Virus record (IMG/VR): IMGVR_UViG_2537561827_000016
DNA: 31,901 bases
Reading direction: 5' to 3' (one strand)
Source: a virus
Lineage: Duplodnaviria > Heunggongvirae > Uroviricota > Caudoviricetes
Part shown: positions 1 to 31,901 of the stretch, piece by piece
Layout of the letters: each line of letters begins with the position of its first letter
How positions within the stretch are numbered: the first letter of the stretch is position 1
Notes under the pieces: generated by a model
Told to the model about the DNA's origin: nothing
Databases searched by the model: none
The model's input: the letters and a program-made list of their open reading frames with translations, nothing else
Position numbers and translations under genes: made by a program

Positions 1-501
1 ATGCGCATAGTTACCGCTGCCGTCATGGCCTCAACGCTGGCAGTCAGTTCATTAAGCCACGCTGCTGAAGTCGGTTCAGGCGATAACTGGCATCCGGGTG
101 AAGAACTTACGCAGCGCAGTACGCAGAGCCATATGTTCGACGGCATAAGTTTAACCGAACATCAGCGTCAGCAGATGCGAGATCTTATGCAACAGGCCCG
201 GCACGAACAGCCTCCTGTTAATGTTAGCGAACTGGAGACAATGCATCGCCTTGTCACCGCAGAAAATTTTGATGAAAACGCTGTGCGCGCACAGGCAGAA
301 AAAATGGCGAATGAGCAAATTGCTCGTCAGGTTGAGATGGCAAAAGTCCGCAACCAAATGTATCGCCTGTTAACGCCGGAGCAGCAAGCGGTTTTAAACG
401 AGAAACATCAACAACGAATGGAGCAGTTGCGCGACGTGACGCAATGGCAAAAAAGTTCATCGTTGAAGCTATTGAGTAGTAGCAACTCACGTTCCCAGTA
501 G
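1..501 (+). CDS. cpxP: Periplasmic stress adaptor CpxP (host gene flanking the prophage)
   Basis: The 166-aa translation reads as enterobacterial CpxP from my recall (signal peptide [36 protein letters not shown] and [22 protein letters not shown] motifs). Followed by a strong intrinsic terminator. Confidence 0.93.
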
Positions 502-541
502 TAAACCCTGTTTTCCTTGCCATAGACACCATCCCTGTCTT

Positions 542-568
542 CCCCCACATGATGTGGGGGTTTTTTTT
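542..568 (+). terminator. Rho-independent terminator of cpxP
   Basis: GC-rich inverted repeat cccccacat / atgtggggg followed directly by a run of eight T. Confidence 0.8.
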
Positions 569-687
569 ATCAATTACTTACATGCAATCAAAAGTAAAAA
601 CAGTCACTTATCGAAAGCTGTAAGGGTTTGGAGTGGTTTCAAAATTTCTTGAGTGTGGACACTATGTGGACACTCAGAGGGGGAAAT

Positions 688-1668
688 TTATAACGTCACT
701 CCGCCTTTTAGTGGATTCAGAGCGACGGCATTTTGCAGGTAGTCAGGCGCAAGGTGCGCATAGGCCATCGTCTGCTGAATGCTCGCATGTCCCAGAATCT
801 GTTGCAGTGCGATTATATTGCCCCCATTCATCATGAAATGGCTTGCGAATGTATGCCGCAGGATGTGGGTTGCCTGATTGGGTGGTATATCAGGTTTCAC
901 TCTGCGTAAAATCCCGCAAAATTTCTCATAATCAACTTTGAATAATTTGGCGCTGGCCTCCTCTTTAACTTTTTTCTCCAGTTCCTCAGAAATCGGCACG
1001 GTTCGCTTTTTACCGTTTTTGGTTTTCAGGAAGGTAACCCTGCAATTTGTAATCTGTGCTGGTTTTAGCGTGGCAACTTCCGTCCATCTTCCTCCAGTGC
1101 TCAGACATAAAAGCGCGACAAGTAAGTCATCACCAGCCAAAACATTTAACAGTTTTGCGATTTCTGCTTTTTCCAGGAACGTCATTTCAGGGTTGGCCTC
1201 CGCCAGTGGCGGCAGTCCGTGAATTGGGGGTTGCCCGGAAAATTCATCCAATTGAATTAATTTTGTGAACATGCCGGATAATCGGTACATGTCACGGTTT
1301 ATCGTTGCGGCACTGATACCATCACGTAGTCGCATGGAACGATAATCCATCAAAGCCCTTTTGCTCATCCGGCTCACTGGTATATCACCTATGCCGCTGA
1401 TGGTTTTGAGTAGATGATTAAACTCTTTTGTTCCATGCTCGTGGTTTTGCCCGTGATATTTCCACCAGATGTCCAGCAACTCACTCAAAGTTCGGCGGTC
1501 TGCTCGCTGGCCTCCCCATTCTTTCTGACTGGCATTGGCGATTGTGTATCGCTCAAATGCTAGTGCTTCAGCTTTTCTTTCGAATTTCCTGCGGATGCGT
1601 TTTCCGTCGCGACCGCGAGGTCTAATGTCCACTTCATAGCGACCATCATCGAGCTTCTTAATTGCCAT
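688..1668 (-). CDS. int: Tyrosine-type integrase, P2/186 family
   Basis: N-terminus MAIKKLDDGRYEVDIRP matches P2 Int as recalled; C-terminal catalytic region has HxLRHT-like (ATHILRHTFASHFM) and terminal MAYAH tyrosine motif. ATG at 1668 preferred over the upstream alternative start; GAGGG RBS just upstream on the minus strand. Confidence 0.9.
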   Translation of the reverse strand: MAIKKLDDGRYEVDIRPRGRDGKRIRRKFERKAEALAFERYTIANASQKEWGGQRADRRTLSELLDIWWKYHGQNHEHGTKEFNHLLKTISGIGDIPVSRMSKRALMDYRSMRLRDGISAATINRDMYRLSGMFTKLIQLDEFSGQPPIHGLPPLAEANPEMTFLEKAEIAKLLNVLAGDDLLVALLCLSTGGRWTEVATLKPAQITNCRVTFLKTKNGKKRTVPISEELEKKVKEEASAKLFKVDYEKFCGILRRVKPDIPPNQATHILRHTFASHFMMNGGNIIALQQILGHASIQQTMAYAHLAPDYLQNAVALNPLKGGVTL

Positions 1669-1737
1669 AAGAAAGCCCTCCGGCGCTGTATTCACCATCT
1701 TGGTAGCAAATGGTGAAAATGTAATCTTTATATAGAG

Positions 1738-2031
1738 TTAGCCAATCCTTTTCGCGGAGTGGTTGGACTCTGTTGACTCTGGCCCAATGTGCGCGAGAGC
1801 CGGTGCGATTTGTCCTGCGTCCGGCGCGGTTTTATCTGTCATAAGCCATAGAGCATATTTTTGGAATGTGGGATGCATAGTGATTTTTAGCAAAGCTGTG
1901 CCACCGGGTTCAAAGTTTCCTCCTTCATATTTTTTAAGTGTGCTTAGCGGTAACTCTATGATTTCACAGAATTTTGATTGGCTTAGCCCTTCAGCCTCAC
2001 GCAAGGCCTTAATCTTTTCGCTTAATTTCAT
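1738..2031 (-). CDS. C: Immunity repressor, P2 C-like (HTH)
   Basis: 97 aa; the FQKYALWLMTDKTAPDAGQIAPALAH segment matches the P2 C repressor C-terminus as recalled. Divergent from cox, as in the P2 lysis-lysogeny switch. Confidence 0.85.
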   Translation of the reverse strand: MKLSEKIKALREAEGLSQSKFCEIIELPLSTLKKYEGGNFEPGGTALLKITMHPTFQKYALWLMTDKTAPDAGQIAPALAHIGPESTESNHSAKRIG

Positions 2032-2152
2032 TTGACATGGTGCCTATATAGGGACTAAATTCCCTCAAAACTGGAACCTATATAGGTTCCATTGATTTGA
2101 GAATAAACCAGCGTCTAAACGGTTTTGAGTGGTTTAGAAAGGGCTGGATCCT
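2032..2152. promoter_or_regulatory. C/cox divergent switch region with candidate Pe/Pc promoters and operator palindromes
   Basis: TTGACA at 2032-2037 with CTAAAT 17 bp downstream (candidate rightward Pe). CCTATATAGG at 2043-2052, and again at 2077-2086 inside a perfect 18-bp palindrome GGAACCTATATAGGTTCC (2073-2090). Confidence 0.5.
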
Positions 2153-2440
2153 ATGAGGGTACCATATATGGACGCTGAAAATTATGTGATTCAGTATCCG
2201 CTTGATGCGGTTCATGTGGATAAATTTGCTGATTTATTAGGGAAGCCAAAGACAGCCGTCAGTGAAATGGTGAAAGCAAATAAATTACCAATTATTGAAT
2301 TGCGTGATCCTTGCAAACCGAAGGCTCGTGCCGGTGAAAAATGGGTTTTCATTCCTGAGTTTAATCGCGCTGTACGTGAGGCGTTTTATAACCGACCGGT
2401 TGAACAGCGTGATGCATGGCTCTTGTGGATGGGGTTGTGA
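2153..2440 (+). CDS. cox: Cox-like excisionase / switch regulator
   Basis: Position and size (about 90 aa) match P2 Cox, with some similarity to it (LPIIELRDP, WLLWMGL end). An alternative start at ATG 2168 has better GAGGG RBS spacing. Confidence 0.75.
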   Translation: MRVPYMDAENYVIQYPLDAVHVDKFADLLGKPKTAVSEMVKANKLPIIELRDPCKPKARAGEKWVFIPEFNRAVREAFYNRPVEQRDAWLLWMGL

Positions 2441-2442
2441 TT

Positions 2443-2613
2443 ATGAATGAGCCGCGTTGTATTGCTCAGTTACTGCGTAACGAAAGCCCCAGGGCGATTG
2501 ACTTCACCATCACCCACGGGAAGGGGCGCAAGGGAATCATTATCCGCACCAAAAAACAGAGTCCGTTAAAGAAGGCTCTGACCTTTCTGAAAAGCCGGAG
2601 GGTATGGAAATGA
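2443..2613 (+). CDS. Small basic early protein (P2 orf78 position)
   Basis: 56-aa ORF from ATG 2443, between cox and B; Lys/Arg-rich. No recognised domain. Confidence 0.45.
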   Translation: MNEPRCIAQLLRNESPRAIDFTITHGKGRKGIIIRTKKQSPLKKALTFLKSRRVWK

Positions 2614-3110
2614 CAGTGATGACGCTTAATCTCGTTGAAAAACAGCCAGCAGCTATGCGCCGGATAATTGGTAAGCATCTTGCCGTCCCTCGCTGGCAGG
2701 ATACATGTGATTATTATAATCAGATGATGGAGCGCGAACGGTTAACGGTTTGCTTCCATGCGCAGTTAAAACAACGTCACGCAACGATGCGTTTTGAAGA
2801 AATGAACGACGTCGAACGTGAACGGCTGGTTTGTGCAATTGATGAACTGCGTGGGGCATTCTCAAAACGCCGTCAGGTCGGTGCAAGTGAGTATGCATAT
2901 ATTAGTTTTTTAACAGTCAGTCAGCGCCGTACTTTATTTATGCATGCCGGATTGACTGAAAAAGAATTCAACCAGCCATACTGGCGAATTAATGAAGAAT
3001 CATGTTACTGGCGTGATGCCTTATTCCGTGCATTACGTGAATTATTCAGCCTGTTTGAGTATGCACCGACAATTCTGACGTCGGTTAAACCAGAGCAATA
3101 TCTGCATTAA
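2604..3110 (+). CDS. B: Replication protein B-like (putative helicase loader)
   Basis: 168 aa, same position and size as P2 gpB; GGAGGG RBS upstream of ATG 2604. Identity inferred mainly from synteny. Confidence 0.6.
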   Translation: MEMTVMTLNLVEKQPAAMRRIIGKHLAVPRWQDTCDYYNQMMERERLTVCFHAQLKQRHATMRFEEMNDVERERLVCAIDELRGAFSKRRQVGASEYAYISFLTVSQRRTLFMHAGLTEKEFNQPYWRINEESCYWRDALFRALRELFSLFEYAPTILTSVKPEQYLH

Positions 3111-3173
3111 ATAATTAACCAGAGTTTTTAACGCACTTAATCGTGCGGGGCTTCTTTTTGCCTGGAGAAAGTC

Positions 3174-3398
3174 ATGCATACAGTTTCTGAAAATCAGTGC
3201 GGTAAATACGCATTACTGCTGCAACAGGCCAGAACCGAAGCACAGGCCGATGCAGCGACGCGCTTTTCTTCTCATCTTGACGCCATGATTCGCCACATCA
3301 CAAAGGCGGAGTTATCCCGCGTGGAGATAGTCGAGCTGCTCAGTCAGGAGTCGGAAAAATTTCACAATATCGGATTGTCTCGCGGGGAGGTGCTTTGA
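3174..3398 (+). CDS. Hypothetical early protein (P2 orf80 position)
   Basis: 74-aa ORF in the early rightward operon; end overlaps the next ORF start (ATGA). Confidence 0.5.
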
Positions 3399-3697
3399 TG
3401 TCCTGTTCTCGTTCAGTTGTATTACTGAACAATGCCTTAAAAATCTCCGTTATGAAAAATGGCGATTTGTCTCTTATTCAACTTAGGCTTGATAAAGAAA
3501 AACACGAAATAACTGAATCTGTTATCGCGATTTATCAGAACGAATTAAACCTCCTGTCTGATGTGGTCAATTTACTTGTGAAACGCGCTGTATTTCACAA
3601 GCAAATTTCCTCCGTGGATGAACTGACAAAATTAACGACAGAACTTGTCATTTATTGCGCTGATGTATCCAGGAAACTTAACGATAAAAGGAGCTGA
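3395..3697 (+). CDS. Hypothetical protein, AT-rich early-operon ORF
   Basis: 100-aa ORF in the early operon; visibly more AT-rich than neighbouring genes. No recognised motif. Confidence 0.5.
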
Positions 3698-3699
3698 TA

Positions 3700-3924
3700 A
3701 TGCCGGACAACGTAGATTTTATTCAGGAACAACAGGCTGAATTACTGGAGCGCCAGATTAACGCGGCAAGGGTAAAACATTGCGGTGCTTCTGCGCTGGT
3801 TTGCGAAGAGTGTGACGCGCCAATACCTGCTGCCCGTCGTGCGGCTTATCCGTCAGCCACGCGTTGTGTTTCCTGTCAGTCAGTCTTTGAAGCAAAAAAC
3901 AAACATTACCGGAGAATGGCATGA
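3700..3924 (+). CDS. TraR/DksA-family C4 zinc-finger protein (P2 orf82-like)
   Basis: 74 aa with CxxC...CxxC arrangement (CEECDAPIP ... CVSCQ) typical of phage TraR/DksA-like proteins. Confidence 0.7.
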   Translation: MPDNVDFIQEQQAELLERQINAARVKHCGASALVCEECDAPIPAARRAAYPSATRCVSCQSVFEAKNKHYRRMA

Positions 3925-4196
3925 GTATTCGTATTGAAATTGGCGAACGTTATGTCGTTACCAGTGACAGCTTTCAGTTTATTCTCCACGAGAGAAAGAG
4001 AGCGGAAAGCGGTAAAAACGCCGGTCAGGAATGGCTGGCAGTGGTTGGTTATTACCCGAAATTAAGCCAGCTCGTTTCCGGCCTGATGCATCACGATATT
4101 CTGACCGGAAGCGCAAAATCTTTTGCTGATTTAAACGCGCAGGTTGAGCAACTCAGCAAGCGTTGTTCAGAGGCTTTTGGCTCATATGGCCGTTAA
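3921..4196 (+). CDS. Hypothetical early protein (P2 orf83 position)
   Basis: 91-aa ORF immediately upstream of and overlapping the A gene start. Confidence 0.5.
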   Translation: MSIRIEIGERYVVTSDSFQFILHERKRAESGKNAGQEWLAVVGYYPKLSQLVSGLMHHDILTGSAKSFADLNAQVEQLSKRCSEAFGSYGR

Positions 4197-6462
4197 AGCC
4201 TCCGGGCGTTTTGTCCCTCCGTCAGTATTTGCCGCAGGCACCGGTAAGGCGTTTACCGGTGCTTATGCATGGAACGCGCCACGCGAGGCTGTCGGGCGCG
4301 AAAGACCCCTTACACGTGACGAGATGCGTCAGGTGCAGGGGGTTTTATCCACGATTAACCGCCTGCCTTACTTTTTGCGCTCGCTGTTTACTTCACGCTA
4401 TGACTACATCCGGCGCAATAAAAGCCCGGTGCACGGGTTTTATTTCCTCACATCCACTTTTCAGCGTCGTTTATGGCCGCGCATTGAGCGTGTGAATCAG
4501 CGCCATGAAATGAACACCGACGCGTCGTTACTGTTTCTGGCAGAGCGTGACCACTATGCGCGCCTGCCGGGAATGAATGACAAGGAGCTGAAAAAGTTTG
4601 TTGCCCGTATCTCATCGCAGCTTTTCATGATGTATGAGGAACTCAGCGATGCCTGGGTGGATGCGCATGGCGAAAAAGAATCGCTGTTTACGGATGAGGC
4701 GCAGGCTCACCTCTATGGTCATGTTGCTGGCGCTGCACGTGCTTTCAATATATCCCCGCTCTACTGGAAAAAATACCGTAAAGGGCAGATGACCACGAGG
4801 CAGGCATATTCTGCCATTGCCCGTCTGTTTAACGATGAGTGGTGGACTCATCAGCTTAAAGGCCAGCGTATGCGCTGGCATGAAGCGTTACTGATAGCTG
4901 TCGGGGAGGTCAATAAAGACCGTTCTCCTTATGCCAGTAAACACGCCATTCGTGATGTGCGTGCGCGCCGCCAGGCAAATCTGGAATTTCTTAAATCGTG
5001 TGACCTTGAAAACAGGGAAACCGGCGAGCGCATCGACCTTATCAGTAAGGTGATGGGCAGTATTTCTAATCCTGAAATTCGCCGGATGGAGCTGATGAAC
5101 ACCATTGCCGGTATTGAGCGTTACGCCGCCGCAGAGGGGGATGTGGGGATGTTTATCACGCTGACCGCGCCGTCAAAGTATCACCCGACTCGTCAGGTCA
5201 GAAAAGGCGAAAGTAAAACCGTTCAGCTTAATCACGGCTGGAACGATGAGGCATTTAATCCAAAGGATGCGCAGCGTTATCTCTGCCGCATCTGGAGCCT
5301 GATGCGCACGGCATTTAAGGATAATGATTTACAGGTCTACGGTTTGCGTGTCGTCGAGCCACACCACGACGGAACGCCGCACTGGCATATGATGCTTTTT
5401 TGTAATCCACGCCAGCGTAACCAGATTATCGAAATCATGCGTCGCTATGCGCTCAAAGAGGATGGTGACGAAAGAGGAGCCGCGCGAAACCGTTTTCAGG
5501 CAAAGCACCTTAACCGGGGCGGTGCTGCGGGATATATCGCGAAATACATTTCAAAAAATATCGACGGCTATGCACTGGATGGTCAGCTCGATAACGATAC
5601 CGGTAAGCCGCTTAAAGATACTGCCGCGGCTGTTACCGCATGGGCGTCAACGTGGCGCATCCCGCAATTTAAAACGGTTGGACTGCCGACAATGGGGGCT
5701 TACCGTGAACTACGCAAATTGCCTCGCGGCGTCAGTATTGCTGATGAGTTTGACGAACGCGTCGAGGCTGCTCGCGCTGCCGCAGACAGTGGTGATTTTG
5801 CGTTGTATATCAGCGCGCAGGGTGGGGCAAATGTCCCGCGCGATTGTCAGACTGTCAGGGTTGCCCGTAGCCCGTCGGATGACGTTAACGAGTACGAGGA
5901 AGAAGTCGAGAGAGTGGTCGGCATTTACGCGCCGCATCTCGGCGCGCGTCATATTCATATCACCAGAACGACGGACTGGCGCATTGTGCCGAAAGTTCCG
6001 GTCGTTGAGCCTTTGACTTTAAAAAGCGGCATCGCCGCGCCTCGGAGTCCTGTCAATAACTGTGGAAAGCTCACCGGTGGTGATACTTCGTTACCAGCCC
6101 CCACACCTTCTGAGCACGCCGCAGCAGTGCTTAATCTGGTTGATGACGGTGTCATCGAATGGAATGACCCGGAGGTCGTGAGGGCGCTCAGAGGTGCATT
6201 AAAACATGGCCTGAGAACACCAAATCGCCAGCAAAGAAACGGAAGCCCGTTAAAACCGCATGAAATGGCACCATCGGCCAGACTGACCCGGTCGGAACGA
6301 ATGCAAATTACCCGTATCCGCGTTGACCTTGCTCAGAACGGTATCAGGCCGCAGCGATGGGAGCTTGAGGCGCTGGCGCGTGGGGCAACCGTAAATTATG
6401 ACGGGAAAAAATTCACGTATCCGGTCGCTAATGAGTGGTCGGTTTTTTCAATTAAACAATAA
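4186..6462 (+). CDS. A: Replication initiation endonuclease A (rolling-circle nickase)
   Basis: About 758 aa from ATG 4186 (MAVKASGRF, the P2 gpA N-terminus as recalled). HWHMMLF HUH motif and a downstream tyrosine-containing region; very close to P2 A. The ORF track's upstream TTG start at 4144 is not preferred. Confidence 0.92.
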   Translation: MAVKASGRFVPPSVFAAGTGKAFTGAYAWNAPREAVGRERPLTRDEMRQVQGVLSTINRLPYFLRSLFTSRYDYIRRNKSPVHGFYFLTSTFQRRLWPRIERVNQRHEMNTDASLLFLAERDHYARLPGMNDKELKKFVARISSQLFMMYEELSDAWVDAHGEKESLFTDEAQAHLYGHVAGAARAFNISPLYWKKYRKGQMTTRQAYSAIARLFNDEWWTHQLKGQRMRWHEALLIAVGEVNKDRSPYASKHAIRDVRARRQANLEFLKSCDLENRETGERIDLISKVMGSISNPEIRRMELMNTIAGIERYAAAEGDVGMFITLTAPSKYHPTRQVRKGESKTVQLNHGWNDEAFNPKDAQRYLCRIWSLMRTAFKDNDLQVYGLRVVEPHHDGTPHWHMMLFCNPRQRNQIIEIMRRYALKEDGDERGAARNRFQAKHLNRGGAAGYIAKYISKNIDGYALDGQLDNDTGKPLKDTAAAVTAWASTWRIPQFKTVGLPTMGAYRELRKLPRGVSIADEFDERVEAARAAADSGDFALYISAQGGANVPRDCQTVRVARSPSDDVNEYEEEVERVVGIYAPHLGARHIHITRTTDWRIVPKVPVVEPLTLKSGIAAPRSPVNNCGKLTGGDTSLPAPTPSEHAAAVLNLVDDGVIEWNDPEVVRALRGALKHGLRTPNRQQRNGSPLKPHEMAPSARLTRSERMQITRIRVDLAQNGIRPQRWELEALARGATVNYDGKKFTYPVANEWSVFSIKQ

Positions 6463-6663
6463 TGACTACTACTGCAGTGTTGTGGGAATGTTATAGTGTT
6501 TGTGGAATTTTTCTATGAAAAACAATGAATTAATCTGTTTTTCATATTGAGCTAATTTTTTATGGCCACAGTTGTTAAAAAGTGAGAACATAATCTTGTT
6601 CAAAACCTGCTTCTATATACGGAGGCTTTCGCTATAATACGCGGTCGGTTTTAGGAGGGGATA

Positions 6664-7608
6664 ATGCCAACAGTAGTTTCACTTTTTTCTGGATGCGGTG
6701 GTTCCGATGCGGGGGTTTTGAGAGCCGGCTTTGATGTGCTTATGGCCAACGATATCTTGCCGTATGCGCGCGATGTTTATATTGCCAATCATCCAGAAAC
6801 TGATTACATATTAGGCAATATTGCTGATGTAACTACTTTTCCTAAATCTGATTTGCTGGTAGGTTGTTATCCATGTCAGGGATTCAGCCAGGGTGGTGCG
6901 CGTAAAGCCGATCGAAAAATTAATACTCTTTATTTAGAGTTTGCTAGAGCTTTAAACAATATAAAGCCTAAAGCTTTTATAGTAGAAAACGTGTCTGGTA
7001 TGGTTAGAAAAAATTTTGAGCATTTGTTATCTGACCAGATCAGGGTTTTTACTGAAGCAGGTTATACTGTTTCCGCAAAAGTTTTAAATGCGGCTGAATA
7101 TGGAGTAGCGCAGGAAAGAAAAAGAATATTTATCGTAGGAATCCGTAATGATTTCAAAGTTAAGTACGAGTTCCCTCAGCCAACTCATGGGCCAGCAACT
7201 GGCGTCAACTATGTTACTATTAAAGATGCTATAGGGCATTTACCTGAATGGCCAGAAGGGGAATTTTATGATATGGGATTCCATTGGTATTATATGTCTC
7301 GCAATCGTCGCCAGGATTGGGATCAAATTTCAAAGACAATAGTTGCTAATGCAAGGCATATGCCGTTGCATCCTGTCAGTCCTCCGATGGAGAAAGTAAG
7401 AACTGATGAATGGAGATTTGTTGAGGATCGGAGAGCTCGCAGATTCAGTTTTCGAGAGGCAGCACTATTACAAGGGTTTGAGGATCTAGTGTTTCCAGAA
7501 ACAAATGCTGCAAGTCTTGGCATGAAATACACGGTGGTTGGTAATGCAGTGCCTCCGCCGCTTTTTGAAGCTGTAACGAAGGCATTGCCAATAGAATTAT
7601 GGGATTGA
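6664..7608 (+). CDS. DNA (cytosine-5)-methyltransferase
   Basis: Canonical C5-MTase motifs in order: FSGCGG (I, AdoMet binding), PCQGFS (IV, catalytic Cys), ENV (VI), QERKRIF (VIII), REAALLQGF (IX) and GNAVPPPLF (X). AGGAGGGG RBS upstream; TATAAT at 6633-6638. Confidence 0.9.
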   Translation: MPTVVSLFSGCGGSDAGVLRAGFDVLMANDILPYARDVYIANHPETDYILGNIADVTTFPKSDLLVGCYPCQGFSQGGARKADRKINTLYLEFARALNNIKPKAFIVENVSGMVRKNFEHLLSDQIRVFTEAGYTVSAKVLNAAEYGVAQERKRIFIVGIRNDFKVKYEFPQPTHGPATGVNYVTIKDAIGHLPEWPEGEFYDMGFHWYYMSRNRRQDWDQISKTIVANARHMPLHPVSPPMEKVRTDEWRFVEDRRARRFSFREAALLQGFEDLVFPETNAASLGMKYTVVGNAVPPPLFEAVTKALPIELWD

Positions 7609-7615
7609 TAAGCTA

Positions 7616-8605
7616 TTAAGGCTCTGGATTTAATGTATAAAGCTCTTCCTCAAATTCGCGAAACCAATCAGAGGTAGTTATCGCTTCCCATTGGTTTGCC
7701 TTATCAAGTAGATATATGATTCTCAACCTATCTAATAATAATACCCCAGCGGTTGCGTGTGTGCTTACCCATTCGCCATTTGCTTCCCGATAGAAAACAG
7801 GCGTGAACATTGTTGATGGATGCTGGAACGCAATTTGGAAATAGGTGGTCAGTTTTAACACGTTAGCCTCTAATGTTTTGCTTGGCCACCCTGTTTCTTG
7901 TGCACCACATTGACCAAGAATTCCATAGTTGCTAGTTTGACCATCAGGAAATTCCACTGTAGCAATTAGGTCAAACCCGGCATCACCAGATGTGGGAGCT
8001 CTATTTATTTCCCTTGTGTTTAAACTACAAACTCCAAGATCTTTTCCTAAAGTTTGTAGAGCTGTCCGAAGATTTGTTCCATAATAATTTTGCCTATCAT
8101 CGGAGTTAGCATCAAAAATTCTTACGGTGCCATGTGCAGGTAAGAGAGAAATCATTGCTACTTTACATACTCTGGCAAAGCTCTTTGCCCAACGTTGTGC
8201 TGCTCCTTTAATCGACTTAAAGGATCTAAGTCTAGAGCAGCAAAGAAGAAAAACATATATTCGTTGTTGTTGGTTTAGATTTTCTTTAATAATTATCTCA
8301 TCACCTGAAATTATAAATGGATATATTTTTCCAAGAGCACTTTCTCTATATTCGAGTTGTGTCCAAACATCTTCGAGTTGCTCTTCAAAACGATCATTTC
8401 TCTCAGCGTCTCCATTAATTTCTTCTTCAGAATTACATTCTTCATCAATTTCTTCAACGCTTGTTATGCCGAATTTTCTTACTGAATCTAAATCATTTTT
8501 ATGTAGTGAGTTACGTCCGGTATAATTAATTACCGTGAGTAACTCGGCTAAATCTGCAAACAAATGAGGAGAGTTGGGATGCATAACTCCTACTTCAAAA
8601 GTCAT
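7616..8605 (-). CDS. Hypothetical protein; candidate effector (possible restriction endonuclease) convergent with the MTase
   Basis: About 329-aa ORF ending 7 bp from the MTase stop, tail-to-tail; overlaps the upstream ParB-like gene by about 11 nt. Acidic cluster EEIDEECNSEEEINGDAERNDRFEEQLED. No family recognised by eye. Start chosen at ATG 8605 after the GAGG RBS; 8608 is an alternative. Confidence 0.6.
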   Translation of the reverse strand: MTFEVGVMHPNSPHLFADLAELLTVINYTGRNSLHKNDLDSVRKFGITSVEEIDEECNSEEEINGDAERNDRFEEQLEDVWTQLEYRESALGKIYPFIISGDEIIIKENLNQQQRIYVFLLCCSRLRSFKSIKGAAQRWAKSFARVCKVAMISLLPAHGTVRIFDANSDDRQNYYGTNLRTALQTLGKDLGVCSLNTREINRAPTSGDAGFDLIATVEFPDGQTSNYGILGQCGAQETGWPSKTLEANVLKLTTYFQIAFQHPSTMFTPVFYREANGEWVSTHATAGVLLLDRLRIIYLLDKANQWEAITTSDWFREFEEELYTLNPEP

Positions 8606-9716
8606 CATCACCTCTGCTATTTTTCTCTGCTATTTCAGAACCTATAAGCTTAATATGTTTATTGATTCTTCGTGCTACTTCATGGGCCTGTCTATCATAC
8701 TCTACCGTGGCAACCATGCCTGCTGCATCTATCAAAGCTGCTTCAACTTGATAAAGTAACTGGAGAAAGTCCTTAGTAATATCAGATGTCAATTGATAGG
8801 CAACTGCGAGTGGAGCCCCCATTCGGAATTGCTCCAATGCCTTAGGGCTACTTACAACAGCAGCTAGTTCTCTTAAATTACGTGATTCTCCTACACGAGT
8901 TTTTTTATCCTCGCCTTTTTTATATAACCATTCAGTTAGTTCTTTTATTTCTTTGTTCTTTAAACTCTTAGAATTGATGATAGGATGACTTGGTATTGTG
9001 TCTCCATCGTCTTCGATTGAAACTCCGACAAACTGGCCTAACCGCTCATCAGCAAGTGCTGTTGATAATACTGAAAATTTAATCGTTTCTTCATCTAGCT
9101 TTTCAATACCATAAAAATCATTTTTTTTAATGATTTCATACACCGCTAAAGCGTCTAGGTTACGCTTGATATGATCCCTACGACTGCCAATAGCTCTGGC
9201 AACCTCATAGTAGCGTAGCATTGGATCCAGATTTGCATTGGTATAATCAAAAAGCTGTTTAATATATCGAGCTTTTGATAAGGGTTCCCATTGTTTGACA
9301 CCAGTAATATGTCTGAAACCAAGGTACGGAAGAATCTCTTCTCTTGTTTGGCGCTCAATGACAGGAACACGATCGACCGTATGTTTTGCATTTGATGCAA
9401 TTTCTCGTAGTCGAGCACTTGGATTTTCACATAGTGTCGGATCGCGGAATAATTTGACCGCGGATAGGCGACGGTTTCCTTCAACTACAATGTACTTCCC
9501 CGGCGCTCCACTATCAGGAATGACAATCAATGGTTCTCCAGGGAAAAAACCATTTTCCGCAATAGCACTCATTAAGTCTTCGATAGATGTTGAGGTTGCT
9601 ATGTAGTTAATCATTCCCAATTGGTCACGAGACACGCCTTCAGGAAGTCTTGGGTTTTCTGTGTCAAGTTCCAAATCATCTAGCGGAACATAAAGTATTT
9701 CTGAATCAGCAATCAT
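8595..9716 (-). CDS. ParB/Srx-like nuclease-domain protein
   Basis: N-terminal region ILYVPLDDLELDTENPRLP ... PLIVIPDSGAPGKYIVVEGNRRLSAVKL resembles the ParB N-terminal fold (PNPxQPR-like box followed by a GxRRxxA box). C-terminal roughly 230 aa unassigned. First ATG at 9716 with GGAG RBS; the ORF track's TTG start at 9755 is not preferred. Confidence 0.7.
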   Translation of the reverse strand: MIADSEILYVPLDDLELDTENPRLPEGVSRDQLGMINYIATSTSIEDLMSAIAENGFFPGEPLIVIPDSGAPGKYIVVEGNRRLSAVKLFRDPTLCENPSARLREIASNAKHTVDRVPVIERQTREEILPYLGFRHITGVKQWEPLSKARYIKQLFDYTNANLDPMLRYYEVARAIGSRRDHIKRNLDALAVYEIIKKNDFYGIEKLDEETIKFSVLSTALADERLGQFVGVSIEDDGDTIPSHPIINSKSLKNKEIKELTEWLYKKGEDKKTRVGESRNLRELAAVVSSPKALEQFRMGAPLAVAYQLTSDITKDFLQLLYQVEAALIDAAGMVATVEYDRQAHEVARRINKHIKLIGSEIAEKNSRGDDDF

Positions 9717-9942
9717 CTGGATCTCCGTTGAACATGTCCACGAGAAGGAGCACAAAGTTATTTCATAACATGCAATATACTCATTCTGTAGCCATAAATG
9801 AATTATTCATGATGTAAGATTCGCGTTGATGTGCGTGAATTCGCAAGTAATTATACAGCAAGGTTTGATTGGGTATCGTCAGCACCAGTGCGGTTCCAAC
9901 GTACTCATGCAACTGCATTAAAACCGCCCCATGAAGCGGGCG

Positions 9943-9961
9943 GGCGAGGCGGGGAAAGCAC
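9943..9961. other. cos site (19-nt cohesive end, P2-type)
   Basis: GGCGAGGCGGGGAAAGCAC matches the P2 cohesive-end sequence as I recall it, in the expected position just beyond the portal gene Q. Confidence 0.7.
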
Positions 9962-10101
9962 TGCGCGCTGGCGGTGGTGCTGATTTTATTTTTTCAGCGT
10001 CTGAGCGCGTCTTGATGGCGTTTAGATTGTGCGCCGGGGCGTTGGTGTGTCTACGGGGTGTTTTGTGCGGTGGTGAGCGTGTGAGGGCGTGATGACGGGG
10101 T

Positions 10102-10125
10102 GTAAAAAAGCCGCCCGCAGGCGGC
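10102..10125 (-). terminator. Rho-independent terminator after Q (end of the P-Q operon)
   Basis: Hairpin GCCGCC-CGCA-GGCGGC preceded on the plus strand by AAAAAA, which is a T-run after the hairpin on the minus strand, directly downstream of the Q stop. Confidence 0.6.
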
Positions 10126-10130
10126 GATGT

Positions 10131-11165
10131 TCAGCCGTTGTCAGTGTCCAGTGAGTAGTTTTTAAAGCGGATGACCTCCTGGCCGAGCCAGCCGTTTATT
10201 TCCCGAATCCTGTCCTGTAACGGGATAAGTTCATTGCGGACAAAGACCTTTGCCACTTTCTCAATATCACCCAGCGACCCGACGTTCTCCGGCTTGCCGC
10301 CCATCAACTGAAAGGGGATGCGGTGCGCGTCCAGCAGGTCAGCGGCGCTGGCTTTTTTGATATTAAAAAAATCGTCCTTCGTTGCCACTTCACTGAGCGG
10401 GATAATTTTAATGCCGTCGGCTTTCCCCTGCGGGGCATAGAGAAACAGATTTTTAAAGTTGTTGCGGCCTTTCGACTTGACCATGTTTTCGCGAAGCATT
10501 TCGATATCGTTGCGATCCTGCACGGCATCAGTGACGTACATGATGTATCCGGCATGTGCGCCATTTTCGTAATACTTGCGGCGGAACAGCGTGGCCGACT
10601 CATTCAGCCAGGCAGAGTTAAGGGCGCTGAGATATTCCGGCAGGCCGTACAGCTCCTGATTAATATCCGGCTCCAGCAGGTGAAACACGGAGCCGGGCGC
10701 GAAGGCTGTCGGCTCGTTGAAGGACGGCACCCACCAGTAAACATCCTCTTCCACACCACGGCGGGGATATTTTGCCGGTGAGGTTTCCAGCCTGATAACT
10801 TTACCGGTGGTGCTGTAACGCTTTTCCAGAAATGCATTACCAAATACCAGAAAATCCAGCACAAAGCGGCTGAAATCCTGCTGGGAAAGCCATGGATGCG
10901 GGATAAATGTCGAGGCCAGAATATTACGTTTGACGTAAATCGGTGAGCTGTGATGCACGGCAGCACGCAGGCTTTTCGCCAGACCGGTAAAGCTGACCGG
11001 TGGCTCATACCATCTGCCGTTACTGATGCACTCGACGTAATCCAGAATGTCACGCCGGTCGAGTACCGGCACCGGCTCACCAAAGGTGAATGCCTCCATT
11101 TTCGGGGCGCTGGCGGTCATTTTTTTTGCCGCAGGTTGCGGTGTTTTCCCTTTTTTCTTGCTCAT
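10131..11165 (-). CDS. Q: Portal protein
   Basis: 344 aa, same length as P2 gpQ; sequence matches the P2 portal as recalled. Confidence 0.93.
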   Translation of the reverse strand: MSKKKGKTPQPAAKKMTASAPKMEAFTFGEPVPVLDRRDILDYVECISNGRWYEPPVSFTGLAKSLRAAVHHSSPIYVKRNILASTFIPHPWLSQQDFSRFVLDFLVFGNAFLEKRYSTTGKVIRLETSPAKYPRRGVEEDVYWWVPSFNEPTAFAPGSVFHLLEPDINQELYGLPEYLSALNSAWLNESATLFRRKYYENGAHAGYIMYVTDAVQDRNDIEMLRENMVKSKGRNNFKNLFLYAPQGKADGIKIIPLSEVATKDDFFNIKKASAADLLDAHRIPFQLMGGKPENVGSLGDIEKVAKVFVRNELIPLQDRIREINGWLGQEVIRFKNYSLDTDNG

Positions 11166-12937
11166 CAGTAAAACTCCAGAATGGTGGATGTCAGCGGGGT
11201 GCTGATACCGGCGGTGAGTGGCTCATTTAACAGGGCGTGCATGGTCGCCCAGGCGAGGTCGGCGTGGCTGGCTTCCTCGCTGCGGCTGGCCTCATAGGTG
11301 GCACTGCGTCCGCTGCTGGTCATGGTCTTGCGGATAGCCATAAACGAGCTGGTGATGTCGGTGGCGCTGACGTCATATTCCAGACAGCCACGGCGGATAA
11401 CGTCTTTTGCCTTGAGCACCATTGCGGTTTTCATTTCCGGCGTGTAGCGGATATCGCGCGCGGCGGGATAGAACGAGCGCACGAGCTGGAACACGCCGAC
11501 ACCGAGGCCGGTGGCATCAATTCCGATGTATTCGACGTTGTATTTTTCGGTGAGTTTGCGGATGGATTCCGCCTGGGTGGCAAAGTCCATGCCTTTCCAC
11601 TGGTGACGCTCAAGTATTCTGAATTTGCCACCGGCCACCACCGGCGGTGCCAGTACCACGCATCCGGCGCTGTCGCCACGGTGTGACGGGTCGTAACCAA
11701 TCCATACCGGACGTGAGCCGAACGGATTTGCGGCAAACGGCGCATAGTCTTCCCATTCTTCCAGCGTGTCGACCATGCAGCGTTGCAGCTCCTCGAACGG
11801 GAACACCGATGCCTTGTCGTCAACAAATTCACACATGAACAGGTTTTTAAAATCGTCGGCGCTGTTTTCGCGTTTAAGCTGCTCAATGTCGAACAATGTG
11901 CAGCCGCCTTTCAGGGCGTCCTCAATGGTGACAATCTGCCGCCACTGGCCGTCCGCACAGAGAAGCCCACCGGCAAGGGCGTTATGACTGACGTCGATTT
12001 CCACGCGTTCAGCGGCGCTGGCGCGTCCCCGGTTAAACAGTTCACCCGACCAGAACGGGTAGGCGTCGTGCGCCAGCGTGGACGGGGGGGAGAAATAGGT
12101 CGAGCGCAGGTGACTCTGTGAGGCCATACCTGATGCCACCTTACGCAGTACCTGAAAATTCGGGATCCAGAAAATCTCGTCGACGTACAGGTCACCGTTA
12201 TGGCTCTGTGCGGTGTTGGAGTTGGTGCCGAGAAAAATCAGTTTTGCGCCGTTATTGCCCAGGACAATCGGGTCACCGGTCAGGTCAACGTCAACCAGAC
12301 GGGCAAAGGCGATGATGTATTCGCGGAACACATACGCCTGCGTTTTACTGGCCGACAGAAAAATCTGGTTATGACCGGTTTTCAGGGCACGCAGCAGCGC
12401 CTCGCGGGAAAAATAAAACGTTGCGCCAATCTGGCGGGATTTCAGGATATCGCGGATGCGGTGCTCAAGCCCGGCGCGATACCAGTGCAACTGATAGTCG
12501 AAAGACTGCTCAAAGAAAATCTGCTCCAGCTTTTCGATGGCCTCGTCACTGAAAAAATTCTTTTTCGGTTTGCGACGCCCGCCTTTGTTGCGGTTAGCGA
12601 CGTTCGGATTAAGGTCTGCCTCGTTGCCGGTCTGACTGTAGCGGTTTATCCGTGCCAGTCGTTCAATCTGGCGTCCGAGCAGGTCAATTTCCTTGAAGTC
12701 ACCGCCGGTTTTCTGCGGTTTGATGATGAGCTGGGTCAGCCGCGCTTCCAGACTCATTTCGACACGGCTGATGGGGGCAACGCTGTCCCAGCCGTCGCGC
12801 TGTTTCCAGCTCTGCACCGTCGGGCGTTTCATCTGCAACATGGCGGCAATCTGCGGCACGGAAAATCCCTGCCAGTACAGCAGCGCCGCCTGACGACGCG
12901 GGTCGTGTAAAAGAGTGGTGTCTGTGGTGATGGTCAT
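11165..12937 (-). CDS. P: Terminase large subunit (ATPase/nuclease)
   Basis: 590 aa from ATG 12937 (MTITTDTTLLHDPRRQAALLYWQGF, the P2 gpP start as recalled). Divergent from O, as in P2. Confidence 0.93.
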   Translation of the reverse strand: MTITTDTTLLHDPRRQAALLYWQGFSVPQIAAMLQMKRPTVQSWKQRDGWDSVAPISRVEMSLEARLTQLIIKPQKTGGDFKEIDLLGRQIERLARINRYSQTGNEADLNPNVANRNKGGRRKPKKNFFSDEAIEKLEQIFFEQSFDYQLHWYRAGLEHRIRDILKSRQIGATFYFSREALLRALKTGHNQIFLSASKTQAYVFREYIIAFARLVDVDLTGDPIVLGNNGAKLIFLGTNSNTAQSHNGDLYVDEIFWIPNFQVLRKVASGMASQSHLRSTYFSPPSTLAHDAYPFWSGELFNRGRASAAERVEIDVSHNALAGGLLCADGQWRQIVTIEDALKGGCTLFDIEQLKRENSADDFKNLFMCEFVDDKASVFPFEELQRCMVDTLEEWEDYAPFAANPFGSRPVWIGYDPSHRGDSAGCVVLAPPVVAGGKFRILERHQWKGMDFATQAESIRKLTEKYNVEYIGIDATGLGVGVFQLVRSFYPAARDIRYTPEMKTAMVLKAKDVIRRGCLEYDVSATDITSSFMAIRKTMTSSGRSATYEASRSEEASHADLAWATMHALLNEPLTAGISTPLTSTILEFY

Positions 12938-13110
12938 GAATACCTCGCCGTGATGAATACACGGCAAGGCTACTGAGTCGCGCCCCGCGATTCGCTAAGG
13001 TGCTGTTGTGTCAGTGATAAGCCATCCGGGACTGATGGCGGAGGATGCGCATCGTCGGGAAACTGATGCCGACATGTGACTCCTCTAATCACTATTCAGG
13101 ACTCCTGACA

Positions 13111-13965
13111 ATGGCAAAAAAAGTCTCAAAATTCTTTCGTATCGGCGTTGAGGGTGACACCTGTGACGGGCGTGTCATCAGTGCGCAGGATATTCAGGAA
13201 ATGGCCGAAACCTTTGACCCGCGTGTCTACGGTTGCCGCATTAACCTGGAACATCTGCGCGGCATCCTGCCTGACGGTATTTTTAAGCGTTATGGCGATG
13301 TGGCCGAACTGAAGGCCGAAAAGATTGACGATGACTCGGCGCTGAAAGGCAAATGGGCGCTGTTTGCGAAAATCACCCCGACCGATGACCTTATCGCGAT
13401 GAACAAGGCCGCGCAGAAGGTCTACACCTCAATGGAAATTCAGCCGAACTTTGCCAACACCGGCAAATGTTATCTGGTGGGGCTGGCCGTCACCGATGAC
13501 CCGGCAAGCCTCGGCACGGAATACCTGGAATTCTGCCGCACGGCAAAACACAACCCCCTGAACCGCTTCAAATTAAGCCCTGAAAACCTGATTTCAGTGG
13601 CAACGCCTGTTGAGCTGGAATTTGAAGACCTGCCTGAAACCGTGTTCACCGCCCTGACCGAAAAGGTGAAGTCCATTTTTGGCCGCAAACAGGCCAGCGA
13701 TGATGCCCGTCTGAATGACGTGCATGAAGCGGTGACCGCTGTTGCTGAACATGTGCAGGAAAAACTGAGCGCCACTGAGCAGCGCCTCGCTGAGATGGAA
13801 ACCGCCTTTTCCGCACTTAAGCAGGAGGTGACTGACAGGGCGGATGAAACCAGCCAGGCATTCACCCGCCTGAAAAACAGTCTCGACCACACCGAAAGTC
13901 TGACCCAGCAGCGCCGCAGCAAAGCCACCGGCGGTGGCGGTGACACGCTGATGACGAACTGCTGA
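13111..13965 (+). CDS. O: Capsid scaffolding protein
   Basis: 284 aa from ATG 13111 (MAKKVSKFFRIGVEGDTCDGRVISAQDIQEMAETFDP), matching P2 gpO size and N-terminus as recalled. Confidence 0.9.
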   Translation: MAKKVSKFFRIGVEGDTCDGRVISAQDIQEMAETFDPRVYGCRINLEHLRGILPDGIFKRYGDVAELKAEKIDDDSALKGKWALFAKITPTDDLIAMNKAAQKVYTSMEIQPNFANTGKCYLVGLAVTDDPASLGTEYLEFCRTAKHNPLNRFKLSPENLISVATPVELEFEDLPETVFTALTEKVKSIFGRKQASDDARLNDVHEAVTAVAEHVQEKLSATEQRLAEMETAFSALKQEVTDRADETSQAFTRLKNSLDHTESLTQQRRSKATGGGGDTLMTNC

Positions 13966-14023
13966 CCGGCGTCAGTCAGTCCGGGAAAACCTTCACGATT
14001 AACCCTTAATTTCAGGAAAAACT

Positions 14024-15097
14024 ATGCGCCAGGAAACCCGCTTTAAATTTAATGCCTACCTGTCCCGTGTTGCCGAACTGAACGGCATCGACGCCGGTGA
14101 TGTGTCGAAAAAATTCACCGTTGAACCGTCGGTCACCCAGACCCTGATGAACACCATGCAGGAGTCCTCTGACTTTCTGACCCGCATCAATATTGTGCCG
14201 GTCAGCGAAATGAAAGGGGAAAAAATTGGCATCGGTGTCACCGGCTCCATCGCCAGCACCACCGACACCGCCGGTGGCACCGAGCGTCAGCCAAAGGACT
14301 TCTCGAAGCTGGCGTCAAACAAGTACGAATGCGACCAGATTAACTTCGATTTTTATATCCGCTACAAAACGCTTGACCTGTGGGCGCGTTATCAGGATTT
14401 CCAGCTCCGTATCCGTAACGCCATTATCAAACGCCAGTCCCTTGATTTCATCATGGCCGGTTTTAACGGCGTGAAGCGTGCCGAAACCTCTGACCGCAGC
14501 AGCAATCCGATGCTGCAGGATGTGGCGGTCGGCTGGCTGCAGAAATACCGCAATGAAGCACCGGCGCGCGTGATGAGCAAGGTCACTGATGAGGAAGGGC
14601 ACACCACCTCTGAGGTTATCCGCGTGGGTAAGGGCGGTGATTATGCCAGCCTTGACGCACTGGTGATGGATGCGACCAACAACCTGATTGAACCGTGGTA
14701 TCAGGAAGACCCTGACCTTGTGGTGATTGTGGGGCGTCAGCTACTGGCGGACAAGTATTTCCCCATCGTCAACAAAGAGCAGGACAACAGCGAAATGCTG
14801 GCCGCTGACGTCATCATCAGTCAGAAACGCATCGGTAACCTGCCGGCGGTACGCGTCCCGTACTTCCCGGCGGATGCGATGCTCATTACGAAGCTGGAAA
14901 ACCTGTCCATCTACTACATGGATGACAGCCATCGCCGCGTGATTGTGGAAAACCCGAAACTCGACCGCGTGGAGAACTACGAGTCAATGAACATTGATTA
15001 CGTGGTGGAAGACTACGCCGCCGGTTGTCTGGTGGAAAAAATTAAGGTCGGTGACTTCTCCACACCGGCTAAAGCGACCGCAGAGCCGGGAGCGTAA
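14024..15097 (+). CDS. N: Major capsid protein
   Basis: 357 aa, same as P2 gpN; position between O and M. Confidence 0.93.
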   Translation: MRQETRFKFNAYLSRVAELNGIDAGDVSKKFTVEPSVTQTLMNTMQESSDFLTRINIVPVSEMKGEKIGIGVTGSIASTTDTAGGTERQPKDFSKLASNKYECDQINFDFYIRYKTLDLWARYQDFQLRIRNAIIKRQSLDFIMAGFNGVKRAETSDRSSNPMLQDVAVGWLQKYRNEAPARVMSKVTDEEGHTTSEVIRVGKGGDYASLDALVMDATNNLIEPWYQEDPDLVVIVGRQLLADKYFPIVNKEQDNSEMLAADVIISQKRIGNLPAVRVPYFPADAMLITKLENLSIYYMDDSHRRVIVENPKLDRVENYESMNIDYVVEDYAAGCLVEKIKVGDFSTPAKATAEPGA

Positions 15098-15100
15098 CCG

Positions 15101-15850
15101 ATGACGAGTCCCGCACAGCGCCACATGATGCGGGTCTCGGCAGCGATGACCGCGCAGCGGGAAGCCGCCCCGCTGCGACATGCAACTGTCTATGAGCAGA
15201 TGCTGGTCAAGCTGGCCGCAGACCAGCGCACACTGAAAGCGATTTATTCAAAAGAGCTTAAGGCCGCGAAAAAGCGCGAACTGCTGCCGTTCTGGTTGCC
15301 GTGGGTGAACGGTGTGCTGGAGCAGGGCAAAGGTGCACAGGATGACATTCTGATGACGGTCATGCTGTGGCGTCTGGATACCGGCGATATTGCCGGTGCG
15401 CTGGAGATTGCCCGTTATGCCCTGAAGTACGGTCTGACCATGCCGGGTAAACACCGCCGTACCCCGCCGTACATGTTCACCGAGGAGGTAGCGCTTGCGG
15501 CCATGCGCGCTCACGCTGCCGGTGAGTCTGTGGATACCCGCCTGCTGACGGAGACCCTTGAACTGACCGCCACGGCTGACATGCCTGATGAAGTGCGCGC
15601 AAAGCTGCACAAAATTACCGGTCTGTTTCTGCGTGACGGTGGTGATGCCGCCGGTGCGCTGGCGCACCTGCAACGTGCGACACAGCTCGACTGTCAGGCA
15701 GGCGTCAAAAAAGAGATTGAACGACTGGAGCGGGAGCTGAAACCGAAGCCGAAGCCGAAGCCGGAGCCAAAAGCGGTCACCCGCGCCCCGCGTAAGACCC
15801 GGAGCGTGACACAGGAAAAACGTGGACGCCCGAAAAAGAAAGCCAGTTAA
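15101..15850 (+). CDS. M: Terminase small subunit
   Basis: 249 aa, P2 gpM position; basic C-terminal tail with a KPKPKPKPEPK repeat. Confidence 0.9.
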   Translation: MTSPAQRHMMRVSAAMTAQREAAPLRHATVYEQMLVKLAADQRTLKAIYSKELKAAKKRELLPFWLPWVNGVLEQGKGAQDDILMTVMLWRLDTGDIAGALEIARYALKYGLTMPGKHRRTPPYMFTEEVALAAMRAHAAGESVDTRLLTETLELTATADMPDEVRAKLHKITGLFLRDGGDAAGALAHLQRATQLDCQAGVKKEIERLERELKPKPKPKPEPKAVTRAPRKTRSVTQEKRGRPKKKAS

Positions 15851-15949
15851 CAACCGAATGCGCCCCGCGCCAGGGCGGCACGCCGGTCAGTGTGGGTGAA
15901 TCACCTGACACTGTACCGGCGTCCACCGCCCGACTTTTCTGAGGTAGTC

Positions 15950-16459
15950 ATGATGACGCTGATTATTCCGCGAAAGGAGGCTCCCGTGTCCGGTGAGGGT
16001 ACGGTGGTCATCCCGCAACCGGCAGGCGACGAGCCGGTGATTAAAAACACGTTCTTTTTTCCCGATATCGACCCGAAGCGCGTCCGGGAACGTATGCGCC
16101 TTGAGCAGACCGTCGCCCCCGCCCGTCTGCGTGAGGCCATCAAGTCAGGCATGGCGGAGACGAATGCGGAGCTGTACGAGTACCGCGAACAGAAAATTGC
16201 CGCCGGTTTTACGCGTCTGGCGGAAGTCCCGGCGGACGACATCGACGGTGAAAGCATCAAAGTTTTTTACTACGAGCGCGCCGTGTGTGCGATGGCGACC
16301 GCATCGCTTTATGAGCGTTATCGCGGCGTGGATGCCAGTGCCAAAGGCGACAAGAAGGCCGACAGCATTGACAGCACCATTGATGAGCTGTGGCGGGATA
16401 TGCGCTGGGCAGTGGCGCGAATCCAGGACAAGCCGCGCTGCATTGTGAGTCAAATCTGA
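15950..16459 (+). CDS. L: Capsid completion / head-stabilising protein
   Basis: 169 aa from ATG 15950 (MMTLIIPRKEAPVSGEG) with GAGG RBS; matches P2 gpL length and position. Confidence 0.88.
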   Translation: MMTLIIPRKEAPVSGEGTVVIPQPAGDEPVIKNTFFFPDIDPKRVRERMRLEQTVAPARLREAIKSGMAETNAELYEYREQKIAAGFTRLAEVPADDIDGESIKVFYYERAVCAMATASLYERYRGVDASAKGDKKADSIDSTIDELWRDMRWAVARIQDKPRCIVSQI

Positions 16460-16662
16460 TGAAGACCTTTGCGCTACAGGGCGACACGCTCGACGCCATC
16501 TGTGTCCGGTATTACGGGCGCACTGAGGGTGTGGTCGAGGCCGTGCTCGCCGCAAATCCGGGACTGGCTGAACTGGGTGCGGTGCTGCCGCACGGCACCG
16601 CCGTCGAACTGCCCGACGTTCAGACCGCGCCCGTGGCTGAAACTGTCAATCTGTGGGAGTAA
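16459..16662 (+). CDS. X: Tail protein X (LysM-like)
   Basis: 67 aa from ATG 16459, overlapping the L stop; same size as P2 gpX. Confidence 0.85.
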   Translation: MKTFALQGDTLDAICVRYYGRTEGVVEAVLAANPGLAELGAVLPHGTAVELPDVQTAPVAETVNLWE

Positions 16663-16665
16663 CGC

Positions 16666-16947
16666 ATGACAGCAGAAGAAAAAAGCGTCCTGTCGCTTTT
16701 CATGATTGGGGTGCTGATTGTTGTCGGCAAGGTGCTTGCCGGTGGTGAACCCATCACCCCGCGTCTGTTTATCGGGCGCATGTTGCTCGGTGGTTTTGTC
16801 TCGATGGTTGCCGGTGTTGTTCTGGTGCAGTTTCCTGACCTGTCACTGCCTGCGGTGTGCGGCATCGGCTCCATGCTGGGTATCGCCGGCTATCAGGTGA
16901 TTGAGATTGCCATTCAGCGCCGTTTTAAGGGCAGGGGGAAACCGTAA
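16666..16947 (+). CDS. Y: Holin
   Basis: 93 aa with hydrophobic transmembrane segments and a charged C-terminus (RRFKGRGKP); P2 gpY position. Confidence 0.85.
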   Translation: MTAEEKSVLSLFMIGVLIVVGKVLAGGEPITPRLFIGRMLLGGFVSMVAGVVLVQFPDLSLPAVCGIGSMLGIAGYQVIEIAIQRRFKGRGKP

Positions 16948-17444
16948 TGCCGGTTATTAACACGCATCAGAATATCGCCGCCTTTCTCGACATGCTGGCC
17001 GTGTCCGAAGGGACGGCGAATCATCCGCTGACGAAAAACCGGGGCTATGACGTGATAGTCACCGGACTGGACGGAAAGCCGGAAATCTTCACCGACTACA
17101 GTGACCACCCGTTCGCGCATGGCCGACCGGCGAAGGTGTTTAACCGTCGCGGTGAAAAATCCACGGCCTCCGGTCGCTATCAGCAGCTTTACCTGTTCTG
17201 GCCGCATTACCGCAAACAGCTTGCCCTGCCTGATTTCAGTCCGTTGTCACAGGACAGACTCGCCATTCAGTTGATCCGCGAACGTGGTGCACTGAATGAC
17301 ATCCGGACGGGACGCATTGAGCGCGCCATTTCACGCTGTCGCAATATCTGGGCGTCCCTGCCGGGTGCCGGTTACGGTCAGCGTGAGCATTCACTGGAAA
17401 AACTGGTCACCGTCTGGCGTACCGCCGGCGGCGTACCGGCTTAA
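16947..17444 (+). CDS. K: Endolysin (lysozyme)
   Basis: 165 aa, P2 gpK size and position, directly after the holin. Confidence 0.9.
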   Translation: MPVINTHQNIAAFLDMLAVSEGTANHPLTKNRGYDVIVTGLDGKPEIFTDYSDHPFAHGRPAKVFNRRGEKSTASGRYQQLYLFWPHYRKQLALPDFSPLSQDRLAIQLIRERGALNDIRTGRIERAISRCRNIWASLPGAGYGQREHSLEKLVTVWRTAGGVPA

Positions 17445-17458
17445 ACGGAGTAAACACC

Positions 17459-17884
17459 ATGAAGAAATTATCCCTTTCACTGATACTGAACGTGTCGCTG
17501 GCGCTGATGCTGGCACTGTCCCTGATTTACCCGCAGAGCGTGGCCGTCAGTTTTGTCGCCGCCTGGGCGATTCTGGCGACGGTTATCTGTGTGGTTGCCG
17601 GTGGTGTCGGCGTGTATGCCACTGAGTATGTGCTGGAACGCTACGGGCGGGAGCTGCCGCCGGAATCGCTGGCCGTGAAGATTGTCACGGCGCTGTTTTT
17701 GCAGCCGGTGCCGTGGCGCAGACGGGCGGCGGCTCTGGTGGTGATGGTGGCGACGTTTATCGCGCTGGTCGCTGCCGGGTGGATTTTTACCGCGCTGATT
17801 TATCTCGTGGCGTCGCTGTTTTTCCGGCTGATACGCACGGCCTGCCGTCAGCGTCTTGAGGGGCGGGAACTATGTCAAAGCTGA
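17459..17884 (+). CDS. lysA: Lysis regulatory membrane protein LysA
   Basis: 141 aa, multi-pass hydrophobic protein at the P2 lysA position. Confidence 0.8.
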   Translation: MKKLSLSLILNVSLALMLALSLIYPQSVAVSFVAAWAILATVICVVAGGVGVYATEYVLERYGRELPPESLAVKIVTALFLQPVPWRRRAAALVVMVATFIALVAAGWIFTALIYLVASLFFRLIRTACRQRLEGRELCQS

Positions 17885-18297
17885 TGATTGCACTGGTCGT
17901 GTTGTTATCGCTGGCGGTGGCGGGGCTGTTTCTGGCGAAGCATGAAAACGCCAGACTGCGCGCCTCACTGGACAGGGCGAACAATGTCGCCAGCGGGCAG
18001 CAGACGACCATCACCATGCTGAAAAACCAGCTTCATGTTGCCCTTACCAGGGCAGACAAAAACGAGCTGGCGCAGGTGGCACTGCGTCAGGAACTGGAGA
18101 ACGCCGCGAAGCGTGAAGCACAGCGCGAGAAAACCATCACGAGGTTACTCAATGAAAACGAAGATTTTCGCCGCTGGTACGGTGCTGACCTGCCTGATGC
18201 TGTGCGCCGGTTGCACCAGCGCCCGGCCTGCGCAGACGCCAGTGATTGTCCACAACGCCTGCCCGAAAGTGAGTCTTTGCCCGATGCCGGGCAGTGA
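17872..18297 (+). CDS. lysB: LysB, Rz-like inner-membrane spanin
   Basis: 141 aa with N-terminal TM segment and coiled-coil-like remainder; P2 lysB position. Confidence 0.8.
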   Translation: MSKLMIALVVLLSLAVAGLFLAKHENARLRASLDRANNVASGQQTTITMLKNQLHVALTRADKNELAQVALRQELENAAKREAQREKTITRLLNENEDFRRWYGADLPDAVRRLHQRPACADASDCPQRLPESESLPDAGQ

Positions 18298-18442
18298 CCC
18301 GCAGACGAACGGCGATTTAAGTGCCGATATCCGGCAGCTTGAGAACGCGCTGGCACGCTGTGCCAGCCAGGTAAAAATGATTAAACACTGTCAGGACGAA
18401 AACGATGCTCAACCCCGACAGCCTGCGCAGGGCGCTGACTGA
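18152..18442 (+). CDS. lysC: LysC, Rz1-like outer-membrane lipoprotein spanin
   Basis: 96 aa from ATG 18152 in the +1 frame of lysB. Lipobox-type signal MKTKIFAAGTVLTCLMLCAGC; extends past lysB into the start of R. Confidence 0.75.
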   Translation: MKTKIFAAGTVLTCLMLCAGCTSARPAQTPVIVHNACPKVSLCPMPGSDPQTNGDLSADIRQLENALARCASQVKMIKHCQDENDAQPRQPAQGAD

Positions 18443-18872
18443 TGCCGTCACGGTGCTGAAAACCAGCCCCGAGATGCTGCGGATATTCGTGGATAACGGG
18501 AGTATTGCCTCCACACTGGCGACGTCGCTGTCATTTGAAAAGCGTTACACGCTCAATGTCATTGTGACCGACTTTACCGGTGATTTTGACCTGCTCATCG
18601 TGCCGGTGCTGGCGTGGCTGCGGGAAAATCAGCCCGACATCATGACCACCGACGAAGGCCAGAAAAAGGGCTTCACGTTTTATGCAGACATCAACAATGA
18701 CAGCAGCTTTGATATCAGCATCAGCCTGATGCTGACCGAGCGCACGCTGGTCAGTGAGGTCGACGGCGCACTGCATGTGAAGAATATCCCGGAGCCCACG
18801 CCGCCGGAGCCGGTCACCCGCCCGATGGAGCTTTATATCAATGGCGAACTGGTGAGCAAGTGGGATGAATGA
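18405..18872 (+). CDS. R: Tail completion protein R
   Basis: 155 aa, P2 gpR size and position. Confidence 0.85.
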   Translation: MLNPDSLRRALTDAVTVLKTSPEMLRIFVDNGSIASTLATSLSFEKRYTLNVIVTDFTGDFDLLIVPVLAWLRENQPDIMTTDEGQKKGFTFYADINNDSSFDISISLMLTERTLVSEVDGALHVKNIPEPTPPEPVTRPMELYINGELVSKWDE

Positions 18873-19317
18873 GTTTAAGCGTTTTGAAGACCGGCTGACC
18901 GGACTGATTGAGTCGCTGTCACCGTCAGGGCGTCGACGACTGAGTGCCGAACTGGCGAAACGTCTGCGGCAGAGTCAGCAGCGTCGGGTGATGGCACAGA
19001 AAGCCCCGGACGGCACACCCTACGTGCCACGCCAGCAGCAGAGCGCCAGAAAAAAGACCGGTCGCGTTAAGCGAAAAATGTTTGCGAAACTTATTACCAG
19101 TCGTTTTTTGCATATCCGCGCCAGCCCGCAGCAGGCATCAATGGAATTTTACGGCGGGAAGTCGCCGAAAATCGCTAGTGTGCATCAGTTCGGTCTGTCG
19201 GAAGAAAACCGGAAAGACGGTAAGAAAATTGATTATCCGGCGCGTCCTCTGCTCGGCTTTACCGGTGAGGATGTGCAGATGATTGAAGAGATTATCCTGG
19301 CTCACCTCGACCGTTAG
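18865..19317 (+). CDS. S: Tail completion protein S
   Basis: 150 aa, P2 gpS size and position; overlaps R end. Confidence 0.85.
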   Translation: MNEFKRFEDRLTGLIESLSPSGRRRLSAELAKRLRQSQQRRVMAQKAPDGTPYVPRQQQSARKKTGRVKRKMFAKLITSRFLHIRASPQQASMEFYGGKSPKIASVHQFGLSEENRKDGKKIDYPARPLLGFTGEDVQMIEEIILAHLDR

Positions 19318-19383
19318 TTGTGCCATTCCCGACACCTCATCGTCACATTGCCGCCGGTATGACCCGGCGGCATCCTTCCCGTT

Positions 19384-20019
19384 ATGAACACTCTCGCAAA
19401 TATTCAGGAACTCGCGCGCGCACTGCGCAACATGATACGCACCGGCATTATCGTCGAAACCGACCTTAACGCCGGTCGCTGCCGTGTGCAGACCGGCGGC
19501 ATGTGCACCGACTGGCTTCAGTGGCTGACCCATCGCGCCGGACGTTCGCGCACGTGGTGGGCACCTTCCGAGGGGGAACAGGTGCTGATTCTGGCCGTGG
19601 GCGGTGAACTCGACACGGCGTTCGTTCTGCCGGGGATTTATTCCGGCGATAACCCCTCGCCGTCTGTGTCGGCGGGTGCCCTGCATATCCGTTTCCCTGA
19701 CGGGGCGGTGATTGAGTATGAACCCGAAACCAGTGCACTCATGGTAAGCGGAATTAAAACGGCCAGCGTGACGGCTTCTGATTCTGTTACTGCCACGGTA
19801 CCGGTGGTCACGGTGAAAGCGTCAACCCGTGTCACCCTGGACACACCGGAAGTGGTCTGCACTAACAAACTGACTACCGGCACGCTGGAAGTACAGAAGG
19901 GCGGGACGATGCGCGGCAACATTGAACACACCGGCGGTGAACTCTCATCAAACGGTAAGGTACTGCATACCCATAAACACCCCGGCGACAGCGGCGGCAC
20001 AACCGGGGGACCTCTATGA
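19384..20019 (+). CDS. V: Baseplate spike / assembly protein V
   Basis: 211 aa, P2 gpV size and position. Confidence 0.9.
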   Translation: MNTLANIQELARALRNMIRTGIIVETDLNAGRCRVQTGGMCTDWLQWLTHRAGRSRTWWAPSEGEQVLILAVGGELDTAFVLPGIYSGDNPSPSVSAGALHIRFPDGAVIEYEPETSALMVSGIKTASVTASDSVTATVPVVTVKASTRVTLDTPEVVCTNKLTTGTLEVQKGGTMRGNIEHTGGELSSNGKVLHTHKHPGDSGGTTGGPL

Positions 20020-20363
20020 CTGCGCGTTATCTCGGAATGAATCGCAGTGATGGCCTGACTGTCACTGACCTTGAGCATATCAGCCAGAGTATCGGCGATA
20101 TCCTGCGCACGCCGGTCGGCTCACGGGTGATGCGTCGTGATTACGGCTCCTTGCTGGCGTCAATGATTGACCAGCCGCAGACCCCGGCGCTTGAGTTGCA
20201 GATTAAGGTCGCCTGTTACATGGCGGTGCTGAAATGGGAACCCCGCGTCACCCTGTCATCCGTCACCACGGCGCGCAGTTTTGACGGGCGAATGACGGTC
20301 ACGTTAACCGGTCAGCACAACGACACCGGCCAGCCACTTTCGTTAACCATCCCTGTGAGTTGA
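20016..20363 (+). CDS. W: Baseplate wedge protein W (gp25-like)
   Basis: 115 aa, P2 gpW size; overlaps V stop. Confidence 0.9.
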   Translation: MTARYLGMNRSDGLTVTDLEHISQSIGDILRTPVGSRVMRRDYGSLLASMIDQPQTPALELQIKVACYMAVLKWEPRVTLSSVTTARSFDGRMTVTLTGQHNDTGQPLSLTIPVS

Positions 20364-20367
20364 AACC

Positions 20368-21276
20368 ATGCCGATTATCGACCTGAACCAGCTACCCGCA
20401 CCGGATGTGGTTGAGGAGCTGGACTTTGAAACCATTCTTGCCGAACGCAAGGCGACACTGATTTCCCTTTACCCGGAAGACCAGCAGGAGGCGGTCGCCC
20501 GTACCCTGACGCTGGAATCCGAGCCTCTCGTCAAACTGCTGGAGGAAAATGCGTATCGCGAGCTTATCTGGCGTCAGCGTGTGAATGAGGCTGCACGGGC
20601 GGTGATGCTGGCCTGTGCAGCCGATAATGACCTTGATGTGATTGGTGCCAATTACAACACCACGCGCCTGACTATCACCCCGGCAGATGATTCGACTATC
20701 CCGCCGACACCGGCAGTGATGGAGTCTGACACCGATTATCGTCTGCGTATTCAGCAGGCGTTTGAAGGCTTAAGCGTCGCCGGGTCGGTGGGAGCCTATC
20801 AGTATCATGGTCGCAGTGCCGACGGGCGTGTCGCGGATATCTCTGTCACCAGTCCGTCTCCGGCCTGTGTCACCATCTCTGTGCTGTCACGTGAAAATAA
20901 CGGTGTGGCATCTGAAGACCTGCTGGCTGTGGTGCGCAACGCCCTGAATGGCGAGGACGTCAGGCCGGTGGCCGACCGCGTGACCGTGCAGTCTGCCGCC
21001 ATTGTTGAATATCAGATAAACGCCACGCTTTACCTTTACCCTGGTCCCGAAAGCGAACCCATCCGCGCTGCTGCCGTGAAAAAACTGGAAGCGTATATCA
21101 CGGCACAGCACCGGCTGGGGCGCGACATCCGTCTGTCTGCCATTTATGCCGCTTTGCATGTGGAGGGCGTGCAGCGTGTTGAACTGGCTTCACCACTGGC
21201 CGACATCGTGCTCAACAGTACGCAGGCGTCTTTCTGTACCGAATACCGCGTCGTGACCGGAGGCTCGGATGAGTGA
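20368..21276 (+). CDS. J: Baseplate protein J
   Basis: 302 aa, P2 gpJ size and position. Confidence 0.9.
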   Translation: MPIIDLNQLPAPDVVEELDFETILAERKATLISLYPEDQQEAVARTLTLESEPLVKLLEENAYRELIWRQRVNEAARAVMLACAADNDLDVIGANYNTTRLTITPADDSTIPPTPAVMESDTDYRLRIQQAFEGLSVAGSVGAYQYHGRSADGRVADISVTSPSPACVTISVLSRENNGVASEDLLAVVRNALNGEDVRPVADRVTVQSAAIVEYQINATLYLYPGPESEPIRAAAVKKLEAYITAQHRLGRDIRLSAIYAALHVEGVQRVELASPLADIVLNSTQASFCTEYRVVTGGSDE

Positions 21277-21880
21277 TTCGCGACTGCTGCCGACCGGCTC
21301 ATCACCGCTTGAAATTGCTGCCGCAAAAGCCTGTGCGGAAATTGAAAAAACGCCGGTCAGTATTCGTGAGCTGTGGAACCCGGACACCTGCCCGGCAAAT
21401 CTGCTGCCGTGGCTGGCGTGGGCCTTTTCGGTCGACAGGTGGGATGAAAAGTGGCCGGAAGCGACAAAACGCGCCGTTATCCGCGATGCCTATTTCATCC
21501 ACTGTCATAAGGGTACTGTCGGCGCAATCCGGCGTGTTGTGGAGCCGCTCGGCTATCTGATTGAAGTGAGGGAGTGGTGGCAGCTCAACGAGGAGCCGGG
21601 GACGTTCCGTATCGTTGTTGGCGTGCTTGAGCAGGGTATTACCGAAGAAATGTATCTGGAGCTGGAACGTCTCGTTGCTGATGCAAAACCGGCGAGCCGC
21701 CATCTGACGGGACTGGCTATCAGTTTAAGTACAACCGGCAACATTTTTGCCGGAACGGGATGCTATCACGGTGACGCCCTGACGGTTTATCCCTACACCC
21801 CGGAGGCCATTATTGTCGGAGGGGATTATTTCCCGGCCTCGGTCATTCATTTAATTGATAACCTGAGAGTAAACGCATGA
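21269..21880 (+). CDS. I: Baseplate protein I
   Basis: ORF overlapping J end and H start; P2 gpI position. Exact start uncertain. Confidence 0.82.
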   Translation: MSDSRLLPTGSSPLEIAAAKACAEIEKTPVSIRELWNPDTCPANLLPWLAWAFSVDRWDEKWPEATKRAVIRDAYFIHCHKGTVGAIRRVVEPLGYLIEVREWWQLNEEPGTFRIVVGVLEQGITEEMYLELERLVADAKPASRHLTGLAISLSTTGNIFAGTGCYHGDALTVYPYTPEAIIVGGDYFPASVIHLIDNLRVNA

Positions 21881-22596
21881 CAGTGAAATACTACGCCATT
21901 CTGACTAATCAGGGCGCAGCACGACTGGCTAACGCGACGATGCTCGGCAGTAAGCTGAATCTGACGCAAATGGCCGTTGGTGATGCGAATGGTGTATTAC
22001 CGACACCAGACCCGGCACAGACAAAACTGATTAACCAGAAACGCATTGCACCGCTGAATCTTCTGAGTGTTGACCCTAACAATCAGAGCCAGATTATTGC
22101 GGAGCAAATTATCCCTGAAAACGAGGGAGGATTCTGGATCCGTGAGATTGGGCTTTATGATGATGAAGGCGTACTCATTGCGGTGGCGAACTGCCCGGAA
22201 ACGTACAAACCGCAGTTGCAGGAAGGCAGTGGTCGTACCCAGACTATCCGCATGATTCTGGTTGTCTCGAATACCGAAGCCATCACGCTGAAAATCGACC
22301 CGTCGGTAGTACTGGCGACCCGTAAATATGTGGATGACAAAATCTCAGAACACGAACATTCACGACGACACCCGGATGCATCGCTGACCGCAAAAGGTTT
22401 TACTCAGTTAAGCAGCGCAACCAACAGCACGTCTGAAACACTGGCCGCAACGCCGAGAGCGGTAAAGGTCGCGTATGACTTGCTAACGGGAAATATACCG
22501 CACAGGACGCGACCACAGCGCGAAAAGGTCTTGTCCAGCTCAGTAGCGCCACCAATAGCACTTCTGAAACGCTGGCCGCAACACCGAAAGCGGTGA
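21877..22596 (+). CDS. H: Tail fibre protein H, N-terminal fragment (gene interrupted by apparent frameshift)
   Basis: N-terminal region with the conserved GFTQLSSATNSTSETLAATPRAVKVAYDL motif of P2-type tail fibres; reading frame is lost near 22480 and runs to a stop at 22596. Confidence 0.8.
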   Translation: MTVKYYAILTNQGAARLANATMLGSKLNLTQMAVGDANGVLPTPDPAQTKLINQKRIAPLNLLSVDPNNQSQIIAEQIIPENEGGFWIREIGLYDDEGVLIAVANCPETYKPQLQEGSGRTQTIRMILVVSNTEAITLKIDPSVVLATRKYVDDKISEHEHSRRHPDASLTAKGFTQLSSATNSTSETLAATPRAVKVAYDLLTGNIPHRTRPQREKVLSSSVAPPIALLKRWPQHRKR

Positions 22597-23777
22597 AGTC
22601 TGCCTATGACAATGCTGAAAAACGTCTTCAGAAAGATCAGAACGGCGCGGATATTCCTGATAAAAGATTATTCCTGCGCAATATTGGAGCAACAAATTCA
22701 ACAACCATGTCTTTTAGTGGTGGTACAGGATGGTTCAGGCTGGCAACTGTAACCATGCCACAGGCCAGTTCCGTGGTTTACATAAGTCTGATTGGTGGTT
22801 CTGGATATAATGTTAACTCCCCTATGCAGGCTGGTATATCTGAACTTGTTCTTCGTGCGGGAAATGGGAATCCAAAAGGTCTTACTGGTGCGTTATGGCG
22901 ACGGACATCGGTTGGATTTACTAATTTTGCATGGGTGAATACATCCGGTGATACCTATGATGTTTATGTTGAAATAGGTAATTACACCACACGTGTTAAT
23001 ATTCAGTGGGATTATACCAGTAACGCCAGCGTAACGATTCATACATCACCATCTTATACAGCGAATAAACCAACAGGCCTGACAGATGGAACTGTATATG
23101 TAATTTACAGTTCACATATTAAACCTACTGCTGCTGACCTTGGCTTGAGCGATGCAAGTGGATACGTGGGACGCTTGGTGAATACCCGGGTTTTCACGTC
23201 ATCAGGTACGTACACCCCGACGCCAGGAACAAAACGGATTAGGGTCACAATAACGGGCGGCGGTGGCGGAGGGGGCGGCTGCAAGGCTATATCCAATAAT
23301 GAAACGTTTTTCGGTGCTGGCGGTGGGGCCGGTGGAACAATAATTTCAATAATGACCCCGATACAGAATAGTTATCCAGTCACTATCGGCGCAGGTGGGG
23401 CCGGTGGTGTTAGTGCGACGAACGGCACCAGTGGCGGGAATAGCGTATTCGCATCGTTAATTGCTCCTGGTGGCGCAGGTGGCGGGAAAGTGGGAATTAC
23501 AAACACAAACGGCGGTAACGGAGGTGTGCCGAGTACTGGCGATATCCGCATCACTGGTGGAAATGGAGGCGACGGTCAGTCCGGAAATATCAGCGTCAGT
23601 GGTGAAGGCGGAACATCGTACTGGGGTGGCGGTGGACGCGCAGGCGCTGGCGGTGGCGTTAGCGGTAAGGCATATGGTTCAGGCGGAGGTGGTGCATACG
23701 ATGCCGGTTATAGCGGAACCAGTATGACAGGCGGGAAAGGTGCCGCTGGGATTTGTATTATCGAGGAGTTTGCATAA
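22593..23777 (+). CDS. H: Tail fibre protein H, C-terminal fragment with Gly-rich distal domain
   Basis: Coordinates follow the ORF track (GTG at 22593). The same frame is open from 22479 and encodes LANGKYTAQDATTARKGLVQLSSATNSTSETLAATPKAVKSAYD, continuing the H motif. C-terminus is glycine-rich, including an eight-glycine run. Confidence 0.75.
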   Translation: MKSAYDNAEKRLQKDQNGADIPDKRLFLRNIGATNSTTMSFSGGTGWFRLATVTMPQASSVVYISLIGGSGYNVNSPMQAGISELVLRAGNGNPKGLTGALWRRTSVGFTNFAWVNTSGDTYDVYVEIGNYTTRVNIQWDYTSNASVTIHTSPSYTANKPTGLTDGTVYVIYSSHIKPTAADLGLSDASGYVGRLVNTRVFTSSGTYTPTPGTKRIRVTITGGGGGGGGCKAISNNETFFGAGGGAGGTIISIMTPIQNSYPVTIGAGGAGGVSATNGTSGGNSVFASLIAPGGAGGGKVGITNTNGGNGGVPSTGDIRITGGNGGDGQSGNISVSGEGGTSYWGGGGRAGAGGGVSGKAYGSGGGGAYDAGYSGTSMTGGKGAAGICIIEEFA

Positions 23778-24187
23778 TGAATGCGTCATATGCAGTTATT
23801 GAAAATGGGATGGTTGTGAATGTCATTGTCTGGGATGGCGAGGCTGAATTCACAGTGCCGGATAATCAGCAGCTCATTGATATTTCTGATATCAGTGAGC
23901 ATCCCGGAATCGGCTGGGGGTATTCAGACGGGGTATTTACTGCGCCGCTCCCTCCGGAACGTTCTCATGATGAACTGGTAGCTGACGCTGAACAGAAAAA
24001 ACAGTCGCTGATAGACGCAGCAATGGCCAATATCAGCGTGATTCAGTTAAAGCTGCAGGCCGGGCGCAAACTGACGCAAGAAGAAACTACCCGACTTAAC
24101 GTTGTGCTGGATTATATCGACGCTGTGACGGCAACAGATACCAGCACCGCACCGGATGTCATCTGGCCTGAACTGCAGGAGGCGTAG
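23777..24187 (+). CDS. G: Tail fibre assembly chaperone (G/Tfa-like)
   Basis: 136 aa from ATG 23777, overlapping the H stop (TAATG). The acidic C-terminus ending in PDVIWPELQEA is of the kind seen at Tfa chaperone C-termini; N-terminus diverged. Confidence 0.7.
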   Translation: MNASYAVIENGMVVNVIVWDGEAEFTVPDNQQLIDISDISEHPGIGWGYSDGVFTAPLPPERSHDELVADAEQKKQSLIDAAMANISVIQLKLQAGRKLTQEETTRLNVVLDYIDAVTATDTSTAPDVIWPELQEA

Positions 24188-24393
24188 GCCATTCAATATC
24201 TGACGTACCGGAAGTATCGGACCGCTCCGGTGCGTACAGGTAATCCAGCCACAAATTATATTGCGCCAGTACCTCAGACCTGCCGGGCTATTGCTTACTG
24301 TTCATGTATTTATTGGCCTGATTAATCAGTAGCTGTCTTTCTGGTCGTGTGGATCCTGCAAATCCTGAATGGTCGGAAATACCGCAATAAATA

Positions 24394-24421
24394 CAGGCGG
24401 GCTGATTGCCCGCCTTTTTTA
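24394..24421 (+). terminator. Rho-independent terminator after G
   Basis: Hairpin GGCGGG-ctgattg-CCCGCC followed by TTTTTTAT. Confidence 0.6.
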
Positions 24422-24517
24422 TCTGTTGTTTCATCCCCTGACCAGCCAGGTCAAATAGCATCTCATGCCCTGCACAACTGAAAATACCACTCACCCATTA
24501 ACCACGGAGTTAAACGG

Positions 24518-25708
24518 ATGAGTGACTATCATCACGGCGTGCAGGTGCTGGAGATTAACGACGGCACCCGCGTCATTTCCACCGTATCCACGGCCATTGT
24601 CGGCATGGTCTGCACGGCCAGCGATGCAGATGCGGAAACCTTCCCCCTCAATAAACCGGTGCTGATTACCAATGTGCAGAGCGCAATTGCGAAGGCCGGT
24701 AAAAAAGGCACGCTGGCGGCATCGTTACAGGCCATCGCCGACCAGTCAAAACCGGTCACCGTTGTCGTGCGTGTGGAAGACGGCACCGGCGAAGACGAAG
24801 AAACGAAACTCGCGCAGACCGTTTCCAATATCATCGGCACCACCGACGAAAACGGTCAGTACACCGGACTGAAAGCCCTGCTGGCGGCGGAGTCGGTAAC
24901 CGGTGTAAAACCGCGTATTCTCGGCGTGCCGGGACTGGATACCAAAGAGGTGGCTGTTGCACTGGCATCAGTCTGTCAGAAGCTGCGCGCTTTCGGGTAT
25001 ATCAGCGCATGGGGCTGTAAAACCATTTCCGAGGTGAAAGCCTACCGTCAGAATTTCAGCCAGCGTGAGCTGATGGTCATCTGGCCGGATTTCCTCGCAT
25101 GGGATACGGTCACCAGTACCACCGCCACCGCGTATGCCACCGCCCGTGCACTGGGGCTGCGCGCTAAAATCGACCAGGAGCAGGGCTGGCATAAAACGCT
25201 GTCCAACGTCGGGGTAAACGGTGTTACCGGCATCAGCGCATCTGTATTCTGGGATTTGCAGGAGTCCGGCACCGATGCTGACCTGCTTAACGAGTCAGGT
25301 GTCACTACGCTGATTCGCCGCGACGGTTTCCGCTTCTGGGGTAACCGTACCTGCTCTGATGACCCGCTGTTCCTCTTTGAAAACTACACCCGCACTGCGC
25401 AGGTGCTGGCCGACACGATGGCTGAGGCGCACATGTGGGCTGTGGATAAGCCCATCACCGCAACGCTGATTCGCGACATCGTTGACGGCATCAATGCCAA
25501 ATTCCGTGAGCTGAAAACAAACGGCTATATCGTGGATGCGACCTGCTGGTTCAGCGAAGAATCCAACGATGCGGAAACCCTCAAGGCCGGAAAACTGTAT
25601 ATCGACTACGACTATACCCCGGTGCCTCCTCTTGAAAACCTGACCCTGCGCCAGCGTATTACCGATAAATACCTGGCAAATCTGGTCACCTCGGTTAACA
25701 GCAATTAA
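24518..25708 (+). CDS. FI: Tail sheath protein
   Basis: 396 aa, same size as P2 gpFI; preceded by a GGAG-like RBS. Confidence 0.93.
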   Translation: MSDYHHGVQVLEINDGTRVISTVSTAIVGMVCTASDADAETFPLNKPVLITNVQSAIAKAGKKGTLAASLQAIADQSKPVTVVVRVEDGTGEDEETKLAQTVSNIIGTTDENGQYTGLKALLAAESVTGVKPRILGVPGLDTKEVAVALASVCQKLRAFGYISAWGCKTISEVKAYRQNFSQRELMVIWPDFLAWDTVTSTTATAYATARALGLRAKIDQEQGWHKTLSNVGVNGVTGISASVFWDLQESGTDADLLNESGVTTLIRRDGFRFWGNRTCSDDPLFLFENYTRTAQVLADTMAEAHMWAVDKPITATLIRDIVDGINAKFRELKTNGYIVDATCWFSEESNDAETLKAGKLYIDYDYTPVPPLENLTLRQRITDKYLANLVTSVNSN

Positions 25709-25720
25709 GGAGCCTGACCG

Positions 25721-26239
25721 ATGGCAATGCCGCGCAAACTCAAGTTAATGAACGTCTTTCTGAACGGCTACAGCTATCAGGGCGTCGCGAAGTCCGTCAC
25801 GCTACCAAAACTGACCCGTAAGCTCGAAAACTATCGCGGTGCGGGAATGAACGGCAGCGCACCGGTAGACCTCGGCCTTGATGACGATGCGCTGTCAATG
25901 GAGTGGTCGCTCGGTGGCTTCCCGGATTCGGTTATCTGGGAGCTTTACGCCGCAACCGGTGTGGATGCCGTGCCGATTCGTTTTGCAGGCTCTTACCAGC
26001 GCGACGATACCGGCGAAACGGTGGCCGTCGAAGTGGTCATGCGTGGACGTCAGAAAGAAATCGACACCGGCGAGGGTAAACAGGGAGAAGACACTGAGTC
26101 GAAAATCTCCGTGGTCTGCACCTATTTCCGGCTGACGATGGACGGTAAGGAGCTGGTCGAAATTGACACCATCAACATGATTGAGAAGGTGAACGGCGTC
26201 GACCGGCTGGAGCAACACCGCCGCAATATCGGCCTGTGA
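25721..26239 (+). CDS. FII: Tail tube protein
   Basis: 172 aa, same size as P2 gpFII. Confidence 0.93.
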   Translation: MAMPRKLKLMNVFLNGYSYQGVAKSVTLPKLTRKLENYRGAGMNGSAPVDLGLDDDALSMEWSLGGFPDSVIWELYAATGVDAVPIRFAGSYQRDDTGETVAVEVVMRGRQKEIDTGEGKQGEDTESKISVVCTYFRLTMDGKELVEIDTINMIEKVNGVDRLEQHRRNIGL

Positions 26240-26295
26240 TTTTCATCCGGTCAGCCTGGCTGGCCGGTTAACCCTGATTCAGAAGTGAGAAAACC

Positions 26296-26571
26296 ATGAA
26301 CAAAGAAAATGTCATTACCCTGGACAATCCGGTCAAGCGTGGTGAGCAGGTTATCGAACAGGTCACGCTGATGAAACCCAATGCCGGGACGCTGCGCGGT
26401 GTCAGTCTGGCTGCGGTCGCAAACTCCGAAGTCGATGCACTGATTAAAGTGCTGCCGCGCATGACGGCACCGATGCTGACCGAGCAGGAGGTCGCCGCGC
26501 TGGAACTGCCTGACCTTGTGGCACTGGCCGGTAAGGTGGTCGGTTTTTTGTCGCCGAACTCGGTGCAGTAA
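26296..26571 (+). CDS. E: Tail assembly chaperone E
   Basis: 91 aa, P2 gpE size; contains slippery T-TTT-TTG at 26544-26550 near its 3' end. Confidence 0.85.
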   Translation: MNKENVITLDNPVKRGEQVIEQVTLMKPNAGTLRGVSLAAVANSEVDALIKVLPRMTAPMLTEQEVAALELPDLVALAGKVVGFLSPNSVQ

Positions 26572-26723
26572 CGTTTCCGAAAAATCTCTCGGTCGATGAC
26601 CTGATGGCGGATGTGGCAGTGATATTTCACTGGCCGCCATCAGAACTGTATCCCATGAGCCTGACCGAACTCATCACATGGCGCGAAAAGGCGCTCCGGC
26701 GAAGCGGAAACACGAATGAGTAA
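26296..26723 (+). CDS. E': Tail assembly chaperone E+E' (programmed -1 frameshift product)
   Basis: From the slippery heptamer at 26544-26550 the -1 frame is open to TAA at 26721-26723, giving about 142 aa in total (P2 E+E' size); ends overlapping the T start. Confidence 0.7.
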
Positions 26724-29163
26724 CAATGTAAAATTACAGGTATTGCTCAGGGCTGTTGACCAGGCATCCCGCCCGTTTAAATCCATCCGTACAGCGAGCA
26801 AGTCGCTGTCGGGGGATATCCGGGAAACACAAAAATCACTGCGCGAGCTGAACGGTCAGGTATCCCGTATTGAGGGATTCCGTAAGACCAGCGCACAGCT
26901 TGCCGTAACTGGTCATGCACTTGAAAAGGCACGGCAGGAGGCCGAAGCCCTTGCCACACAGTTTAAAAACACCGAACGACCGACCCGTGCTCAGGCGAAA
27001 GTGCTGGAATCCGCAAAGCGTGCGGCGGAGGACTTACAGGCGAAATATAACCGCCTGACGGATTCCGTTAAACGCCAGCAGCGGGAACTGGCCGCTGTGG
27101 GAATTAATACCCGCAATCTTGCACATGATGAGCAGGGACTGAAAAACCGTATCAGTGAAACCATCGCACAACTTAACCGTCAGCGTGACGCGCTGGCGCG
27201 TGTCAGTGCGCAACAGGCCAAACTTAACGCAGTCAAACAGCGTTATCAGGCCGGAAAGGAACTGGCCGGAAATATGGCCTCAGTGGGCGCTGCCGGTGTG
27301 GGGATTGCGGCGGCGGGAACGATGGCCGGAGTTAAGTTGCTGATGCCCGGTTATGAGTTTGCGCAGAAAAACTCAGAATTGCAGGCCGTGCTCGGAGTGG
27401 CAAAAGACTCCGCCGAAATGACCGCACTACGCAAACAGGCGCGCCAGCTCGGCGACAATACCGCCGCCTCGGCGGATGATGCGGTCGGTGCACAGATAAT
27501 CATCGCGAAAGCGGGTGGGGATGTTGATGCCATTCAGGCGGCAACGCCGGTCACGCTGAATATGGCGCTGGCGAATCAGCGGTCGATGGAAGAAAACGCG
27601 CAACTGTTGCTGGGGACTAAGGCATCCTTTCAACTGTCAAATGATGATGTCAGCCATGTGGGCGACGTGTTGTCGGCAACGATGAATAAGTCGGCGGCTG
27701 ATTTTCAGGGACTCAGTGATGCACTGACTTACCTCGGTCCGGTCGCAAGAACGGCAGGTGTAAGTCTTGAGCAGGCAGCAGCCATGACCGGTGTGCTGCA
27801 TGACAATAACATCAGGGGGTCAATGGCGGGTACGGGTAGTAGTGCCGTTGTCACCCGATTACAGGCTCCGACTGGAAAAGCATGGGATGCACTCAAAGAG
27901 CTTGGCGTTAAAACCTCGGACAAAAAGGGAAATATGCGTCCGTTGTTCACCATTCTGAAAGAGATTCAGGCCAGCTTTGATAAACACAAGCTGGGAACGT
28001 CTCAGAAGGGGGAATACCTTAAAACCATTTTTGGTGAGGAAGCCCTGAAATCAGCGAACGTTTTACTGGCAGCGGCAGCAAGCGGAAAACTGGATACGCT
28101 GACCGCCACGCTGAAAGCCTCGGACAGTAAAACGGAAGAGCTGGTTAAAATCATGCAGGATAACCTCGGCGGTGACTTTAAGGAGTTTCAGTCCGCTTAT
28201 GAGGCTGTGGGGACTGACCTGTTTGACCAGCAGGAAGGCGCGCTGCGTAAGCTCACGCAGACGGCCACAAAGTATGTGTTAAAACTCGACGGCTGGATAC
28301 AGAAAAACAAATCACTGGCGTCAACCATCGGCCTCATTGCCGGCGGTGCACTGGCGCTGACTGGCATCATCGGTGCCATTGGCCTTGTAGCCTGGCCGGT
28401 TATCACCGGCATCAATGCCATTATCGCGGCAGCAGGCGCAATGGGGGCAATCTTCACGACGGTTGGTAGTGCCGTTATGACGGCCATCGGTGCGATTAGC
28501 TGGCCGGTTGTGGCCGTGGTGGCTGCCATTGTCGCCGGGGCGTTGCTTATCCGTAAATACTGGGAGCCTGTCAGCGCATTCTTTGGCGGTGTGGTTGAAG
28601 GGCTGAAAGCGGCATTTGCGCCGGTGGGGGAGCTGTTCACGCCACTTAAGCCGGTGTTTGACTGGCTGGGCGAAAAGTTACAGGCCGCGTGGCAGTGGTT
28701 TACAAACCTGATTGCTCCGGTTAAAGCCACACAGGACACCCTGAACCGTTGCCGTGACACGGGCGTCATGTTCGGGCAGGCACTGGCTGACGCGCTGATG
28801 CTGCCGCTTAATGCGTTCAACAAACTGCGCAGCGGTATTGACTGGGTACTGGAAAAACTCGGTGTTATCAACAAAGAGTCAGACACACTTGACCAGACCG
28901 CCGCCAGAACTCATGCCGCCACGTATGGCACCGGTGGTTATATTCCGGCGACCAGCTCTTATGCAGGCTATCAGGCTTATCAGCCGGTCACGGCACCGGC
29001 TGGCCGCTCTTATGTGGACCAGAGTAAAAACGAATATCACATCAGCCTGACGGGTGGTACTGCGCCGGGGACACAGCTTGACCGCCAGTTACAGGATGCG
29101 CTCGAAAAATACGAGCGGGATAAACGTGCGCGCGCCCGTGCCAGCATGATGCATGACGGTTAA
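26716..29163 (+). CDS. T: Tail tape measure protein
   Basis: 815 aa, same as P2 gpT; coiled-coil N-terminal half, Gly/Ala-rich hydrophobic region. Confidence 0.93.
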   Translation: MSNNVKLQVLLRAVDQASRPFKSIRTASKSLSGDIRETQKSLRELNGQVSRIEGFRKTSAQLAVTGHALEKARQEAEALATQFKNTERPTRAQAKVLESAKRAAEDLQAKYNRLTDSVKRQQRELAAVGINTRNLAHDEQGLKNRISETIAQLNRQRDALARVSAQQAKLNAVKQRYQAGKELAGNMASVGAAGVGIAAAGTMAGVKLLMPGYEFAQKNSELQAVLGVAKDSAEMTALRKQARQLGDNTAASADDAVGAQIIIAKAGGDVDAIQAATPVTLNMALANQRSMEENAQLLLGTKASFQLSNDDVSHVGDVLSATMNKSAADFQGLSDALTYLGPVARTAGVSLEQAAAMTGVLHDNNIRGSMAGTGSSAVVTRLQAPTGKAWDALKELGVKTSDKKGNMRPLFTILKEIQASFDKHKLGTSQKGEYLKTIFGEEALKSANVLLAAAASGKLDTLTATLKASDSKTEELVKIMQDNLGGDFKEFQSAYEAVGTDLFDQQEGALRKLTQTATKYVLKLDGWIQKNKSLASTIGLIAGGALALTGIIGAIGLVAWPVITGINAIIAAAGAMGAIFTTVGSAVMTAIGAISWPVVAVVAAIVAGALLIRKYWEPVSAFFGGVVEGLKAAFAPVGELFTPLKPVFDWLGEKLQAAWQWFTNLIAPVKATQDTLNRCRDTGVMFGQALADALMLPLNAFNKLRSGIDWVLEKLGVINKESDTLDQTAARTHAATYGTGGYIPATSSYAGYQAYQPVTAPAGRSYVDQSKNEYHISLTGGTAPGTQLDRQLQDALEKYERDKRARARASMMHDG

Positions 29164-29177
29164 GGAGGTGACGAAAA

Positions 29178-29657
29178 ATGATGCTCGCGTTAGGTATGTT
29201 TGTTTTTATGCGCCAGACGCTGCCACACCAGACCATGCAGCGTGAATCAGATTATCGCTGGCCGTCAAATTCCCGTATCGGTAAACGGGAGGCCTACCAG
29301 TTTCTCGGTGTGGGTGAGGAAAACATGACGCTTGCCGGTGTGCTTTATCCCGAACTGACCGGCGGAAAGCTGACGATGACCACGCTCAGGCTGATGGCAG
29401 ATGAAGGCCGGGCGTGGCCGTTGCTGGATGGCACTGGCATGATTTACGGCATGTATGTCATCAGCAAGGTGAGTGAAACAGGGAGTATTTTCTTTGCAGA
29501 CGGCACACCCCGAAAAATTGATTTTACGCTGTCGCTCACCCGCGTTGACGAATCACTGGCCGCGCTTTATGGCGATATCGGTAAACAGGCGGAATCGCTC
29601 ATCGGTAAGGCTGGCAGTATGGCGACCAGATTCACGGGTATGACGGGGGCGGGATAA
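29178..29657 (+). CDS. U: Tail protein U
   Basis: 159 aa, P2 gpU size and position. Confidence 0.9.
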   Translation: MMLALGMFVFMRQTLPHQTMQRESDYRWPSNSRIGKREAYQFLGVGEENMTLAGVLYPELTGGKLTMTTLRLMADEGRAWPLLDGTGMIYGMYVISKVSETGSIFFADGTPRKIDFTLSLTRVDESLAALYGDIGKQAESLIGKAGSMATRFTGMTGAG

Positions 29658-30820
29658 TGCTGGATGCGCTGACATTTGATGCAGGCAGTACGCTGACGCC
29701 GGATTACATGCTGATGCTCGACAGCAGGGATATTACCGGCAATATCAGCGACCGTCTGATGAGCATGACCCTGACGGATAACCGGGGCTTTGAGGCTGAC
29801 CAGCTTGATATTGAACTGAACGATGCCGACGGGCAGGTCGGGCTGCCGATTCGTGGCGCTGTCCTGACGGTGTATATCGGCTGGAAAGGCTTTGCCCTGG
29901 TATGCAAAGGGAAATTTACCGTTGATGAGGTTGAACACCGGGGCGCACCGGATGTGGTCACCATCCGTGCCCGGAGTGCAGATTTTCGTGGGACGCTCAA
30001 TTCCCGCCGGGAAGGCTCCTGGCATGACACCACGCTCGGTGCGATTGTTGAGGCGATAGCCTCCCGTAACAGGCTGGAAGCCAGTGTCGCTCCGTCACTG
30101 GCCGGAATTAAAATCCCGCACATCGACCAGTCGCAGGAGTCTGATGTGAAATTCCTGACCCGTCTTGCTGAACGCAACGGCGGCGAGGTGTCGGTAAAAA
30201 TGGGAAAACTGCTGTTTCTCAAAGCAGGGCAGGGGGTGACGGCCAGCGGTAAAAAAATCCCGCAGATTACCATCACCCGCAGCGACGGCGACCGCCATCA
30301 TTTTGCGATTGCTGACCGTGGAGCCTATACCGGCGTAACGGCAAAGTGGTTACACACCAAAGACCCGAAGCCACAAAAGCAGAAGGTAAAACTGAAACGC
30401 AAAAAGAAAGAGAAACACCTGCGCGCACTGGAGCACCCGAAAGCGAAACCAGTCACGCAGAAGAAAGCGTCAAAAGTACCGGAAGCGCGCGAAGGTGAAT
30501 ACATGGCAGGTGAGGCTGACAACGTTTTTGCCCTGACCACGGTATATGCCACGAAAGCGCAGGCCATGCGCGCCGCTCAGGCGAAGTGGGACAAACTGCA
30601 ACGGGGCGTCGCGGAGTTCTCCATCAGCCTTGCCACTGGTCGTGCTGATATTTACACGGAAACACCGGTCAGAGTGTCAGGCTTTAAGCGCGTCATAGAC
30701 GAGCAGGACTGGACAATCACTAAGGTGACACATTTTCTGAATAATAGCGGCTTCACGACGTCCTTAGAGCTTGAGGTCAGGCTTTCTGATGTGGAGTACG
30801 AAACAGAAGATGATGATTAA
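29657..30820 (+). CDS. D: Tail protein D (late control gene D family)
   Basis: 387 aa, P2 gpD size and position. Confidence 0.9.
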   Translation: MLDALTFDAGSTLTPDYMLMLDSRDITGNISDRLMSMTLTDNRGFEADQLDIELNDADGQVGLPIRGAVLTVYIGWKGFALVCKGKFTVDEVEHRGAPDVVTIRARSADFRGTLNSRREGSWHDTTLGAIVEAIASRNRLEASVAPSLAGIKIPHIDQSQESDVKFLTRLAERNGGEVSVKMGKLLFLKAGQGVTASGKKIPQITITRSDGDRHHFAIADRGAYTGVTAKWLHTKDPKPQKQKVKLKRKKKEKHLRALEHPKAKPVTQKKASKVPEAREGEYMAGEADNVFALTTVYATKAQAMRAAQAKWDKLQRGVAEFSISLATGRADIYTETPVRVSGFKRVIDEQDWTITKVTHFLNNSGFTTSLELEVRLSDVEYETEDDD

Positions 30821-30900
30821 TGTTTTGTTTTATCTGTTTGTTTTATAAGGATAAATTAAATAAAATGGCACCATTAACAAAACCGGAAGAGGTGCTCGCG

Positions 30901-31119
30901 ATGTTTCATTGTCCTTTATGCCAGCATGCCGCACATGCGCGTACAAGTCGCTATATCACTGACACGACAAAAGAGCGTTATCACCAGTGCCAGAACGTGA
31001 ATTGCAGCGCTACGTTCATCACTTATGAGTCGGTACAGCGATACATCGTGAAGCCGGGAGAAGTCCACGCCGTGAGGCCGCACCCGTTGCCGTCAGGGCA
31101 GCAAATTATGTGGATGTAA
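30901..31119 (+). CDS. ogr: Late-gene transcriptional activator Ogr (C4 zinc finger)
   Basis: 72 aa from ATG 30901 (MFHCPLCQHAAHARTSRYITDTTKERYHQCQNVNC...); CxxC-N22-CxxxxC zinc-finger pattern and length match P2 Ogr. Confidence 0.9.
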   Translation: MFHCPLCQHAAHARTSRYITDTTKERYHQCQNVNCSATFITYESVQRYIVKPGEVHAVRPHPLPSGQQIMWM

Positions 31120-31129
31120 TTACAAACAG

Positions 31130-31160
31130 AAAGCCCCTCAGTCGAGGGGCTTTCTGTTTT
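31130..31160 (+). terminator. Rho-independent terminator after ogr
   Basis: Hairpin AAAGCCCCTC-agtc-GAGGGGCTTT followed by CTGTTTT. Confidence 0.7.
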
Positions 31161-31259
31161 GGGGAATATTCTTCATTAAAAGTAGTGGATCACGTTTAAT
31201 AAACTATGTTTATCATATACTTAAAAGTAACTTTTTAAAGTTGGACAGGTTGGTGGAAA

Positions 31260-31901
31260 ATGGAAAAAGTTATAATTGAGCTTGATAATCGTTGGGAGTT
31301 AGCTGATTTCGCGGTCTTAACGAAAGAGTATTTGCAGCTATATGGTTTTTTTTATGGCCTAAAAGGAGGATCAAGAGGATATTCAACAATGCCTTGGGAG
31401 GGTGGGCACAGTGTAGTGAACTTTTTTAGAGGGGCTTACAGTGCGACTCCACCAGATTTACGTCCTGTAGTGAAAAAAATTCAGTATGCCTCTCCTGGCT
31501 TTATTGAATTGTCTGCTCTTATTGATATCTCTTGGCAGATTGCTGAGTTAGTTACTGCTGTTGGTGGAAGTATTCTGGCTGCCAACAAAGTTTACGATCA
31601 GGTGATGCGTACATATCGACAAAGAGAATGGGCAAAGTTGAAATCAGAGAAGCTGCGTATACAGAATCAAATTAAAGAGATTGAACTTGTTTCTGACGCA
31701 GTTAAATCACTTGAATCTGTGATGGCACTTAGTGAAGAACAACGTAAAAACTTGGTTCAACTATCGGGGGCAGATGAACTGGTTCAGTTAAAGATACTTT
31801 TGGCTGTTTACCGACGGTTATCTCCTCTTGTTGAGTTGCAAAACAGCGGGAAAGCTAATTTTTCTGCAGGGAAAAATAAAAATTTAAAAGCGTCCGATTA
31901 A
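31260..31901 (+). CDS. Hypothetical protein, AT-rich, C-terminal coiled-coil-like region
   Basis: 213-aa ORF with complete stop at 31899-31901, preceded by an AT-rich intergenic region. Not the fieF gene that follows cpxP in E. coli K-12. No recognised domain. Confidence 0.55.
   Translation: MEKVIIELDNRWELADFAVLTKEYLQLYGFFYGLKGGSRGYSTMPWEGGHSVVNFFRGAYSATPPDLRPVVKKIQYASPGFIELSALIDISWQIAELVTAVGGSILAANKVYDQVMRTYRQREWAKLKSEKLRIQNQIKEIELVSDAVKSLESVMALSEEQRKNLVQLSGADELVQLKILLAVYRRLSPLVELQNSGKANFSAGKNKNLKASD

Follow-up and report, generated by a model that had tools for sequence, protein, structure and literature searches.

Two copies of a self-complementary decamer in the C–cox switch of a P2-like prophage are, with a probability that we put at roughly 0.85, the operators O1 and O2 of the C immunity repressor in a distinct immunity class, and a symmetric repressor dimer may occupy each site. 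This reading is based on the context of the switch, positional homology with the mapped operators of phage WPhi, the residues expected to set the specificity of C, substitutions in lytic isolates, conservation among prophages, and an arrangement that chance does not readily produce. The feature itself is real. It is very likely functional, and its sequence suggests that it works in the manner of the WPhi and P2 C operators, without the non-palindromic half-sites that the literature treats as their hallmark.

The C–cox switch and its repeated elements

The window, i.e., the whole 31.9 kb stretch of DNA analyzed, is a P2-like prophage beside cpxP, in which int, C, cox, B, and A occur in P2 order; homologues of P2 orf78, B, and A are found downstream of cox. 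Integration has taken place directly downstream of cpxP, at the attachment locus of WPhi and L-413C; these two phages have a common attachment core, at an MG1655 coordinate adjoining cpxP (PMC3448106). The features of the switch and its surroundings are as follows, in window positions.

1-501: cpxP, which opens the window
688-1698, minus strand: int
1738-2031, minus strand: C immunity repressor gene, an open reading frame of 97 aa with a P2-type helix-turn-helix (HTH) (protein WP_000777029.1)
2032-2037, plus strand: Pe -35 hexamer TTGACA, which abuts the C start codon and is invariant across WPhi, P37, and ENT4 in the alignment
2038-2057, no strand: putative O1, the near-palindrome TGGTGCCTATATAGGGACTA (8/10 pairs) with its core at 2043-2052, between the Pe -35 and -10 and aligning with WPhi O1 TATTGGTGAC
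2056-2061, plus strand: candidate Pe -10 hexamer TAAATT (TTGACA-18-TAAATT, 10/12), aligning with WPhi TATATT; the alternative is CTAAAT at 2055-2060
2067-2070, plus strand: predicted Pe transcription start, ~7 nt past the -10, by homology with WPhi
2072-2091, no strand: putative O2, the perfect 20-bp palindrome TGGAACCTATATAGGTTCCA with its core at 2077-2086, at ~+4 to +24 of the predicted Pe transcript and aligning with WPhi O2
2149-2161, minus strand: predicted Pc start at ~2149 and a weak -10, TACCCT (2161 to 2156), by homology with WPhi
2168-2440, plus strand: cox, 90 aa (Pfam Phage_Cox, E=1e-23), with its start at 2168 rather than 2153 according to the RefSeq annotation of identical prophages

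The C protein aligns end to end with P2 C (PDB 2XCJ/2L49; E=1.9e-21), matches Pfam HTH_3, and by homology should be dimeric. It shares 55.7% identity with WPhi C, 43% with P2 C, and 100% with the C proteins of L-413C and R18C; judged by its sequence, it is a member of the L-413C-type immunity class of P2-like phages. The switch as a whole is 99.3–99.8% identical to those of Yersinia phage L-413C, Peduovirus P24B2, R18C, FSLSP004, and others, with 99.3% for L-413C, and is present at an identity of at least 99% in ~420 of 5,426 complete E. coli genomes (~8%), chromosomal in every case. Karlsson et al. reportedly recognized seven immunity classes in 2006, the L-413C genome is said to have been described by Garcia et al. 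in 2008, and the WPhi switch with its O1/O2 half-sites is said to have been described by Liu and Haggard-Ljungquist in 1999.

The decamer CCTATATAGG, which is its own reverse complement, occurs at 2043-2052 and 2077-2086, 34 bp apart from start to start, as the original prediction had it. Allowing up to one mismatch, these are its only two places in the 31.9 kb, with 0.31 expected. The second copy had been described as the center of a perfect 18-bp palindrome; while GGAACCTATATAGGTTCC is indeed present at 2073-2090, the full palindrome extends to 20 bp, TGGAACCTATATAGGTTCCA, whereas the next longest perfect one in the window has 14 bp. The first copy also lies within a 20-bp near-palindrome, TGGTGCCTATATAGGGACTA. 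Read from the outside in, the four arms are TGGTGCCTAT, TAGTCCCTAT, TGGAACCTAT, and TGGAACCTAT, which gives TGGwnCCTAT; the only arm that deviates from it shares bases with the -10 hexamer. Dinucleotide shuffling of the 121-bp spacer, repeated 20,000 times, yielded a direct repeat of at least 10 bp in 71 cases and a 20-bp palindrome in one. For the arm motif TGGNNCCTAT, the window has five occurrences compared to 0.51 expected.

Gene order and the promoter call bear out the claim that the elements sit in the C/cox switch and overlap Pe. Both hexamers originally assigned to this promoter are present, namely TTGACA at 2032-2037 and CTAAAT at 2055-2060. The former stands as the -35; for the -10, TAAATT is the better match with its 18-nt spacer, although CTAAAT may serve instead. 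Sequence variation touches both candidates: 2061 T>C, seen in 7 of 36 full-length prophage rows from an evenly spaced sample, removes the last T of TAAATT, and 2060 T>C in L-413C removes the last T of CTAAAT. Since each variant damages one candidate, the assignment of the Pe -10 is ambiguous. In WPhi, Pe starts upstream of O2 (PMC1904263).

A promoter scan returned no minus-strand promoter (Pc) in the switch, and its position is predicted by homology. In WPhi, 60 nt separate O2 from the Pc start, and the transcripts from the two promoters share an overlap of 82 nt (PMC1904263); a CTGGATC...AGGGTA block is conserved in the MAFFT alignment that includes WPhi. With a Pc start near 2149, the C mRNA would run through O2 and O1, and such passage could allow autoregulation. 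A fourth TGGNNCCTAT arm, TGGATCCTAT, faces GGTACCA in a weak dyad at 2145-2164, 73 bp from the center of O2, where Pc is predicted to start and cox has its ribosome-binding site. We considered this dyad (arms TGGATCC...GGTACCA) as a third C site and rejected it; because WPhi and P37, which are heteroimmune, have kept the block, a C-specific role is improbable, and the block probably belongs to Pc or to the ribosome-binding site of cox.

Comparison with mapped operators and a candidate mode of repression

By 2007, operators had been located in P2, P2 Hy dis, and WPhi only (PMC1904268). P2 has two 8-bp direct repeats, 22 bp center to center, that flank the Pe -10, and P2 Hy dis has two 8-bp repeats, 26 bp center to center, that flank the -35 (PMC1904268). 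WPhi has two 10-bp half-sites, TATTGGTGAC, 34 bp center to center and flanking the Pe -10 (PMC1904268); mutagenesis, EMSA, and reporter assays show that its C protein represses via both of them (PMC1904268, PMC1904263). Repression persists when one half-site is mutated and is abolished when both are (PMC1904268). For the operators of the present switch, we found no mapping in the literature searched, and an earlier description is possible. A full-text search for CCTATATAGG returned unrelated papers only, and on palindromic operators of P2-like phages the literature search yielded only the P2 C structure paper (PMC2995052).

The original prediction proposed a comparison with known operators, and here the decamers match the half-site geometry of WPhi O1 and O2. 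When the window is set against the WPhi Pe sequence as printed, TTGACAGTAACCTATTGGTGACTTATATTCCCGTCAAAAGGTTGTGTATTGGTGAC (PMC1904263), with the -35, -10, and start region as references, the decamers fall on O1 and O2 both by eye and by MAFFT, with equal size, spacing, and position. Both 2038-2057 and 2072-2091 lie in the C–cox spacer and overlap Pe, as P2-type operators do, and the decamers likewise form paired repeats within the 8–10 bp and 22–34 bp ranges around a -10 or -35. Phage 186 offers no such match. Its type of switch has a two-domain CI of ~190 aa, distal operators, and a CII-dependent promoter. The repressor here is a 97-aa P2-type C, and neither the decamer with up to one mismatch nor an arm motif scan revealed any 186-style distal operator or further full operator-like site in the window.

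P2-type C repressors have been described as binders of non-palindromic direct repeats (PMC2995052), and the original prediction held that a palindromic operator departs from this description. The symmetry is real and stronger than had been claimed (O2 is perfect and O1 pairs at 8/10), and the half-sites are in this respect not of the non-palindromic type. The contrast was nevertheless overstated, as the same elements also form a 10-bp direct repeat with WPhi geometry. A mode of repressor binding different from that at direct repeats is plausible from the sequence.

WPhi is similar in several respects: the repressors belong to the same family, the prophages use the same att site in the cpxP region (PMC3448106), two 10-bp repeats are 34 bp apart center to center with one between the -35 and -10 and the other just past the Pe start, and escape appears to need the loss of both sites. 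However, the half-site sequences are unrelated (CCTATATAGG here and TATTGGTGAC in WPhi), the WPhi sequence pairs at only 7/10 and 5/10 at the same centers, and the present class is known from sequence. The P2 switch is similar in its face-to-face Pe and Pc, its C and Cox proteins, its repeats flanking the Pe -10, and the homology of C over its full length. In contrast, the P2 repeats (GTTTAGAT-type) are non-palindromic, span 8 bp, and are 22 bp or two helical turns apart (PDB 2XCJ; PMC2995052), and P2 C cannot bind a single half-site (PMC2995052). The repressors also differ in four of the five residues proposed to contact bases, i.e., Y31, T33, S35, Y36, and R41 in P2 C (PMC2995052) and L29, T31, K33, K34, and N39 at the corresponding positions of the window C. 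These differences fit a distinct operator sequence and immunity specificity.

Two more distant systems provide precedents for a symmetric site. The lambdoid HTH repressors 434 cI and P22 c2 use dyad-symmetric sites of 14–20 bp that suit a symmetric HTH dimer, and the dimer of P2 C can be superimposed on P22 c2, the recognition helices being 26 Å apart in both (PMC2995052). Unlike lambdoid switches, the present one has no tripartite OR/OL array, the sites of C are apparently not used by Cox, and C is a one-domain protein of 97 aa without a RecA-cleavable domain. C.Esp1396I, which has a fold similar to that of P2 C, binds two repeated palindromic sites, one HTH dimer each, and the dimers assemble into a tetramer (PMC2995052); unlike C, this protein is a restriction-modification controller, and its sites are 15 bp apart center to center rather than 34 bp.

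The model that we favor is that C bound at O1 and O2 would bracket the -10 and the start of Pe and so repress this promoter. With Pe blocked, cox and the replication genes would stay off, maintaining lysogeny and superinfection immunity, and escape from repression would require the loss of both sites. Given that P2 C is a symmetric dimer with the helix spacing of palindrome-binding P22 c2 (PMC2995052), we infer one dimer per 20-bp dyad (arms TGGwnCCTAT), and one symmetric C dimer on each palindrome is plausible. The recognition helix would read roughly positions -8 to -4 of each arm (GGnnCC), and two dimers 34 bp apart would act together; as 34 bp corresponds to 3.2 helical turns, they would not lie on exactly the same face. 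Such symmetric binding is not a requirement across the family, since a deletion of 6 or 10 nt immediately upstream of WPhi O2, in the place of the left arm, leaves in vivo repression unimpaired (PMC1904263). A 20-bp operator with perfect symmetry should be well suited to a co-structure of C with DNA, which would test recognition by a symmetric C dimer, a question that dates from the P2 C structure (PMC2995052).

Dyad symmetry may extend beyond this immunity class. Palindromes are present in the O2 zone of 569R5 (AAAGATAACC-TTTT-GGTTATCTTT), the Klebsiella element CP052639 (TTGGTTCAT-GCTA-ATGAACCAA), and ENT4 (GGTCACGAATTTGTGAC); all three lie at Pe +35 to +60, with one arm of each repeated at the O1 position. 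The two best near-palindromes of WPhi, P37, and the window fall at the positions of O1 and O2. In a set of 12 other switch regions, from classes several of which are related to one another, the summed dyad score of the O1 and O2 zones was 145 compared to 118 ± 4.5 in shuffles, a value reached by none of 3,000. P2 itself shows little dyad symmetry. These sequence comparisons suggest that other classes, too, commonly have dyad symmetry where O1 and O2 lie. It is a more tentative proposal, and one that we consider somewhat doubtful, that P2-type C repressors in general read dyad-symmetric operators of 16–24 bp with one symmetric dimer each, the so-called direct repeats being the arm shared by O1 and O2. 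On this proposal, the direct-repeat description would capture the shared arm only because the other arm of O1 is constrained by promoter hexamers, and the class in the window, with its perfect 20-bp O2, would be the clean case. If true, the direct-repeat picture of the P2-type C family would need revising; the WPhi deletions argue against any strict requirement for symmetry.

Natural variation in lytic isolates and prophages

An 86-bp query covering Pe and the operators (2020-2105) retrieved ten distinct phages of this type. The segment was identical in eight of them and differed only in L-413C and R18C. L-413C carries 2043 C>A in O1, 2089 C>A in O2, and 2060 T>C in the -10 region, which we call mutations relative to the population consensus rather than to the parental L-413 sequence. 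R18C carries 2051 G>T (O1 +4) and 2077 C>T (O2 -5), and these are its sole differences in 386 bp. Each phage therefore has one substitution per operator, together with a C protein identical to that of the window. All four substitutions hit positions conserved in 4/4 arms (±5, ±4, ±8, and ±5), and the one at +8 indicates that the outer TGG matters, beyond the decamer. That two independent lytic isolates carry one change per site mirrors the need to lose both half-sites in WPhi.

R18C is labelled virulent or lytic, a label given without a lysogeny or immunity test in its paper (PMC6823313). Its divergence from the window is 2.2% over 5.9 kb, compared to four differences in 851 bp locally (99.5% identity). 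L-413C also has a P51L substitution in Cox (C>T at window 2319, cox codon 51). HQ103, a Yersinia phage of the same type isolated on Y. pestis, has intact operators and a 7-bp deletion that shifts the reading frame of C after residue 53, with its C gene at 601-894 of the compared stretch (window 1738-2031). From its sequence, HQ103 looks like a c-type clear mutant, unlike the operator changes of L-413C and R18C.

Identification of O1 and O2 would offer a simple molecular explanation for the lytic growth of the plague-diagnostic phage L-413C, and of R18C, despite an intact repressor gene. It would also indicate how two substitutions could turn common P2-like prophages into obligately lytic derivatives for use in diagnostics or therapy.

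Among E. coli prophages, both elements are largely invariant. Positions 2031-2060 are perfect in 407 of 420 genomes and 2067-2096 in 415 of ~421. Of the two variants sampled, one has 2035 A>G, within the -35, and the other 2038 T>C, at the outermost position of O1; neither touches the core, and both retain an intact O2. Both 20-mers are identical in 34 of 36 IMG/VR contigs; one of the other two has both R18C substitutions and appears to be R18C itself, and the second has a change at O2 +10 alone. By a rough estimate, the chance of a random genome having both 20-mers hit is of the order of 1e-4. Site conservation alone says little, because the whole switch is conserved at 99% or more.

Chance, RNA structure, and Cox as other explanations

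TATA-like runs, which are self-complementary, often occur near -10 elements, so that a repeat and a palindrome might arise without any function of their own in an AT-rich promoter region. We consider the probability of such an accident to be negligible given the shuffle frequencies, the excess of the TGGNNCCTAT arm, the positional homology with WPhi operators that have been mapped, and the paired mutations in lytic isolates. Another reading is that the O2 palindrome functions mainly in RNA, as a 5′ stem-loop of the Pe leader that stabilizes the early transcript or as a terminator or attenuator, with the match of the O1 decamer being secondary. The first ~30 nt of the predicted Pe transcript (window 2066-2110) form a stable hairpin, with a leader folding energy of -11.5 to -13.1 kcal/mol (z = -3.0 to -3.5), and a terminator scan flags 2072-2091 followed by TTGATTTGAG. 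The leaders of the heteroimmune phages WPhi, P37, and ENT4 likewise open with hairpins, of different stem sequence; SW5 is the exception, with a hairpin no better than shuffles (z = -0.1). Yet this explanation accounts neither for an identical O1 decamer upstream of the Pe start nor for paired O1 and O2 mutations in lytic isolates, and the hairpin withstands 2077 C>T of R18C, which only changes a C-G pair to U-G. For a terminator, the T-run is weak, and a position at +24 in an essential early operon is implausible even though the hairpin is stable; no Rfam family matched in 1600-2700. A primarily RNA-based function is accordingly very unlikely in our view, and a supplementary RNA role for O2 is unlikely to a much lesser degree; the Pe-leader hairpin may be a conserved 5′ leader structure.

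The original prediction had also allowed that the elements might be bound by Cox, which acts as lytic repressor and excisionase, instead of by C. They lie within the switch region, and P2 Cox filaments can reach from Pc towards Pe at high concentration (PMC3936717). Cox must also bind att, however, and CCTATATAGG, with up to one mismatch, has no relative there or anywhere else in the window. The P2 cox-boxes are 9-bp TTAAA(G/C)NC(A/C) sequences in at least six copies with 10–11 bp spacing (PMC3936717), whereas the decamers match no box and occur as two copies 34 bp apart; they are thus not the series of 9-bp boxes at Pc and att that characterizes a Cox-binding region. The DNA of cox is ~88% identical to that of phages with a WPhi-class C, whereas the decamers vary with the class of C, and loss of a Cox site would not render a phage lytic. 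We consider Cox binding at the palindromes exceedingly unlikely and retain the assignment of both elements to C, particularly as Cox-box-like motifs are found elsewhere, at the following positions.

627-644, plus strand: Cox-box-like TTTGGAGTGGTTTCAAAA, beside Int arm-type sites at the att junction, matching 2123-2140 at 15/18 positions
2103-2140, no strand: candidate Cox-binding region, with TAAAC at 2104-2108 and 2116-2120, an inverted copy within GTTTAGA at 2132-2138, and an 18-bp box at 2123-2140

The candidate region near Pc contains the inverted repeat TCTAAAC/GTTTAGA and resembles the P2 cox-box TTAAA(G/C)NC(A/C) (consensus from PMC3936717). Its 18-bp box at 2123-2140 is TTTTGAGTGGTTTAGAAA, and the sequence GAGTGGTTT is found exactly only at 2127-2135 and 631-639. 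The box shared by 627-644 and 2123-2140 is, on this similarity, a good candidate for the Cox recognition element in phages of this type. Close to its copy at the att junction are two Int arm-type sites, TGTGGACA, at 654-661 and 665-672; the Int arm-site consensus is tgTGGaCa (PMC3448106).

Follow-up and report, generated by a model that had tools for sequence, protein, structure and literature searches.

P2-type prophages carry, between gpA and the cos/gpQ region, a position described as a defence hotspot, many of whose cargoes are validated defence systems (PMC9122126, PMC9519451). In the survey of Rousset et al. (2022), a gene set given as 'DNA_methylase + hypothetical + ParBc' is listed between gpA and gpQ (Table S5A), and a group named 'RM-like system' ranks second in the P2 hotspot, with 1,136 of 18,150 loci (Table S5B; PMC9122126). 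The name is a catalogue label, given without mechanism, fold or specificity (PMC9122126). One variant, pFR107, appears among the 'additional tested systems', outside the validated set, for assays with 8 phages in MG1655 (PMC9122126); as it is listed only there, no defence was scored for it. A related system, PD-lambda-5, is prophage-borne, broadly protective and validated (Vassallo et al. 2022, PMC9519451). Its authors read it as a compacted 'RM+Abi' system, and its cloning needed a host with a deletion of the mrr region (PMC9519451). DUF262 is a weak HHsearch match for its A protein. Our literature search returned nothing relevant on a defence system combining ParB with a C5-methyltransferase or on a GGCC prophage methylome, and no paper giving folds, specificity or mechanism for the cassette described below. 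The main text of a 2026 NAR paper on P2/P4 hotspots leaves methyltransferases unmentioned, and the M.BatI paper concerns an unrelated Bacillus enzyme.

The window analysed here, a DNA stretch of 31,901 nucleotides (IMG/VR record IMGVR_UViG_2537561827_000016), is a P2-like phage genome in which gpA, portal and terminase were recognized by Pfam around a C5-cytosine DNA methyltransferase (MTase) gene, so that the original prediction was right to call this gene prophage-borne. Yersinia phage HQ103 is 99.9% identical over the cargo island that contains it. The island is 3.3 kb long, has a GC content of about 40% in a backbone of 53%, and holds only three genes, encoding the MTase, a nuclease-like protein and a ParB-like protein (Table 1). 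It occupies the P2 tin/old position, between gpA and cos/gpQ (defence hotspot #1). In locus and gene content this cassette is the same as the 'RM-like system': the representative protein 1 of the rank-2 group is a homolog of the nuclease-like protein of the window (PMC9122126). The cluster of the latter holds WP_000142508.1, while the listed WP_000142509 is one accession number away. Each of the three exact proteins is found on at least 1,000 contigs. We propose, with a probability of about 70%, that the MTase provides the modification function in an RM-like anti-phage cassette of three genes carried by P2-type prophages.

Table 1. Features of the cargo island and its upstream neighbour in the window (nucleotide positions unless marked aa).
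Feature	Position	Strand	Description	Basis
P2 gpA replication endonuclease	4144-6462	+	upstream of island	Pfam
Low-GC cargo island	6463..9800	.	between gpA and cos/portal region	GC about 0.35-0.42 vs about 0.53 in flanks
Conserved box TTCGCTATAATACG	6628..6641	+	putative MTase promoter; holds -10 hexamer TATAAT (6633-6638)	
Shine-Dalgarno AGGAGGGG	6653..6660	+	3 nt 5' of MTase ATG	direct reading
C5-cytosine DNA methyltransferase (MTase) gene	6664..7608	+	314 aa, ATG start	PF00145, TIGR00675, M.HaeIII match
MTase motif I	aa 7-13		LFSGCGG	
MTase motif IV	aa 67-75		GCYPCQGFS; catalytic Cys71 = nt 6874-6876	
MTase motif VI	aa 108-113		ENVSGM	
MTase motif VIII	aa 150-159		QERKRIFIVG	
MTase motif IX	aa 259-272		RRFSFREAALLQGF	
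MTase motif X	aa 293-300		GNAVPPPL	
Nuclease-like protein	7616..8605	-	329 aa; N-terminal winged-helix + C-terminal PD-(D/E)xK restriction-endonuclease-like fold	predicted structure
ParB/Srx-fold protein	8595..9716	-	373 aa; EGNRRL box aa 79-84, helical C-terminal part	predicted structure

The MTase is covered by PF00145 from residue 3 to 308 (profile positions 2-322 of 324, E=5.5e-65, 220.4 bits, cut-off 22) and also matches TIGR00675 'dcm' of NCBIfam, with 192.5 bits where the cut-off is 100.65. Motifs I, IV, VI, VIII, IX and X are present in canonical order and are invariant in the cassette homologs and in M.HaeIII. The spacing between motifs VIII and IX is 99 residues, placing the target-recognition domain (TRD) at residues 160-258. 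With a full-length family match and every catalytic motif found, the compact, intact enzyme of the original prediction, including its target-recognition stretch of about 100 residues, is what the sequence encodes, and the product very probably is a functional C5 MTase. By itself the enzyme is unremarkable within a well-known family, with 4,297 matches to its subfamily (E<=1e-30), compared with 273 for the nuclease family (E<=1e-3). The best PADLOC model for the MTase is DruM of Druantia type II (PDLC00027, 378 bits). An assignment to Druantia type II was rejected: the large helicase DruE as well as DruF and DruG are absent, the island has three genes and the largest open reading frames of the window, of at most 815 aa, are phage genes. 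The resemblance to DruM is confined to the level of the C5-MTase subfamily.

The nearest solved structure is informative about the likely target site. M.HaeIII, a C5 methyltransferase specific for GGCC (PDB 1dct, 3ubt), aligns to the MTase with E=1.4e-48 and 39% identity (residues 4-308 against 3-320), and it is the only solved methyltransferase to align through the TRD, the alignments of M.HhaI and Dnmt1 stopping at about residue 175. The two enzymes are of similar size (314 against about 330 aa) and have the TRD core SRNR...W...T...R...LHP..P in common; they differ in 61% of their residues and in the TRD loop, where the cassette MTase lacks 17 residues just before the conserved core. Eleven TRD positions are invariant, M.HaeIII included (Ser212, Arg213, Asn214, Arg215, Trp219, Thr225, Arg231, Leu235, His236, Pro237 and Pro240). 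Arg213, Arg215 and Arg231 align to Arg225, Arg227 and Arg243 of M.HaeIII, which we take to be DNA-contact residues; the crystal structure of M.HaeIII with its DNA contacts was reportedly described by Reinisch et al. in 1995. The alignable TRD and its invariant residues make GGCC, or a close relative, the best guess for the site, and at 39% overall identity we would give GGCC itself about even odds. The observed-to-expected ratio of GGCC in the window, 0.74, is uninformative for specificity. The longer palindrome TGGCCA occurs once in the backbone (12.7 expected) and four times in the island; this skew was discarded as a guide to specificity, many GC-rich 6-bp palindromes being equally depleted in the backbone.

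Upstream of the MTase, positions 6463-6663 have a GC content of 0.348, whereas the phage genes on either side have about 0.53; the region is thus as AT-rich as had been claimed. It also contains a conserved TGGCCA box at 6563-6568. Of 33 loci fetched, 12 have the 14-mer TTCGCTATAATMCG (window 6628-6641; matched exactly, with M at position 12) 5' of the MTase, among them loci from Klebsiella, Edwardsiella, Burkholderia and the second cassette clade of E. coli, in which the surrounding DNA is unalignable. The Shine-Dalgarno sequence is kept as TAGGAGGGG in the enterobacterial cassettes. The number of TATAAT hexamers in the window is not significant (14, against 8.6 +/- 3.1 in shuffled sequences), and a two-hexamer scan for sigma-70 promoters returned no -35/-10 pair upstream of the MTase. 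What makes the -10 element credible is that the 14-mer is kept across genera, and it is on conservation that the promoter claim rests. Of the predicted own promoter and ribosome-binding site, the positions of TATAAT and of the ribosome-binding site and their conservation stood, while a -35 hexamer did not emerge from the scan. Taken together, there is fair evidence that a real -10 element, as judged from sequence, travels with the MTase gene.

The MTase gene and the nuclease-like gene lie tail to tail, their stop codons 7 nt apart. Read mechanically, the nuclease-like frame has 331 codons, but database entries begin at the third methionine, giving a 329-residue protein. Its PHROG has no assigned function, and searches of Pfam, NCBIfam and PADLOC gave no match to it, even with the threshold relaxed to E<=10; with the profiles empty, only structure-based comparison was informative for its annotation. 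The model, built with 33 homologs, is a confident one, with a pLDDT of 84.7 and a pTM of 0.88, and the protein is without a textbook (D/E)xK triad. The ParB-like gene overlaps the start of the nuclease-like gene by 11 nt, making translational coupling of the two likely. The ParB-like protein matches 26 PD-Lambda-5_A models of PADLOC, the best with E=4.9e-28 over residues 22-295, which align to positions 7-277 of 440, that is, to the N-terminal two-thirds only. A catalytic HEPN motif was considered and rejected: RRINKH (Rx4H) is present in the window protein, but its histidine is Asn, Asn or Thr in orthologs.

The same architecture, a gene of about 372 codons overlapping one of about 330 and a convergent C5 MTase, is found elsewhere. 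The trio is present in Pseudomonas nitroreducens, a Methylophilaceae genome and Burkholderia vietnamiensis, beside integrases or in unrelated prophages; the three proteins there show identities of 57-61%, 51-55% and 66-73%. The range of the trio thus covers Enterobacteria, Pseudomonas, Burkholderia and methylotrophs, among beta- and gamma-proteobacteria, in various mobile elements. Loci outside P2 were scanned with one genome per species. Wherever sequence was available there, the ParB-like gene is directly 5' of the nuclease-like gene, and where the downstream sequence extended for at least 2 kb, an MTase converging on the pair was present in 10 of 13 non-P2 loci. Elsewhere than in the window, the junction between MTase and nuclease-like gene can be a 4-nt overlap instead of the 7-nt gap. 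The Methylophilaceae loci have an extra HNH_2 gene within the cassette. Three loci have the pair without an adjacent C5 MTase: in L008 it sits behind Type I hsdM-hsdS, in L013 an IS607-type insertion lies downstream of it, and in L018 (Crenothrix) no DNA methylase was found within 6 kb, the NPPY protein encoded there having been rejected as a DNA methyltransferase because it is PrmC. The pair can thus occur apart from this MTase.

In a set of 5,426 complete genomes of E. coli, 48 have the window-type cassette, complete in every case, and no partial or MTase-only copy was found. The cassette is thus gained and kept as a unit. Its components have diverged to very different extents. The nuclease-like and ParB-like proteins form two deep clades, about 25% and 32% identical between clades, across which the MTase remains 76-88% identical; between the cassettes L028 and L025, for example, identity is 88% for the MTase, 24% for the nuclease and 31% for the ParB-like protein. 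One type of methylase therefore serves very different nuclease pairs, and the asymmetry is due to strong constraint, recombination or both. As the TRD is essentially invariant across the cassette MTases of both clades, the mark is probably the same in all cassettes. In the sister clade, two independent insertions of IS5-family elements (ISKpn26 in an Egyptian isolate, IS5 in a Chinese isolate) truncate the nuclease gene, and the MTase is intact both times: an RM-like module tolerates the loss of its nuclease rather than that of its MTase.

Several of these observations would also fit separable functions, in which the pair is a methylation-independent Abi or DNA-sensing module and the MTase an independent companion transferred with it, comparable to an 'RM+Abi' mosaic. 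The three loci with the pair and without this MTase, the extra HNH_2 gene of the Methylophilaceae cassettes and the association of one MTase type with two divergent pair clades, which suggests modular exchange, point that way. We nevertheless consider such independence unlikely, given the tight linkage (7-nt gap or 4-nt overlap), the all-or-none distribution in E. coli and insertions that strike the nuclease gene and spare the MTase.

The original prediction left two roles for the MTase, the protective half of the adjacent module or an orphan anti-restriction methylase. It had not recognized the neighbours as a nuclease-fold and a ParB-like protein, the locus as the tin/old hotspot or the cassette as one already listed under 'RM-like'. 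As an orphan, it would protect phage DNA from GGCC-type restriction by the host or reprogramme host expression, and its neighbours would be unrelated cargo. Such a role would agree with its own conserved promoter and ribosome-binding site, its transcription opposite to the neighbours, a subfamily far larger than that of the nuclease and an identity of 76-88% kept while the neighbours fall to about 25% and 32%. Against this, all five close MTase alleles sampled (74-89% identity; Klebsiella, Enterobacter, E. coli) occupy the P2 hotspot and face a convergent pair, so that a homologous pair stands beside every close relative sampled; distant taxa and different elements preserve the arrangement; an MTase without the pair is absent from the 5,426 E. 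coli genomes; and convergent M and R genes are a standard RM layout. No orphan copy having been seen in these samples, an orphan role is very unlikely, and the recurrent convergent pair and the 48 whole cassettes out of 48 favour the protective one.

A modification arm that is active in lysogens should leave a trace in the host range of the cassette. The sequence G-5mC falls within the R-5mC targets of McrBC, and Raleigh and Wilson reportedly found in 1986 that M.HaeIII-modified DNA is sensitive to this enzyme. Since McrBC attacks R-5mC, carriers of the cassette are predicted to be without mcrBC. Co-occurrence was assessed with a concatenated query of cassette and mcrBC, counting the union of matching genomes. 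K-12-type mcrBC is present in 597 of the 5,426 complete E. coli genomes; the union with the window-type cassette comprises 645 genomes (48 + 597) and that with the clade-B cassette 738 (141 + 597), in both cases with zero overlap. Accordingly, K-12-type mcrBC is found in none of the 48 window-type and none of the 104 full-length clade-B carriers, which for full-length carriers amounts to 0 of 152 where 9.2 would be expected. As a control, P2 portal and terminase are present in 1,757 genomes and their union with mcrBC in 2,257, so that 97 (5.5%) have both. In one-sided Fisher tests, which ignore phylogenetic clustering, p is 0.063 for 0/48, 0.0023 for 0/104 and 1.2e-4 for the pooled carriers. 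The exclusion of mcrBC suggests that the MTase is active in lysogens and lends indirect support to the original expectation that it modifies the host genome during lysogeny.

The exclusion also bears on pFR107, which is a clade-B variant with 25% and 33% identity to the pair of the window. MG1655 is mcrBC+ mrr+ and may have compromised the pFR107 clone; in view of the mcrBC exclusion, the negative result obtained in this host may therefore be uninformative. Post-segregational addiction, by which the cassette would mainly stabilize the prophage and kill cured cells as methylation dilutes, defence being secondary or absent, is common to Type II RM systems in general and would suit both the lack of detected defence by pFR107 and the completeness of the cassette in all carriers, but it is highly improbable as the main function of a cassette that lies in a hotspot with many validated defence systems and is related to the broadly protective PD-lambda-5. 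Addiction and RM-like defence are compatible and do not exclude each other.

In our preferred reading, that of an RM-like defence cassette, the MTase would be expressed in the lysogen from its own conserved promoter and would methylate the inner cytosine of GGCC, or of a closely related short site, on both chromosome and prophage. The ParB-like protein, probably NTP- and DNA-binding, and the nuclease would form a complex that cuts incoming DNA without the mark, while the MTase would shield the host from the nuclease of its own cassette. As a side effect, the DNA of the lysogen would become a substrate for McrBC-type enzymes. The logic would be that of PD-lambda-5, with a C5 methylase in place of the Dam-class enzyme and a separate PD-(D/E)xK protein in place of the fused HEPN-like end.

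A more specific form of this mechanism, which we put forward tentatively and regard as possible but doubtful, is that the ParB/Srx protein acts as an NTP-gated (possibly CTP-gated) DNA clamp or scanner like ParB, KorB and PadC, loading onto DNA or sliding along it and licensing cutting by the PD-(D/E)xK protein only at a short site free of 5mC. The cassette would then represent a new NTP-switch class of RM systems beyond Types I-IV, with PD-lambda-5 (HEPN, m6A) and the present cassette (PD-(D/E)xK, m5C) as variants in effector and mark. The fold, the EGNRRL box, the likely translational coupling and the rank-2 frequency in the P2 hotspot fit an NTP-gated clamp.

The cassette is among the commonest cargo groups of the P2 hotspot. 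If the proposed reading is right, a large share of the lysogens of E. coli, Klebsiella and Enterobacter would bear a prophage-imposed GGCC-type 5mC mark that is largely missed by long-read methylomes. The incompatibility of this mark with McrBC would influence which strains are able to carry such prophages, and it may explain the apparent inactivity of the cloned variant in MG1655. ParB-fold NTP switches would also take their place beside helicases and ATPases in driving restriction.

Set against the known systems, the cassette shares with PD-lambda-5 a compact organization, a location on prophages and the combination of a ParB-N-domain protein with a DNA methyltransferase, and it plausibly works, by analogy, in a like manner. 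The components themselves differ. PD-lambda-5 B is a Dam-class enzyme (MethyltransfD12, PF02086, N6-adenine), whereas the MTase of the window is a PF00145 C5 enzyme; PD-lambda-5 A, of about 430-500 aa, has its ParB-N domain fused to a weak HEPN-like C-terminus, whereas the ParB-like protein of the window has 373 residues and an Rx4H motif that is not conserved in orthologs, and is accompanied by a separate gene for a protein with the PD-(D/E)xK fold. In the class of its methylase and in having the PD-(D/E)xK fold on a protein of its own, the cassette departs from both defining features of PD-lambda-5.

The cassette resembles classical Type II RM systems, such as NgoMIV and Cfr10I with their C5 MTases, in that its C5 MTase is convergent with a gene whose product has a predicted restriction-endonuclease-like fold; like these systems, it is mobile and inherited all or none. 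Unlike them, it has a third gene, for a ParB/Srx protein of an NTP-binding type, likely coupled in translation to the nuclease, and since this gene overlaps the nuclease gene in every locus with upstream sequence, the cassette is not the two-component (R and M) arrangement that defines Type II. GmrSD, SspE and DndB-type (DUF262) proteins also join a ParB/Srx-like N-domain to a nuclease in defence that is aware of DNA modification. Each of these is one polypeptide, its nuclease is of the HNH/DUF1524 type, and it attacks modified DNA or detects phosphorothioate, whereas the cassette of the window has separate proteins, a PD-(D/E)xK-like nuclease and an attached MTase. The cassette is a catalogued variant of RM, with an obligatory ParB/Srx-fold partner as its distinguishing trait.

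Site counts in the backbone (window 1-6462 and 10101-31901) and in the island (6463-10100), the low-GC cargo region that holds the C5 methyltransferase, nuclease-like and ParB-like genes, were compared with the expectation of a Markov model. The backbone is nearly devoid of GATC, with 12 sites seen and 111 expected, whereas the island has 13 against an expected 14.7, which is no depletion. Many GC-rich six-base palindromes are also strongly depleted, again only in the backbone: GCCGGC (4 versus 28.5 expected), CAGCTG (0 versus 15.5), GGCGCC (0 versus 13), TGGCCA (1 versus 12.7) and CGGCCG (0 versus 10.6). The island looks like a recent newcomer, not yet subject to the site avoidance shown by the backbone.

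On its left side, the island is preceded by a terminator-like hairpin with a T-run, overlapping the final codons of gpA, and a short antisense reading frame takes up the greater part of the AT-rich spacer that precedes the methyltransferase gene. The Klebsiella cassettes have a longer spacer, holding instead a plus-strand reading frame of 63-70 amino acids, for which no Pfam match was found. The spacer also contains a TGGCCA box, which includes GGCC and is kept in all four aligned enterobacterial cassettes. Four of the five TGGCCA sites of the window lie inside the island, the other three being at 6743, 7249 and 7883. The box may serve autoregulation as a site sensitive to methylation, or it may occur by chance. 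On the other side, the conserved P2 cos region (…GCGCGCAGTGCTTTCCCCGCCTCGCC…GCTTCATGGGGCGGTTTTAATGCAG…) separates the ParB-like gene from the portal gene; the record of Yersinia phage HQ103 stops at window position 9942.

Coordinates of features in the window and in related loci
Feature	Locus	Position	Strand	Remark
Terminator-like hairpin	window	6421-6442	+	
Antisense ORF	window	6469-6603	-	44 aa
TGGCCA box	window	6563-6568		about 65 bp upstream of the methyltransferase -10 element
TATAAT	window	9850-9855	-	candidate -10 of the nuclease operon
P2 cos region	window	~9925-9990		
IS5-family insertion	L035	2478-3803		E. coli 98206
IS5-family insertion	L036	2154-3802		E. coli FXCREC123
HNH_2-domain gene	L003	7165-7929		Methylophilaceae
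HNH_2-domain gene	L004	3165-4097		Methylophilaceae
hsdM, hsdS and ParB-like/nuclease pair	L008	1-7008		Methylococcaceae MAG

In clade B, the sister clade of the nuclease/ParB-like pair, the nuclease-like gene is split by IS5-family elements (ISKpn26 and IS5) in two unrelated E. coli isolates, at a roughly identical position. The position may be a hot spot for insertion, or loss of the nuclease may have been selected repeatedly. In one carrier of the window-type cassette, E. coli NCTC8623 (NZ_LR134234.1; hit H43), two 'hypothetical protein' pieces are annotated beneath the cassette and the match exceeds the usual length by a single base (3,162 versus 3,161), suggesting that its nuclease-like gene is frameshifted.

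The composition of the cassette also varies. The Methylophilaceae cassettes have an extra HNH_2-domain gene between the nuclease-like and methyltransferase genes. In the Methylococcaceae locus, Type I hsdM (N6_Mtase) and hsdS genes are followed directly by the ParB-like/nuclease pair, with no C5 methyltransferase beside it in the stretch covered; evidently, the pair is able to sit inside another restriction-modification locus.

Follow-up and report, generated by a model that had tools for sequence, protein, structure and literature searches.

The PD-lambda-5 system of E. coli ECOR7, an experimentally validated defence in which A is a ParB/HEPN protein and B is a methyltransferase, has been read by its authors as a compact 'RM+Abi' system (Vassallo et al. 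2022). SspE and DndI, the restriction halves of phosphorothioate systems, carry a DUF262 domain (of the ParB superfamily, with a DGQQR NTPase box) together with an HNH domain, and read phosphorothioate. [quoted passage not shown] Here we describe a cassette of three genes, A, B and a convergent C5 cytosine methyltransferase gene, in an E. coli P2-like prophage represented by a stretch of 31,901 nucleotides (IMG/VR record IMGVR_UViG_2537561827_000016; hereafter the window). The cassette lies between the genes for the P2 replication endonuclease gpA (4144-6462) and the portal protein (10131-11165), and has a GC content of 36-45% against 52-60% for the phage backbone. The gpA/portal position is a known defence hotspot (Vassallo et al. 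2022), and the cassette is probably cargo of this hotspot: a restriction system of three genes based on DNA modification, with A as its component A.

Gene A occupies 8595-9716 on the minus strand and encodes a 373 aa ParB/Srx-fold protein, its coordinates coinciding with those of RefSeq WP_000559725.1 ('ParB N-terminal domain-containing protein'). The reading frame given in a preliminary description of the sequence is real, with the RefSeq start at the ATG at 9716, which is preceded by GGAG at 9726-9723; the frame in the program-made ORF list is longer and runs to a TTG at 9755. A is also, as stated there, the first gene of an overlapping operon, the start of B overlapping A by 11 nt (8595-8605). 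The control region upstream of this two-gene operon (9717-9943, minus strand) contains a terminator-like hairpin at 9943-9924, 3′ of the portal gene, a ribosome-binding site and a perfect TATAAT at 9855-9850. The latter, an isolated hexamer spotted by eye, is at most a putative promoter element, and a sigma-70 scan upstream of A found no full or convincing two-hexamer match.

The predicted structure of A has the ParB/sulfiredoxin alpha/beta fold in its N-terminal domain (residues ~7-121; 9354-9698, minus strand), in agreement with the earlier view that A is a stand-alone protein of this fold in which GNRR replaces GERR. Both motifs on which that view was based are present. The box I-like ENPRLP (residues 20-25; 9642-9659, minus strand) was recovered in family alignments, in which N21, P22 and R23 are invariant across phyla. 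The second motif, GKYIVVEGNRRLSAVKL (residues 73-89), includes box II, VVEGNRR (residues 77-83; 9468-9488, minus strand), which was supported by the alignments and by a profile-to-PDB alignment in which GNRR falls opposite GERR of H. pylori Spo0J (4umk). The 45 close and the 37 distant relatives all retain E79-G80-N81-R82-R83. Judged by sequence, E-G-N-R-R is nearer to the D-G-Q-Q-R or D-G-Q-H-R NTPase box of DUF262 and DndB than to the GERR of ParB. The best-conserved stretch of the protein is a signature block of the A family defined by invariant columns, PYLGFRHITGVKQWEPLSKARY (residues 130-151; 9264-9329, minus strand; per-region conservation 0.59). This block appears to occupy the place of ParB box III minus the ParB Glu-Asn pair, the box III position reading Y-L-G-F-R in a manual alignment, and a long superposition on Spo0J suggests that the central helical domain of A is ParB-like as well. 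Without the Glu of GERR and, by this alignment, the Glu-Asn pair of box III, A may bind nucleotide and leave it unhydrolysed, or may not bind it.

Profile searches against Pfam, NCBIfam and PDB sequences were nearly blind to the cassette pair, returning sub-threshold ParB matches for A and nothing for B. Of the two families that the preliminary description proposed to check, PF02195 scored A at 12.6 bits against a gathering threshold of 26.3 (E 0.15) and was weakly matched by 15/37 relatives, while the GmrSD_N (DUF262) models gave no match to the window protein and weak matches to 10/37 relatives. TIGR00180 scored 31.6 bits against a cut-off of 58.45. Searches with PADLOC models were far more informative, since residues 9-282 of A matched PD-Lambda-5_A (PDLC04013, E 4.6e-28, model positions 7-277 of 440). 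A was matched by more than 20 further PD-Lambda-5_A models too, and PD-Lambda-5_A was also matched by all 37 diverse relatives. Of the division of A in the preliminary description, the N-terminal domain of roughly 110 aa stands, and the remainder is ~260 aa rather than ~230 aa; the claim that this remainder resembles nothing recognisable holds only in part, as residues up to ~282 align to these models. The ParB-like family comprises 660 clusters at 50% identity (E below 1e-30). A second PADLOC candidate, PDC-M38A, was matched by A with E 4e-20 and was set aside, the model being 715 aa long and B matching no model.

Like PD-lambda-5, the cassette is prophage-borne and tied to a DNA methyltransferase, and its A protein is homologous to PD-lambda-5 A over residues 9-282. 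PD-lambda-5 A, however, is ~500 aa long with a predicted C-terminal HEPN region, whereas A of the window has 373 aa and contains no Rx4-6H motif; the PD-lambda-5 partner is a D12-class (Dam-like, MethyltransfD12) adenine methyltransferase rather than a C5 enzyme of HaeIII type; and PD-lambda-5 consists of two genes, where the window has three, the extra one encoding an REase-fold protein. Strict membership of PD-lambda-5 was rejected because of these differences in methyltransferase class and gene number and, apparently, in the C-terminus. The preliminary description of A had made no connection with the convergent C5 methyltransferase, the P2 hotspot or PD-lambda-5.

Some homologues of A are named 'ParB/RepB/Spo0J family partition protein' in RefSeq, and the fold is common to A and ParB, so a centromere-binding ParB of the prophage or of a plasmid has to be considered. 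This is extremely improbable. P2-like prophages integrate into the chromosome, the obligatory neighbour of A is a nuclease-fold protein, and only 7 plasmid records match A, all below 60% identity. In the E. coli 67-1 record, which is 99.9% identical, the annotation shows no ParA gene in the 3 kb flanking the cassette on each side, and positions 6400-10200 of the window contain no parS-like repeats, only short repeats at chance level; on these grounds, together with the sub-cut-off scores of the curated models (TIGR00180, Pfam) and GNRR for GERR, a canonical partition role was rejected, as the preliminary description had anticipated. In comparison with the CTP-binding proteins ParB, KorB and PadC, A thus differs in having neither ParA nor parS, in the replacement of the GERR Glu by Asn, in its C-terminal domain and, as far as the alignment indicates, in the absence of the box III Glu-Asn pair.

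The C-terminal region of A (residues 233-373; 8598-9020, minus strand) is predicted to form two small beta-hairpins followed by a helical bundle, and carries a conserved T-R-x-G-E-S-R-N-L motif and an acidic tail ending in DDDF. The preliminary description had left A as either sensor or nuclease component. The second option fits the model poorly: the C-terminal part is helical bar the two short hairpins, with neither an HNH nor a PD-(D/E)xK fold, and the likelier nuclease is the protein encoded downstream, with its predicted winged helix and REase fold. This partner, B (7616-8605, minus strand; 329 aa), corresponds to RefSeq WP_000142509.1, a 'hypothetical protein', and is matched by no PADLOC model. 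Its predicted structure combines an N-terminal winged helix with a C-terminal restriction-endonuclease fold, the predicted nuclease core (residues ~135-300; 7706-8203, minus strand) being marked by G-D-x-G-x-D212 ... Q232-C ... W240-x-x-K243 ... D-R293-x-R295, columns that are invariant or nearly so in 37 sequences from many phyla. The core may be an Mrr/MspJI-type D...QxK site in which the lysine would be displaced: Gly or Ala stands where Lys usually follows Q232, and the candidate Lys243 sits in a low-confidence loop (residues 236-246, pLDDT below 50). The best structural neighbours of B are MspJI and AspBHI, which are modification-dependent, so that an enzyme of their kind beside a self-methylase would be paradoxical.

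The non-canonical site in B, without the (D/E)xK lysine at its usual place, raises the alternative that the effector is A, nicking DNA or degrading nucleotides in the ParB/Srx manner reported for Osa and RK2 ParB, and that B is a weak or inactive REase-fold reader of modification. Nuclease and NTPase activities are indeed reported for members of the ParB/Srx superfamily, and PD-lambda-5 A bears a predicted effector domain of its own, HEPN. We nevertheless regard this alternative as quite improbable, because D212, Q232, K243 and R293/R295 of B are invariant or nearly so across phyla, which an inactive domain would hardly explain. Relocated catalytic lysines are common in the restriction-endonuclease fold, and A shows no evident motif of a metal-binding nuclease.

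The third gene (6664-7608, plus strand) converges on B across a 7-nt gap and encodes a 314 aa C5 cytosine DNA methyltransferase of the M.HaeIII family. It matched PF00145 (E 5.5e-65) and TIGR00675, and aligned end to end with M.HaeIII (1dct, E 1.4e-48), target-recognition region included. GGCC avoidance in the prophage was not significant, with 126 sites observed against 148 +/- 11.6 expected. The placing of a DNA methyltransferase next to the gene of an endonuclease-fold protein is a layout like that of type II restriction-modification, and the arrangement is conserved. An A-B pair with a convergent C5 methyltransferase was also found in the unrelated contexts of Methylomonas, Burkholderia, Pseudomonas and a Salmonella P2-like prophage, as well as in phages HQ103 and Wphi; A and B overlap by 14 nt in Burkholderia, Pseudomonas and Salmonella and are separated by an 18-nt gap in Methylomonas. 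Among complete E. coli genomes, 48/5426 carry the cassette at 80% or more coverage.

A wider scan, with one genome per species, yielded 80 loci from many phyla, which form a sample rather than a census as they were found with motif patterns derived from this family itself. The pairing of A with B is obligatory, and the pair is linked to two unrelated DNA-modification systems. B lay directly downstream of A on the same strand in 73/73 assessable loci, and the two proteins have diverged in parallel, their matrices of pairwise identity correlating with r = 0.92 where permutations reached at most 0.17. A C5 methyltransferase adjoined the pair in 44 of the 80 loci, in several orientations and from several methyltransferase lineages. 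In a further 21 its place was taken by dndC-dndD-dndE(i) directly upstream of the pair, and these dnd-linked pairs form one clade amid methyltransferase-linked clades. What C5 methylation and phosphorothioation have in common is covalent modification of DNA, which points to a restriction logic.

By description, B of the dnd-linked clade fits the HARE-HTH-REase protein of the Aravind group, although Pfam HARE-HTH was matched by 0/45 partner sequences; the passages of that paper mention neither a ParB-like protein other than DndB as an obligatory partner nor a three-gene form with a C5 methyltransferase such as that of the window. Our own literature search found no paper naming the A or B proteins and no experimental work on the cassette. 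Operons that combine HARE-HTH-REase genes with methylases and dnd genes were reportedly mentioned by Aravind and Iyer in 2012.

The order of the genes is open to a different explanation, in which B and the methyltransferase are an ordinary type II pair and A is a DNA-binding regulator resembling a C protein or DndB that times or limits expression of the nuclease or the modification, perhaps in response to nucleotide. The position of A, just ahead of the nuclease gene and overlapping it, is the one usual for C genes. DndB, a ParB-superfamily protein, is reported to repress the dnd operon in a manner modulated by ATP. Both it and DpdB resemble A in being stand-alone ParB-superfamily proteins encoded inside a DNA-modification or restriction locus, and DndB is similar to A in size. 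We consider a controller of this kind unlikely. A has 373 aa, is the more strongly conserved member of the pair (mean pairwise identity 37%, compared with 27% for B) and carries an invariant, enzyme-like box. Constant pairing with B whatever the modification module suits a subunit better than a regulator, and in the dnd-linked clade the pair closes the dndCDE operon at its 3′ end instead of heading it. DndB has DGQHR where A has EGNRR, and A is tied to a nuclease gene rather than to the head of a modification operon. Membership of the DndB family was rejected, as Pfam DndB (PF14072) was matched by 0/37 members of the A family (E up to 0.1); NCBIfam likewise returned no DndB or DGQHR-domain model for A (E up to 1).

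It is very unlikely that A instead serves modification, as a DpdB-like ParB-type ATPase helping the methyltransferase or the Dnd proteins. Insertion of preQ0 into DNA does require DpdB, an ATPase of ParB-like type, and A is co-transcribed with dnd modification genes in the 21 dnd-linked loci. In the window and 29 scanned loci, however, the methyltransferase is encoded on the other strand from A and A overlaps or directly adjoins the nuclease gene, and methyltransferases of HaeIII type act alone.

The constant combination of A with a nuclease gene on its downstream side, next to a gene for DNA modification, makes a place in a defence system most likely, with A as one half of a restriction-type anti-phage module. 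With reasonable probability this module is a restriction system of two subunits that responds to DNA modification, and A is its subunit for NTP binding and DNA sensing. In such a module the HaeIII-like methyltransferase would mark host and prophage DNA, probably at GGCC-type sites, and B, with its winged helix and Mrr/MspJI-like REase fold, would act as the nuclease. A would bind nucleotide and DNA, using E-G-N-R-R as a phosphate-binding box, and, presumably in a complex with B, would make the activity of its partner depend on whether the DNA is modified, so that incoming unmodified DNA is cut while self DNA, being modified, escapes cleavage. A-B might thus be functionally a split form of SspE, DndI and GmrSD/BrxU, in which a ParB-like NTPase is combined with a nuclease. 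As in those proteins, the domain that accompanies the nuclease belongs to the ParB superfamily and its box follows the pattern acidic-Gly-amide-x-Arg (EGNRR in A, DGQQR in the others), DNA modification would mark self, and one A-B clade is attached to dndCDE. In contrast to the fusion of DUF262 to a DUF1524 HNH domain in SspE, DndI, GmrSD and BrxU, the two components are encoded here by separate overlapping genes, and the predicted nuclease is of REase rather than HNH fold. How a single module would recognise 5-methylcytosine as well as phosphorothioate is hard to see, and this counts against the restriction-module reading.

A more specific and rather unlikely version of that reading would make A a nucleotide-gated DNA clamp or switch, of the CTP type of ParB and KorB or the NTPase type of SspE and DndI, that scans DNA and licenses B unless a covalent mark is met. 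On this view A-B would be a portable restriction head, modification-agnostic, which has become attached to C5 methylation in several lineages and, in a single one, to phosphorothioation; if so, it would be a restriction enzyme driven by a ParB switch, a class so far without biochemical description.

Cargo of the P2 hotspot makes up a sizeable share of the anti-phage repertoire of E. coli, and the presence of this cassette in HQ103 and Wphi means that infective P2-like phages carry it too. Its proteins are labelled 'hypothetical' or 'partition protein' in databases, and current defence finders would probably miss it because protein A is the only one to match a model. The association of one two-gene module with both cytosine methylation and phosphorothioation makes A-B a candidate restriction partner, so far 'missing', for Bacteroidota dnd clusters without dndFGH, and offers a tractable two-protein model of ParB-fold nucleotide switches that control nucleases.

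In the window we recognise a P2-like prophage or phage: its first 25 kb match Yersinia phage HQ103 at 97.7% identity over 88%, and several E. coli chromosomes carry the 3.8-kb cassette region at 99.9% identity. The gene for the replication endonuclease gpA (4144-6462) on one side and that for the portal protein (10131-11165) on the other flank a stretch of 36-45% GC within a backbone of 52-60% GC, and exactly this position has been described as a hotspot for defence systems (Vassallo et al., 2022). The stretch holds three genes, encoding the ParB-like protein (component A; 8595-9716, minus strand, 373 aa), its partner (component B; 7616-8605, minus strand, 329 aa) and, convergent with B, a C5 cytosine methyltransferase (6664-7608; 314 aa; PF00145, E = 5.5e-65) that aligned end to end with M.HaeIII, target-recognition region included (E = 1.4e-48). 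The A gene starts at an ATG at 9716, with GGAG ahead of it at 9726-9723, and RefSeq uses this start in its entry for a protein of identical sequence, WP_000559725.1 ('ParB N-terminal domain-containing protein'). The overlap with the downstream gene remarked on in the preliminary description amounts to 11 nt, between the end of A and the ATG of B on the same strand. Two terminator-like hairpins lie between the portal and A genes and a lone perfect TATAAT is found upstream of A at 9855-9850; judged by these sequence signals, A and B therefore seem to be transcribed as a unit of their own. The HaeIII-like methyltransferase would be expected to act on GGCC, which occurs 126 times in the whole window against 148 ± 11.6 in shuffles, a comparison that gave no significant avoidance of GGCC. 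If the methylation is GGmCC, hosts would have to tolerate it despite McrBC.

The ParB domain of A is barely visible to sequence models by themselves. Pfam ParB_N (E = 0.15, 12.6 bits) and TIGR00180 (31.6 bits) both scored below their cut-offs of 26.3 and 58.45, and the sole match of the A-family profile among PDB sequences was H. pylori Spo0J (E = 0.019), with GNRR of A aligned onto GERR of Spo0J. An AlphaFold2 model built with 45 homologues as input (pLDDT 87.8, pTM 0.80) matched several ParB/Srx-fold structures; at the level of predicted structure this settles the fold and therefore confirms the earlier observation of a ParB/Srx-like protein, both of whose quoted motifs, ENPRLP (residues 20-25) and GKYIVVEGNRRLSAVKL (residues 73-89), were located in A. 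A long superposition on Spo0J also suggests a ParB-like central helical domain. The remainder beyond the ParB N-domain, previously put at about 230 aa matching nothing, is closer to 260 aa and not entirely orphan, aligning with the PADLOC PD-Lambda-5_A models up to about residue 282. The model folds the last 140 residues into a pair of small hairpins followed by a bundle of helices; neither the predicted structure nor structure comparison revealed an HNH or PD-(D/E)xK fold in them, and a C-terminal nuclease module, one of the options raised earlier, gains no support from the model of A.

Family alignments identified E-G-N-R-R as the invariant box of A. In sequence this pattern is like D-G-Q-Q-R, with an acidic residue before the glycine and an amide after it, and not like the hydrophobic-G-E-R-R of ParB; for DndI and SspE, D-G-Q-Q-R is stated to be key to hydrolysing NTP. 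N21-P22-R23 (box I) likewise varies little or not at all, as do residues 130-151 (P-Y-L-G-F-R-H-I-T-G-V-K-Q-W-E-P-L-S-K-A-R-Y), a block that by our alignment stands where ParB has its box III and lacks the Glu-Asn pair of that box. At its very C terminus A carries an acidic stretch capped by Phe, (D/E)3-4-F-COOH (window 8598-8615), which is kept throughout the clade of the window's A and recalls the C-terminal tail of SSB; the nucleotides of this end (overlap 8595-8605) also encode the M-T-F start of B in another frame, and the two conservations are therefore entangled.

Component B had no match in Pfam, NCBIfam, PADLOC or PDB sequences, and its sole PHROGs match was phrog_3984, a family of unknown function. 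Its predicted structure (pLDDT 86.3) has two parts, a winged helix at the N terminus and a restriction-endonuclease fold at the C terminus; Foldseek independently ranked MspJI first (probability 0.95, E = 0.033), the structural match scores being modest. Across 37 sequences from many phyla, D18, E21, R87, Y95-P-F97, D212, Q232-C233, W240, K243, R293 and R295 are invariant or nearly so. D212 falls within G-D-x-G-x-D, and we take this element and the Q-C to be an Mrr/MspJI-type D...QxK nuclease signature with its lysine shifted about 10 residues downstream; in the predicted structure the candidate lysine sits in a low-confidence loop. Between helices of the winged-helix domain lies a variable, strongly acidic insertion, EEIDEECNSEEEINGDAERNDR (residues 46-70; window about 8396-8470), whose length varies widely among lineages and which is modelled with low confidence. 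Reversed roles, with A as effector and B as reader, might be argued from the existence of ParB/Srx nucleases and from the displaced lysine of B, but the putative active-site residues of B are invariant across phyla and we regard this arrangement as distinctly improbable.

A word-indexed search returned 1694 matches to A, and 5007 representatives at 50% identity were also matched (660 with E < 1e-30). Among the 150 that scored best, almost every protein is 350-400 aa long and matches over nearly its full length. The order A, B, convergent C5 methyltransferase was seen again in four unrelated settings: beside an IS element on a Methylomonas chromosome, in a Burkholderia vietnamiensis prophage adjoining an integrase, in an integrative element of Pseudomonas nitroreducens and in a P2-like hotspot of Salmonella. 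The cassette is also carried by phages HQ103 and vB_EcoM-12474 and partially by L-413C, and in the classical P2-like coliphage Wphi (NC_005056.1; record L090, 96-3266) a diverged triad of orf98, orf96 and mth (cytosine methylase) adjoins gpA, orf98 being 34% identical to A. The HQ103 record (NC_070908.1; L091) leaves an intact 314-aa C5 methyltransferase ORF (2335-3279, minus strand; the equivalent of window 6664-7608) unannotated and labels the A and B genes 'hypothetical', so the whole cassette has gone unnoticed in an infective phage.

A scan of one genome per species gave 80 loci, spread over Proteobacteria, Bacteroidota, Acidobacteriota, Chloroflexota, Actinomycetota, Firmicutes and candidate phyla, whose neighbours we assigned with our own ORF calls and HMMs; as the loci were recovered with motifs from the A family, counts describe this sample and are not a census. 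B lay immediately downstream of A on the same strand in 73 of 73 assessable loci. Pairwise identities of A and B were correlated (r = 0.92; maximum of 0.17 in 1000 permutations), and by this measure the two genes have therefore diverged together, with no partner swapping.

The one property common to the neighbours of the pair is covalent DNA marking. A C5 methyltransferase, drawn from at least three lineages, was adjacent in 44 loci (convergent downstream in 29, co-directional downstream in nine, upstream in six), and dndC-dndD-dndE or dndEi lay directly upstream on the same strand in 21, Dnd genes having been identified by Pfam PAPS_reduct, AAA_23/SMC and DndE matches on representative genes and the assignment carried to the remaining loci by iterative searches. 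An HNH_2 gene was the only upstream neighbour found in four loci, and neighbours were unrecognisable in four. The dnd-linked pairs group in a single clade, set among several clades linked to methyltransferases. This dnd-linked clade is mostly from Bacteroidota, with the pair right after dndC-dndD-dndE or a helicase-fused dndEi, no methyltransferase and sometimes a cysteine desulfurase (loci L036, L038, L044, L049, L053 and about 16 more; positions about 1-5000 of each). In several Bacteroidota loci an HNH_2 endonuclease-domain gene (about 320 aa) immediately precedes the pair in the same orientation (L046 3036-4010; L067 1422-2396; L066 1838-2800; L040 43-765; L062 2991-3965) and, from its domain, may encode a second nuclease of those versions.

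The context as a whole contradicts a partition ParB, a reading to which we attach next to no credence. A DpdB-like modification helper is very improbable, as the A gene lies alongside that of the nuclease and on the strand opposite the methyltransferase. Precedent from DndB, and the position of the A gene ahead of the nuclease gene, would suit a regulator resembling C proteins or DndB and acting on an ordinary type II pair; however, A is large (373 aa), is better conserved than B (mean identity 37% against 27%), has an enzyme-like invariant box and lies at the 3′ end of dnd operons, and we consider such a controller unlikely.

Both the PADLOC PD-Lambda-5_A models (best E = 1.7e-30) and the candidate PDC-M38A matched all 37 diverse A-family members, among which ParB_N matched 15 and GmrSD_N (DUF262) 10, in each case weakly, and Pfam DndB none. 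PD-lambda-5, an E. coli system validated by experiment, pairs a 'ParB/HEPN' protein A of some 500 aa with a methyltransferase B of the D12 class; its cloning required a host with the mrr-containing region deleted, and its authors described it as an RM+Abi system in compact prophage form. The two A proteins are alike over their first 280 or so residues, whereas the window's A is shorter and lacks the Rx4-6H motif, a separate REase-fold partner is present and the methyltransferase is a C5 enzyme. Control of a nuclease by a ParB-superfamily nucleotide switch has direct precedent in such systems: in SspE and DndI, phosphorothioate is read through a DUF262 NTPase domain that controls a fused HNH nuclease, a layout shared by GmrSD and BrxU. 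Comparative work has also proposed that REase domains fused to a HARE-type winged helix, and encoded right after the dnd genes, are the true restriction components.

Coupling of a nuclease-fold gene to an enzyme that marks DNA follows the logic of restriction, and from the marking neighbours, these precedents and the HARE-type proposal we propose that A and B together would form the restriction half of the system, with the HaeIII-like methyltransferase providing self-protection. B would be the cutting component, and A would bind nucleotide and DNA and couple recognition of modification state to B activity. Because the GERR glutamate is absent, A may have kept nucleotide binding with slow or no hydrolysis, by analogy with published ParB mutants. 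To the folds, pairing, modification linkage and homology described here we would add, by inference, an A-B complex, nucleotide binding, cleavage that modification blocks and anti-phage activity. We regard this reading as a whole as fairly probable; that A-B acts as a nucleotide-gated ParB clamp licensing the nuclease whatever the type of mark is a speculative extension and rather improbable.

Modification-based restriction with a ParB-fold switch is a known kind of system. Phage and RefSeq records name A and B hypothetical or partition proteins, PHROGs lists both as of unknown function, and the literature searched, in which older work is incompletely covered, contained no paper naming either. 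What appears to be undescribed is the architecture, in which a split ParB-like subunit is combined with a winged-helix/Mrr-like nuclease and with a C5 methyltransferase of HaeIII-like type, and in which the two-gene A-B head is reused on phosphorothioation systems; A and B may also provide the restriction partner for dnd clusters without dndFGH.

Follow-up and report, generated by a model that had tools for sequence, protein, structure and literature searches.

Within the window, by which we mean the whole 31,901-nucleotide stretch of phage DNA analysed (IMG/VR record IMGVR_UViG_2537561827_000016), an uncharacterised gene for a 329-aa protein, here called X (7616–8605, minus strand), is a candidate nuclease effector on the combined evidence of its open reading frame, an AF2 model, fold matches and a profile match to MspJI. 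We lean, with slightly better than an even chance, towards X being the nuclease subunit of a three-gene R-M-like anti-phage cassette that is cargo in the gpA–portal hotspot of a P2-like phage. It is plausible that X serves as effector nuclease in an R-M-like system that is itself uncharacterised, and the first-pass annotation, which had already put it forward as a candidate effector, is supported in this by a PD-(D/E)xK-like fold, conserved residues and gene linkage. How would such a system work? The methylase would mark host and prophage DNA as self, a ParB-like protein would partner X as a DNA-binding switch or clamp gated by NTP, and the complex of the two would cut incoming DNA without the mark, with K243 of X taking on the role of a missing catalytic lysine.

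The middle gene of the three is 'hypothetical' in every library searched, and with a nuclease fold assigned to its product the locus becomes a testable restriction-like system. Also at stake are a mechanistic lead for PD-lambda-5, which is validated but unexplained, a wider range of roles for the ParB NTPase fold, with immunity among them, and a large family (some 1,300 clusters at the 50% identity level) that is without a Pfam model. With current defence-finding tools the cassette would score only as an incomplete PD-lambda-5.

A cassette in the P2 defence hotspot

The phage of the window is P2-like (Yersinia phage HQ103 and E. coli prophages are of this type). Between its replication gene A (4144–6462, plus strand) and its portal gene Q (10131–11165, minus strand) lies the cargo cassette (6463–10130), with a GC content of 34–44% as against 51–59% in the backbone, and in RefSeq the identical E. 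coli prophages read replication endonuclease, methyltransferase, hypothetical, ParB N-terminal domain protein, portal. The region between gpA and the portal gene is the defence hotspot of P2 (PMC9519451, PMC9122126), and old, tin and many defence systems are its other occupants. The cassette is common there. In the portion of the Rousset et al. table of P2 loci that was available, ParB is named at least some 99 times, and sampled rows of that table with 'DNA_methylase + hypothetical + ParBc' are the same cassette; the word 'ParB' is absent from file 7 of their supplements, where the cloned unknown systems are entered. A search of the literature on the function of the cassette found no paper describing it. 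Among complete E. coli genomes, 48 of 5,426 are carriers; taken over the 2,177 E. coli genomes with matches to the flanks, the figure is again 48. Most P2-like prophages are without the cassette. It is found in chromosomal islands outside phages as well. A promoter scan gave 9 promoter-like sites, where 9.3 are expected from shuffles.

Gene X, its start and its junctions

The stop codon of X is at 7616–7618, and the ATG at 8605, which gives 329 residues and is the version whose numbering is used throughout, agrees with the annotation of phage HQ103. Other possible starts are an ATG at 8608 (330 aa) and a GTG at 8611 (331 aa). Read on the minus strand, 8617–8595 is GCAGAGGTGATGATGACTTTTGA, and the SD-like GAGG in it, at 8611–8614, is 5 nt ahead of the ATG at 8605 and only 2 nt ahead of that at 8608. 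Is the frame a real one? A word-indexed search yielded 235 homologues and an exhaustive profile search 1,294 clusters at 50% identity, which puts the reading frame far above chance, and so the 329-aa frame called at first pass is real. The family reaches from Proteobacteria to a Bacteroidota-like contig. The accompanying description of X as a 'fast-evolving' effector has to be given up, since the E. coli copies and those of Burkholderia or Methylococcales are 50–55% identical.

Upstream of X is the ParB-like gene (8595–9716, minus strand; 373 aa from an ATG at 9716), for which the longer frame from a TTG at 9755 is probably too long. Its 3′ end reads GAT GAT GAC TTT TGA, with the stop at 8597–8595, and its overlap with the start of X (8595–8608) amounts to 11–14 nt and recurs in homologous loci, the 14-nt form being also called in the Burkholderia, Salmonella and Methyloversatilis homologues. 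The first-pass proposal that the start of X overlaps the upstream stop therefore stands as to the overlap itself, although the junction is not of the simple ATGA type. At the other end, where X and the methylase had been said to abut, the two stops are convergent and 7 nt apart (7609–7615). No terminator-like site was found in this gap, which is too small for a terminator, so that the transcripts of X and the methylase must overlap. The acidic cluster that had been placed near residues 50–80 is a run at residues 51–81 (VEEIDEECNSEEEINGDAERNDRFEEQLED), and the central region does contain cysteines as had been remarked, at 122–123, 148 and 194, with others at 58 and 233. C123 is invariant among ten sequences (alignment A3), and in the diverse A4 set the conservation of C233 is 90% or more.

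A restriction-endonuclease-like fold and a possibly displaced lysine

Direct searches tell little of X. It has no credible match in Pfam, NCBIfam or PADLOC, in PHROGs it falls in phrog_3984 ('unknown function' only), and phmmer and a profile of close homologues (A1) returned only noise from the PDB. Pfam assigned no family to any of 95 diverse members, and a 61-aa MspJI fragment used as query for an MspJI-family alignment gave no candidates. Three of the 95 members match the PADLOC model mREase_II (methyl-directed REase), at 1.3e-4.

Structure prediction with Foldseek, which had been suggested at first pass as the way to check the effector proposal, led to a C-terminal restriction-endonuclease fold with MspJI as the top match and AspBHI also among the fold matches. 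The AF2 model (pLDDT 88.2) has two parts, with an approximate boundary: residues ~1–155 (8141–8605, minus strand) are helical, with a winged helix and the acidic insert 51–81, and residues ~156–329 (7619–8140, minus strand) form the restriction-endonuclease-like core. D18, E21 and R87 of the N-terminal region are invariant. MspJI was again best (E=0.031) when a profile of the 95 diverse members was compared with 177,635 PDB sequences, in an alignment that sets sGDgGlD..fGQCac on the MspJI SSGDGGVD334F..GQ355AK357C and hence D212 of X on D334, Q232 on Q355 and G234 on K357. The putative active-site segment so located, D208-A-G-F-D212 ... G-Q232-C-G234-A-Q-E-T-G-W240-P-S-K243, is encoded by 7877–7984 (minus strand; codons checked).

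How closely does this approach a PD-(D/E)xK nuclease? The restriction-endonuclease-like alpha/beta core is present, and D212, in the GDxGxD motif, is the Asp at the start of the second core strand, just ahead of model strand 213–218 (214–219 in the numbering of the 330-aa version). The (D/E/Q)-x-K of the third core strand is not there: at the canonical Lys position X has G234 and most members have A, G or T. A near-invariant lysine, K243, is 9–10 residues downstream of that position. In the set of 95 sequences, which are only 22–48% identical to X, D212, Q232 and W240 are present in all 95 and K243 in 93, and D208, D292, R293 and R295 are nearly invariant. The canonical Q-[CS]-K is retained in 5 of 233 representatives, with the same gene triad; in all five the lysine at W+3 is missing and there is one at W+1 or W+2. 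As these five are probably one clade, the putative shift of the lysine is counted as one evolutionary event. K243 may substitute for the missing catalytic lysine of X.

The ParB-like partner, the methylase and their linkage to X

The ParB-like protein combines a ParB/Srx NTPase fold, the GxxRxxA-like motif of its N-domain being intact, with a ParB/KorB-type HTH, a C-terminal helical hairpin and an acidic tail ending in DDDF. Various ParB-fold proteins bind CTP, ATP or GTP (PMC12704722). Its N-terminal ~280 residues are matched by the PD-Lambda-5_A models (E=4.9e-28, profile positions 7–277 of 440). A HEPN domain was considered and rejected: RRINKH resembles Rx4H, but its His is not conserved and the region models as the helical hairpin. 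No nuclease motif is recognisable in the protein, and neither it nor X matches Pfam DUF262 or DUF1524 at E≤1. A partition or plasmid-like function was likewise set aside, since the locus is a defence hotspot and lacks ParA: none of the ORFs between gpA and the portal gene is ParA-like.

The third gene (6664–7608, plus strand), convergent with X, encodes a C5 cytosine DNA methyltransferase of 314 aa (Pfam PF00145 DNA_methylase, 5.5e-65; TIGR00675 dcm, 1.4e-56), whose catalytic Cys lies in the PCQ motif, GCYPCQG. Its likeness to M.HaeIII (PDB 1dct, E=1.4e-48, residues 4–308 on 3–320) is full length and takes in the target-recognition region; that its target is GGCC is a guess.

The ParB-like gene is directly upstream of X in every locus for which the upstream flank is available, and the two reading frames overlap or nearly abut. 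Where the ParB-like protein is closer to its window copy, so is X (Pearson 0.95 between the identities, n=21); the identity of the methylase shows no such correlation. Of 17 informative genome loci, 12 have a C5-methylase gene next to X and 5 have none. The genomes without it are Crenothrix sp. D3 (MBQZ01), three of Methylococcaceae (JAIFMS01, JBAXNR01, JBAXTQ01) and Methylovulum (JAQTNZ01). A C5-methylase gene is also adjacent in Wphi, in Pseudomonas phage D14A and in every phage or metagenomic triad that was examined. The placement of the methylase gene relative to the pair may be convergent, downstream co-directional or upstream, and at L035, L038 and L041/42 a Vsr gene is adjacent. In phage L-413C only a truncated ParB-like gene is left, X and the methylase having been lost together.

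Other readings of the cassette

Might X be a catalytically dead adaptor of nuclease fold, devoted to DNA binding or specificity, with the ParB-like protein as the enzyme, be it NTPase or 'ParB-like nuclease'? We consider this unlikely. Pseudo-enzymes usually lose such residues as are here invariant (D212, Q232) or nearly so (K243, D208, D292, R293, R295) at 22–48% identity, one clade with the same gene neighbours retains the canonical motif whole, and in the ParB-like protein neither a nuclease motif nor a conserved HEPN motif can be recognised beside the NTPase fold, the HTH and the helical tail. If X is active, could its target be modified DNA? The ParB-like protein and X would then be a modification-dependent, Type IV-like module after the manner of GmrS/GmrD or MspJI, and the methylase would have a task of its own, such as shielding the prophage against restriction by other systems or placing a mark tolerated by X. 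The nearest nuclease relatives, MspJI, AspBHI and the PADLOC methyl-directed REase model, are in keeping with that, as are the pairs without an adjacent methylase, one of them inside a Type I R-M island, and Type IV enzymes often sit in such islands. A ParB-fold NTPase with a nuclease is also the design of GmrSD, BrxU and SspE (see the references in PMC12704722). We nevertheless judge it quite unlikely, for the C5-methylase is retained beside the pair across distant taxa despite reshuffled order, often with Vsr, which argues for functional dependence; moreover the N-terminus of X is helical, with a winged helix in place of any SRA-like beta-rich reader domain, and Pfam DUF262 and DUF1524 are undetected.

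Two further readings do not see a restriction system in the locus. X could be the latent nuclease of a toxin or abortive-infection device, kept inactive through the ParB-like protein or the methylation status until infection frees it to degrade the DNA of host and phage alike. The related PD-lambda-5 has been called a 'compacted RM+Abi system' by Vassallo et al. (PMC9519451), translational coupling of two proteins resembles toxin–antitoxin logic, and one chromosomal copy lies among HipA, VapBC/PIN and AbiEii genes. There is no sign of a trigger, however, the ParB-like protein is large, with a conserved NTPase and HTH, and thus unlike a small labile antitoxin, and the constitutive methylase and Vsr fit self-marking better, all of which makes the device improbable. 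We attach very little weight to the other possibility, a non-defensive phage module for partition, replication or regulation in which a ParB-like DNA binder has an accessory protein and the methylase is an orphan: the resemblance of the ParB-like protein to KorB and Spo0J, which includes the HTH, has to be set against the lack of a ParA gene, the low-GC swap-in at a hotspot carrying old, tin and many defence systems, the copies in non-phage chromosomal islands, and the absence of the cassette from most P2-like prophages (48 of 2,177 flank-matched E. coli genomes have one).

Comparison with known systems

With X read as the nuclease of an R-M-like cassette, where do its relatives lie? MspJI, AspBHI and Mrr-type enzymes form the D...Q-x-K branch, in which MspJI matches X best both in structure and by profile, with the GDxGxD...GQ of X falling residue for residue on its D334 and Q355. 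These enzymes are modification-dependent and without a companion methylase. X, by contrast, has Gly or Ala at the K357 equivalent in most members, lacks the N-terminal SRA-like modified-cytosine reader and has a methylase beside it. Type II R-M systems with an M.HaeIII-like methylase and Vsr share the pairing of nuclease and methylase, convergent or co-directional (7 nt apart and convergent in the window), and Vsr is adjacent in several loci; they differ in that the candidate nuclease X is coupled to a ParB-fold NTPase/HTH protein and that some such pairs are without an adjacent methylase. GmrS/GmrD, BrxU and SspE likewise put a ParB/Srx-fold NTPase together with a DNA nuclease in defence, Ssp adding a DNA self-mark (PMC13251355, abstract), but theirs is DUF262 with the HNH-like DUF1524, neither detected in the cassette, and they involve a phosphorothioate mark or a hypermodified DNA target, unlike the cassette. 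The CTP-gated clamps ParB and KorB have the ParB N-domain with a GxxRxxA-like motif and the ParB/KorB-type HTH in common with the partner of X; the cassette differs from them in having no ParA ATPase, no known parS and a defensive context.

Also among the nearest known systems is PD-lambda-5, whose two genes, described as 'ParB/HEPN + methyltransferase', form a validated defence system of E. coli prophages (Vassallo et al. 2022, PMC9519451). Both are prophage-borne, combine a ParB fold with a DNA methylase and have a compact R-M-like look, and the N-terminal part of the ParB-like protein is homologous to subunit A. That subunit, however, runs to ~500 aa and carries a weak HEPN signal at its C-terminus, as against 373 aa and no conserved Rx4-6H, so there is no HEPN-fused subunit A in the cassette; subunit B is a Dam-like (MethyltransfD12) methylase, where the cassette has a C5 enzyme (PF00145); and PD-lambda-5 has two genes where the cassette has three, the third being X with its PD-(D/E)xK-like fold, for which the PD-lambda-5 models give no match. 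Is there a common principle? Tentatively, and with rather less than an even chance of being right, we propose that the triad is an unrecognised NTP-dependent class of R-M system, in which a nucleotide-gated clamp of ParB/KorB type senses unmethylated DNA and licenses an MspJI-like nuclease with a migrated catalytic lysine, and to which PD-lambda-5 and the 'DUF262 + DNA_methylase + HEPN' occupant of the P2 hotspot are sister architectures. If that is so, a clamp replaces the helicase-type motor or GTPase ring, and the sister architectures each consist of a ParB-fold sensor with an exchangeable effector and an exchangeable methylase.

Reading frame and junctions

The open reading frame of the 329-aa product under study (X) was confirmed on the minus strand, with its start at ATG 8605, as in the HQ103 annotation, and its stop codon at 7616–7618. 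Alternative starts exist at ATG 8608 or GTG 8611, but the spacing from the GAGG is good for ATG 8605 only. At the junction with the ParB-like gene (GCAGAGGTGATGATGACTTTTGA, window 8617–8595 in minus-strand reading) that gene ends GAT GAT GAC TTT TGA (D-D-D-F-stop) with its stop at 8597–8595, and so the two genes overlap by 11–14 nt; the overlap proposed in the first-pass annotation can be read directly from the sequence. Its other descriptions also hold, i.e., that the 3′ end of X abuts that of the C5-methylase gene (6664–7608, plus strand), the stop codons being 7 nt apart on opposite strands, and that X has an acidic run (residues 51–81) and cysteines. Homologues from Burkholderia, Salmonella and Methyloversatilis are called with an identical 14-nt overlap and identical neighbours.

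Window 8595–8608 is dual-coding, as the end of the ParB-like gene holds the ATG ATG ACT TTT of X. Due to this the ...DDDxF tail of the one protein and the conserved M-x-F start of the other constrain each other, and part of the conservation seen in either may follow from that of the other. The acidic tail is also reminiscent of the C-terminal tip of SSB.

Setting in a P2-like phage

The window is a P2-like phage. The ParB-like protein, X and methylase cassette lies between replication gene A (4144–6462) and portal gene Q (10131–11165), an interval that is a P2 hotspot where old and tin are found along with many further defence systems (PMC9519451, PMC9122126), and its GC content is 34–44% versus 51–59% for the backbone. 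In the P2-locus table of Rousset et al. (PMC9122126), ‘DNA_methylase + hypothetical + ParBc’ is this cassette's entry; ‘ParB’ is absent from supplement file 7 of that work, which has the entries for cloned unknown systems. The 3.8-kb region is 99.9% identical to E. coli prophages, and the whole cassette is present in 48 of 5,426 complete E. coli genomes. Two terminator-like hairpins on the minus strand (9924–9943 and 10110–10127) stand between the portal and ParB-like genes (window 6400–10200 has 6 terminator-like sites versus 2.8 expected), and a dedicated promoter for the cassette probably lies within 9717–9923.

Yersinia phage HQ103 has an X at 100% identity to the window's and a ParB-like protein at 99.7%. 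Its RefSeq record (NC_070908) has no CDS at 2338–3279, equivalent to window 6664–7608; by tblastn the methylase copy is intact, 100% identical over 314 aa, and the missing CDS is an annotation gap.

Conservation of the triad

In all those of 22 genome loci, retrieved with the X profile, that have upstream sequence, a ParB-like gene is immediately upstream of X. A homologous C5-methylase adjoins the pair in 12 of 17 informative loci, mostly convergent, though upstream and co-directional in two. Distant subfamilies have the same content in other gene orders: gp98-gp96-mth in Wphi, ParB-like–X–MTase–Vsr in locus L035 and the Bacteroidota-like contig L041/42, Vsr ... MTase–ParB-like–X in L038, and further arrangements in Pseudomonas phage D14A, L037 and L040. 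With hmmsearch the upstream proteins of Wphi (L032), L034, L035, L037 and L038 are ParB-like (E 1e-67 to 1e-112). Vsr genes are next to the triad methylase at L035 3174–3644, L038 713–1129 and L041 6969–7415; in L038 an HNH_2 gene separates the two. At five loci (L011, L016, L021, L022 and L024) the pair has no adjacent homologous C5-methylase. The L011 pair is inside a Type I R-M island, after genes for an AAA ATPase and a Type I HsdS, and those of L021 and L024 are between housekeeping genes (CvfB/PrmC and NadA/GuaA). Just downstream of the L021 pair is an unannotated 302-aa ORF (7092–8000).

Divergence of ParB-like proteins from the window's copy is correlated with that of X (Pearson 0.95, n=21, a figure inflated by kinship), whereas methylase identity, an internal contrast, has no such correlation (rho 0.45, n.s.). 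In Wphi, X is 25%, the ParB-like protein 34% and the methylase 76% identical to the window's, and either the methylase was exchanged independently or the pair diversifies much faster. Yersinia phage L-413C (207–1199) has a 3′-truncated ParB-like gene, 62% identical over residues 9–303, which abuts orf91/gpA, with X and methylase both missing: what is left of the same cassette after a deletion in which the two were lost together.

Fold and putative active site of X

X has no match in Pfam, NCBIfam or PADLOC, and its PHROG (3984) is of unknown function; no Pfam model matches any of 95 diverse members of its family. A literature search found no paper characterising X or the triad. The family is nevertheless large, with 1,294 clusters at 50% identity in an exhaustive profile search, and is without a model in current domain libraries. 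Among the best 150 of these clusters most are full-length (~300–365 aa), some are shorter fragments and none is a larger fusion. X is not fast-evolving: an indexed search gave 235 homologues, and identity remains at 50–55% for copies as far off as those of Burkholderia, Methylococcales and further taxa.

AlphaFold2 modelled X with high confidence (pLDDT 88.2, pTM 0.89). The fold comparison that the first-pass annotation proposed gave a restriction endonuclease: MspJI was the top Foldseek hit (E=7.9e-3, prob 0.98), followed by BsaWI, with nothing else better than E=2. An HMM of the 95 members, searched against all PDB sequences, also matched MspJI best (E=0.031), with ‘sGDgGlDlV...fGQCac’ opposite ‘SSGDGGVD334F...GQ355AK357C’; counting along this alignment gives exactly D334, Q355 and K357, which we take to be the MspJI catalytic residues. 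A PADLOC methyl-directed REase model is matched by 3 of the 95. Four partly independent lines, Foldseek, HMM and PADLOC among them, assign the C-terminal half of X to the PD-(D/E)xK superfamily and, within it, to the MspJI/Mrr-type branch. The earlier proposal of a nuclease effector is thereby supported, for a protein whose motif is non-canonical and whose activity is predicted.

Where, then, is the lysine? Across the 95 sequences (22–48% identity to X) D18, E21, R87, Y117, F143, D212, Q232, W240, R293 and R295 are invariant, and D208, G210, D221, C233, K243, P269, R273, W279 and D292 are at least 90% conserved. The MspJI K357 equivalent is Gly in the window's X, which lacks the canonical motif, and across the family Ala (75), Thr (8), Gly (6) or Lys (4). 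In an alignment-free scan of 233 representatives, 227 have W-x-x-K and no canonical Lys, five have Q-[CS]-K with no K at W+3 but Lys at W+1 or W+2, and one has an insertion. The Q-x-K members, probably a single clade, have the same ParB-like/X/methylase (/Vsr) operon. Within the superfamily there are precedents for catalytic residues that have changed position, and, judged from these alignments, the site of X is probably MspJI-type with its Lys moved to K243.

Possible mechanism

What might the gene architecture, folds, conserved residues and linkage observed here amount to? We lean towards an R-M-like mechanism in which the methylase would mark resident DNA, the ParB-like protein would be an NTP-gated DNA-binding partner of X, and their complex would cut unmarked DNA by means of a putative catalytic core of D212, Q232 and K243. 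Genuine m5C formation on the chromosome is implied by the neighbouring Vsr genes. That X is instead non-catalytic, with an adaptor role, is unlikely; a modification-dependent Type IV-like module is a little less probable than that, and a latent toxin of Abi type somewhat less again, while a role outside defence seems very improbable.

Relationship to known systems

The methylase aligns full-length with M.HaeIII, target-recognition region included (E=1.4e-48). The ParB-like protein (373 aa from ATG 9716, minus strand) matches PADLOC PD-Lambda-5_A over residues 22–295 (E=4.9e-28). In its box-II-like E79-G-N-R-R-L-x-A86, E79–R83 are invariant and L84 and A86 at least 90% conserved; a long helical hairpin precedes the conserved acidic ...D-D-D-x-F tail. 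A HEPN domain was considered and rejected, as the candidate Rx4H (RRINKH) is not conserved. The N-terminal module is the only part in common with PD-lambda-5, from which the cassette differs in having a separate PD-(D/E)xK-like effector and a C5-type methylase. The same hotspot also has, as entered in Table S5A (supplement file 6) of Rousset et al. (PMC9122126), ‘DUF262 + DNA_methylase + HEPN’, a parallel design of ParB-fold protein, C5-methylase and different effector, which suggests a modular theme of ParB-fold protein, exchangeable effector and methylase. The cassette here is an R-M-like, PD-lambda-5-related variant.

What the first reader, a model, noticed from the sequence alone, without database searches (positions are those of the whole stretch)
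9756..10130. cos site with P2-type 19-nt cohesive end placed between the cargo cassette and Q
GGCGAGGCGGGGAAAGCAC at 9943-9961 fixes the packaging origin and shows the cargo cassette sits at the right end of the virion genome, next to cos, exactly where P2 old/tin lie. The GC-rich segment between cos and Q also carries the Q terminator. The AT-rich 9756-9942 stretch presumably holds the promoter of the ParB-like operon.
Basis: partly seen in the sequence, partly recalled or inferred. Interest (0 to 1): 0.4.

Follow-up and report, generated by a model that had tools for sequence, protein, structure and literature searches.

The report
Ordinary P2-type phage cos site
This is the normal DNA-packaging cut site (cos) of a P2-family prophage in E. 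coli, sitting where it is already known to sit, next to a variable defence-gene slot, so it is correct but ordinary.

Summary
GGCGAGGCGGGGAAAGCAC occurs once, at 9943-9961, and is identical to the annotated left cohesive end of phage P2 and of P4. The window holds a whole P2-like prophage (about 525-31155) inserted beside cpxP.

It is colinear with Yersinia phage HQ103, a phage isolated as virions. HQ103 carries the same three-gene cargo at 99.9% identity. Its record is linearised exactly at 9942|9943, and its 19-nt 5' cohesive ends were called from virion reads.

The Q terminator is real (10104-10125, minus strand) and matches P2's annotated tQ. Portal and both terminase genes are intact. The position of the cargo, between gene A and cos, is the published P2 defence hotspot where old and tin lie.

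The promoter claim is plausible but unproven. Much of the stretch assigned to a promoter (9818-9942) is instead a patchily conserved cos flank. Across 217 loci, blocks at -125..-94 and -66..-49 sit at a fixed distance from the cut, in both helper phages and satellites.

Separately, tail-fibre gene H is frameshifted at 22478/22479, so the prophage may not make infectious particles.

Verdict: already known, low interest.

The parts
9943..9961 (+). 19-nt cohesive-end sequence GGCGAGGCGGGGAAAGCAC. The inferred top-strand nick is 9942|9943 and the bottom-strand nick 9961|9962, giving 5' overhangs.
   Evidence: Unique exact match with 0 expected by chance. Identical to P2 cosL 1..19 and to P4. The HQ103 record begins and ends exactly here. 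Cut geometry is taken from the phage 186 annotation and from PhageTerm on HQ103.
9907..9968 (.). Conserved cos core, -36 to +25 relative to the top-strand cut: ATGCAACTGCATTAAAACCGCCCCATGAAGCGGGCG | 19 nt | TGCGCGC. It corresponds to the '55-bp cos' of the literature.
   Evidence: Shared by the window, P2, P4, 186 and HQ103. Near-invariant in 217 distinct IMG/VR loci, both helpers and satellites. The window scores 63.9 bits, at the 78th percentile. The 55-bp figure comes from PMC9594776, PMC2231350 and PMC3931495.
9924..9943 (.). Inverted repeat CCGCCC-N8-GGGCGG abutting the top-strand nick, inside the cos core. On the minus strand it reads as a terminator-like hairpin followed by TTTTAAT.
   Evidence: Terminator scan and fold of -13.8 kcal/mol. 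The stem is only partly kept in 186, so conservation looks like that of a duplex DNA sequence rather than an RNA structure (inference).
9877..9894 (.). Block B of the cos flank (-66..-49). This is a degenerate copy (CGTCAGCACCAGTGCGGT) of a GC-rich palindrome, consensus cgCCAG.gCTGGCgcGG.
   Evidence: Same ungapped register in the pooled loci. It is the strongest inverted-repeat centre in the flank, at -59.5. The window scores 12.4 bits, 38th percentile, and 0 of 1000 shuffles reach that.
9818..9849 (.). Block A of the cos flank (-125..-94). This is a degenerate copy (..TGCGTGAATTCGCAAG..) of the TGCAT-repeat element, consensus tgcat..a.gTGCATg..tTTGCATgcg.
   Evidence: TGCA[TA] starts at -124, -120, -111 and -101 in 25-75% of loci, against a 1.5% background, for both P2-type and 186-type cos sets. 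Present in P2, P4 and 186. The window scores 11.9 bits, 24th percentile, and 0 of 1000 shuffles reach that.
9962..10103 (.). GC-rich spacer between cos and the Q terminator, specific to helper phages. It is conserved in Q-encoding loci and not in satellites beyond +26.
   Evidence: Per-column conservation. Identical to HQ103 up to about +57, then 4 mismatches before Q. No function has been shown.
10104..10125 (-). tQ, the intrinsic terminator of the leftward P-Q operon: GCCGCC-UGCG-GGCGGC followed by U6, five bases downstream of the Q stop.
   Evidence: Terminator scan and fold of -14.4 kcal/mol. The sequence is identical to P2's annotated 'tQ' 160..181.
10131..11165 (-). Gene Q, portal protein (344 aa).
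   Evidence: 99.4% identical and full length against HQ103 gpQ. Pfam Phage_portal. Same position as P2 Q 187..1221.
11165..12937 (-). Gene P, large terminase subunit (590 aa), with an N-terminal gpP-type HTH domain.
   Evidence: 99.7% identical and full length against HQ103. Pfam Terminase_5, Terminase_6N and Terminase_6C.
15101..15850 (+). Gene M, small terminase subunit (249 aa).
   Evidence: 95.6% identical and full length against HQ103 gpM. Pfam Phage_term_smal, 3.5e-48.
8595..9716 (-). First cargo gene, next to cos: a 373-aa protein with a weak ParB N-terminal signature that is a distant relative of PD-lambda-5_A.
   Evidence: PADLOC PD-Lambda-5_A 4.6e-28, covering part of the protein. 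TIGR00180 scores 31.6 bits, below its cutoff. Pfam ParB_N E=0.15. PDB ParB 4umk E=0.028. phrog_3694, unknown function. RefSeq names it 'ParB N-terminal domain-containing protein'.
7616..8605 (-). Second cargo gene: a 329-aa protein of unknown function. It overlaps the stop of the first gene by 11 nt, so the two are probably one operon.
   Evidence: No Pfam, NCBIfam, PADLOC or PDB match. phrog_3984, unknown function. 100% identical to HQ103 gp42.
6664..7608 (+). Third cargo gene, convergent with the other two: a C-5 cytosine DNA methyltransferase (314 aa).
   Evidence: Pfam DNA_methylase 5.5e-65. TIGR00675 dcm. PADLOC DruM and MTase_II models.
9774..9802 (-). Best candidate sigma-70 promoter for the ParB-like operon: -35 TTCATT (9802-9797), 17-bp spacer, -10 TATATT (9779-9774). 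The predicted start is near 9767, about 51 nt upstream of ATG 9716. The palindrome ATGAAT-T-ATTCAT (9798-9810) overlaps the -35.
   Evidence: Top PWM hit at 10.45, against a shuffle median best of 8.55 and a 95th percentile of 11.9, so not significant. Inference only.

Best explanation
Window 9907-9968 is the cos site of a P2-like (Peduovirus) prophage of E. coli.

Inferred from P2 biology: after excision and replication, the phage terminase (gpP large subunit, gpM small subunit) recognises this site on circular phage DNA. It nicks the top strand between 9942 and 9943 and the bottom strand between 9961 and 9962. This yields a linear genome of about 30.6 kb with 19-nt 5' cohesive ends.

Shown from colinearity with P2 and HQ103: the left end of that genome starts GGCGAGGCGGGGAAAGCAC and runs into Q and P. 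The right end carries the variable cargo, here a Dcm-like methyltransferase, an unknown protein and a ParB-N-like protein, in the slot that P2 uses for tin and old.

Shown: the GC-rich DNA between cos and Q ends with the intrinsic terminator of the leftward P-Q operon.

Inferred: DNA left of the core keeps weaker, fixed-register conserved blocks out to about -125 (9818) that probably belong to the packaging signal. The cargo operon's promoter is then most likely confined to about 9717-9817.
For: The motif is a unique exact 19-mer with none expected by chance. It is identical to the annotated P2 cosL and to P4.

The flanking core -36..+25 is conserved with P2, P4 and 186 and with 217 distinct loci.

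The whole prophage is colinear with the virion-isolated phage HQ103, and the break between the two alignment blocks falls exactly at 9942|9943. The 250 bp left of the cut and 57 bp to its right are identical to HQ103. HQ103's 19-nt 5' cohesive ends were derived from virion reads (PMC10321612).

Q, P, M, O, N and L are full length at 95.6-99.7% identity to HQ103, with portal and terminase Pfam domains.

The terminator is confirmed. P2's tin and old occupy the same slot, and the old-tin mRNA starts 149-151 bp left of the cut and runs leftward.

The hotspot between gpA and gpQ, next to cos, is described in PMC9122126 and PMC9519451.
Against: No virion DNA from this particular prophage was examined; cleavage is inferred from a near-identical phage. 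Tail-fibre gene H is frameshifted, and the downstream tail-fibre assembly gene is annotated as truncated in sister prophages. Infectious particles may therefore not form without help. Blocks A and B are degenerate here (24th and 38th percentile), and their role in packaging is untested. No significant promoter was found.
Confidence: 0.95

Rival explanations
1. The cos sequence is intact, but it sits in a prophage that can no longer make infectious virions because its tail-fibre module has decayed. In this host, cos would then only be used if a co-resident P2-like phage supplies tail fibres, or it would be used to fill particles that cannot infect.
For: H is split into 21877-22596 and 22593-23777 by a 265-bp deletion (two 132-bp repeat units plus 1 nt) relative to the 722-aa protein of sister prophages. 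The tail-fibre assembly gene downstream is annotated as N-terminally truncated in those sister prophages.
Against: All other HQ103 structural, lysis, replication and packaging proteins are full length. The lesion lies in a tandem repeat, where assemblies often collapse, so it may be an assembly error. It does not change what the cos site is.
Confidence: 0.35
2. The AT-rich DNA at 9756-9942 is essentially the promoter and regulatory region of the ParB-like operon, and is not part of the packaging signal. The conserved blocks would then be promoter, terminator or operator elements kept alongside the hotspot.
For: In P2 the mapped old-tin transcript starts lie 149-151 bp left of the cut, and the matching -35 falls within block A. 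The window has a perfect TATAAT (9855-9850, minus strand) next to block A, and a TTCATT-17-TATATT candidate at 9802-9774. In P4, block A forms a terminator-like hairpin after psu.
Against: Blocks A and B sit at a constant distance from the cut in satellites, which have no leftward cargo operon there, as well as in helpers whose cargo is unrelated. No promoter candidate exceeds shuffled sequence. The promoter positions differ between P2 and this window, while the block positions do not.
Confidence: 0.3
3. The site belongs to a P4-like satellite, or is an isolated cos remnant, rather than to a helper phage.
For: P4 carries the identical 19-mer and core.
Against: The site is followed directly by Q and P and is embedded in a complete, colinear P2-type genome, int to ogr, spanning about 525-31155.
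Confidence: 0.01

Closest known systems
cos of bacteriophage P2 (NC_001895: cosL 1..19, cosR 33575..33593)
   Same: The 19-nt end is identical. To the left of the cut, the 31 bp of homology (from TGCATT) differ from P2 at one base, and the right flank up to tQ and Q is nearly identical. The order of old/tin slot, cos, tQ, Q and P is the same.
   Different: The cargo left of about -40 is unrelated: a methyltransferase, an unknown protein and a ParB-N-like protein instead of tin and old. Positions -38..-32 match P4 and 186 (TGCAACTGCATT) better than P2 itself (TTAAGGTGCATT). The distal TGCAT block is degenerate.
Yersinia phage HQ103 (NC_070908 / MZ420230; Peduovirus HQ103)
   Same: The cargo cassette and cos are the same (99.9% over 6400-9942, and identical from -250 to +57). 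The genome record is cut at the same base. The 19-nt 5' ends were called from virion reads.
   Different: HQ103 has a different tail-fibre module (H and G) and an extra gene between G and FI. It was isolated as a free phage on Y. pestis, whereas the window copy is integrated next to cpxP in E. coli and has a frameshifted H.
P2 defence hotspot between gpA and gpQ, next to cos (Rousset et al. 2022, PMC9122126; Vassallo et al. 2022, PMC9519451; Odegrip et al. 2006)
   Same: The location is the same: a variable cassette flanked by the replication gene A and cos/Q. Homology to other P2-like phages resumes about 34-42 bp left of the cut.
   Different: This cassette was not shown here to defend against phage. 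Only its ParB-N-like protein resembles a PADLOC family (PD-lambda-5_A), and only partially.
cos of satellite P4 and of phage 186
   Same: The core from -36 to +25 is shared, as are blocks A and B at the same distances from the cut.
   Different: The 186 end differs at two bases (GGCGTGGCGGGGAAAGCAT). P4 has no conservation with this window right of +26 and has no Q or P genes.
lambda cos (cosQ-cosN-cosB), as an analogy for a multipartite packaging site
   Same: There is a nicking site with staggered cuts, plus flanking conserved elements at fixed distances. This comparison rests on general knowledge and was not tested here.
   Different: There is no sequence similarity. The P2 overhang is 19 nt against 12 nt in lambda. 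P2 and P4 prefer monomeric circles as packaging substrate (PMC2231350). The conserved flank lies on the genome's right-end side of the cut.

Membership tests
P2-type cos site (Peduoviridae cohesive-end packaging site) | A 19-nt GC-rich cohesive-end sequence, 5'-GGCGAGGCGGGGAAAGCAC-3' | tested here: met
   Exact and unique at 9943-9961. Equal to P2 cosL. The same sequence is quoted in PMC3931495.
P2-type cos site (Peduoviridae cohesive-end packaging site) | A conserved core of about 55 bp around the ends, shared by P2, P4 and 186 | tested here: met
   Positions -36..+25 are conserved. The window scores 63.9 bits, at the 78th percentile of 216 loci.
P2-type cos site (Peduoviridae cohesive-end packaging site) | Position between the variable region on the gene A side and the leftward Q-P (portal and large terminase) operon with its terminator tQ | tested here: met
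P2-type cos site (Peduoviridae cohesive-end packaging site) | Cognate terminase subunits gpP and gpM encoded intact in the same element | tested here: met
   Full length at 99.7% and 95.6% identity to HQ103. Pfam terminase domains present.
P2-type cos site (Peduoviridae cohesive-end packaging site) | Unit genome length between cos copies that fits a P2-size head | tested here: met
   The prophage at about 525-31155 gives about 30.6 kb. This is within the 28.9-34.8 kb range of deposited P2-like genomes listed.
P2-type cos site (Peduoviridae cohesive-end packaging site) | Staggered cleavage in vivo that gives 5' 19-nt overhangs on virion DNA | not testable with these tools
   Not measured for this prophage. 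For HQ103, whose sequence is identical from -250 to +57, PhageTerm on virion reads gave these ends (PMC10321612).
Rho-independent terminator (tQ of P2) | A GC-rich stem-loop followed by a U tract directly downstream of the Q stop, on the Q strand | tested here: met
   6-bp all-GC stem, 4-nt loop and U6 at 10125-10104 on the minus strand. Fold energy -14.4 kcal/mol. Identical to P2's annotated tQ. Termination itself was not measured.
P2 hotspot #1 cargo (the old/tin slot) | A variable, non-essential cassette between gene A and cos, differing between otherwise homologous P2-like phages | tested here: met
   Only HQ103 among 50,697 phage records shares it. Other P2-like phages match only from about 9901-9909 rightward and left of about 6500. 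48 E. coli genomes carry it.
P2 hotspot #1 cargo (the old/tin slot) | Anti-phage (exclusion) activity of the cassette | not testable with these tools
   Only domain hints exist: a Dcm-like methyltransferase and a PD-lambda-5_A-like protein.
PD-lambda-5 defence system | Both PD-lambda-5 components (A and B) present | tested here: inconclusive
   The A-like match is partial (4.6e-28, residues 9-282 on 7-277 of a 440-position profile). The listed hits for the methyltransferase are DruM, MTase_II, DrmMII and oMTase models (only the best 25 of 63 families were shown), and the 329-aa protein matches nothing. The system is described as a compact RM+Abi in PMC9519451.
ParB/Srx N-terminal domain proteins | A match to the ParB_N domain above the curated threshold | tested here: not met
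   Pfam ParB_N E=0.15, 12.6 bits against a cutoff of 26.3. TIGR00180 31.6 bits against 58.45. PDB ParB 4umk E=0.028. phrog_1033 3e-7. The matches are weak but all fall on residues near 41-96.
P4-like satellite cos | cos embedded in a satellite genome (psu/sid/delta, no capsid or terminase genes) | tested here: not met
   Q, P and the full P2 gene set flank the site.

The most novel reading that the evidence does not exclude
The packaging signal of P2-, 186- and P4-type elements may not be just the textbook 55-bp core. It may be a tripartite site reaching about 125 bp into the right end of the genome. The three parts would be the core (-36..+25), a GC-rich palindrome at -66..-49, and a TGCAT-repeat block at -125..-94. 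They are held at fixed distances by spacers of constant length but free sequence, and they are shared by helpers and by the satellites that hijack their terminase. Under this reading, the defence hotspot's true right-hand boundary is about -125, and cargo swaps that erode blocks A and B, as in this window and in many close P2 relatives, trade packaging efficiency for new cargo. I could not read the 1990 paper that defined the site, so this may already be known.
Probability: 0.3. Interest if true: 0.4.

Novelty: already known. Interest (0 to 1): 0.12.

Why it matters
As stated, the finding adds nothing new. The P2 cohesive end, its place next to Q, and the variable defence slot beside it are all in the literature. 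A near-identical phage with the same cargo has had its ends mapped. The practical value is for annotation. The finding fixes the virion map of this prophage, with the left end at 9943 and the right end at 9942. It places the methyltransferase / unknown / ParB-N-like cassette in P2 hotspot #1. It also shows that packaging functions are intact even though the tail-fibre gene looks broken. The one point worth a specialist's glance is the fixed-register conservation left of the core. If it is functional, it would redefine the minimal cos used in P2/P4 cosmids and the boundary at which defence cassettes are exchanged.

Tried and rejected
- **Rfam.** A scan of the whole window at gathering thresholds gave no match, so no known RNA family explains the intergenic region.
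- **Promoter scans.** The consensus scan found no upstream minus-strand promoter; its only minus-strand hits overlap the start codon or lie right of cos. My own PWM scan gave a best candidate of 10.45, below the 95th percentile of shuffles. P2's experimentally mapped old promoter also scores only 7.98 with the same PWM, so this method cannot decide.
- **att repeat.** I looked for an attL/attR direct repeat and found no shared stretch of 10 nt or more between 400-700 and 31050-31350. The prophage ends were therefore set by homology to HQ103.
- **Block B as an RNA hairpin.** Pairs are mostly of a single type with almost no compensatory changes, so there is no covariation support. It is better read as a conserved DNA palindrome.
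- **Core hairpin 9924-9943 as a conserved structure.** The stem is broken in 186.
- **Chance match and satellite origin.** Both were rejected.
- **Literature.** The original cos paper (PubMed 2265763) is not held. The HQ103 papers give no transcript data for the cargo genes. Two literature searches failed on term rules.
- **Function of the 329-aa protein.** Pfam, NCBIfam, PADLOC and PDB sequence searches gave nothing usable.

Full report
**Observation.** The sequence GGCGAGGCGGGGAAAGCAC is at window 9943-9961 on the + strand. It is the only match in 31.9 kb even with three mismatches allowed, and none of 100 dinucleotide-preserving shuffles gave a match. It lies in the gap between a minus-strand cargo gene and the stop codon of a minus-strand 344-aa ORF at 10131. 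GC content steps from about 0.40 to about 0.59 across the site. The intergenic region is therefore 9717-10130.

**Identity of the site.**
- P2 (NC_001895) annotates bases 1..19 as 'cosL; left cohesive end', 160..181 as terminator tQ, 187..1221 as Q (portal) and 1221..2993 as P (terminase), both genes on the complementary strand.
- The P2 19-mer is identical to the window's, and so is P4's. Phage 186 differs at two bases.
- Joining the P2 ends and aligning them to the window shows that homology starts 31 bp left of the cut, continues through the 19-mer, and runs on to Q with few changes.
- A five-way ungapped comparison of the window, P2, HQ103, P4 and 186 shows a shared core from about -36 to +25: ATGCAACTGCATTAAAACCG.CCC...AAGCGGGC | 19 nt | TGCGCGC. 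This matches the '55-bp cos' quoted from Ziermann & Calendar 1990 in PMC9594776, PMC2231350 and PMC3931495.

**Context.**
- The window is a complete P2-type prophage. blastn against Yersinia phage HQ103 (NC_070908, 31,962 bp, isolated as virions) gives window 525-9942 = HQ103 22551-31962 at 98.8%, and window 9943-21699 = HQ103 1-11751 at 97.1%. The two blocks meet exactly at 9942|9943.
- Every annotated HQ103 protein except H, G, gp21 and two small unnamed ORFs I did not test is found full length in the window. That includes Q at 99.4%, P at 99.7%, M at 95.6%, O, N and L.
- Pfam confirms the portal, the large terminase (with the gpP-type N-terminal HTH), the small terminase, the integrase and GPA.
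- The left host flank encodes a 166-aa LTXXQ protein, which I read as CpxP (inference). The closest chromosomal copies are in enterotoxigenic E. coli strains such as 67-1 and TW11681, at 99.9%.
- The unit genome is about 30.6 kb, within the range of deposited P2-like phages.

HQ103 is identical to the window from 250 bp left of the cut to 57 bp right of it, and it carries the same cargo at 99.9%. Its authors report 19-nt 5' cohesive ends GTGCTTTCCCCGCCTCGCC, derived by PhageTerm from virion reads (PMC10321612). That is the reverse complement of the motif. The cut geometry (top strand at the 5' end of the 19-mer, bottom strand at its 3' end) is as annotated for 186.

**Cargo position.**
- In P2 the slot between A/orf91 and cosR holds tin (30684-31445) and old (31620-33380). 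Both are leftward, with old-tin mRNA starts 149-151 bp left of the cut.
- In the window the same slot holds three genes. The first is a C-5 cytosine methyltransferase (6664-7608, +). The second is a 329-aa protein of unknown function (7616-8605, -). The third is a 373-aa protein (8595-9716, -) that matches PADLOC PD-lambda-5_A partially and ParB_N only below threshold.
- This is the published hotspot. Rousset et al. describe it as lying between gpA and gpQ and directly adjacent to cos, with 1,650 gene arrangements in 18,150 occurrences (PMC9122126). Vassallo et al. found four defence systems there and describe PD-lambda-5 as a compact RM+Abi system (PMC9519451).

**Terminator.** On the minus strand, five bases after the Q stop, GCCGCC-UGCG-GGCGGC is followed by UUUUUU (10125-10104). 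The scan finds it and it folds at -14.4 kcal/mol. It is base-for-base the element P2 annotates as tQ.

**Promoter claim.**
- By analogy with P2's old promoter, a leftward promoter upstream of 9716 is expected.
- The consensus scan finds none upstream of the gene on that strand.
- A simple PWM ranks TTCATT (9802-9797), a 17-bp spacer and TATATT (9779-9774) first, at 10.45. That is above the shuffle median of 8.55 but below the 95th percentile of 11.9.
- A perfect TATAAT at 9855-9850 has no usable -35.
- The same PWM gives P2's mapped old promoter only 7.98, so sequence alone cannot settle the point.
- The claim remains plausible but unproven.

**What else is in the 'AT-rich stretch'.**
- I anchored IMG/VR loci on the exact 19-mer, using the P2-type and, independently, the 186-type end.
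- Comparing 217 distinct flanks without gaps shows that conservation left of the cut is patchy but in a fixed register. The first patch is the core. The second is a GC-rich palindrome at -66..-49 (cgCCAG.gCTGGCgcGG). The third is a TGCAT-repeat block at -125..-94.
- TGCA[TA] starts at -124, -120, -111, -101, -35 and -29 in 25-99% of loci, against 1.5% per position overall.
- The blocks occur in loci that encode Q and in loci that do not (satellite type). In the satellite type nothing is conserved right of +26.
- P2, P4 and 186 all have the blocks.
- The TGCAT motifs at -111 and -101 are in about 80% of 186-like helpers and of satellites, but in only 44-58% of close P2 relatives.
- The window's copies are degenerate yet far above chance. 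Block A (9818-9849) scores 11.9 bits, 24th percentile. Block B (9877-9894) scores 12.4 bits, 38th percentile. In both cases 0 of 1000 shuffles reach the observed score.
- Block B shows no compensatory changes, so it reads as a DNA palindrome and not an RNA stem.
- My inference is that these blocks are accessory parts of the packaging signal, because satellites share only packaging requirements with helpers. They could instead be conserved transcription elements. HQ103 is viable with the degenerate version, so they are not strictly essential. I could not read the 1990 paper, so I make no claim that this is new.

**State of the prophage.**
- Gene H (tail fibre) is split into 21877-22596 and 22593-23777.
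- Alignment with sister prophages that encode intact 678-aa and 722-aa proteins shows that the window lacks two 132-bp repeat units plus one base at 22478/22479.
- The downstream tail-fibre assembly gene is annotated as N-terminally truncated in those relatives. The window's 144-aa ORF matches tail-fibre assembly families only from about profile position 43.
- If the frameshift is real, the prophage can cut and package at cos but may not make infectious particles. Collapse of a tandem repeat during assembly is an alternative explanation.

**Verdict.** The finding is right in its essentials and is a textbook feature: a P2-type cos in its canonical place, beside the known defence hotspot, with the Q terminator next to it. 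It is already known, so interest is low. The residual points of interest are the fixed-register flank blocks and the uncharacterised cargo cassette.

Noticed in passing
window 9818-9849 and 9877-9894; IMG/VR loci L011-L250; P2 L002 7452-7482; the last 125 bp of P4 L006 and 186 L007: Left of the 55-bp cos core there are two further conserved blocks at a constant distance from the cut: TGCAT repeats at -125..-94 and a GC-rich palindrome at -66..-49. They are separated by spacers of fixed length but unconserved sequence. They occur in both helper phages and satellites, and for both P2-type and 186-type ends. The papers I could read mention only a 55-bp cos.
   Followed up: partly
window 21877-23777 (junction at 22478/22479): Tail-fibre gene H is frameshifted. 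Relative to the intact 722-aa protein of sister prophages (WP_000216969.1), the window lacks two 132-bp tandem repeat units plus one base, which splits H into 239-aa and 394-aa ORFs. This could be a real lesion or a collapsed repeat in the assembly.
   Followed up: yes
window 23753-24187 and on to about 24400; L009, L010, L251: The tail-fibre assembly gene after H looks N-terminally truncated. Sister prophages carry two partial tail-fibre assembly pseudogenes in opposite orientation, like the remains of an invertible tail-fibre segment, with no invertase gene present.
   Followed up: partly
window 6664-9716: The cargo cassette has three genes: a Dcm-like C5 methyltransferase, convergent with a two-gene operon of an unknown 329-aa protein (phrog_3984) and a 373-aa weakly ParB-N-like protein that partially matches PD-lambda-5_A. 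It looks like a compact restriction-modification-like defence module. It is found in HQ103 and in 48 complete E. coli genomes, and its function is untested.
   Followed up: partly
window 9798-9810: A perfect palindrome, ATGAAT-T-ATTCAT, overlaps the -35 of the best promoter candidate for the ParB-like operon. It may be an operator, or it may be chance in AT-rich DNA.
   Followed up: no
window 9962-10030: The 45 bp or so right of the core (TGGCGGTGGTGCTGATTTTATTTTTTCAGCGTCTGAGCGCGTC) are conserved among Q-encoding P2-type loci but absent from satellites. They include a weak + strand terminator-like hairpin (9965-9980 plus a T-rich tail). No function is known.
   Followed up: partly
window 9831-9983 and 9931-10092: Two small + strand ORFs (50 and 53 aa) run across cos. 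Several deposited P2-like phage records annotate a 'hypothetical protein' over this spot, but P2 RefSeq does not. They are probably annotation artefacts.
   Followed up: no
window 1-524 and 31156-31901: The prophage is inserted just downstream of a 166-aa LTXXQ-family gene, which I read as cpxP. No direct repeat of 10 nt or more marks attL and attR, so the att core must be short or imperfect. The ORF on the right flank (31260-31901) has no Pfam match.
   Followed up: partly
window 24188-24517: The second P2 hotspot (the Z/fun slot between G and FI) is essentially empty here, at about 330 bp. HQ103 carries a 299-aa gene in that position.
   Followed up: no

What the first reader, a model, noticed from the sequence alone, without database searches (positions are those of the whole stretch)
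22394..22610. Tail-fibre gene H interrupted by an apparent 1-nt frameshift within a duplicated 84-bp motif
H is read in two frames. Frame 1 ends AYDLLTGNIPHRTRPQ... stop, while the adjacent frame from 22479 reads LANGKYTAQDATTARKGLVQLSSATNSTSETLAATPKAVKSAYD, the expected continuation. One missing base at about 22480-22483 (gacttgctaacggg) would restore a single H ORF of about 633 aa. The break lies between two copies of the QLSSATNSTSETLAATP(R/K)AVK repeat (22396-22479 and 22527-22610). It could be a sequencing or assembly error, an inactivating mutation in a cryptic prophage, or recoding.
Basis: seen in the sequence. Interest (0 to 1): 0.55.

Follow-up and report, generated by a model that had tools for sequence, protein, structure and literature searches.

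The report
Assembly artefact in prophage tail-fibre gene
The broken tail-fibre gene is almost certainly a draft-assembly error: short reads could not resolve a 132-base tandem repeat, so two repeat units and one extra base were lost, and the real gene is most likely an ordinary intact one.

Summary
P2-type tail-fibre gene H is split at 22479/22480 between two copies of a 44-codon repeat that lie 131 nt apart instead of 132. Adding one base gives a 633-aa ORF.

The break is almost certainly not biological. The window is contig APYT01000068.1 of the draft genome of E. coli P0301867.11. Complete genomes of four ETEC strains carry essentially the same prophage. Two were aligned base by base. They differ from the window at only 10-11 bases outside the repeat, and both have an intact 721-aa H with four 132-nt units. 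The window lacks 265 nt (2x132+1).

- The lost base sits at a column where the units differ (T versus C).
- Sibling drafts of the same isolate series show different H states: intact with 3 units, or with bases missing at other unit-discordant columns.
- Another draft, whose isolate name follows the same convention, lacks six bases, all at discordant columns.
- An independent draft has an N at such a column.
- The frameshifted junction occurs in no other assembly searched; the intact junction is common.
- The window's other private differences are mostly GGT to GGG.

Recoding and prophage decay are not supported. Interest is low.

The parts
21877..22596 (+). 5' part of tail-fibre gene H as it stands in the assembly. 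The 239-aa ORF comprises the N-terminal tail-collar fibre domain, repeat unit 1, then 38 out-of-frame codons and a stop.
   Evidence: PF12571, PF03406. The first 201 aa are identical to the 721-aa allele P0001.
22392..22479 (+). Core of repeat unit 1 (KGFTQLSSATNSTSETLAATPRAVKVAYD), a Phage_fiber_2 repeat.
22479..22480 (+). Site of the missing base: TATGA^CTTGC. Unit 1 of the complete relatives has TATGATCTTGC and units 2 and 3 have TATGACCTTGC. Two whole 132-nt units are also absent here relative to strains 504239 and 67-1.
22523..22610 (+). Core of the second repeat unit in the window. It is chimeric: the start is as in units 2 and 3 of the relatives (GGTC, CAGTAGC) and the rest is as in unit 4 (AATAGCACT...AAGTCTGCCTATGAC).
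22479..23777 (+). 3' part of H in the other frame (433 codons): spacer, last repeat unit, shaft, and the glycine-rich C-terminal domain (PF21722).
   Evidence: From 22545 to the window end the DNA is identical to strain 504239.
23777..24187 (+). Tail-fibre assembly (chaperone) gene, 136 aa. Its ATG overlaps the H stop codon.
   Evidence: PF02413, E 1.9e-20

Best explanation
The frameshift is an artefact of a short-read draft assembly. The real prophage most likely carries an intact P2-type H gene with four tandem 132-nt (44-codon) Phage_fiber_2 units, giving 721 aa. Two of those units differ from each other by a single base. Reads of about 100 nt with 300-bp inserts cannot place such units. 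An overlap-consensus assembler therefore stacked reads from different units on top of each other, collapsing four units into two. At a column where the stacked units disagree (T in unit 1, C in units 2 and 3), the consensus step emitted no base. That produced the 131-nt spacing and the apparent frameshift.

Shown here: the window's difference from the complete relatives; the position of the missing base at a discordant column; the same kind of defect in sibling and other drafts; and the absence of this junction elsewhere.

Inferred: the exact behaviour of the assembler, and the true unit number in this isolate.
For: 1. Source. The exact 239-aa product exists in one assembly only, draft GCA_000357525.2, contig APYT01000068.1, E. 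coli P0301867.11. The window matches that contig.

2. Nearest relatives. Complete genomes of ETEC strains 504239 and 67-1 carry the same prophage between cpxP and fieF. Outside the repeat they differ from the window at 11 and 10 single bases with no indel, and the sequence is identical from 22545 to 31901. Their H genes are identical to each other, intact, 2166 nt, with four units. The window is 265 nt (2x132+1) shorter.

3. Position of the missing base. It lies at TATGA[T/C]CTTGC, one of only 3 variable columns among the 52 columns of that stretch in units 1-3. The window's units are chimeras of units 1, 2/3 and 4.

4. Sibling drafts of the P0301867 series disagree with one another.
- Isolate .4 has an intact 3-unit H of 677 aa. 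Two drafts with neighbouring WGS prefixes (APYV01, APYW01) carry the same 3-unit gene.
- The .3 product equals 3 units plus one base lost in GGT[A/T]AAG, the only column where units 2 and 3 differ.
- The .8 product equals the window sequence plus one more base lost at ATATAC[T/C].

5. Other drafts. The draft of P0304777.5, an isolate named in the same style, lacks six bases in this repeat, all at unit-discordant columns. This is seen directly in the DNA. An independent draft, BDOW01000001.1, has an N at GGT[N]AAG in a 3-unit gene, so it collapsed units 2 and 3.

6. Contig breaks. At least seven partial products of 208-278 aa are exact prefixes of the 721-aa allele and end inside the repeat. 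Other short-read assemblies apparently break there.

7. Absence elsewhere. The frameshifted junction has 0 hits in metagenome and viral contigs, against 13 and 17 for the intact junction. None of 5,426 complete E. coli genomes has it; the best match is 98%.

8. General error signature. Eight of the window's 11 differences from strain 504239 change T or A to G directly after GG, and a ninth changes T to G after CG. Six of the seven private differences of the two sibling drafts are GGT to GGG or ACC to CCC on the other strand, and the seventh is AGT to AGG.

9. Method. The study that matches these isolate names used HiSeq2000 paired ends with 300-bp inserts, Celera Assembler, and several colonies per patient (PMC4462620).
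Against: The raw reads could not be inspected, so a real private mutation in this colony is not formally excluded.

Tandem repeats do change copy number in nature. Related alleles with 1 to 6 units exist, and 3-unit and 4-unit genes occur in complete genomes.

Coverage in that project was reported as over 200x, so a simple low-coverage error is unlikely. The explanation needs the specific mechanism of repeat collapse.

The link between P0301867.11 and the published study rests on the naming convention, because its Table S1 is not held.
Confidence: 0.9

Rival explanations
1. This is a real, private mutation in this colony. Slipped-strand or unequal recombination within the tandem repeat removed units imprecisely (133 or 265 nt). 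H is truncated and the prophage cannot make functional tail fibres.
For: Unit number does vary among related alleles, with products of 589, 633, 677, 721, 765 and 809 aa. Repeats are deletion-prone, which is established knowledge. The sequence as deposited does carry the shift.
Against: The allele is found in a single draft assembly and nowhere else. Colonies of the same series show different defects. Each defect is compatible with loss of a base at a column where repeat units differ, a pattern expected from consensus calling but not from recombination or replication slippage. The same defect type occurs in the draft of another isolate named in the same style. The window's unit structure would need at least two separate events, one at only 11 nt of shared sequence. 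The assembly carries other systematic errors.
Confidence: 0.07
2. This is programmed recoding. The ribosome shifts by -1 at the junction to make full-length H from two frames, or the two ORFs are expressed as separate fibre pieces.
For: The only support is that both frames are open on either side of the junction.
Against: GCGTATGACTTGCTAACGGG contains no X XXY YYZ heptamer or homopolymer run. Every relative examined encodes H in one frame. The two-frame arrangement is not conserved in any other genome or metagenome. Programmed frameshifts are conserved features, which is established knowledge.
Confidence: 0.01
3. This is pseudogenisation in a decaying (cryptic) prophage.
For: An interrupted structural gene is typical of cryptic prophages.
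Against: All other P2 genes, from integrase through ogr, are present and intact. Outside the repeat the DNA differs from prophages of the complete genomes by 10-11 substitutions and no indel.
Confidence: 0.02

Closest known systems
Phage P2 gpH tail fibre (P2-like prophage H genes of E. coli)
   Same: Same gene order: J, I, H, tail-fibre assembly gene, FI. Same N-terminal tail-collar fibre domain (PF12571). Same 44-residue QLSSATNSTSETLAATPKAVK repeats (PF03406). The DNA is 90.8% identical to P2 H over the repeat region.
   Different: The C-terminal receptor-binding part is a glycine-rich domain (PF21722), unlike that of P2 H as I recall it (my recollection of the P2 sequence; one search matched P2 only over query bases 451-722). 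Repeat number is 4 in the closest complete relatives, against 2 in P2 as I recall it (not tested here). In this assembly the ORF is broken.
Collapsed tandem repeats in short-read draft assemblies
   Same: Loss of whole repeat units. Chimeric units. Defects confined to columns where the units differ. Different outcomes in replicate assemblies of the same clone. An N at the discordant column in another assembler's output. Contig breaks inside the repeat in other drafts.
   Different: Nothing observed contradicts this. The reads themselves were not available.
Programmed -1 frameshift in tail assembly chaperone genes (lambda G/GT, P2 E/E')
   Same: Two overlapping frames in a tail gene.
   Different: There is no slippery heptamer, no conservation of the two-frame layout, and relatives have a single ORF. 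The true E/E' pair of this prophage lies elsewhere, at about 26300-26720 (position converted from the annotation of strain 504239).

Membership tests
P2 gpH-type tail fibre | N-terminal tail-collar fibre domain (PF12571) | tested here: met
   records PF12571 on the window's 239-aa product. One search gives E 1.3e-62 on the 721-aa allele, whose first 201 aa are identical to the window's.
P2 gpH-type tail fibre | Phage_fiber_2 repeats (PF03406) | tested here: met
   There are 4 stretches in the 4-unit relative and two units in the window.
P2 gpH-type tail fibre | Position between gene I and a tail-fibre assembly gene in a P2 late operon | tested here: met
P2 gpH-type tail fibre | One continuous reading frame | tested here: not met
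   Not met in the window as deposited. Met in all close relatives. The failure is attributed to the assembly.
Programmed ribosomal frameshift | Slippery sequence at the shift site | tested here: not met
   GTATGACTTGCTAAC has no X XXY YYZ motif or homopolymer run.
Programmed ribosomal frameshift | Two-frame arrangement conserved among relatives | tested here: not met
   0 of 5,426 complete genomes, and 0 metagenome or viral contigs, carry the junction. The intact junction is found 30 times.
Repeat-collapse assembly artefact | Missing sequence equals whole repeat units relative to long-read genomes of the same element | tested here: met
   265 = 2x132+1 nt missing relative to strains 504239 and 67-1.
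Repeat-collapse assembly artefact | Errors located at columns where the repeat copies differ | tested here: met
   Seen in the window and in P0304777.5 DNA with six bases missing. Inferred from the products of P0301867.3 and .8, where the candidate positions of the lost base include the discordant column. N in BDOW01000001.1.
Repeat-collapse assembly artefact | Excess read depth and mixed bases over the collapsed repeat | not testable with these tools
   No access to the raw reads of GCA_000357525.
Decaying cryptic prophage | Several disrupted or missing essential genes | tested here: not met
   No other indel against intact relatives, and the full P2 gene set is present.

The most novel reading that the evidence does not exclude
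The shift is real in this colony. The 44-codon repeat of H would then be a hypermutable tract that changes unit number and frame at high frequency within a single infection, switching tail-fibre production of the prophage on and off among sibling cells.
Probability: 0.04. Interest if true: 0.35.

Novelty: not a real feature. Interest (0 to 1): 0.05.

Why it matters
It matters mainly as a caution. Broken tail-fibre genes in short-read drafts, here in the P0301867 and P0304777 isolate series, should not be read as pseudogenes, recoding or prophage decay. The repeat number of H cannot be taken from such assemblies either. The biology underneath is ordinary: an intact P2-like prophage of ETEC whose fibre shaft carries a variable number of 44-residue repeats.

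Tried and rejected
- Recoding: rejected, because there is no slippery site and no conservation.
- Cryptic-prophage decay: rejected, because there is no other indel and the full gene set is present.
- A single clean unequal crossover from the 4-unit allele: rejected. The window's units need two junctions, one in only 11 nt of identity, plus a 1-nt loss. My brute-force model of one contiguous block removed plus one deleted base did not reproduce the window's product, although it did reproduce the P0301867.3 product.
Their defects are therefore inferred from the protein sequences plus the known DNA.
- Literature: the strain name was not found in the paper library. The study's supplementary table is not held, so the link to that study rests on the naming convention.
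- A 100% match of the repaired 633-aa protein was sought and not found. The only 2-unit proteins (P0057, P0064) belong to a different allele and come from drafts named in the same style.

Full report
**Observation**

The window carries a P2-like prophage inserted between cpxP (1-501) and the fieF side, with the usual late operon. Gene H starts at 21877.
- In its starting frame it ends at 22596 after 239 codons. The last 38 codons (LLTGNIPHRTRPQREK...) are out of frame.
- The neighbouring frame is open from 22479 to 23777 and reads LANGKYTAQDATTARKGLVQLSSATNSTSETLAATPKAVKSAYD....
- The two repeat cores are 22392-22479 and 22523-22610, at 80% identity. Their start-to-start spacing is 131 nt, whereas intact relatives have 132.
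- Adding one base after 22479 gives a 633-aa ORF.

**Where the window comes from**

The exact 239-aa product is on record in a single assembly: draft GCA_000357525.2, contig APYT01000068.1 (56 kb). GenBank names it 'phage tail fiber repeat family protein [Escherichia coli P0301867.11]'. The window matches that contig.

**Closest relatives**

Four complete ETEC genomes (504239, 67-1, TW11681, WS1933D) match window 1-22610 at 99.9%. I aligned two of them base by base.
- Strain 504239 differs from the window at 11 single bases before the repeat and at none from 22545 to 31901. There is no indel outside the repeat.
- Strain 67-1, from another country and another assembly, shows 10 of the same 11 differences and has an identical H gene.
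- In both, H is intact at 2166 nt (721 aa), with four tandem 132-nt units.

The window is thus shorter by 265 nt, which is 2x132+1. A more distant allele in strain 600468 has three units and 677 aa.

**Anatomy of the defect**

In the 4-unit gene, unit 1 ends TATGATCTTGC and units 2 and 3 end TATGACCTTGC. The window has TATGA-CTTGC.
- The missing base therefore falls on a column where the units disagree. That is one of only 3 variable columns among the 52 columns of this stretch in units 1-3.
- The window's units are chimeric. The order is unit 1, then a spacer of the unit 2/3 type (ATATACC), then a unit start of the 2/3 type (GGTC, CAGTAGC), then the rest of unit 4.
- Deriving this from the 4-unit gene biologically needs two deletions, one through only 11 nt of identity, plus a 1-nt loss.

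**Replicate assemblies disagree, always at discordant columns**

The 90% cluster of the 239-aa product holds products from sibling isolates.
- P0301867.4 has an intact 3-unit H of 677 aa. Two drafts with neighbouring WGS prefixes (APYV01, APYW01) carry this 3-unit gene on the same prophage.
- The 283-aa product of P0301867.3 is reproduced by three units plus one base lost within GGT[A/T]AAG, the stretch that holds the only column where units 2 and 3 differ.
- The 222-aa product of P0301867.8 is reproduced by the window sequence plus one more base lost at 22497-22499, a range that includes the discordant column of ATATAC[T/C].
- The draft of P0304777.5, an isolate named in the same style, was checked directly in DNA. 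It lacks six bases in this repeat: three in AAAG[N]C[N]GC[N]TATGA, one in ATATAC[N]GCAC, one in AAAAGG[N]CTTG and one in CTCAG[N]AGC. All six are at unit-discordant columns. Its protein leaves the frame and returns to it.
- An independent draft, BDOW01000001.1, has three units with an N exactly at GGT[N]AAG. This shows that its three units are a collapse of four.
- At least seven 'partial' products of 208-278 aa are exact prefixes of the 721-aa allele and end inside the repeat. Other short-read assemblies apparently stop there.

Recombination or replication slippage has no reason to remove single bases precisely where repeat copies differ. A consensus step working on piled-up copies does.

**The junction is absent elsewhere**

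A 101-nt query across the junction finds no exact match in 5,426 complete E. coli genomes; the best match is 98%, in 493 genomes. The 31-nt frameshifted junction has 0 hits in metagenome contigs and 0 in viral contigs. The intact junction (GAYC) has 13 and 17 hits.

**General quality of the draft**

- Eight of the window's 11 differences from strain 504239 change T or A to G directly after GG, and a ninth changes T to G after CG. Strain 67-1 shares 10 of the 11 differences, including all nine of these.
- Six of the seven private differences of the two sibling drafts are GGT to GGG or ACC to CCC on the other strand, and the seventh is AGT to AGG.
- Some sites recur in one sibling but not another.

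This is a context-specific base-calling error pattern, not descent.

The study whose isolate names follow this convention sequenced several colonies per patient. It used HiSeq2000 paired ends with 300-bp inserts and assembled with Celera Assembler (PMC4462620). That P0301867.11 belongs to it is inferred from the name, because the supplementary table is not held.

**Conclusion**

The best explanation, at about 0.9, is a collapsed tandem repeat with a consensus gap at a discordant column. The real gene is most likely the intact 4-unit, 721-aa H. Three units cannot be excluded, because short reads cannot separate units 2 and 3.

**Rivals**

- A real private mutation: about 0.07.
- Decay of a cryptic prophage: about 0.02. 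There are no other lesions.
- Recoding: about 0.01. There is no slippery site and no conservation.

**What H is**

H has an N-terminal tail-collar fibre domain (PF12571), Phage_fiber_2 repeats (PF03406) and a C-terminal glycine-rich domain (PF21722). It is followed by a Caudo_TAP chaperone gene at 23777-24187.

**Verdict**

This is not a real feature, and interest is low. Its only value is as a warning about tail-fibre repeats in short-read drafts.

Noticed in passing
window 6664-9755: Cargo block between replication gene A and portal gene Q. It holds a C5 cytosine methylase at 6664-7608 (+) (PF00145; PADLOC DruM2/MTase_II-like), a 331-aa ORF with no family at 7616-8611 (-), and a 386-aa ParB-N-like ORF at 8595-9755 (-) that matches PADLOC PD-Lambda-5_A (E 4.9e-28). 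This is probably a PD-Lambda-5-like two-gene defence system, with a methylase, in the P2 variable region.
   Followed up: partly
window 31260-31901: A 213-aa ORF after ogr, at the prophage end next to fieF. It has no Pfam family but matches PADLOC PD-T4-10_B (E 1.3e-34). No partner gene was looked for.
   Followed up: partly
window about 24159-24371 (-) and 23837-24187 (+): On DNA identical to the window, RefSeq annotation of strains 504239 and 67-1 calls a reversed tail-fibre-assembly gene fragment with an internal stop just downstream of the forward chaperone gene. This may be a relic of an alternative or invertible fibre cassette. The same annotation calls the forward chaperone 'missing N-terminus', although an ATG-started 136-aa ORF (23777-24187) covers Caudo_TAP profile positions 25-129 of 131.
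   Followed up: no
window 1229, 4341, 5139, 7260, 9447, 10766, 12088, 19676: These are private G bases in the window. Seven follow GG and one follows CG. Two complete genomes have T or A at these sites. Two sibling drafts carry the same substitution type at their own private sites. This is a systematic GGT to GGG error signature of this draft series, and some of these bases would change codons.
   Followed up: yes
relatives of H (P0089, P0057, P0006, P0001, P0123, P0125): Related H proteins come with 1 to 6 of the 44-residue units: 589, 633, 677, 721, 765 and 809 aa. Three and four units are confirmed in complete genomes. The other counts are known here only from contigs of drafts, so the real extent of unit-number variation is uncertain.
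   Followed up: partly

Follow-up and report, generated by a model that had tools for sequence, protein, structure and literature searches.

A glycine-rich tail-fibre tip and its chaperone gene, very probably acquired as one block by a P2-like prophage

The tail fibre H of a P2-like (Peduovirus) prophage ends in a TNF-like/glycine-rich (TG) domain that is unrelated to the tip of the P2 fibre, and the gene directly downstream, G, encodes a tail-fibre assembly chaperone. We consider it very probable that G is the dedicated chaperone of this tip and that both entered a P2-type genome as one recombined block. This reading draws on the identity of the domain, on the similarity of both folds to the partners of a solved complex, on the sharing of the block with other phage types, on the co-occurrence of the tip with the N-terminal domain of the chaperone, and on gene remnants that lie downstream. 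A receptor specificity and a host range other than those of P2 would plausibly go with such a tip.

All positions refer to the window, the whole stretch of 31,901 nt that was analysed (Table 1). Its gene order and genome backbone are those of P2. Yersinia phage HQ103 matches it at 97.7% identity over ~88% of the first 25 kb, and other P2 relatives reach 73-77%. The closest relatives are found on two E. coli chromosomes, NZ_LR883000 (L001; about 99-99.5% identity in the aligned blocks) and NZ_CP025849 (L002).

Table 1. Features of the H-G region and its right flank, in window coordinates
Feature	Position	Strand	Content or basis
Gene H, 5' part	21877..22596	+	Collar domain and first 44-aa fibre repeat
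Two PF03406 fibre-repeat copies	22392..22610	+	Repeat search
Private 1-nt deletion in H	22478..22479	+	Alignment to L001 and L002
Distal H reading frame, stop to stop	22479..23777	+	Mu S/P1 S-like linker, middle domain, glycine-rich tip
Middle domain of H, without Pfam match	22695..23136	+	96% DNA identity to plasmid L003
TG tip (Pfam Gly_rich_2) at the C-terminus of H, predicted receptor-binding domain	23137..23777	+	
Gly8 run, first glycine-rich motif	23257..23280	+	Mixed GGN codons
Gene G, 136-aa tail-fibre assembly chaperone	23777..24187	+	PF02413, AlphaFold2 model, PDB fold match
Tfa', remaining 3' end of a tail-fibre assembly gene in the opposite orientation	24159..24287	-	29-nt overlap with the end of G
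Remaining 3' end of a P2-type gene G (...VDPANPEWSEIPQ, stop)	24339..24390	+	89% identity to P2 gene G over its final 56 nt
Terminator-like hairpin (24395-24415) and T-run	24395..24423	+	Ends the operon ahead of sheath gene FI (start 24518)

The glycine-rich tip of H

The first-pass annotation, made from the letters alone, had described the C-terminal third of H as glycine-rich and unlike the end of P2 H, and the analysis upholds it on both counts. Glycine accounts for 67 of the final 212 residues of the H frame ending at 23777, and the motifs quoted at the time (GGGGGGGG, GAGGGAGG, GGAGGGK and GGNGGDG) are all present. Within the 394-aa H fragment, residues 203-391 match the Pfam family Gly_rich_2 (PF21722) far beyond chance (50.1 bits, cut-off 24.3; E 4.9e-13); the match spans profile positions 2-224 of 226 and ends three residues ahead of the H stop. 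Since H has 633 aa once its reading frame is repaired (see below), the glycine-rich domain makes up the last third of the protein. A terminal position is characteristic of this domain: in 129 out of 134 diverse full-length relatives, no more than five residues separate its end from the C-terminus, and the proteins of which it forms the terminal module range from about 220 to 1,400 aa in length. An exhaustive HMMER search yielded 7,850 representative proteins with the domain at E <= 0.001, and 1,155 at E <= 1e-10.

The standard P2 tip was considered as an identity for this domain and rejected by direct BLASTP of the H fragment against P2 gpH, which returned nothing significant (best E 0.69). 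Residues 27-206 of gpH are 64% identical to the N-terminal ~200 residues of H, and nothing aligned past residue 206. P2 uses its fibre to bind LPS, and a swap of the distal part can alter the specificity of the fibre (PMC9594776).

Along the tip, glycine-rich motifs and other segments alternate (RIRVTIT / GGGGGGGG / CKAISNNETFF / GAGGGAGG / TIISIMTP, and so on); among relatives, the glycine runs are kept and the segments in between are variable. The AlphaFold2 model of the tip (75 diverse sequences; pLDDT 95.0, pTM 0.89) has strands interleaved with stacked glycine-rich motifs, resembles gp24 of phage Pam3, and matches phage fibre tips; the structural argument as a whole is built on monomer AlphaFold models. 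For a TG tip with its chaperone, a Pfam family exists and the structure was solved in 2022 (PDB 7ypx, 7yfw; PMC9608196). In Pam3 gp24, the domain forms a TNF-like beta-sandwich with strands that run on into six loops; its central motifs read -GGGGxGG-, and its variable distal tip has been proposed to bind the receptor (PMC9608196). We take the last third of H to be a TG tip of this kind, with beta strands that alternate with glycine-rich motifs packed in a lattice; by analogy, it would bind the receptor through an end made up of the variable stretches between the motifs.

The two fibres differ in several respects. Pam3 gp24 is a minimal fibre of 280 aa with an N-terminal alpha-helical shaft, whereas the much longer H joins its tip to a P2 collar domain (PF12571), PF03406 repeats and a middle domain. 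Their sequence similarity is marginal (phmmer E 0.14), and the host of H is an enterobacterium whereas Pam3 is a cyanophage. An enterobacterial phage fibre with a TNF-like plus glycine-rich tip like that of H is TFP_Y of Klebsiella phage SCNJ1-Y, although phage and protein are different and the comparison is an analogy only. In this Pam3-like fibre, host-adaptation mutations were found in the glycine-rich domain, and the same study, in which LPS is reportedly the receptor, tested whether LPS triggers DNA ejection via TFP_Y (PMC12671077). The gp38 adhesin of the T2/S16 type (PDB 6F45) combines a glycine-rich motif lattice with variable receptor-binding loops, as the TG tip does, and resembles Pam3 gp24 (PMC9608196). 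However, gp38 is a separate adhesin on the tip of gp37, whereas the H tip is fused in-frame to the fibre, and 6F45 was not among the top structural matches of the H tip model. Mycobacteriophage Bxb1 gp33/gp29 (siphovirus tail-tip decorations) and the glycine-rich domain of ALK/LTK (animal receptor kinases) also rank among the nearest known systems and belong to contexts unrelated to that of H.

A different function is implied by the name that NCBI gives to a 308-aa homologue of the tip, 'carbohydrate kinase', which is carried by dozens of proteins that are 88-98% identical. Taken at its word, it would make the glycine-rich protein an enzyme and not a receptor-binding tip. We regard this as wholly improbable: the proteins so named carry PF21722 alone, there are zero kinase-family matches in Pfam and NCBIfam, the 308-aa proteins occupy a tail-fibre slot, after a Mu Gp48-like baseplate gene and before a Caudo_TAP gene, and the fold is that of phage fibre tips. 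The NCBIfam search as such returned zero matches for H and zero for G. The 308-aa homologues are thus a database problem, mis-named in the public record, and the domain of H is best read as a fibre tip.

What, then, of the eight consecutive GGN codons at the start of the glycine-rich motifs? The first-pass annotation had seen in them a long poly-G tract and a potential site of slippage, and they could be imagined as a contingency locus, in which slippage toggles the fibre or alters its specificity; rare close homologues do have 5, 6, 3 or 1 Gly at this position. The poly-G tract, however, dissolves on inspection. The codons are mixed (GGC GGC GGT GGC GGA GGG GGC GGC), the longest G homopolymer measures 5 nt, and the TRF score of the run is weak (34, with 80% matches). 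Of 120 close homologues (at least 88% identity), 114 have a run of the same length, eight Gly, and slippage by whole units would stay in-frame. Across 75 diverse relatives the run comprises 1 to 8 Gly, a range that reflects evolutionary and not phase variation. The run is the conserved central glycine motif of the fold (-GGGGxGG-, PMC9608196), and its use as a switch appears highly unlikely.

The chaperone G and its pairing with the tip

The start codon of G overlaps the H stop as TAATG and is preceded by a GAGGAG Shine-Dalgarno sequence 9 nt upstream. G had been described as shorter than its P2 counterpart, with a distinct N-terminus and a Tfa-like C-terminus, and this description proved accurate. 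The protein has 136 aa against the 175 aa of P2 gpG, to which it is 26% identical (pairwise E 0.001); the N-domains of the two differ. Both belong to the same Pfam family, Caudo_TAP (PF02413), which covers G residues 32-133 at 73.8 bits (cut-off 22.1), and G also matches PHROG 188, 3792 and 105. In L001 and L002, the PGAP label of the gene reads 'partial, missing N-terminus'. Since full-length homologues of 134-138 aa are common, this label is an annotation artefact, and the treatment of a G-type chaperone as a truncated pseudogene is a further database problem.

In the AlphaFold2 model of G (pLDDT 92.1), five strands in residues 3-55 are followed by a proline-rich linker and by helices in residues 64-119. 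The sole significant PDB match of this model was chain a of 7ypx, the Pam3 chaperone gp25 (Foldseek, E 1.4e-4). In gp25, a beta-sandwich (residues 1-55) is connected by an 8-residue linker to a helical trimerisation domain (residues 64-162; PMC9608196), and these domain boundaries (1-55, from 64) match those of G. The global TM-score between the two is low, at 0.36, which we attribute to a different inter-domain orientation. A phmmer search of G against PDB sequences gave noise only (RAD52, E 0.17); the kinship with gp25 is seen at the fold level only. Taken together, the fold matches of the H tip and of G point to both partners of one solved fibre-chaperone complex. The arrangement of the genes agrees as well: in Pam3 and in the window alike, the chaperone gene lies directly downstream of the fibre gene and encodes an N-terminal beta domain joined by a linker to a C-terminal helical domain. 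The S/U pairs of Mu and of P1/P7 share with G the modular Tfa layout of a binding N-domain and a trimerising C-domain (PMC9608196). Mu and P1 have, however, an invertible segment, which the window is without, tips that are not glycine-rich, and other Tfa N-domains.

By analogy with gp24-gp25, the small N-terminal beta domain of G would clasp the TG domain of each nascent H subunit, while the C-terminal helices of G would trimerise and gather three H chains. The three N-domains would hold the TG domains until the H trimer forms, whereupon G would be released from the mature fibre. A 3:3 complex with the N-domain seated on the TG domain is a feature of Pam3; for H and G, a corresponding contact is suggested by co-occurrence. 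An open reading frame encoding the G N-domain follows directly downstream in 61 of the 73 IMG/VR loci whose TG domain is full, and the TAATG overlap usually recurs there; in the remaining 12 no such downstream frame was detectable, and several of these loci are cut by contig ends. Among 24 complete P2-like loci spanning I to FI, an HMM of the N-domain found it in both tip-bearing loci (2/2) and in none of the others (0/22). The pairing holds at tip identities of 31-43% and for C-domains without detectable similarity to that of G, some of which score below the Caudo_TAP cut-off. A protein search seeded with a distant chaperone found only 7 proteins.

It is possible that the unit of exchange is smaller than the two genes and consists of the TG domain together with only the ~55-residue N-domain of the chaperone (motif YA-I-NG-V-N-I-WDG), which would serve as a clasp for TG tips while the C-domain is swapped independently. 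The N-domain would then follow TG tips across P2-, SfV/Mu-tail- and P1/P7-type phages and jumbo phages, and recombination breakpoints would fall inside the chaperone gene itself. Such a reading fits the retention of the N-domain at low tip identity next to dissimilar or sub-cut-off C-domains, and it fits the right end of the block shared with SfV-type prophages, which lies 30 nt before the G stop. We nevertheless hold it only tentatively, at a little below an even chance.

Spread of the block and remnants at its right edge

The tip and nearly all of G (23137-24157) are 93% identical at the DNA level to prophages with an SfV/Mu-type tail. In these prophages, the gene for the 308-aa fibre stands between a Gp48-like baseplate gene upstream and a Caudo_TAP gene of 138 aa downstream. 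Over its first 103 residues, this fibre matches SfV orf21 as well as the fibres of SfI, SfII and SfIV, whose own tips differ. On a P1/P7-type plasmid of ~90 kb (L003; the backbone sit-R-16-bplA-S is that of P1/P7, at 95% identity), DNA identity amounts to 96% over 22695-23131 and 91% over 23120-24243, and the block fills the Sv-U position, beside an invertase/recombinase fragment. Jumbo phage Goslar has a version of the tip and chaperone that is ~70% identical at the protein level. Among 5,426 complete E. coli genomes, 262 have the tip with the N-terminal half of G (23160-23960), at 301 sites on chromosomes and 77 on plasmids, and the tip is present in 2 of 58 P2-like IMG/VR loci.

The middle domain of H has a distribution of its own. 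It was found in 11 of the 58 P2-like IMG/VR loci, 10 of which are without the glycine-rich tip, and in Yersinia phages vB_YpM_5/6 (92% DNA identity); it can be exchanged apart from the tip. The H linker NAEKRLQKDQNGADIPDK (fragment residues 2-37) matches the tail fibre protein S of Mu (PDB 8ju3 and 5yvq).

DNA similarity to P2 stops at 22598-22616 and resumes at 24339-24390, with the 3' remnant of a P2-type gene G, which marks the right edge of the replacement. Between G and this remnant lies the end of a second chaperone gene in the opposite orientation, Tfa', whose last ~42 codons match Caudo_TAP at 27.0 bits (cut-off 22.1; profile positions 100-131 of 131). This remnant is also annotated by PGAP in both L001 and L002, and an inverted-repeat search marks the site as well. 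The 3' remnants of two displaced chaperone genes support acquisition by recombination. The gene fun(Z), which follows G in P2, is absent from the window, and P2 has a putative terminator at the place equivalent to the hairpin that closes the operon here.

A convergent, inverted chaperone remnant adjoining G calls to mind the invertible host-range switches of the Mu G or P1 C type, the more so as the same cassette occupies the C-segment position of the P1/P7-type plasmid, beside the recombinase fragment. That the region forms part of a live switch of this kind is very unlikely, however: Tfa' is down to about 42 codons, and the stretch between H and FI holds no alternative tip and no recombinase frame, nor are there long flanking inverted repeats. 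Replacement by recombination, by contrast, would account for these remnants as follows: the block of tip and chaperone took the place of a P2-type H tip and a P2-type G, with a left junction at the conserved fibre linkers and a right junction inside or after the chaperone gene. The proposal in the first-pass annotation of a swapped tip with its cognate chaperone is therefore supported from several sides, namely a tip unrelated to that of P2, a block shared at ~91-93% identity, the co-occurrence of the N-domain and the chaperone remnants downstream.

The split reading frame of H and the standing of the module

H is interrupted in the window, and the term 'C-terminal fragment', used for its distal part from the start, is correct. 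The private one-base deletion itself had been missed in the first reading. It follows position 22478 (TATGA-CTTGC in the window, TATGA[T/C]CTTGC in the relatives) and is the sole true indel over the 7.6 kb aligned with L001. Past this position, the 5' part of H is out of frame until a premature stop, so that the gene is divided into two frames of 239 and 394 aa; insertion of one base restores a single open reading frame of 633 aa. PHROG 6202 (tail fibre, 636 positions) spans both halves, and intact copies of the same fibre are found in RefSeq (WP_000216969.1 and WP_001518691.1) and in PHROG 6202. In the Pfam search, PF12571 covers H residues 1-150 (E 1.8e-63) and PF03406 residues 169-203. Relatives have 3 or 4 copies of the fibre repeat, L002 one more than the window and L001 two more; the two copies in the window are spaced at 131 rather than 132 nt because of the deletion.

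The deleted version had 0 exact matches in IMG/VR, where the intact version is present in 58 contigs, and 0 exact matches in the GTDB representative genomes. In a megablast search, 611 complete E. coli genomes held the stretch, none of them at 99% identity or above to the 111-nt query, and each of the best 8 matches listed spans 112 nt against the 111 nt of the query. Programmed frameshifting at the break was considered and rejected: the site is without a slippery heptamer, and in the target (-1) frame a TGA stands directly 5' of the sole possible shift point.

With the tip and the baseplate-binding part of H in different frames, the module is inactive in this copy unless the deletion is a sequencing error; judged from the sequence as written, and barring such an error, H would be unable to yield a complete fibre. 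The frameshift raises the possibility that the module is a decaying remnant, with the deletion real, no complete fibre made, and the tip and chaperone genes carried as decaying cargo of a defective prophage. The division of H into two frames, the missing means of restoring the frame and the privacy of the deletion in IMG/VR, the GTDB representatives and E. coli genomes all speak for it. Yet the deletion is the lone true indel in 7.6 kb against a relative that is 99.5% identical, a single-base assembly error is possible, and the distal H frame and G are otherwise intact and obviously conserved. We put decay just short of an equal chance, the choice between a fibre-defective prophage and an assembly error at the deletion being nearly balanced. 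The question bears on the activity of the copy in the window and not on the identity of the module as a TG tip with its chaperone.

Finally, we would like to place the module among known cases of fibre exchange. That P2, Mu, P1 and lambdoid phages exchange fibre tips together with their assembly genes in mosaic fashion is textbook material, and was reportedly set out by Haggard-Ljungquist et al. in 1992. A swap of tip and chaperone of this kind is ordinary and already known, and the general understanding of fibre biology is unchanged by the module. In the open-access literature, we found no description of a TG tip in P2-like phages and no mention of PF21722. The module would offer a clear, datable example of the retargeting of a temperate E. 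coli phage with the scars still visible, and of a tip that travels in one block with its matching chaperone between tail machines that are unrelated (P2, SfV, P1/P7). Provided that the receptor is found, the tip-chaperone pair of ~1 kb could serve to retarget P2-based particles or tailocins, for which natural fusion points lie at 22600-22700 and at 23137. The linker NAEKRLQKDQNGADIP of H is a candidate fusion point besides the one at 23137.

Modular architecture of the tail fibre

The middle domain of the tail-fibre protein H matches no Pfam family; nevertheless, it is common to fibres of very different phages at 40-88% protein identity, among them Yersinia vB_YpM_5, ST64B Sb24, SJ46-like phage-plasmids and, as distal long tail fibres, T4-like phages. 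In the P1/P7-type plasmid L003, about 1 kb is present between this domain and the glycine-rich TG tip that the window does not have, and PGAP flags the L003 fibre gene as incomplete. Upstream, the 132-nt PF03406 fibre repeat occurs in two copies in the window, three in L002 (E. coli NZ_CP025849) and four in L001 (E. coli NZ_LR883000), so that the H shaft differs in length by whole repeat units among near-identical prophages.

The tip and its chaperone are also found together in a jumbo phage (IMGVR_UViG_2974650247_000001; 237,307 bp). Here, a 1,326-aa fibre ORF ends in a C-terminal TG tip with 72% identity to that of the window, and after it comes a 138-aa chaperone in which the two domains of G are present. 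In protein searches of the phage-record collection, Goslar was the sole phage with a matching tip.

Database labels of the chaperone and a related fibre

PGAP labels the G-type chaperone a pseudogene 'missing N-terminus', placing its start ~60 nt inside the real ORF. Since the full 136-aa ORF, including its own N-domain, is conserved and widespread, this call is an artefact of an underlying model built on other Tfa N-domains. A second label concerns the 308-aa fibre of SfV-backbone prophages that carries the window's tip, which dozens of NCBI records name 'carbohydrate kinase'. As Gly_rich_2 is its sole domain and it occupies the tail-fibre slot, the name is a propagated misannotation.

Features of the fibre region, its relatives and the low-GC island
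Feature	Sequence	Coordinates	Strand	Match or protein
PF03406 repeats of H	window	22392-22610
H middle domain	window	22695-23136
Extra segment in fibre	L003	6437-7437
PGAP chaperone pseudogene	L001	4425-4775
PGAP chaperone pseudogene	L002	4571-4921
PGAP chaperone pseudogene	L003	8154-8504
308-aa SfV-backbone fibre	L005-L008	8001-8927		P0003-P0120
Low-GC island	window	6500-9800
C-5 cytosine DNA methylase	window	6664-7608	+	PF00145, E 5.5e-65
Unassigned 331-aa ORF	window	7616-8611	-
386-aa ORF	window	8595-9755	-	PADLOC PD-Lambda-5_A, E 4.9e-28
G-to-FI interval	window	24188-24517
68-aa ORF	window	24288-24494	-

Probable cargo island and the G-to-FI interval

At the site corresponding to the P2 tin/old hotspot, the window contains an island with a GC content of 0.34-0.44, which encodes the methylase and the two minus-strand ORFs listed in the table and is probably anti-phage defence cargo borne by the prophage. 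Between G and the sheath gene FI, where P2 harbours the fun(Z) moron, the window prophage lacks fun(Z), and the interval holds only two chaperone-gene remnants and a terminator. The 68-aa ORF there runs across the hairpin of this terminator and is unlikely to be a real gene.

Follow-up and report, generated by a model that had tools for sequence, protein, structure and literature searches.

A C-terminal-domain homolog of PD-T4-10B, without the antitoxin gene, is carried between ogr and the attachment site of a P2-like prophage

Introduction

Beyond ogr, at the right end of the prophage studied here, lies an AT-rich gene whose ownership is not obvious from its position: it could belong to the phage, to the host or to a separate genomic island. 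We followed it up in virus record IMGVR_UViG_2537561827_000016 (Caudoviricetes), a stretch of 31,901 nucleotides to which we refer in its entirety as the window. The original prediction, made from the letters of the window, left the choice between phage cargo at the att-proximal end and part of an island at an integration hotspot, and named the finding of the gene as a conserved host core gene in prophage-free relatives as the result that would speak against it.

The protein proved to be related to PD-T4-10, a defence system of two overlapping ORFs from ECOR65 in which B is toxic and A neutralises B (Vassallo et al. 2022, Nat Microbiol; PMC9519451). PD-T4-10B is needed for abortive-infection defence against T4, and the system acts on T-even phages. 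Neither protein has a predicted function, and DUF6575 is among the novel defence domains of that study (PMC9519451). The published cargo hotspots of P2 lie between gpA and gpQ, within the tail genes (Z/fun), between int and the primase gene, and between int and att (PMC9519451, PMC13586616).

Results

The gene after ogr

The features at the right end of the window are as follows.

30901..31119, plus strand: ogr, late transcription activator with an Ogr/Delta zinc finger (Pfam PF04606, E=1.7e-21; annotated as ogrK in the ORF-bearing locus L001)
31130..31160, plus strand: ogr terminator, hairpin AAAGCCCCTC-AGTC-GAGGGGCTTT and then a T-rich tail, read from the sequence
31252..31256, plus strand: Shine-Dalgarno-like GGTGG, 3 nt 5' of the ATG, read from the sequence; the start codon has the same position in orthologs
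31260..31901, plus strand: 213-aa ORF with an ATG start, a short-form PD-T4-10_B-like protein (WP_000416606.1) comprising the C-terminal domain only

Preceded by gpD (29657-30820), ogr is the last core phage gene. The predicted 213-aa ORF and its AT-rich spacer of about 100 bp were both borne out: the spacer between the ogr terminator and the start codon measures 99 bp (140 bp upstream in all, terminator and spacer together), and the TAA stop forms the final three bases of the window. The ORF has a GC content of 39.9% and a GC3 of 31%, compared with 55% and 62% for gpD, and sliding GC runs at 37-42% over the ORF compared with 54-59% in the tail genes. Homologs show a GC content of about 40% in every host examined, Pseudomonas included.

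Identical copies, many relatives and purifying selection establish the ORF as a real gene. Of 5426 complete E. coli genomes, 158-159 (about 3%) carry it with 100% identity, and its product WP_000416606.1 is already annotated there as 'hypothetical protein'. Comparison with its ortholog in Kosakonia gave a pN of 0.125, while pS was saturated at 0.76, which indicates strong purifying selection.

A promoter scan upstream of the ORF returned no match above the shuffled background, and the spacer differs in sequence in Kosakonia and is not conserved. Terminators lie on both sides, that of ogr upstream and the hairpin with T-run of the att core downstream. We found no credible small partner ORF near the gene, so that it appears as a single gene and not as one half of a type II toxin-antitoxin pair. 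An Rfam search returned only sub-threshold matches on terminator hairpins, with no hint of an RNA antitoxin, and no tandem repeats suggesting one were found. We also considered a transmembrane toxin and rejected it, the Kyte-Doolittle maximum over 19 residues being 1.35, at which no transmembrane segment is predicted.

The right boundary of the prophage

Three features at the left end of the window served to place the attachment sites.

525..571, no strand assigned: attL core, a 47-bp exact direct repeat, GACACCATCCCTGTCTTCCCCCACATGATGTGGGGGTTTTTTTTATC, which is also the cpxP terminator
654..671, plus strand: int-proximal pair of integrase arm-type repeats, TGTGGAC(N4)TGTGGAC, pattern positions 654 and 665
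688..1698, minus strand: integrase, with 99.6% DNA identity to Yersinia phage L-413C and related peduoviruses

The core emerged as the longest substring shared by the window's left end and the L001 sequence 3' of the ORF. There it recurs as attR, at nt 83-129 after the end of the window (L001 12865-12911), and the statement that no attR core could be identified was therefore accurate for the window, the core being outside it. The same TGTGGAC(N4)TGTGGAC pair recurs on the ogr-proximal side, 16-33 nt past the window end (+16 and +27). We take these pairs to be P2-type integrase arm sites; P2 Int binds arm repeats of the TGTGGACA type.

In complete genomes fieF, which the original prediction had expected as host neighbour, begins 207 nt after the ORF stop. 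The comparison with empty sites that it had proposed proved decisive. With a query running from ogr through the ORF and attR into fieF, prophage-free E. coli genomes align only from position 1016, the first base of the core, which defines the att sites. The ORF is absent between cpxP and fieF in these genomes, which rules out a conserved core gene of the host. The atypical composition and the position at the very edge of the prophage would fit a host gene or a separate island between prophage and fieF. This reading is refuted, to the point of near certainty, by the core and arm sites downstream of the ORF, by the lack of anything left of the core in prophage-free strains and by the linkage of all 159 copies to ogr. 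The same observations place the ORF inside the prophage: the AT-rich gene is cargo of a P2-like prophage, at its att-proximal end, and not a host gene. The idea that it might co-occur with defence genes downstream did not hold either, as it stands alone before attR and fieF.

The att core is itself the intrinsic terminator of cpxP, CCCCCACATGATGTGGGGG followed by a T-run. Integration thereby rebuilds the cpxP terminator at attL, and the core is the only obvious terminator for the cargo ORF, both at attR and in the free phage's attP. The ORF stop and the window end (31890-31901 plus 10 nt; L001 12770-12791) are spanned by a perfect 8-bp inverted repeat, AGCGTCCG-ATTAAA-CGGACGCT, which has a terminator-like score on the minus strand. 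GGACGCT occurs both in the right arm of this inverted repeat and in the first integrase arm repeat, which follows 12 nt downstream; the shared letters may reflect microhomology left by the insertion, or else a further, partial arm site. A literature search found no paper on P2-like integration at cpxP. The right boundary of this prophage type is now fixed, and cargo can lie right beside the integrase arm sites at the ogr-facing end of attP.

A binary cargo slot between ogr and attP

Comparing the filled junction of L001 with the empty junctions of four ORF-less prophages (L012-L015) delimited the insertion.

31154..31901 and on to 12 nt past the window end, plus strand: insertion (moron) of about 760 bp

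Its left edge is the terminator tail of ogr and its right edge abuts the first arm repeat. The 7-bp GGACGCT repeat at the right edge is the only scar, and we recognised no attC or other recombination scar. The phage arm of 82 nt, from ORF stop to core, was found in 664 E. coli genomes, 158-159 of which have the ORF, and every E. coli copy of the ORF stands in the order ogr, ORF, attR, fieF. In the ORF-less prophages that we inspected (4/4), the ogr terminator tail runs straight into the first arm repeat (...GGGGCTTTATTTATGGTC followed directly by GATGTGGACGCTATGTGGACAG), with an equivalent of the ogr terminator hairpin kept, and further genomes align end to end with this empty ogr-arm junction. 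The slot is thus binary in the sampled E. coli prophages, either empty or occupied by this one gene, and not hypervariable. Prophages that bear the ORF do vary elsewhere, as in the tail-fibre genes, which differ between L001 and L002.

The same slot is occupied in a P2-like prophage of Kosakonia arachidis, where an ortholog of 77-81% identity stands in the order gpD, ogr, ORF, arm and core, with 46 of 47 core positions matching. A tblastn search of 50,697 phage records found no relative of the ORF. Yersinia phage L-413C resembles the window prophage closely: gene order and ogr agree, and integrase and attP arm show 99.6% identity. Unlike the window prophage, it has just 273 bp (attP) between ogr and int and no ORF. 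The gene is therefore a self-contained and dispensable accessory insertion in an L-413C-type P2-like prophage at the cpxP terminator. Lying between the ogr terminator and the attP arm sites, it is packaged and transferred with the phage.

In Kosakonia arachidis (L016 6011-7810) a 599-aa multi-pass membrane protein resembling a sulfatase or phosphoethanolamine-transferase is encoded between the attR core and fieF, outside the prophage. With this extra gene beyond attR, the intergenic site gathers other insertions in Kosakonia.

The slot lies outside the hotspots listed in PMC9519451 and PMC13586616: it runs from ogr to the ogr-proximal attP arm, and it differs from the two P2 hotspots of PMC9519451 in particular. 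Like old, tin and fun of P2, the gene is AT-rich, non-essential, probably single-gene defence cargo, and present in a fraction of similar phages. Unlike the P2 hotspots, its slot is not hypervariable in the E. coli prophages that we sampled.

Other cargo in the window

The classical P2 hotspot, from replication gene A to the portal gene (window 6664-9755), holds three cargo genes.

6664-7605, plus strand: Dcm-type cytosine methyltransferase (PADLOC DruM/MTase_II matches down to 1e-113)
7619-8611, minus strand: 331-aa protein with no PADLOC match, in a two-gene operon with the 386-aa protein and opposite to the methyltransferase
8598-9755, minus strand: 386-aa ParB-N-domain protein (PADLOC PD-Lambda-5_A match, E=4.9e-28)

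The operon of the 386-aa and 331-aa proteins may encode a system like PD-Lambda-5 whose B component has diverged. At the position of the Z/fun hotspot, between the tail-fibre and sheath genes (window about 23750-24400; L001 4718-5252), there are only partial or inverted pseudogene fragments of tail-fibre assembly genes, which suggests a decayed invertible or duplicated assembly segment and not defence cargo.

A PD-T4-10B relative reduced to the C-terminal domain

The 213-aa protein matches the PADLOC profiles of PD-T4-10_B (PDLC04024, E=1.3e-34; PDLC04025, 7e-23; PDLC04026, 3e-19). In the best of these matches, residues 3-201 align with profile positions 139-346 of 353, and the protein covers only the C-terminal domain of about 200 aa, with no DUF6575-like N-domain. 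Pfam, PHROGs and NCBIfam searches with the protein gave nothing significant, and Pfam searches with 75 family members gave no recurrent weak match.

An exhaustive HMMER search yielded 394 cluster-representative relatives of two architectures. Short forms, to which the 213-aa protein belongs, have about 205-245 aa; long forms, at about 320-400 aa, carry an N-terminal extension of 125-170 aa. Short forms are the commoner among the best 150 of the 394 representatives. Long forms match the entire PADLOC profile (380 bits for the metagenomic P0220), and the N-termini of P0220, P0200 and P0204 match Pfam DUF6575 (PF20215). Kinship to PD-T4-10B is established through the PADLOC profiles and through P0220 as a stand-in, not through the ECOR65 protein RCO36088.1 itself. 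DNA similarity between the metagenomic long form and the E. coli PD-T4-10 locus was sought and gave no match, and a k-mer protein search from P0220 returned metagenomic relatives only.

Across 75 short and 40 long forms, with the domain offset taken from PADLOC and phmmer coordinates, residues Y28, W46, G48, G49, S51, S78-P79-G80, Y112, R185 and R186 are conserved to at least 82%, and the 213-aa protein keeps every family-wide invariant residue. The shared domain consists of an alpha/beta unit and a helical bundle and bears the motifs W-x-G-G-x-S, S-P-G, Y and R-R. Because short and long forms have the same invariant residues, the shared domain appears to hold one conserved function.

An AlphaFold (AF2) model of the protein has a pLDDT of 90.2. 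A coiled-coil-like C-terminal half had been predicted, which holds only approximately: in the model, residues 88-195 form six helices, each 6-23 residues long, that pack into a compact bundle and not into a long coiled coil. The structure search that had been proposed for the 213-aa protein brought no solved structure matching the confident AlphaFold models, and PDB sequences searched with a profile yielded no match with an E-value under 0.3. Neither structural nor Pfam similarity points to a biochemical activity. On its sequence, the protein is best described as a member of the PD-T4-10B superfamily reduced to the conserved C-domain.

Genomic settings of other short forms

Related loci were gathered with an alignment of 18 closer sequences, which gave 37 loci from isolate genomes and MAGs spanning Gamma-, Beta- and Alphaproteobacteria, Nitrospira, Spirochaetia, Planctomycetota and Sphingobacteriales. 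By ORF calling, 28 are short and four are long (L048, L049, L050 and L052); no single ORF runs across the match at the other five, and their architecture is unconfirmed.

No neighbour family recurs around the short forms. At most 2 of 150 neighbours share one, as judged by blastp clustering and Pfam, and these two come from near-identical Pseudomonas elements. At several loci the homolog is part of an integron cassette array with its attC-type repeats. One example is Vibrio brasiliensis (L026), where two such repeats 771 bp apart bracket the homolog alone, and homologs of 45-48% identity likewise stand alone between attC-type repeats in arrays of Vibrio, Onishia and Halomonas. The window gene is like single-gene defence cassettes of chromosomal integrons in that its integron homologs stand alone, and unlike them in that it sits in a phage genome, without attC.

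In Pseudomonas the homolog is carried by a P4-like satellite or prophage, next to a gene for a DUF4917 protein, the PADLOC candidate PDC-S21. At two of these loci (L017 5649-6653 and L022 5636-6634), the DUF4917 protein (PDC-S21, E=2.5e-97) follows the short-form homolog by about 30 nt, and the pair could be a lineage-specific two-gene arrangement. Neighbours within 2.6 kb of short forms include PifA, ShosA, AbiU, PD-Lambda-4_A, PD-T4-6, PsyrA, SoFic, QatA, PDC-S21 and a reverse transcriptase, a list of occurrences rather than an enrichment.

Antitoxin A accompanies long forms and is absent next to short forms

At all five long-form loci examined for it, an alignable A gene of 141-146 aa overlaps the start of B.

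L011 74-505: A gene
L048 4204-4629: A gene
L049 4129-4557: A gene
L050 3213-3653: A gene
L052 4162-4599: A gene

Antitoxins of the PD-T4-10A type have a conserved C-P-P-x-D near the N-terminus, more Cys, and H-x-(H/D)-F near the C-terminus. This Cys/His pattern would suit a metal-binding or enzymatic protein better than a simple blocking peptide.

Searches of the 31.9-kb window with the A-HMM, tblastn and PADLOC on the non-core genes found no A, and the A-HMM found none at 35 short-form loci from very diverse taxa with flanks of up to 5-6 kb on either side (0/35). The best stray match had an E-value of 0.006 and lies inside the host gene fpr. A PADLOC scan of all 93 ORFs of the window is dominated by methyltransferase models. 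The gene stands without A, and short forms are autonomous. Since A is missing, rules of the PADLOC type would call no system here.

Discussion

The gene after ogr resembles PD-T4-10B in its C-domain, with all invariant residues kept, and in its carriage by a P2-like prophage, as for many systems of the screen that found PD-T4-10 (PMC9519451). It differs from PD-T4-10 in having neither the DUF6575-like N-domain of about 140 aa (full B proteins have about 330-370 aa) nor an upstream, overlapping A. The family and the prophage-cargo setting are known; what is new is a PD-T4-10B homolog without antitoxin and without N-domain, in an unlisted cargo slot of P2.

What might such a protein do on its own? 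We give slightly better than even chances to the reading, drawn from homology and genomic setting, that the solo short form is a single-gene defence effector of the abortive-infection type that benefits both lysogen and prophage. The conserved C-domain of about 200 aa would be the effector part of the PD-T4-10B family. Intrinsic autoinhibition or low expression would keep the solo protein harmless in the lysogen. It would become active when a competing phage infects, and the infected cell would stop growing, so that the lysogen population and its prophage would be protected. A toxin domain without an antitoxin would indeed call for a safety mechanism, for which autoinhibition and low expression are the candidates. 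If the toxic part of PD-T4-10B were the DUF6575-like N-domain, the short form would be no toxin.

That last condition leads to an alternative that we consider unlikely, in which the shared C-domain is a non-toxic sensor, scaffold or antitoxin-docking domain and the short form does not kill; it might then be a decoy or dominant-negative inhibitor of PD-T4-10-type systems that aids phage or lysogen, or might act with an unlinked host partner. The short form does lack both the DUF6575-like N-domain and the A gene, cells of many taxa tolerate it without an antitoxin, and here it is phage-borne. However, most short forms lie outside phages, in chromosomal integron cassettes and defence-rich islets, which would be odd for an anti-defence protein, and short forms outnumber long ones among the best 150 representatives. 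The identical invariant polar and glycine motifs in both forms suggest an active or ligand-binding site rather than a docking surface. We think it no more probable that the gene is a lysogenic-conversion or phage-fitness gene with no role in phage defence, acting for example on host physiology or on how the prophage integrates and excises. Conversion functions are common among morons, this insertion stops 12 nt short of the first arm repeat, and its protein has no predictable biochemical function. Yet P2 recombination cannot be served by homologs that reside in integron cassettes, in Pseudomonas satellites and at chromosomal sites outside phages, and the sole experimentally characterised relative is a defence toxin (PMC9519451).

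The toxicity of PD-T4-10B without A (PMC9519451) also raises the question of whether the short form is an orphan toxin whose A-like antitoxin acts in trans from another place in the genome, such as a full PD-T4-10 locus or a second mobile element. Our search for A covered the window and 5-10 kb on either side of related loci, which leaves room for such a partner. No A-like ORF was found, though, in the 31.9-kb window or at the 35 short-form loci, an obligate unlinked partner is hard to square with spread as a lone cassette and moron, and A presumably docks on parts that the short form is missing. We regard restraint in trans as quite improbable.

Returning to the single-gene effector, it is tempting to go further and suppose that the domain of about 200 aa would by itself be a complete phage-sensing, cell-arresting effector, with A and the DUF6575-like N-domain as add-on regulation. 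We offer this as a tentative proposal, with the balance somewhat against it. Comparing the solo domain with the two-gene PD-T4-10 system could reveal which part kills and which part regulates. If the proposal is true, hundreds of unannotated solo PD-T4-10B defence genes would reside in integron cassettes, satellites and prophages, and the ogr-attP junction would join the cargo slots of P2-like phages as one not listed before. Should the gene prove active, annotators that require A and B together miss a widespread single-gene family. For E. coli, a 'hypothetical protein' of about 3% of complete genomes (159/5426) becomes a testable, antitoxin-less candidate relative of a validated defence toxin.
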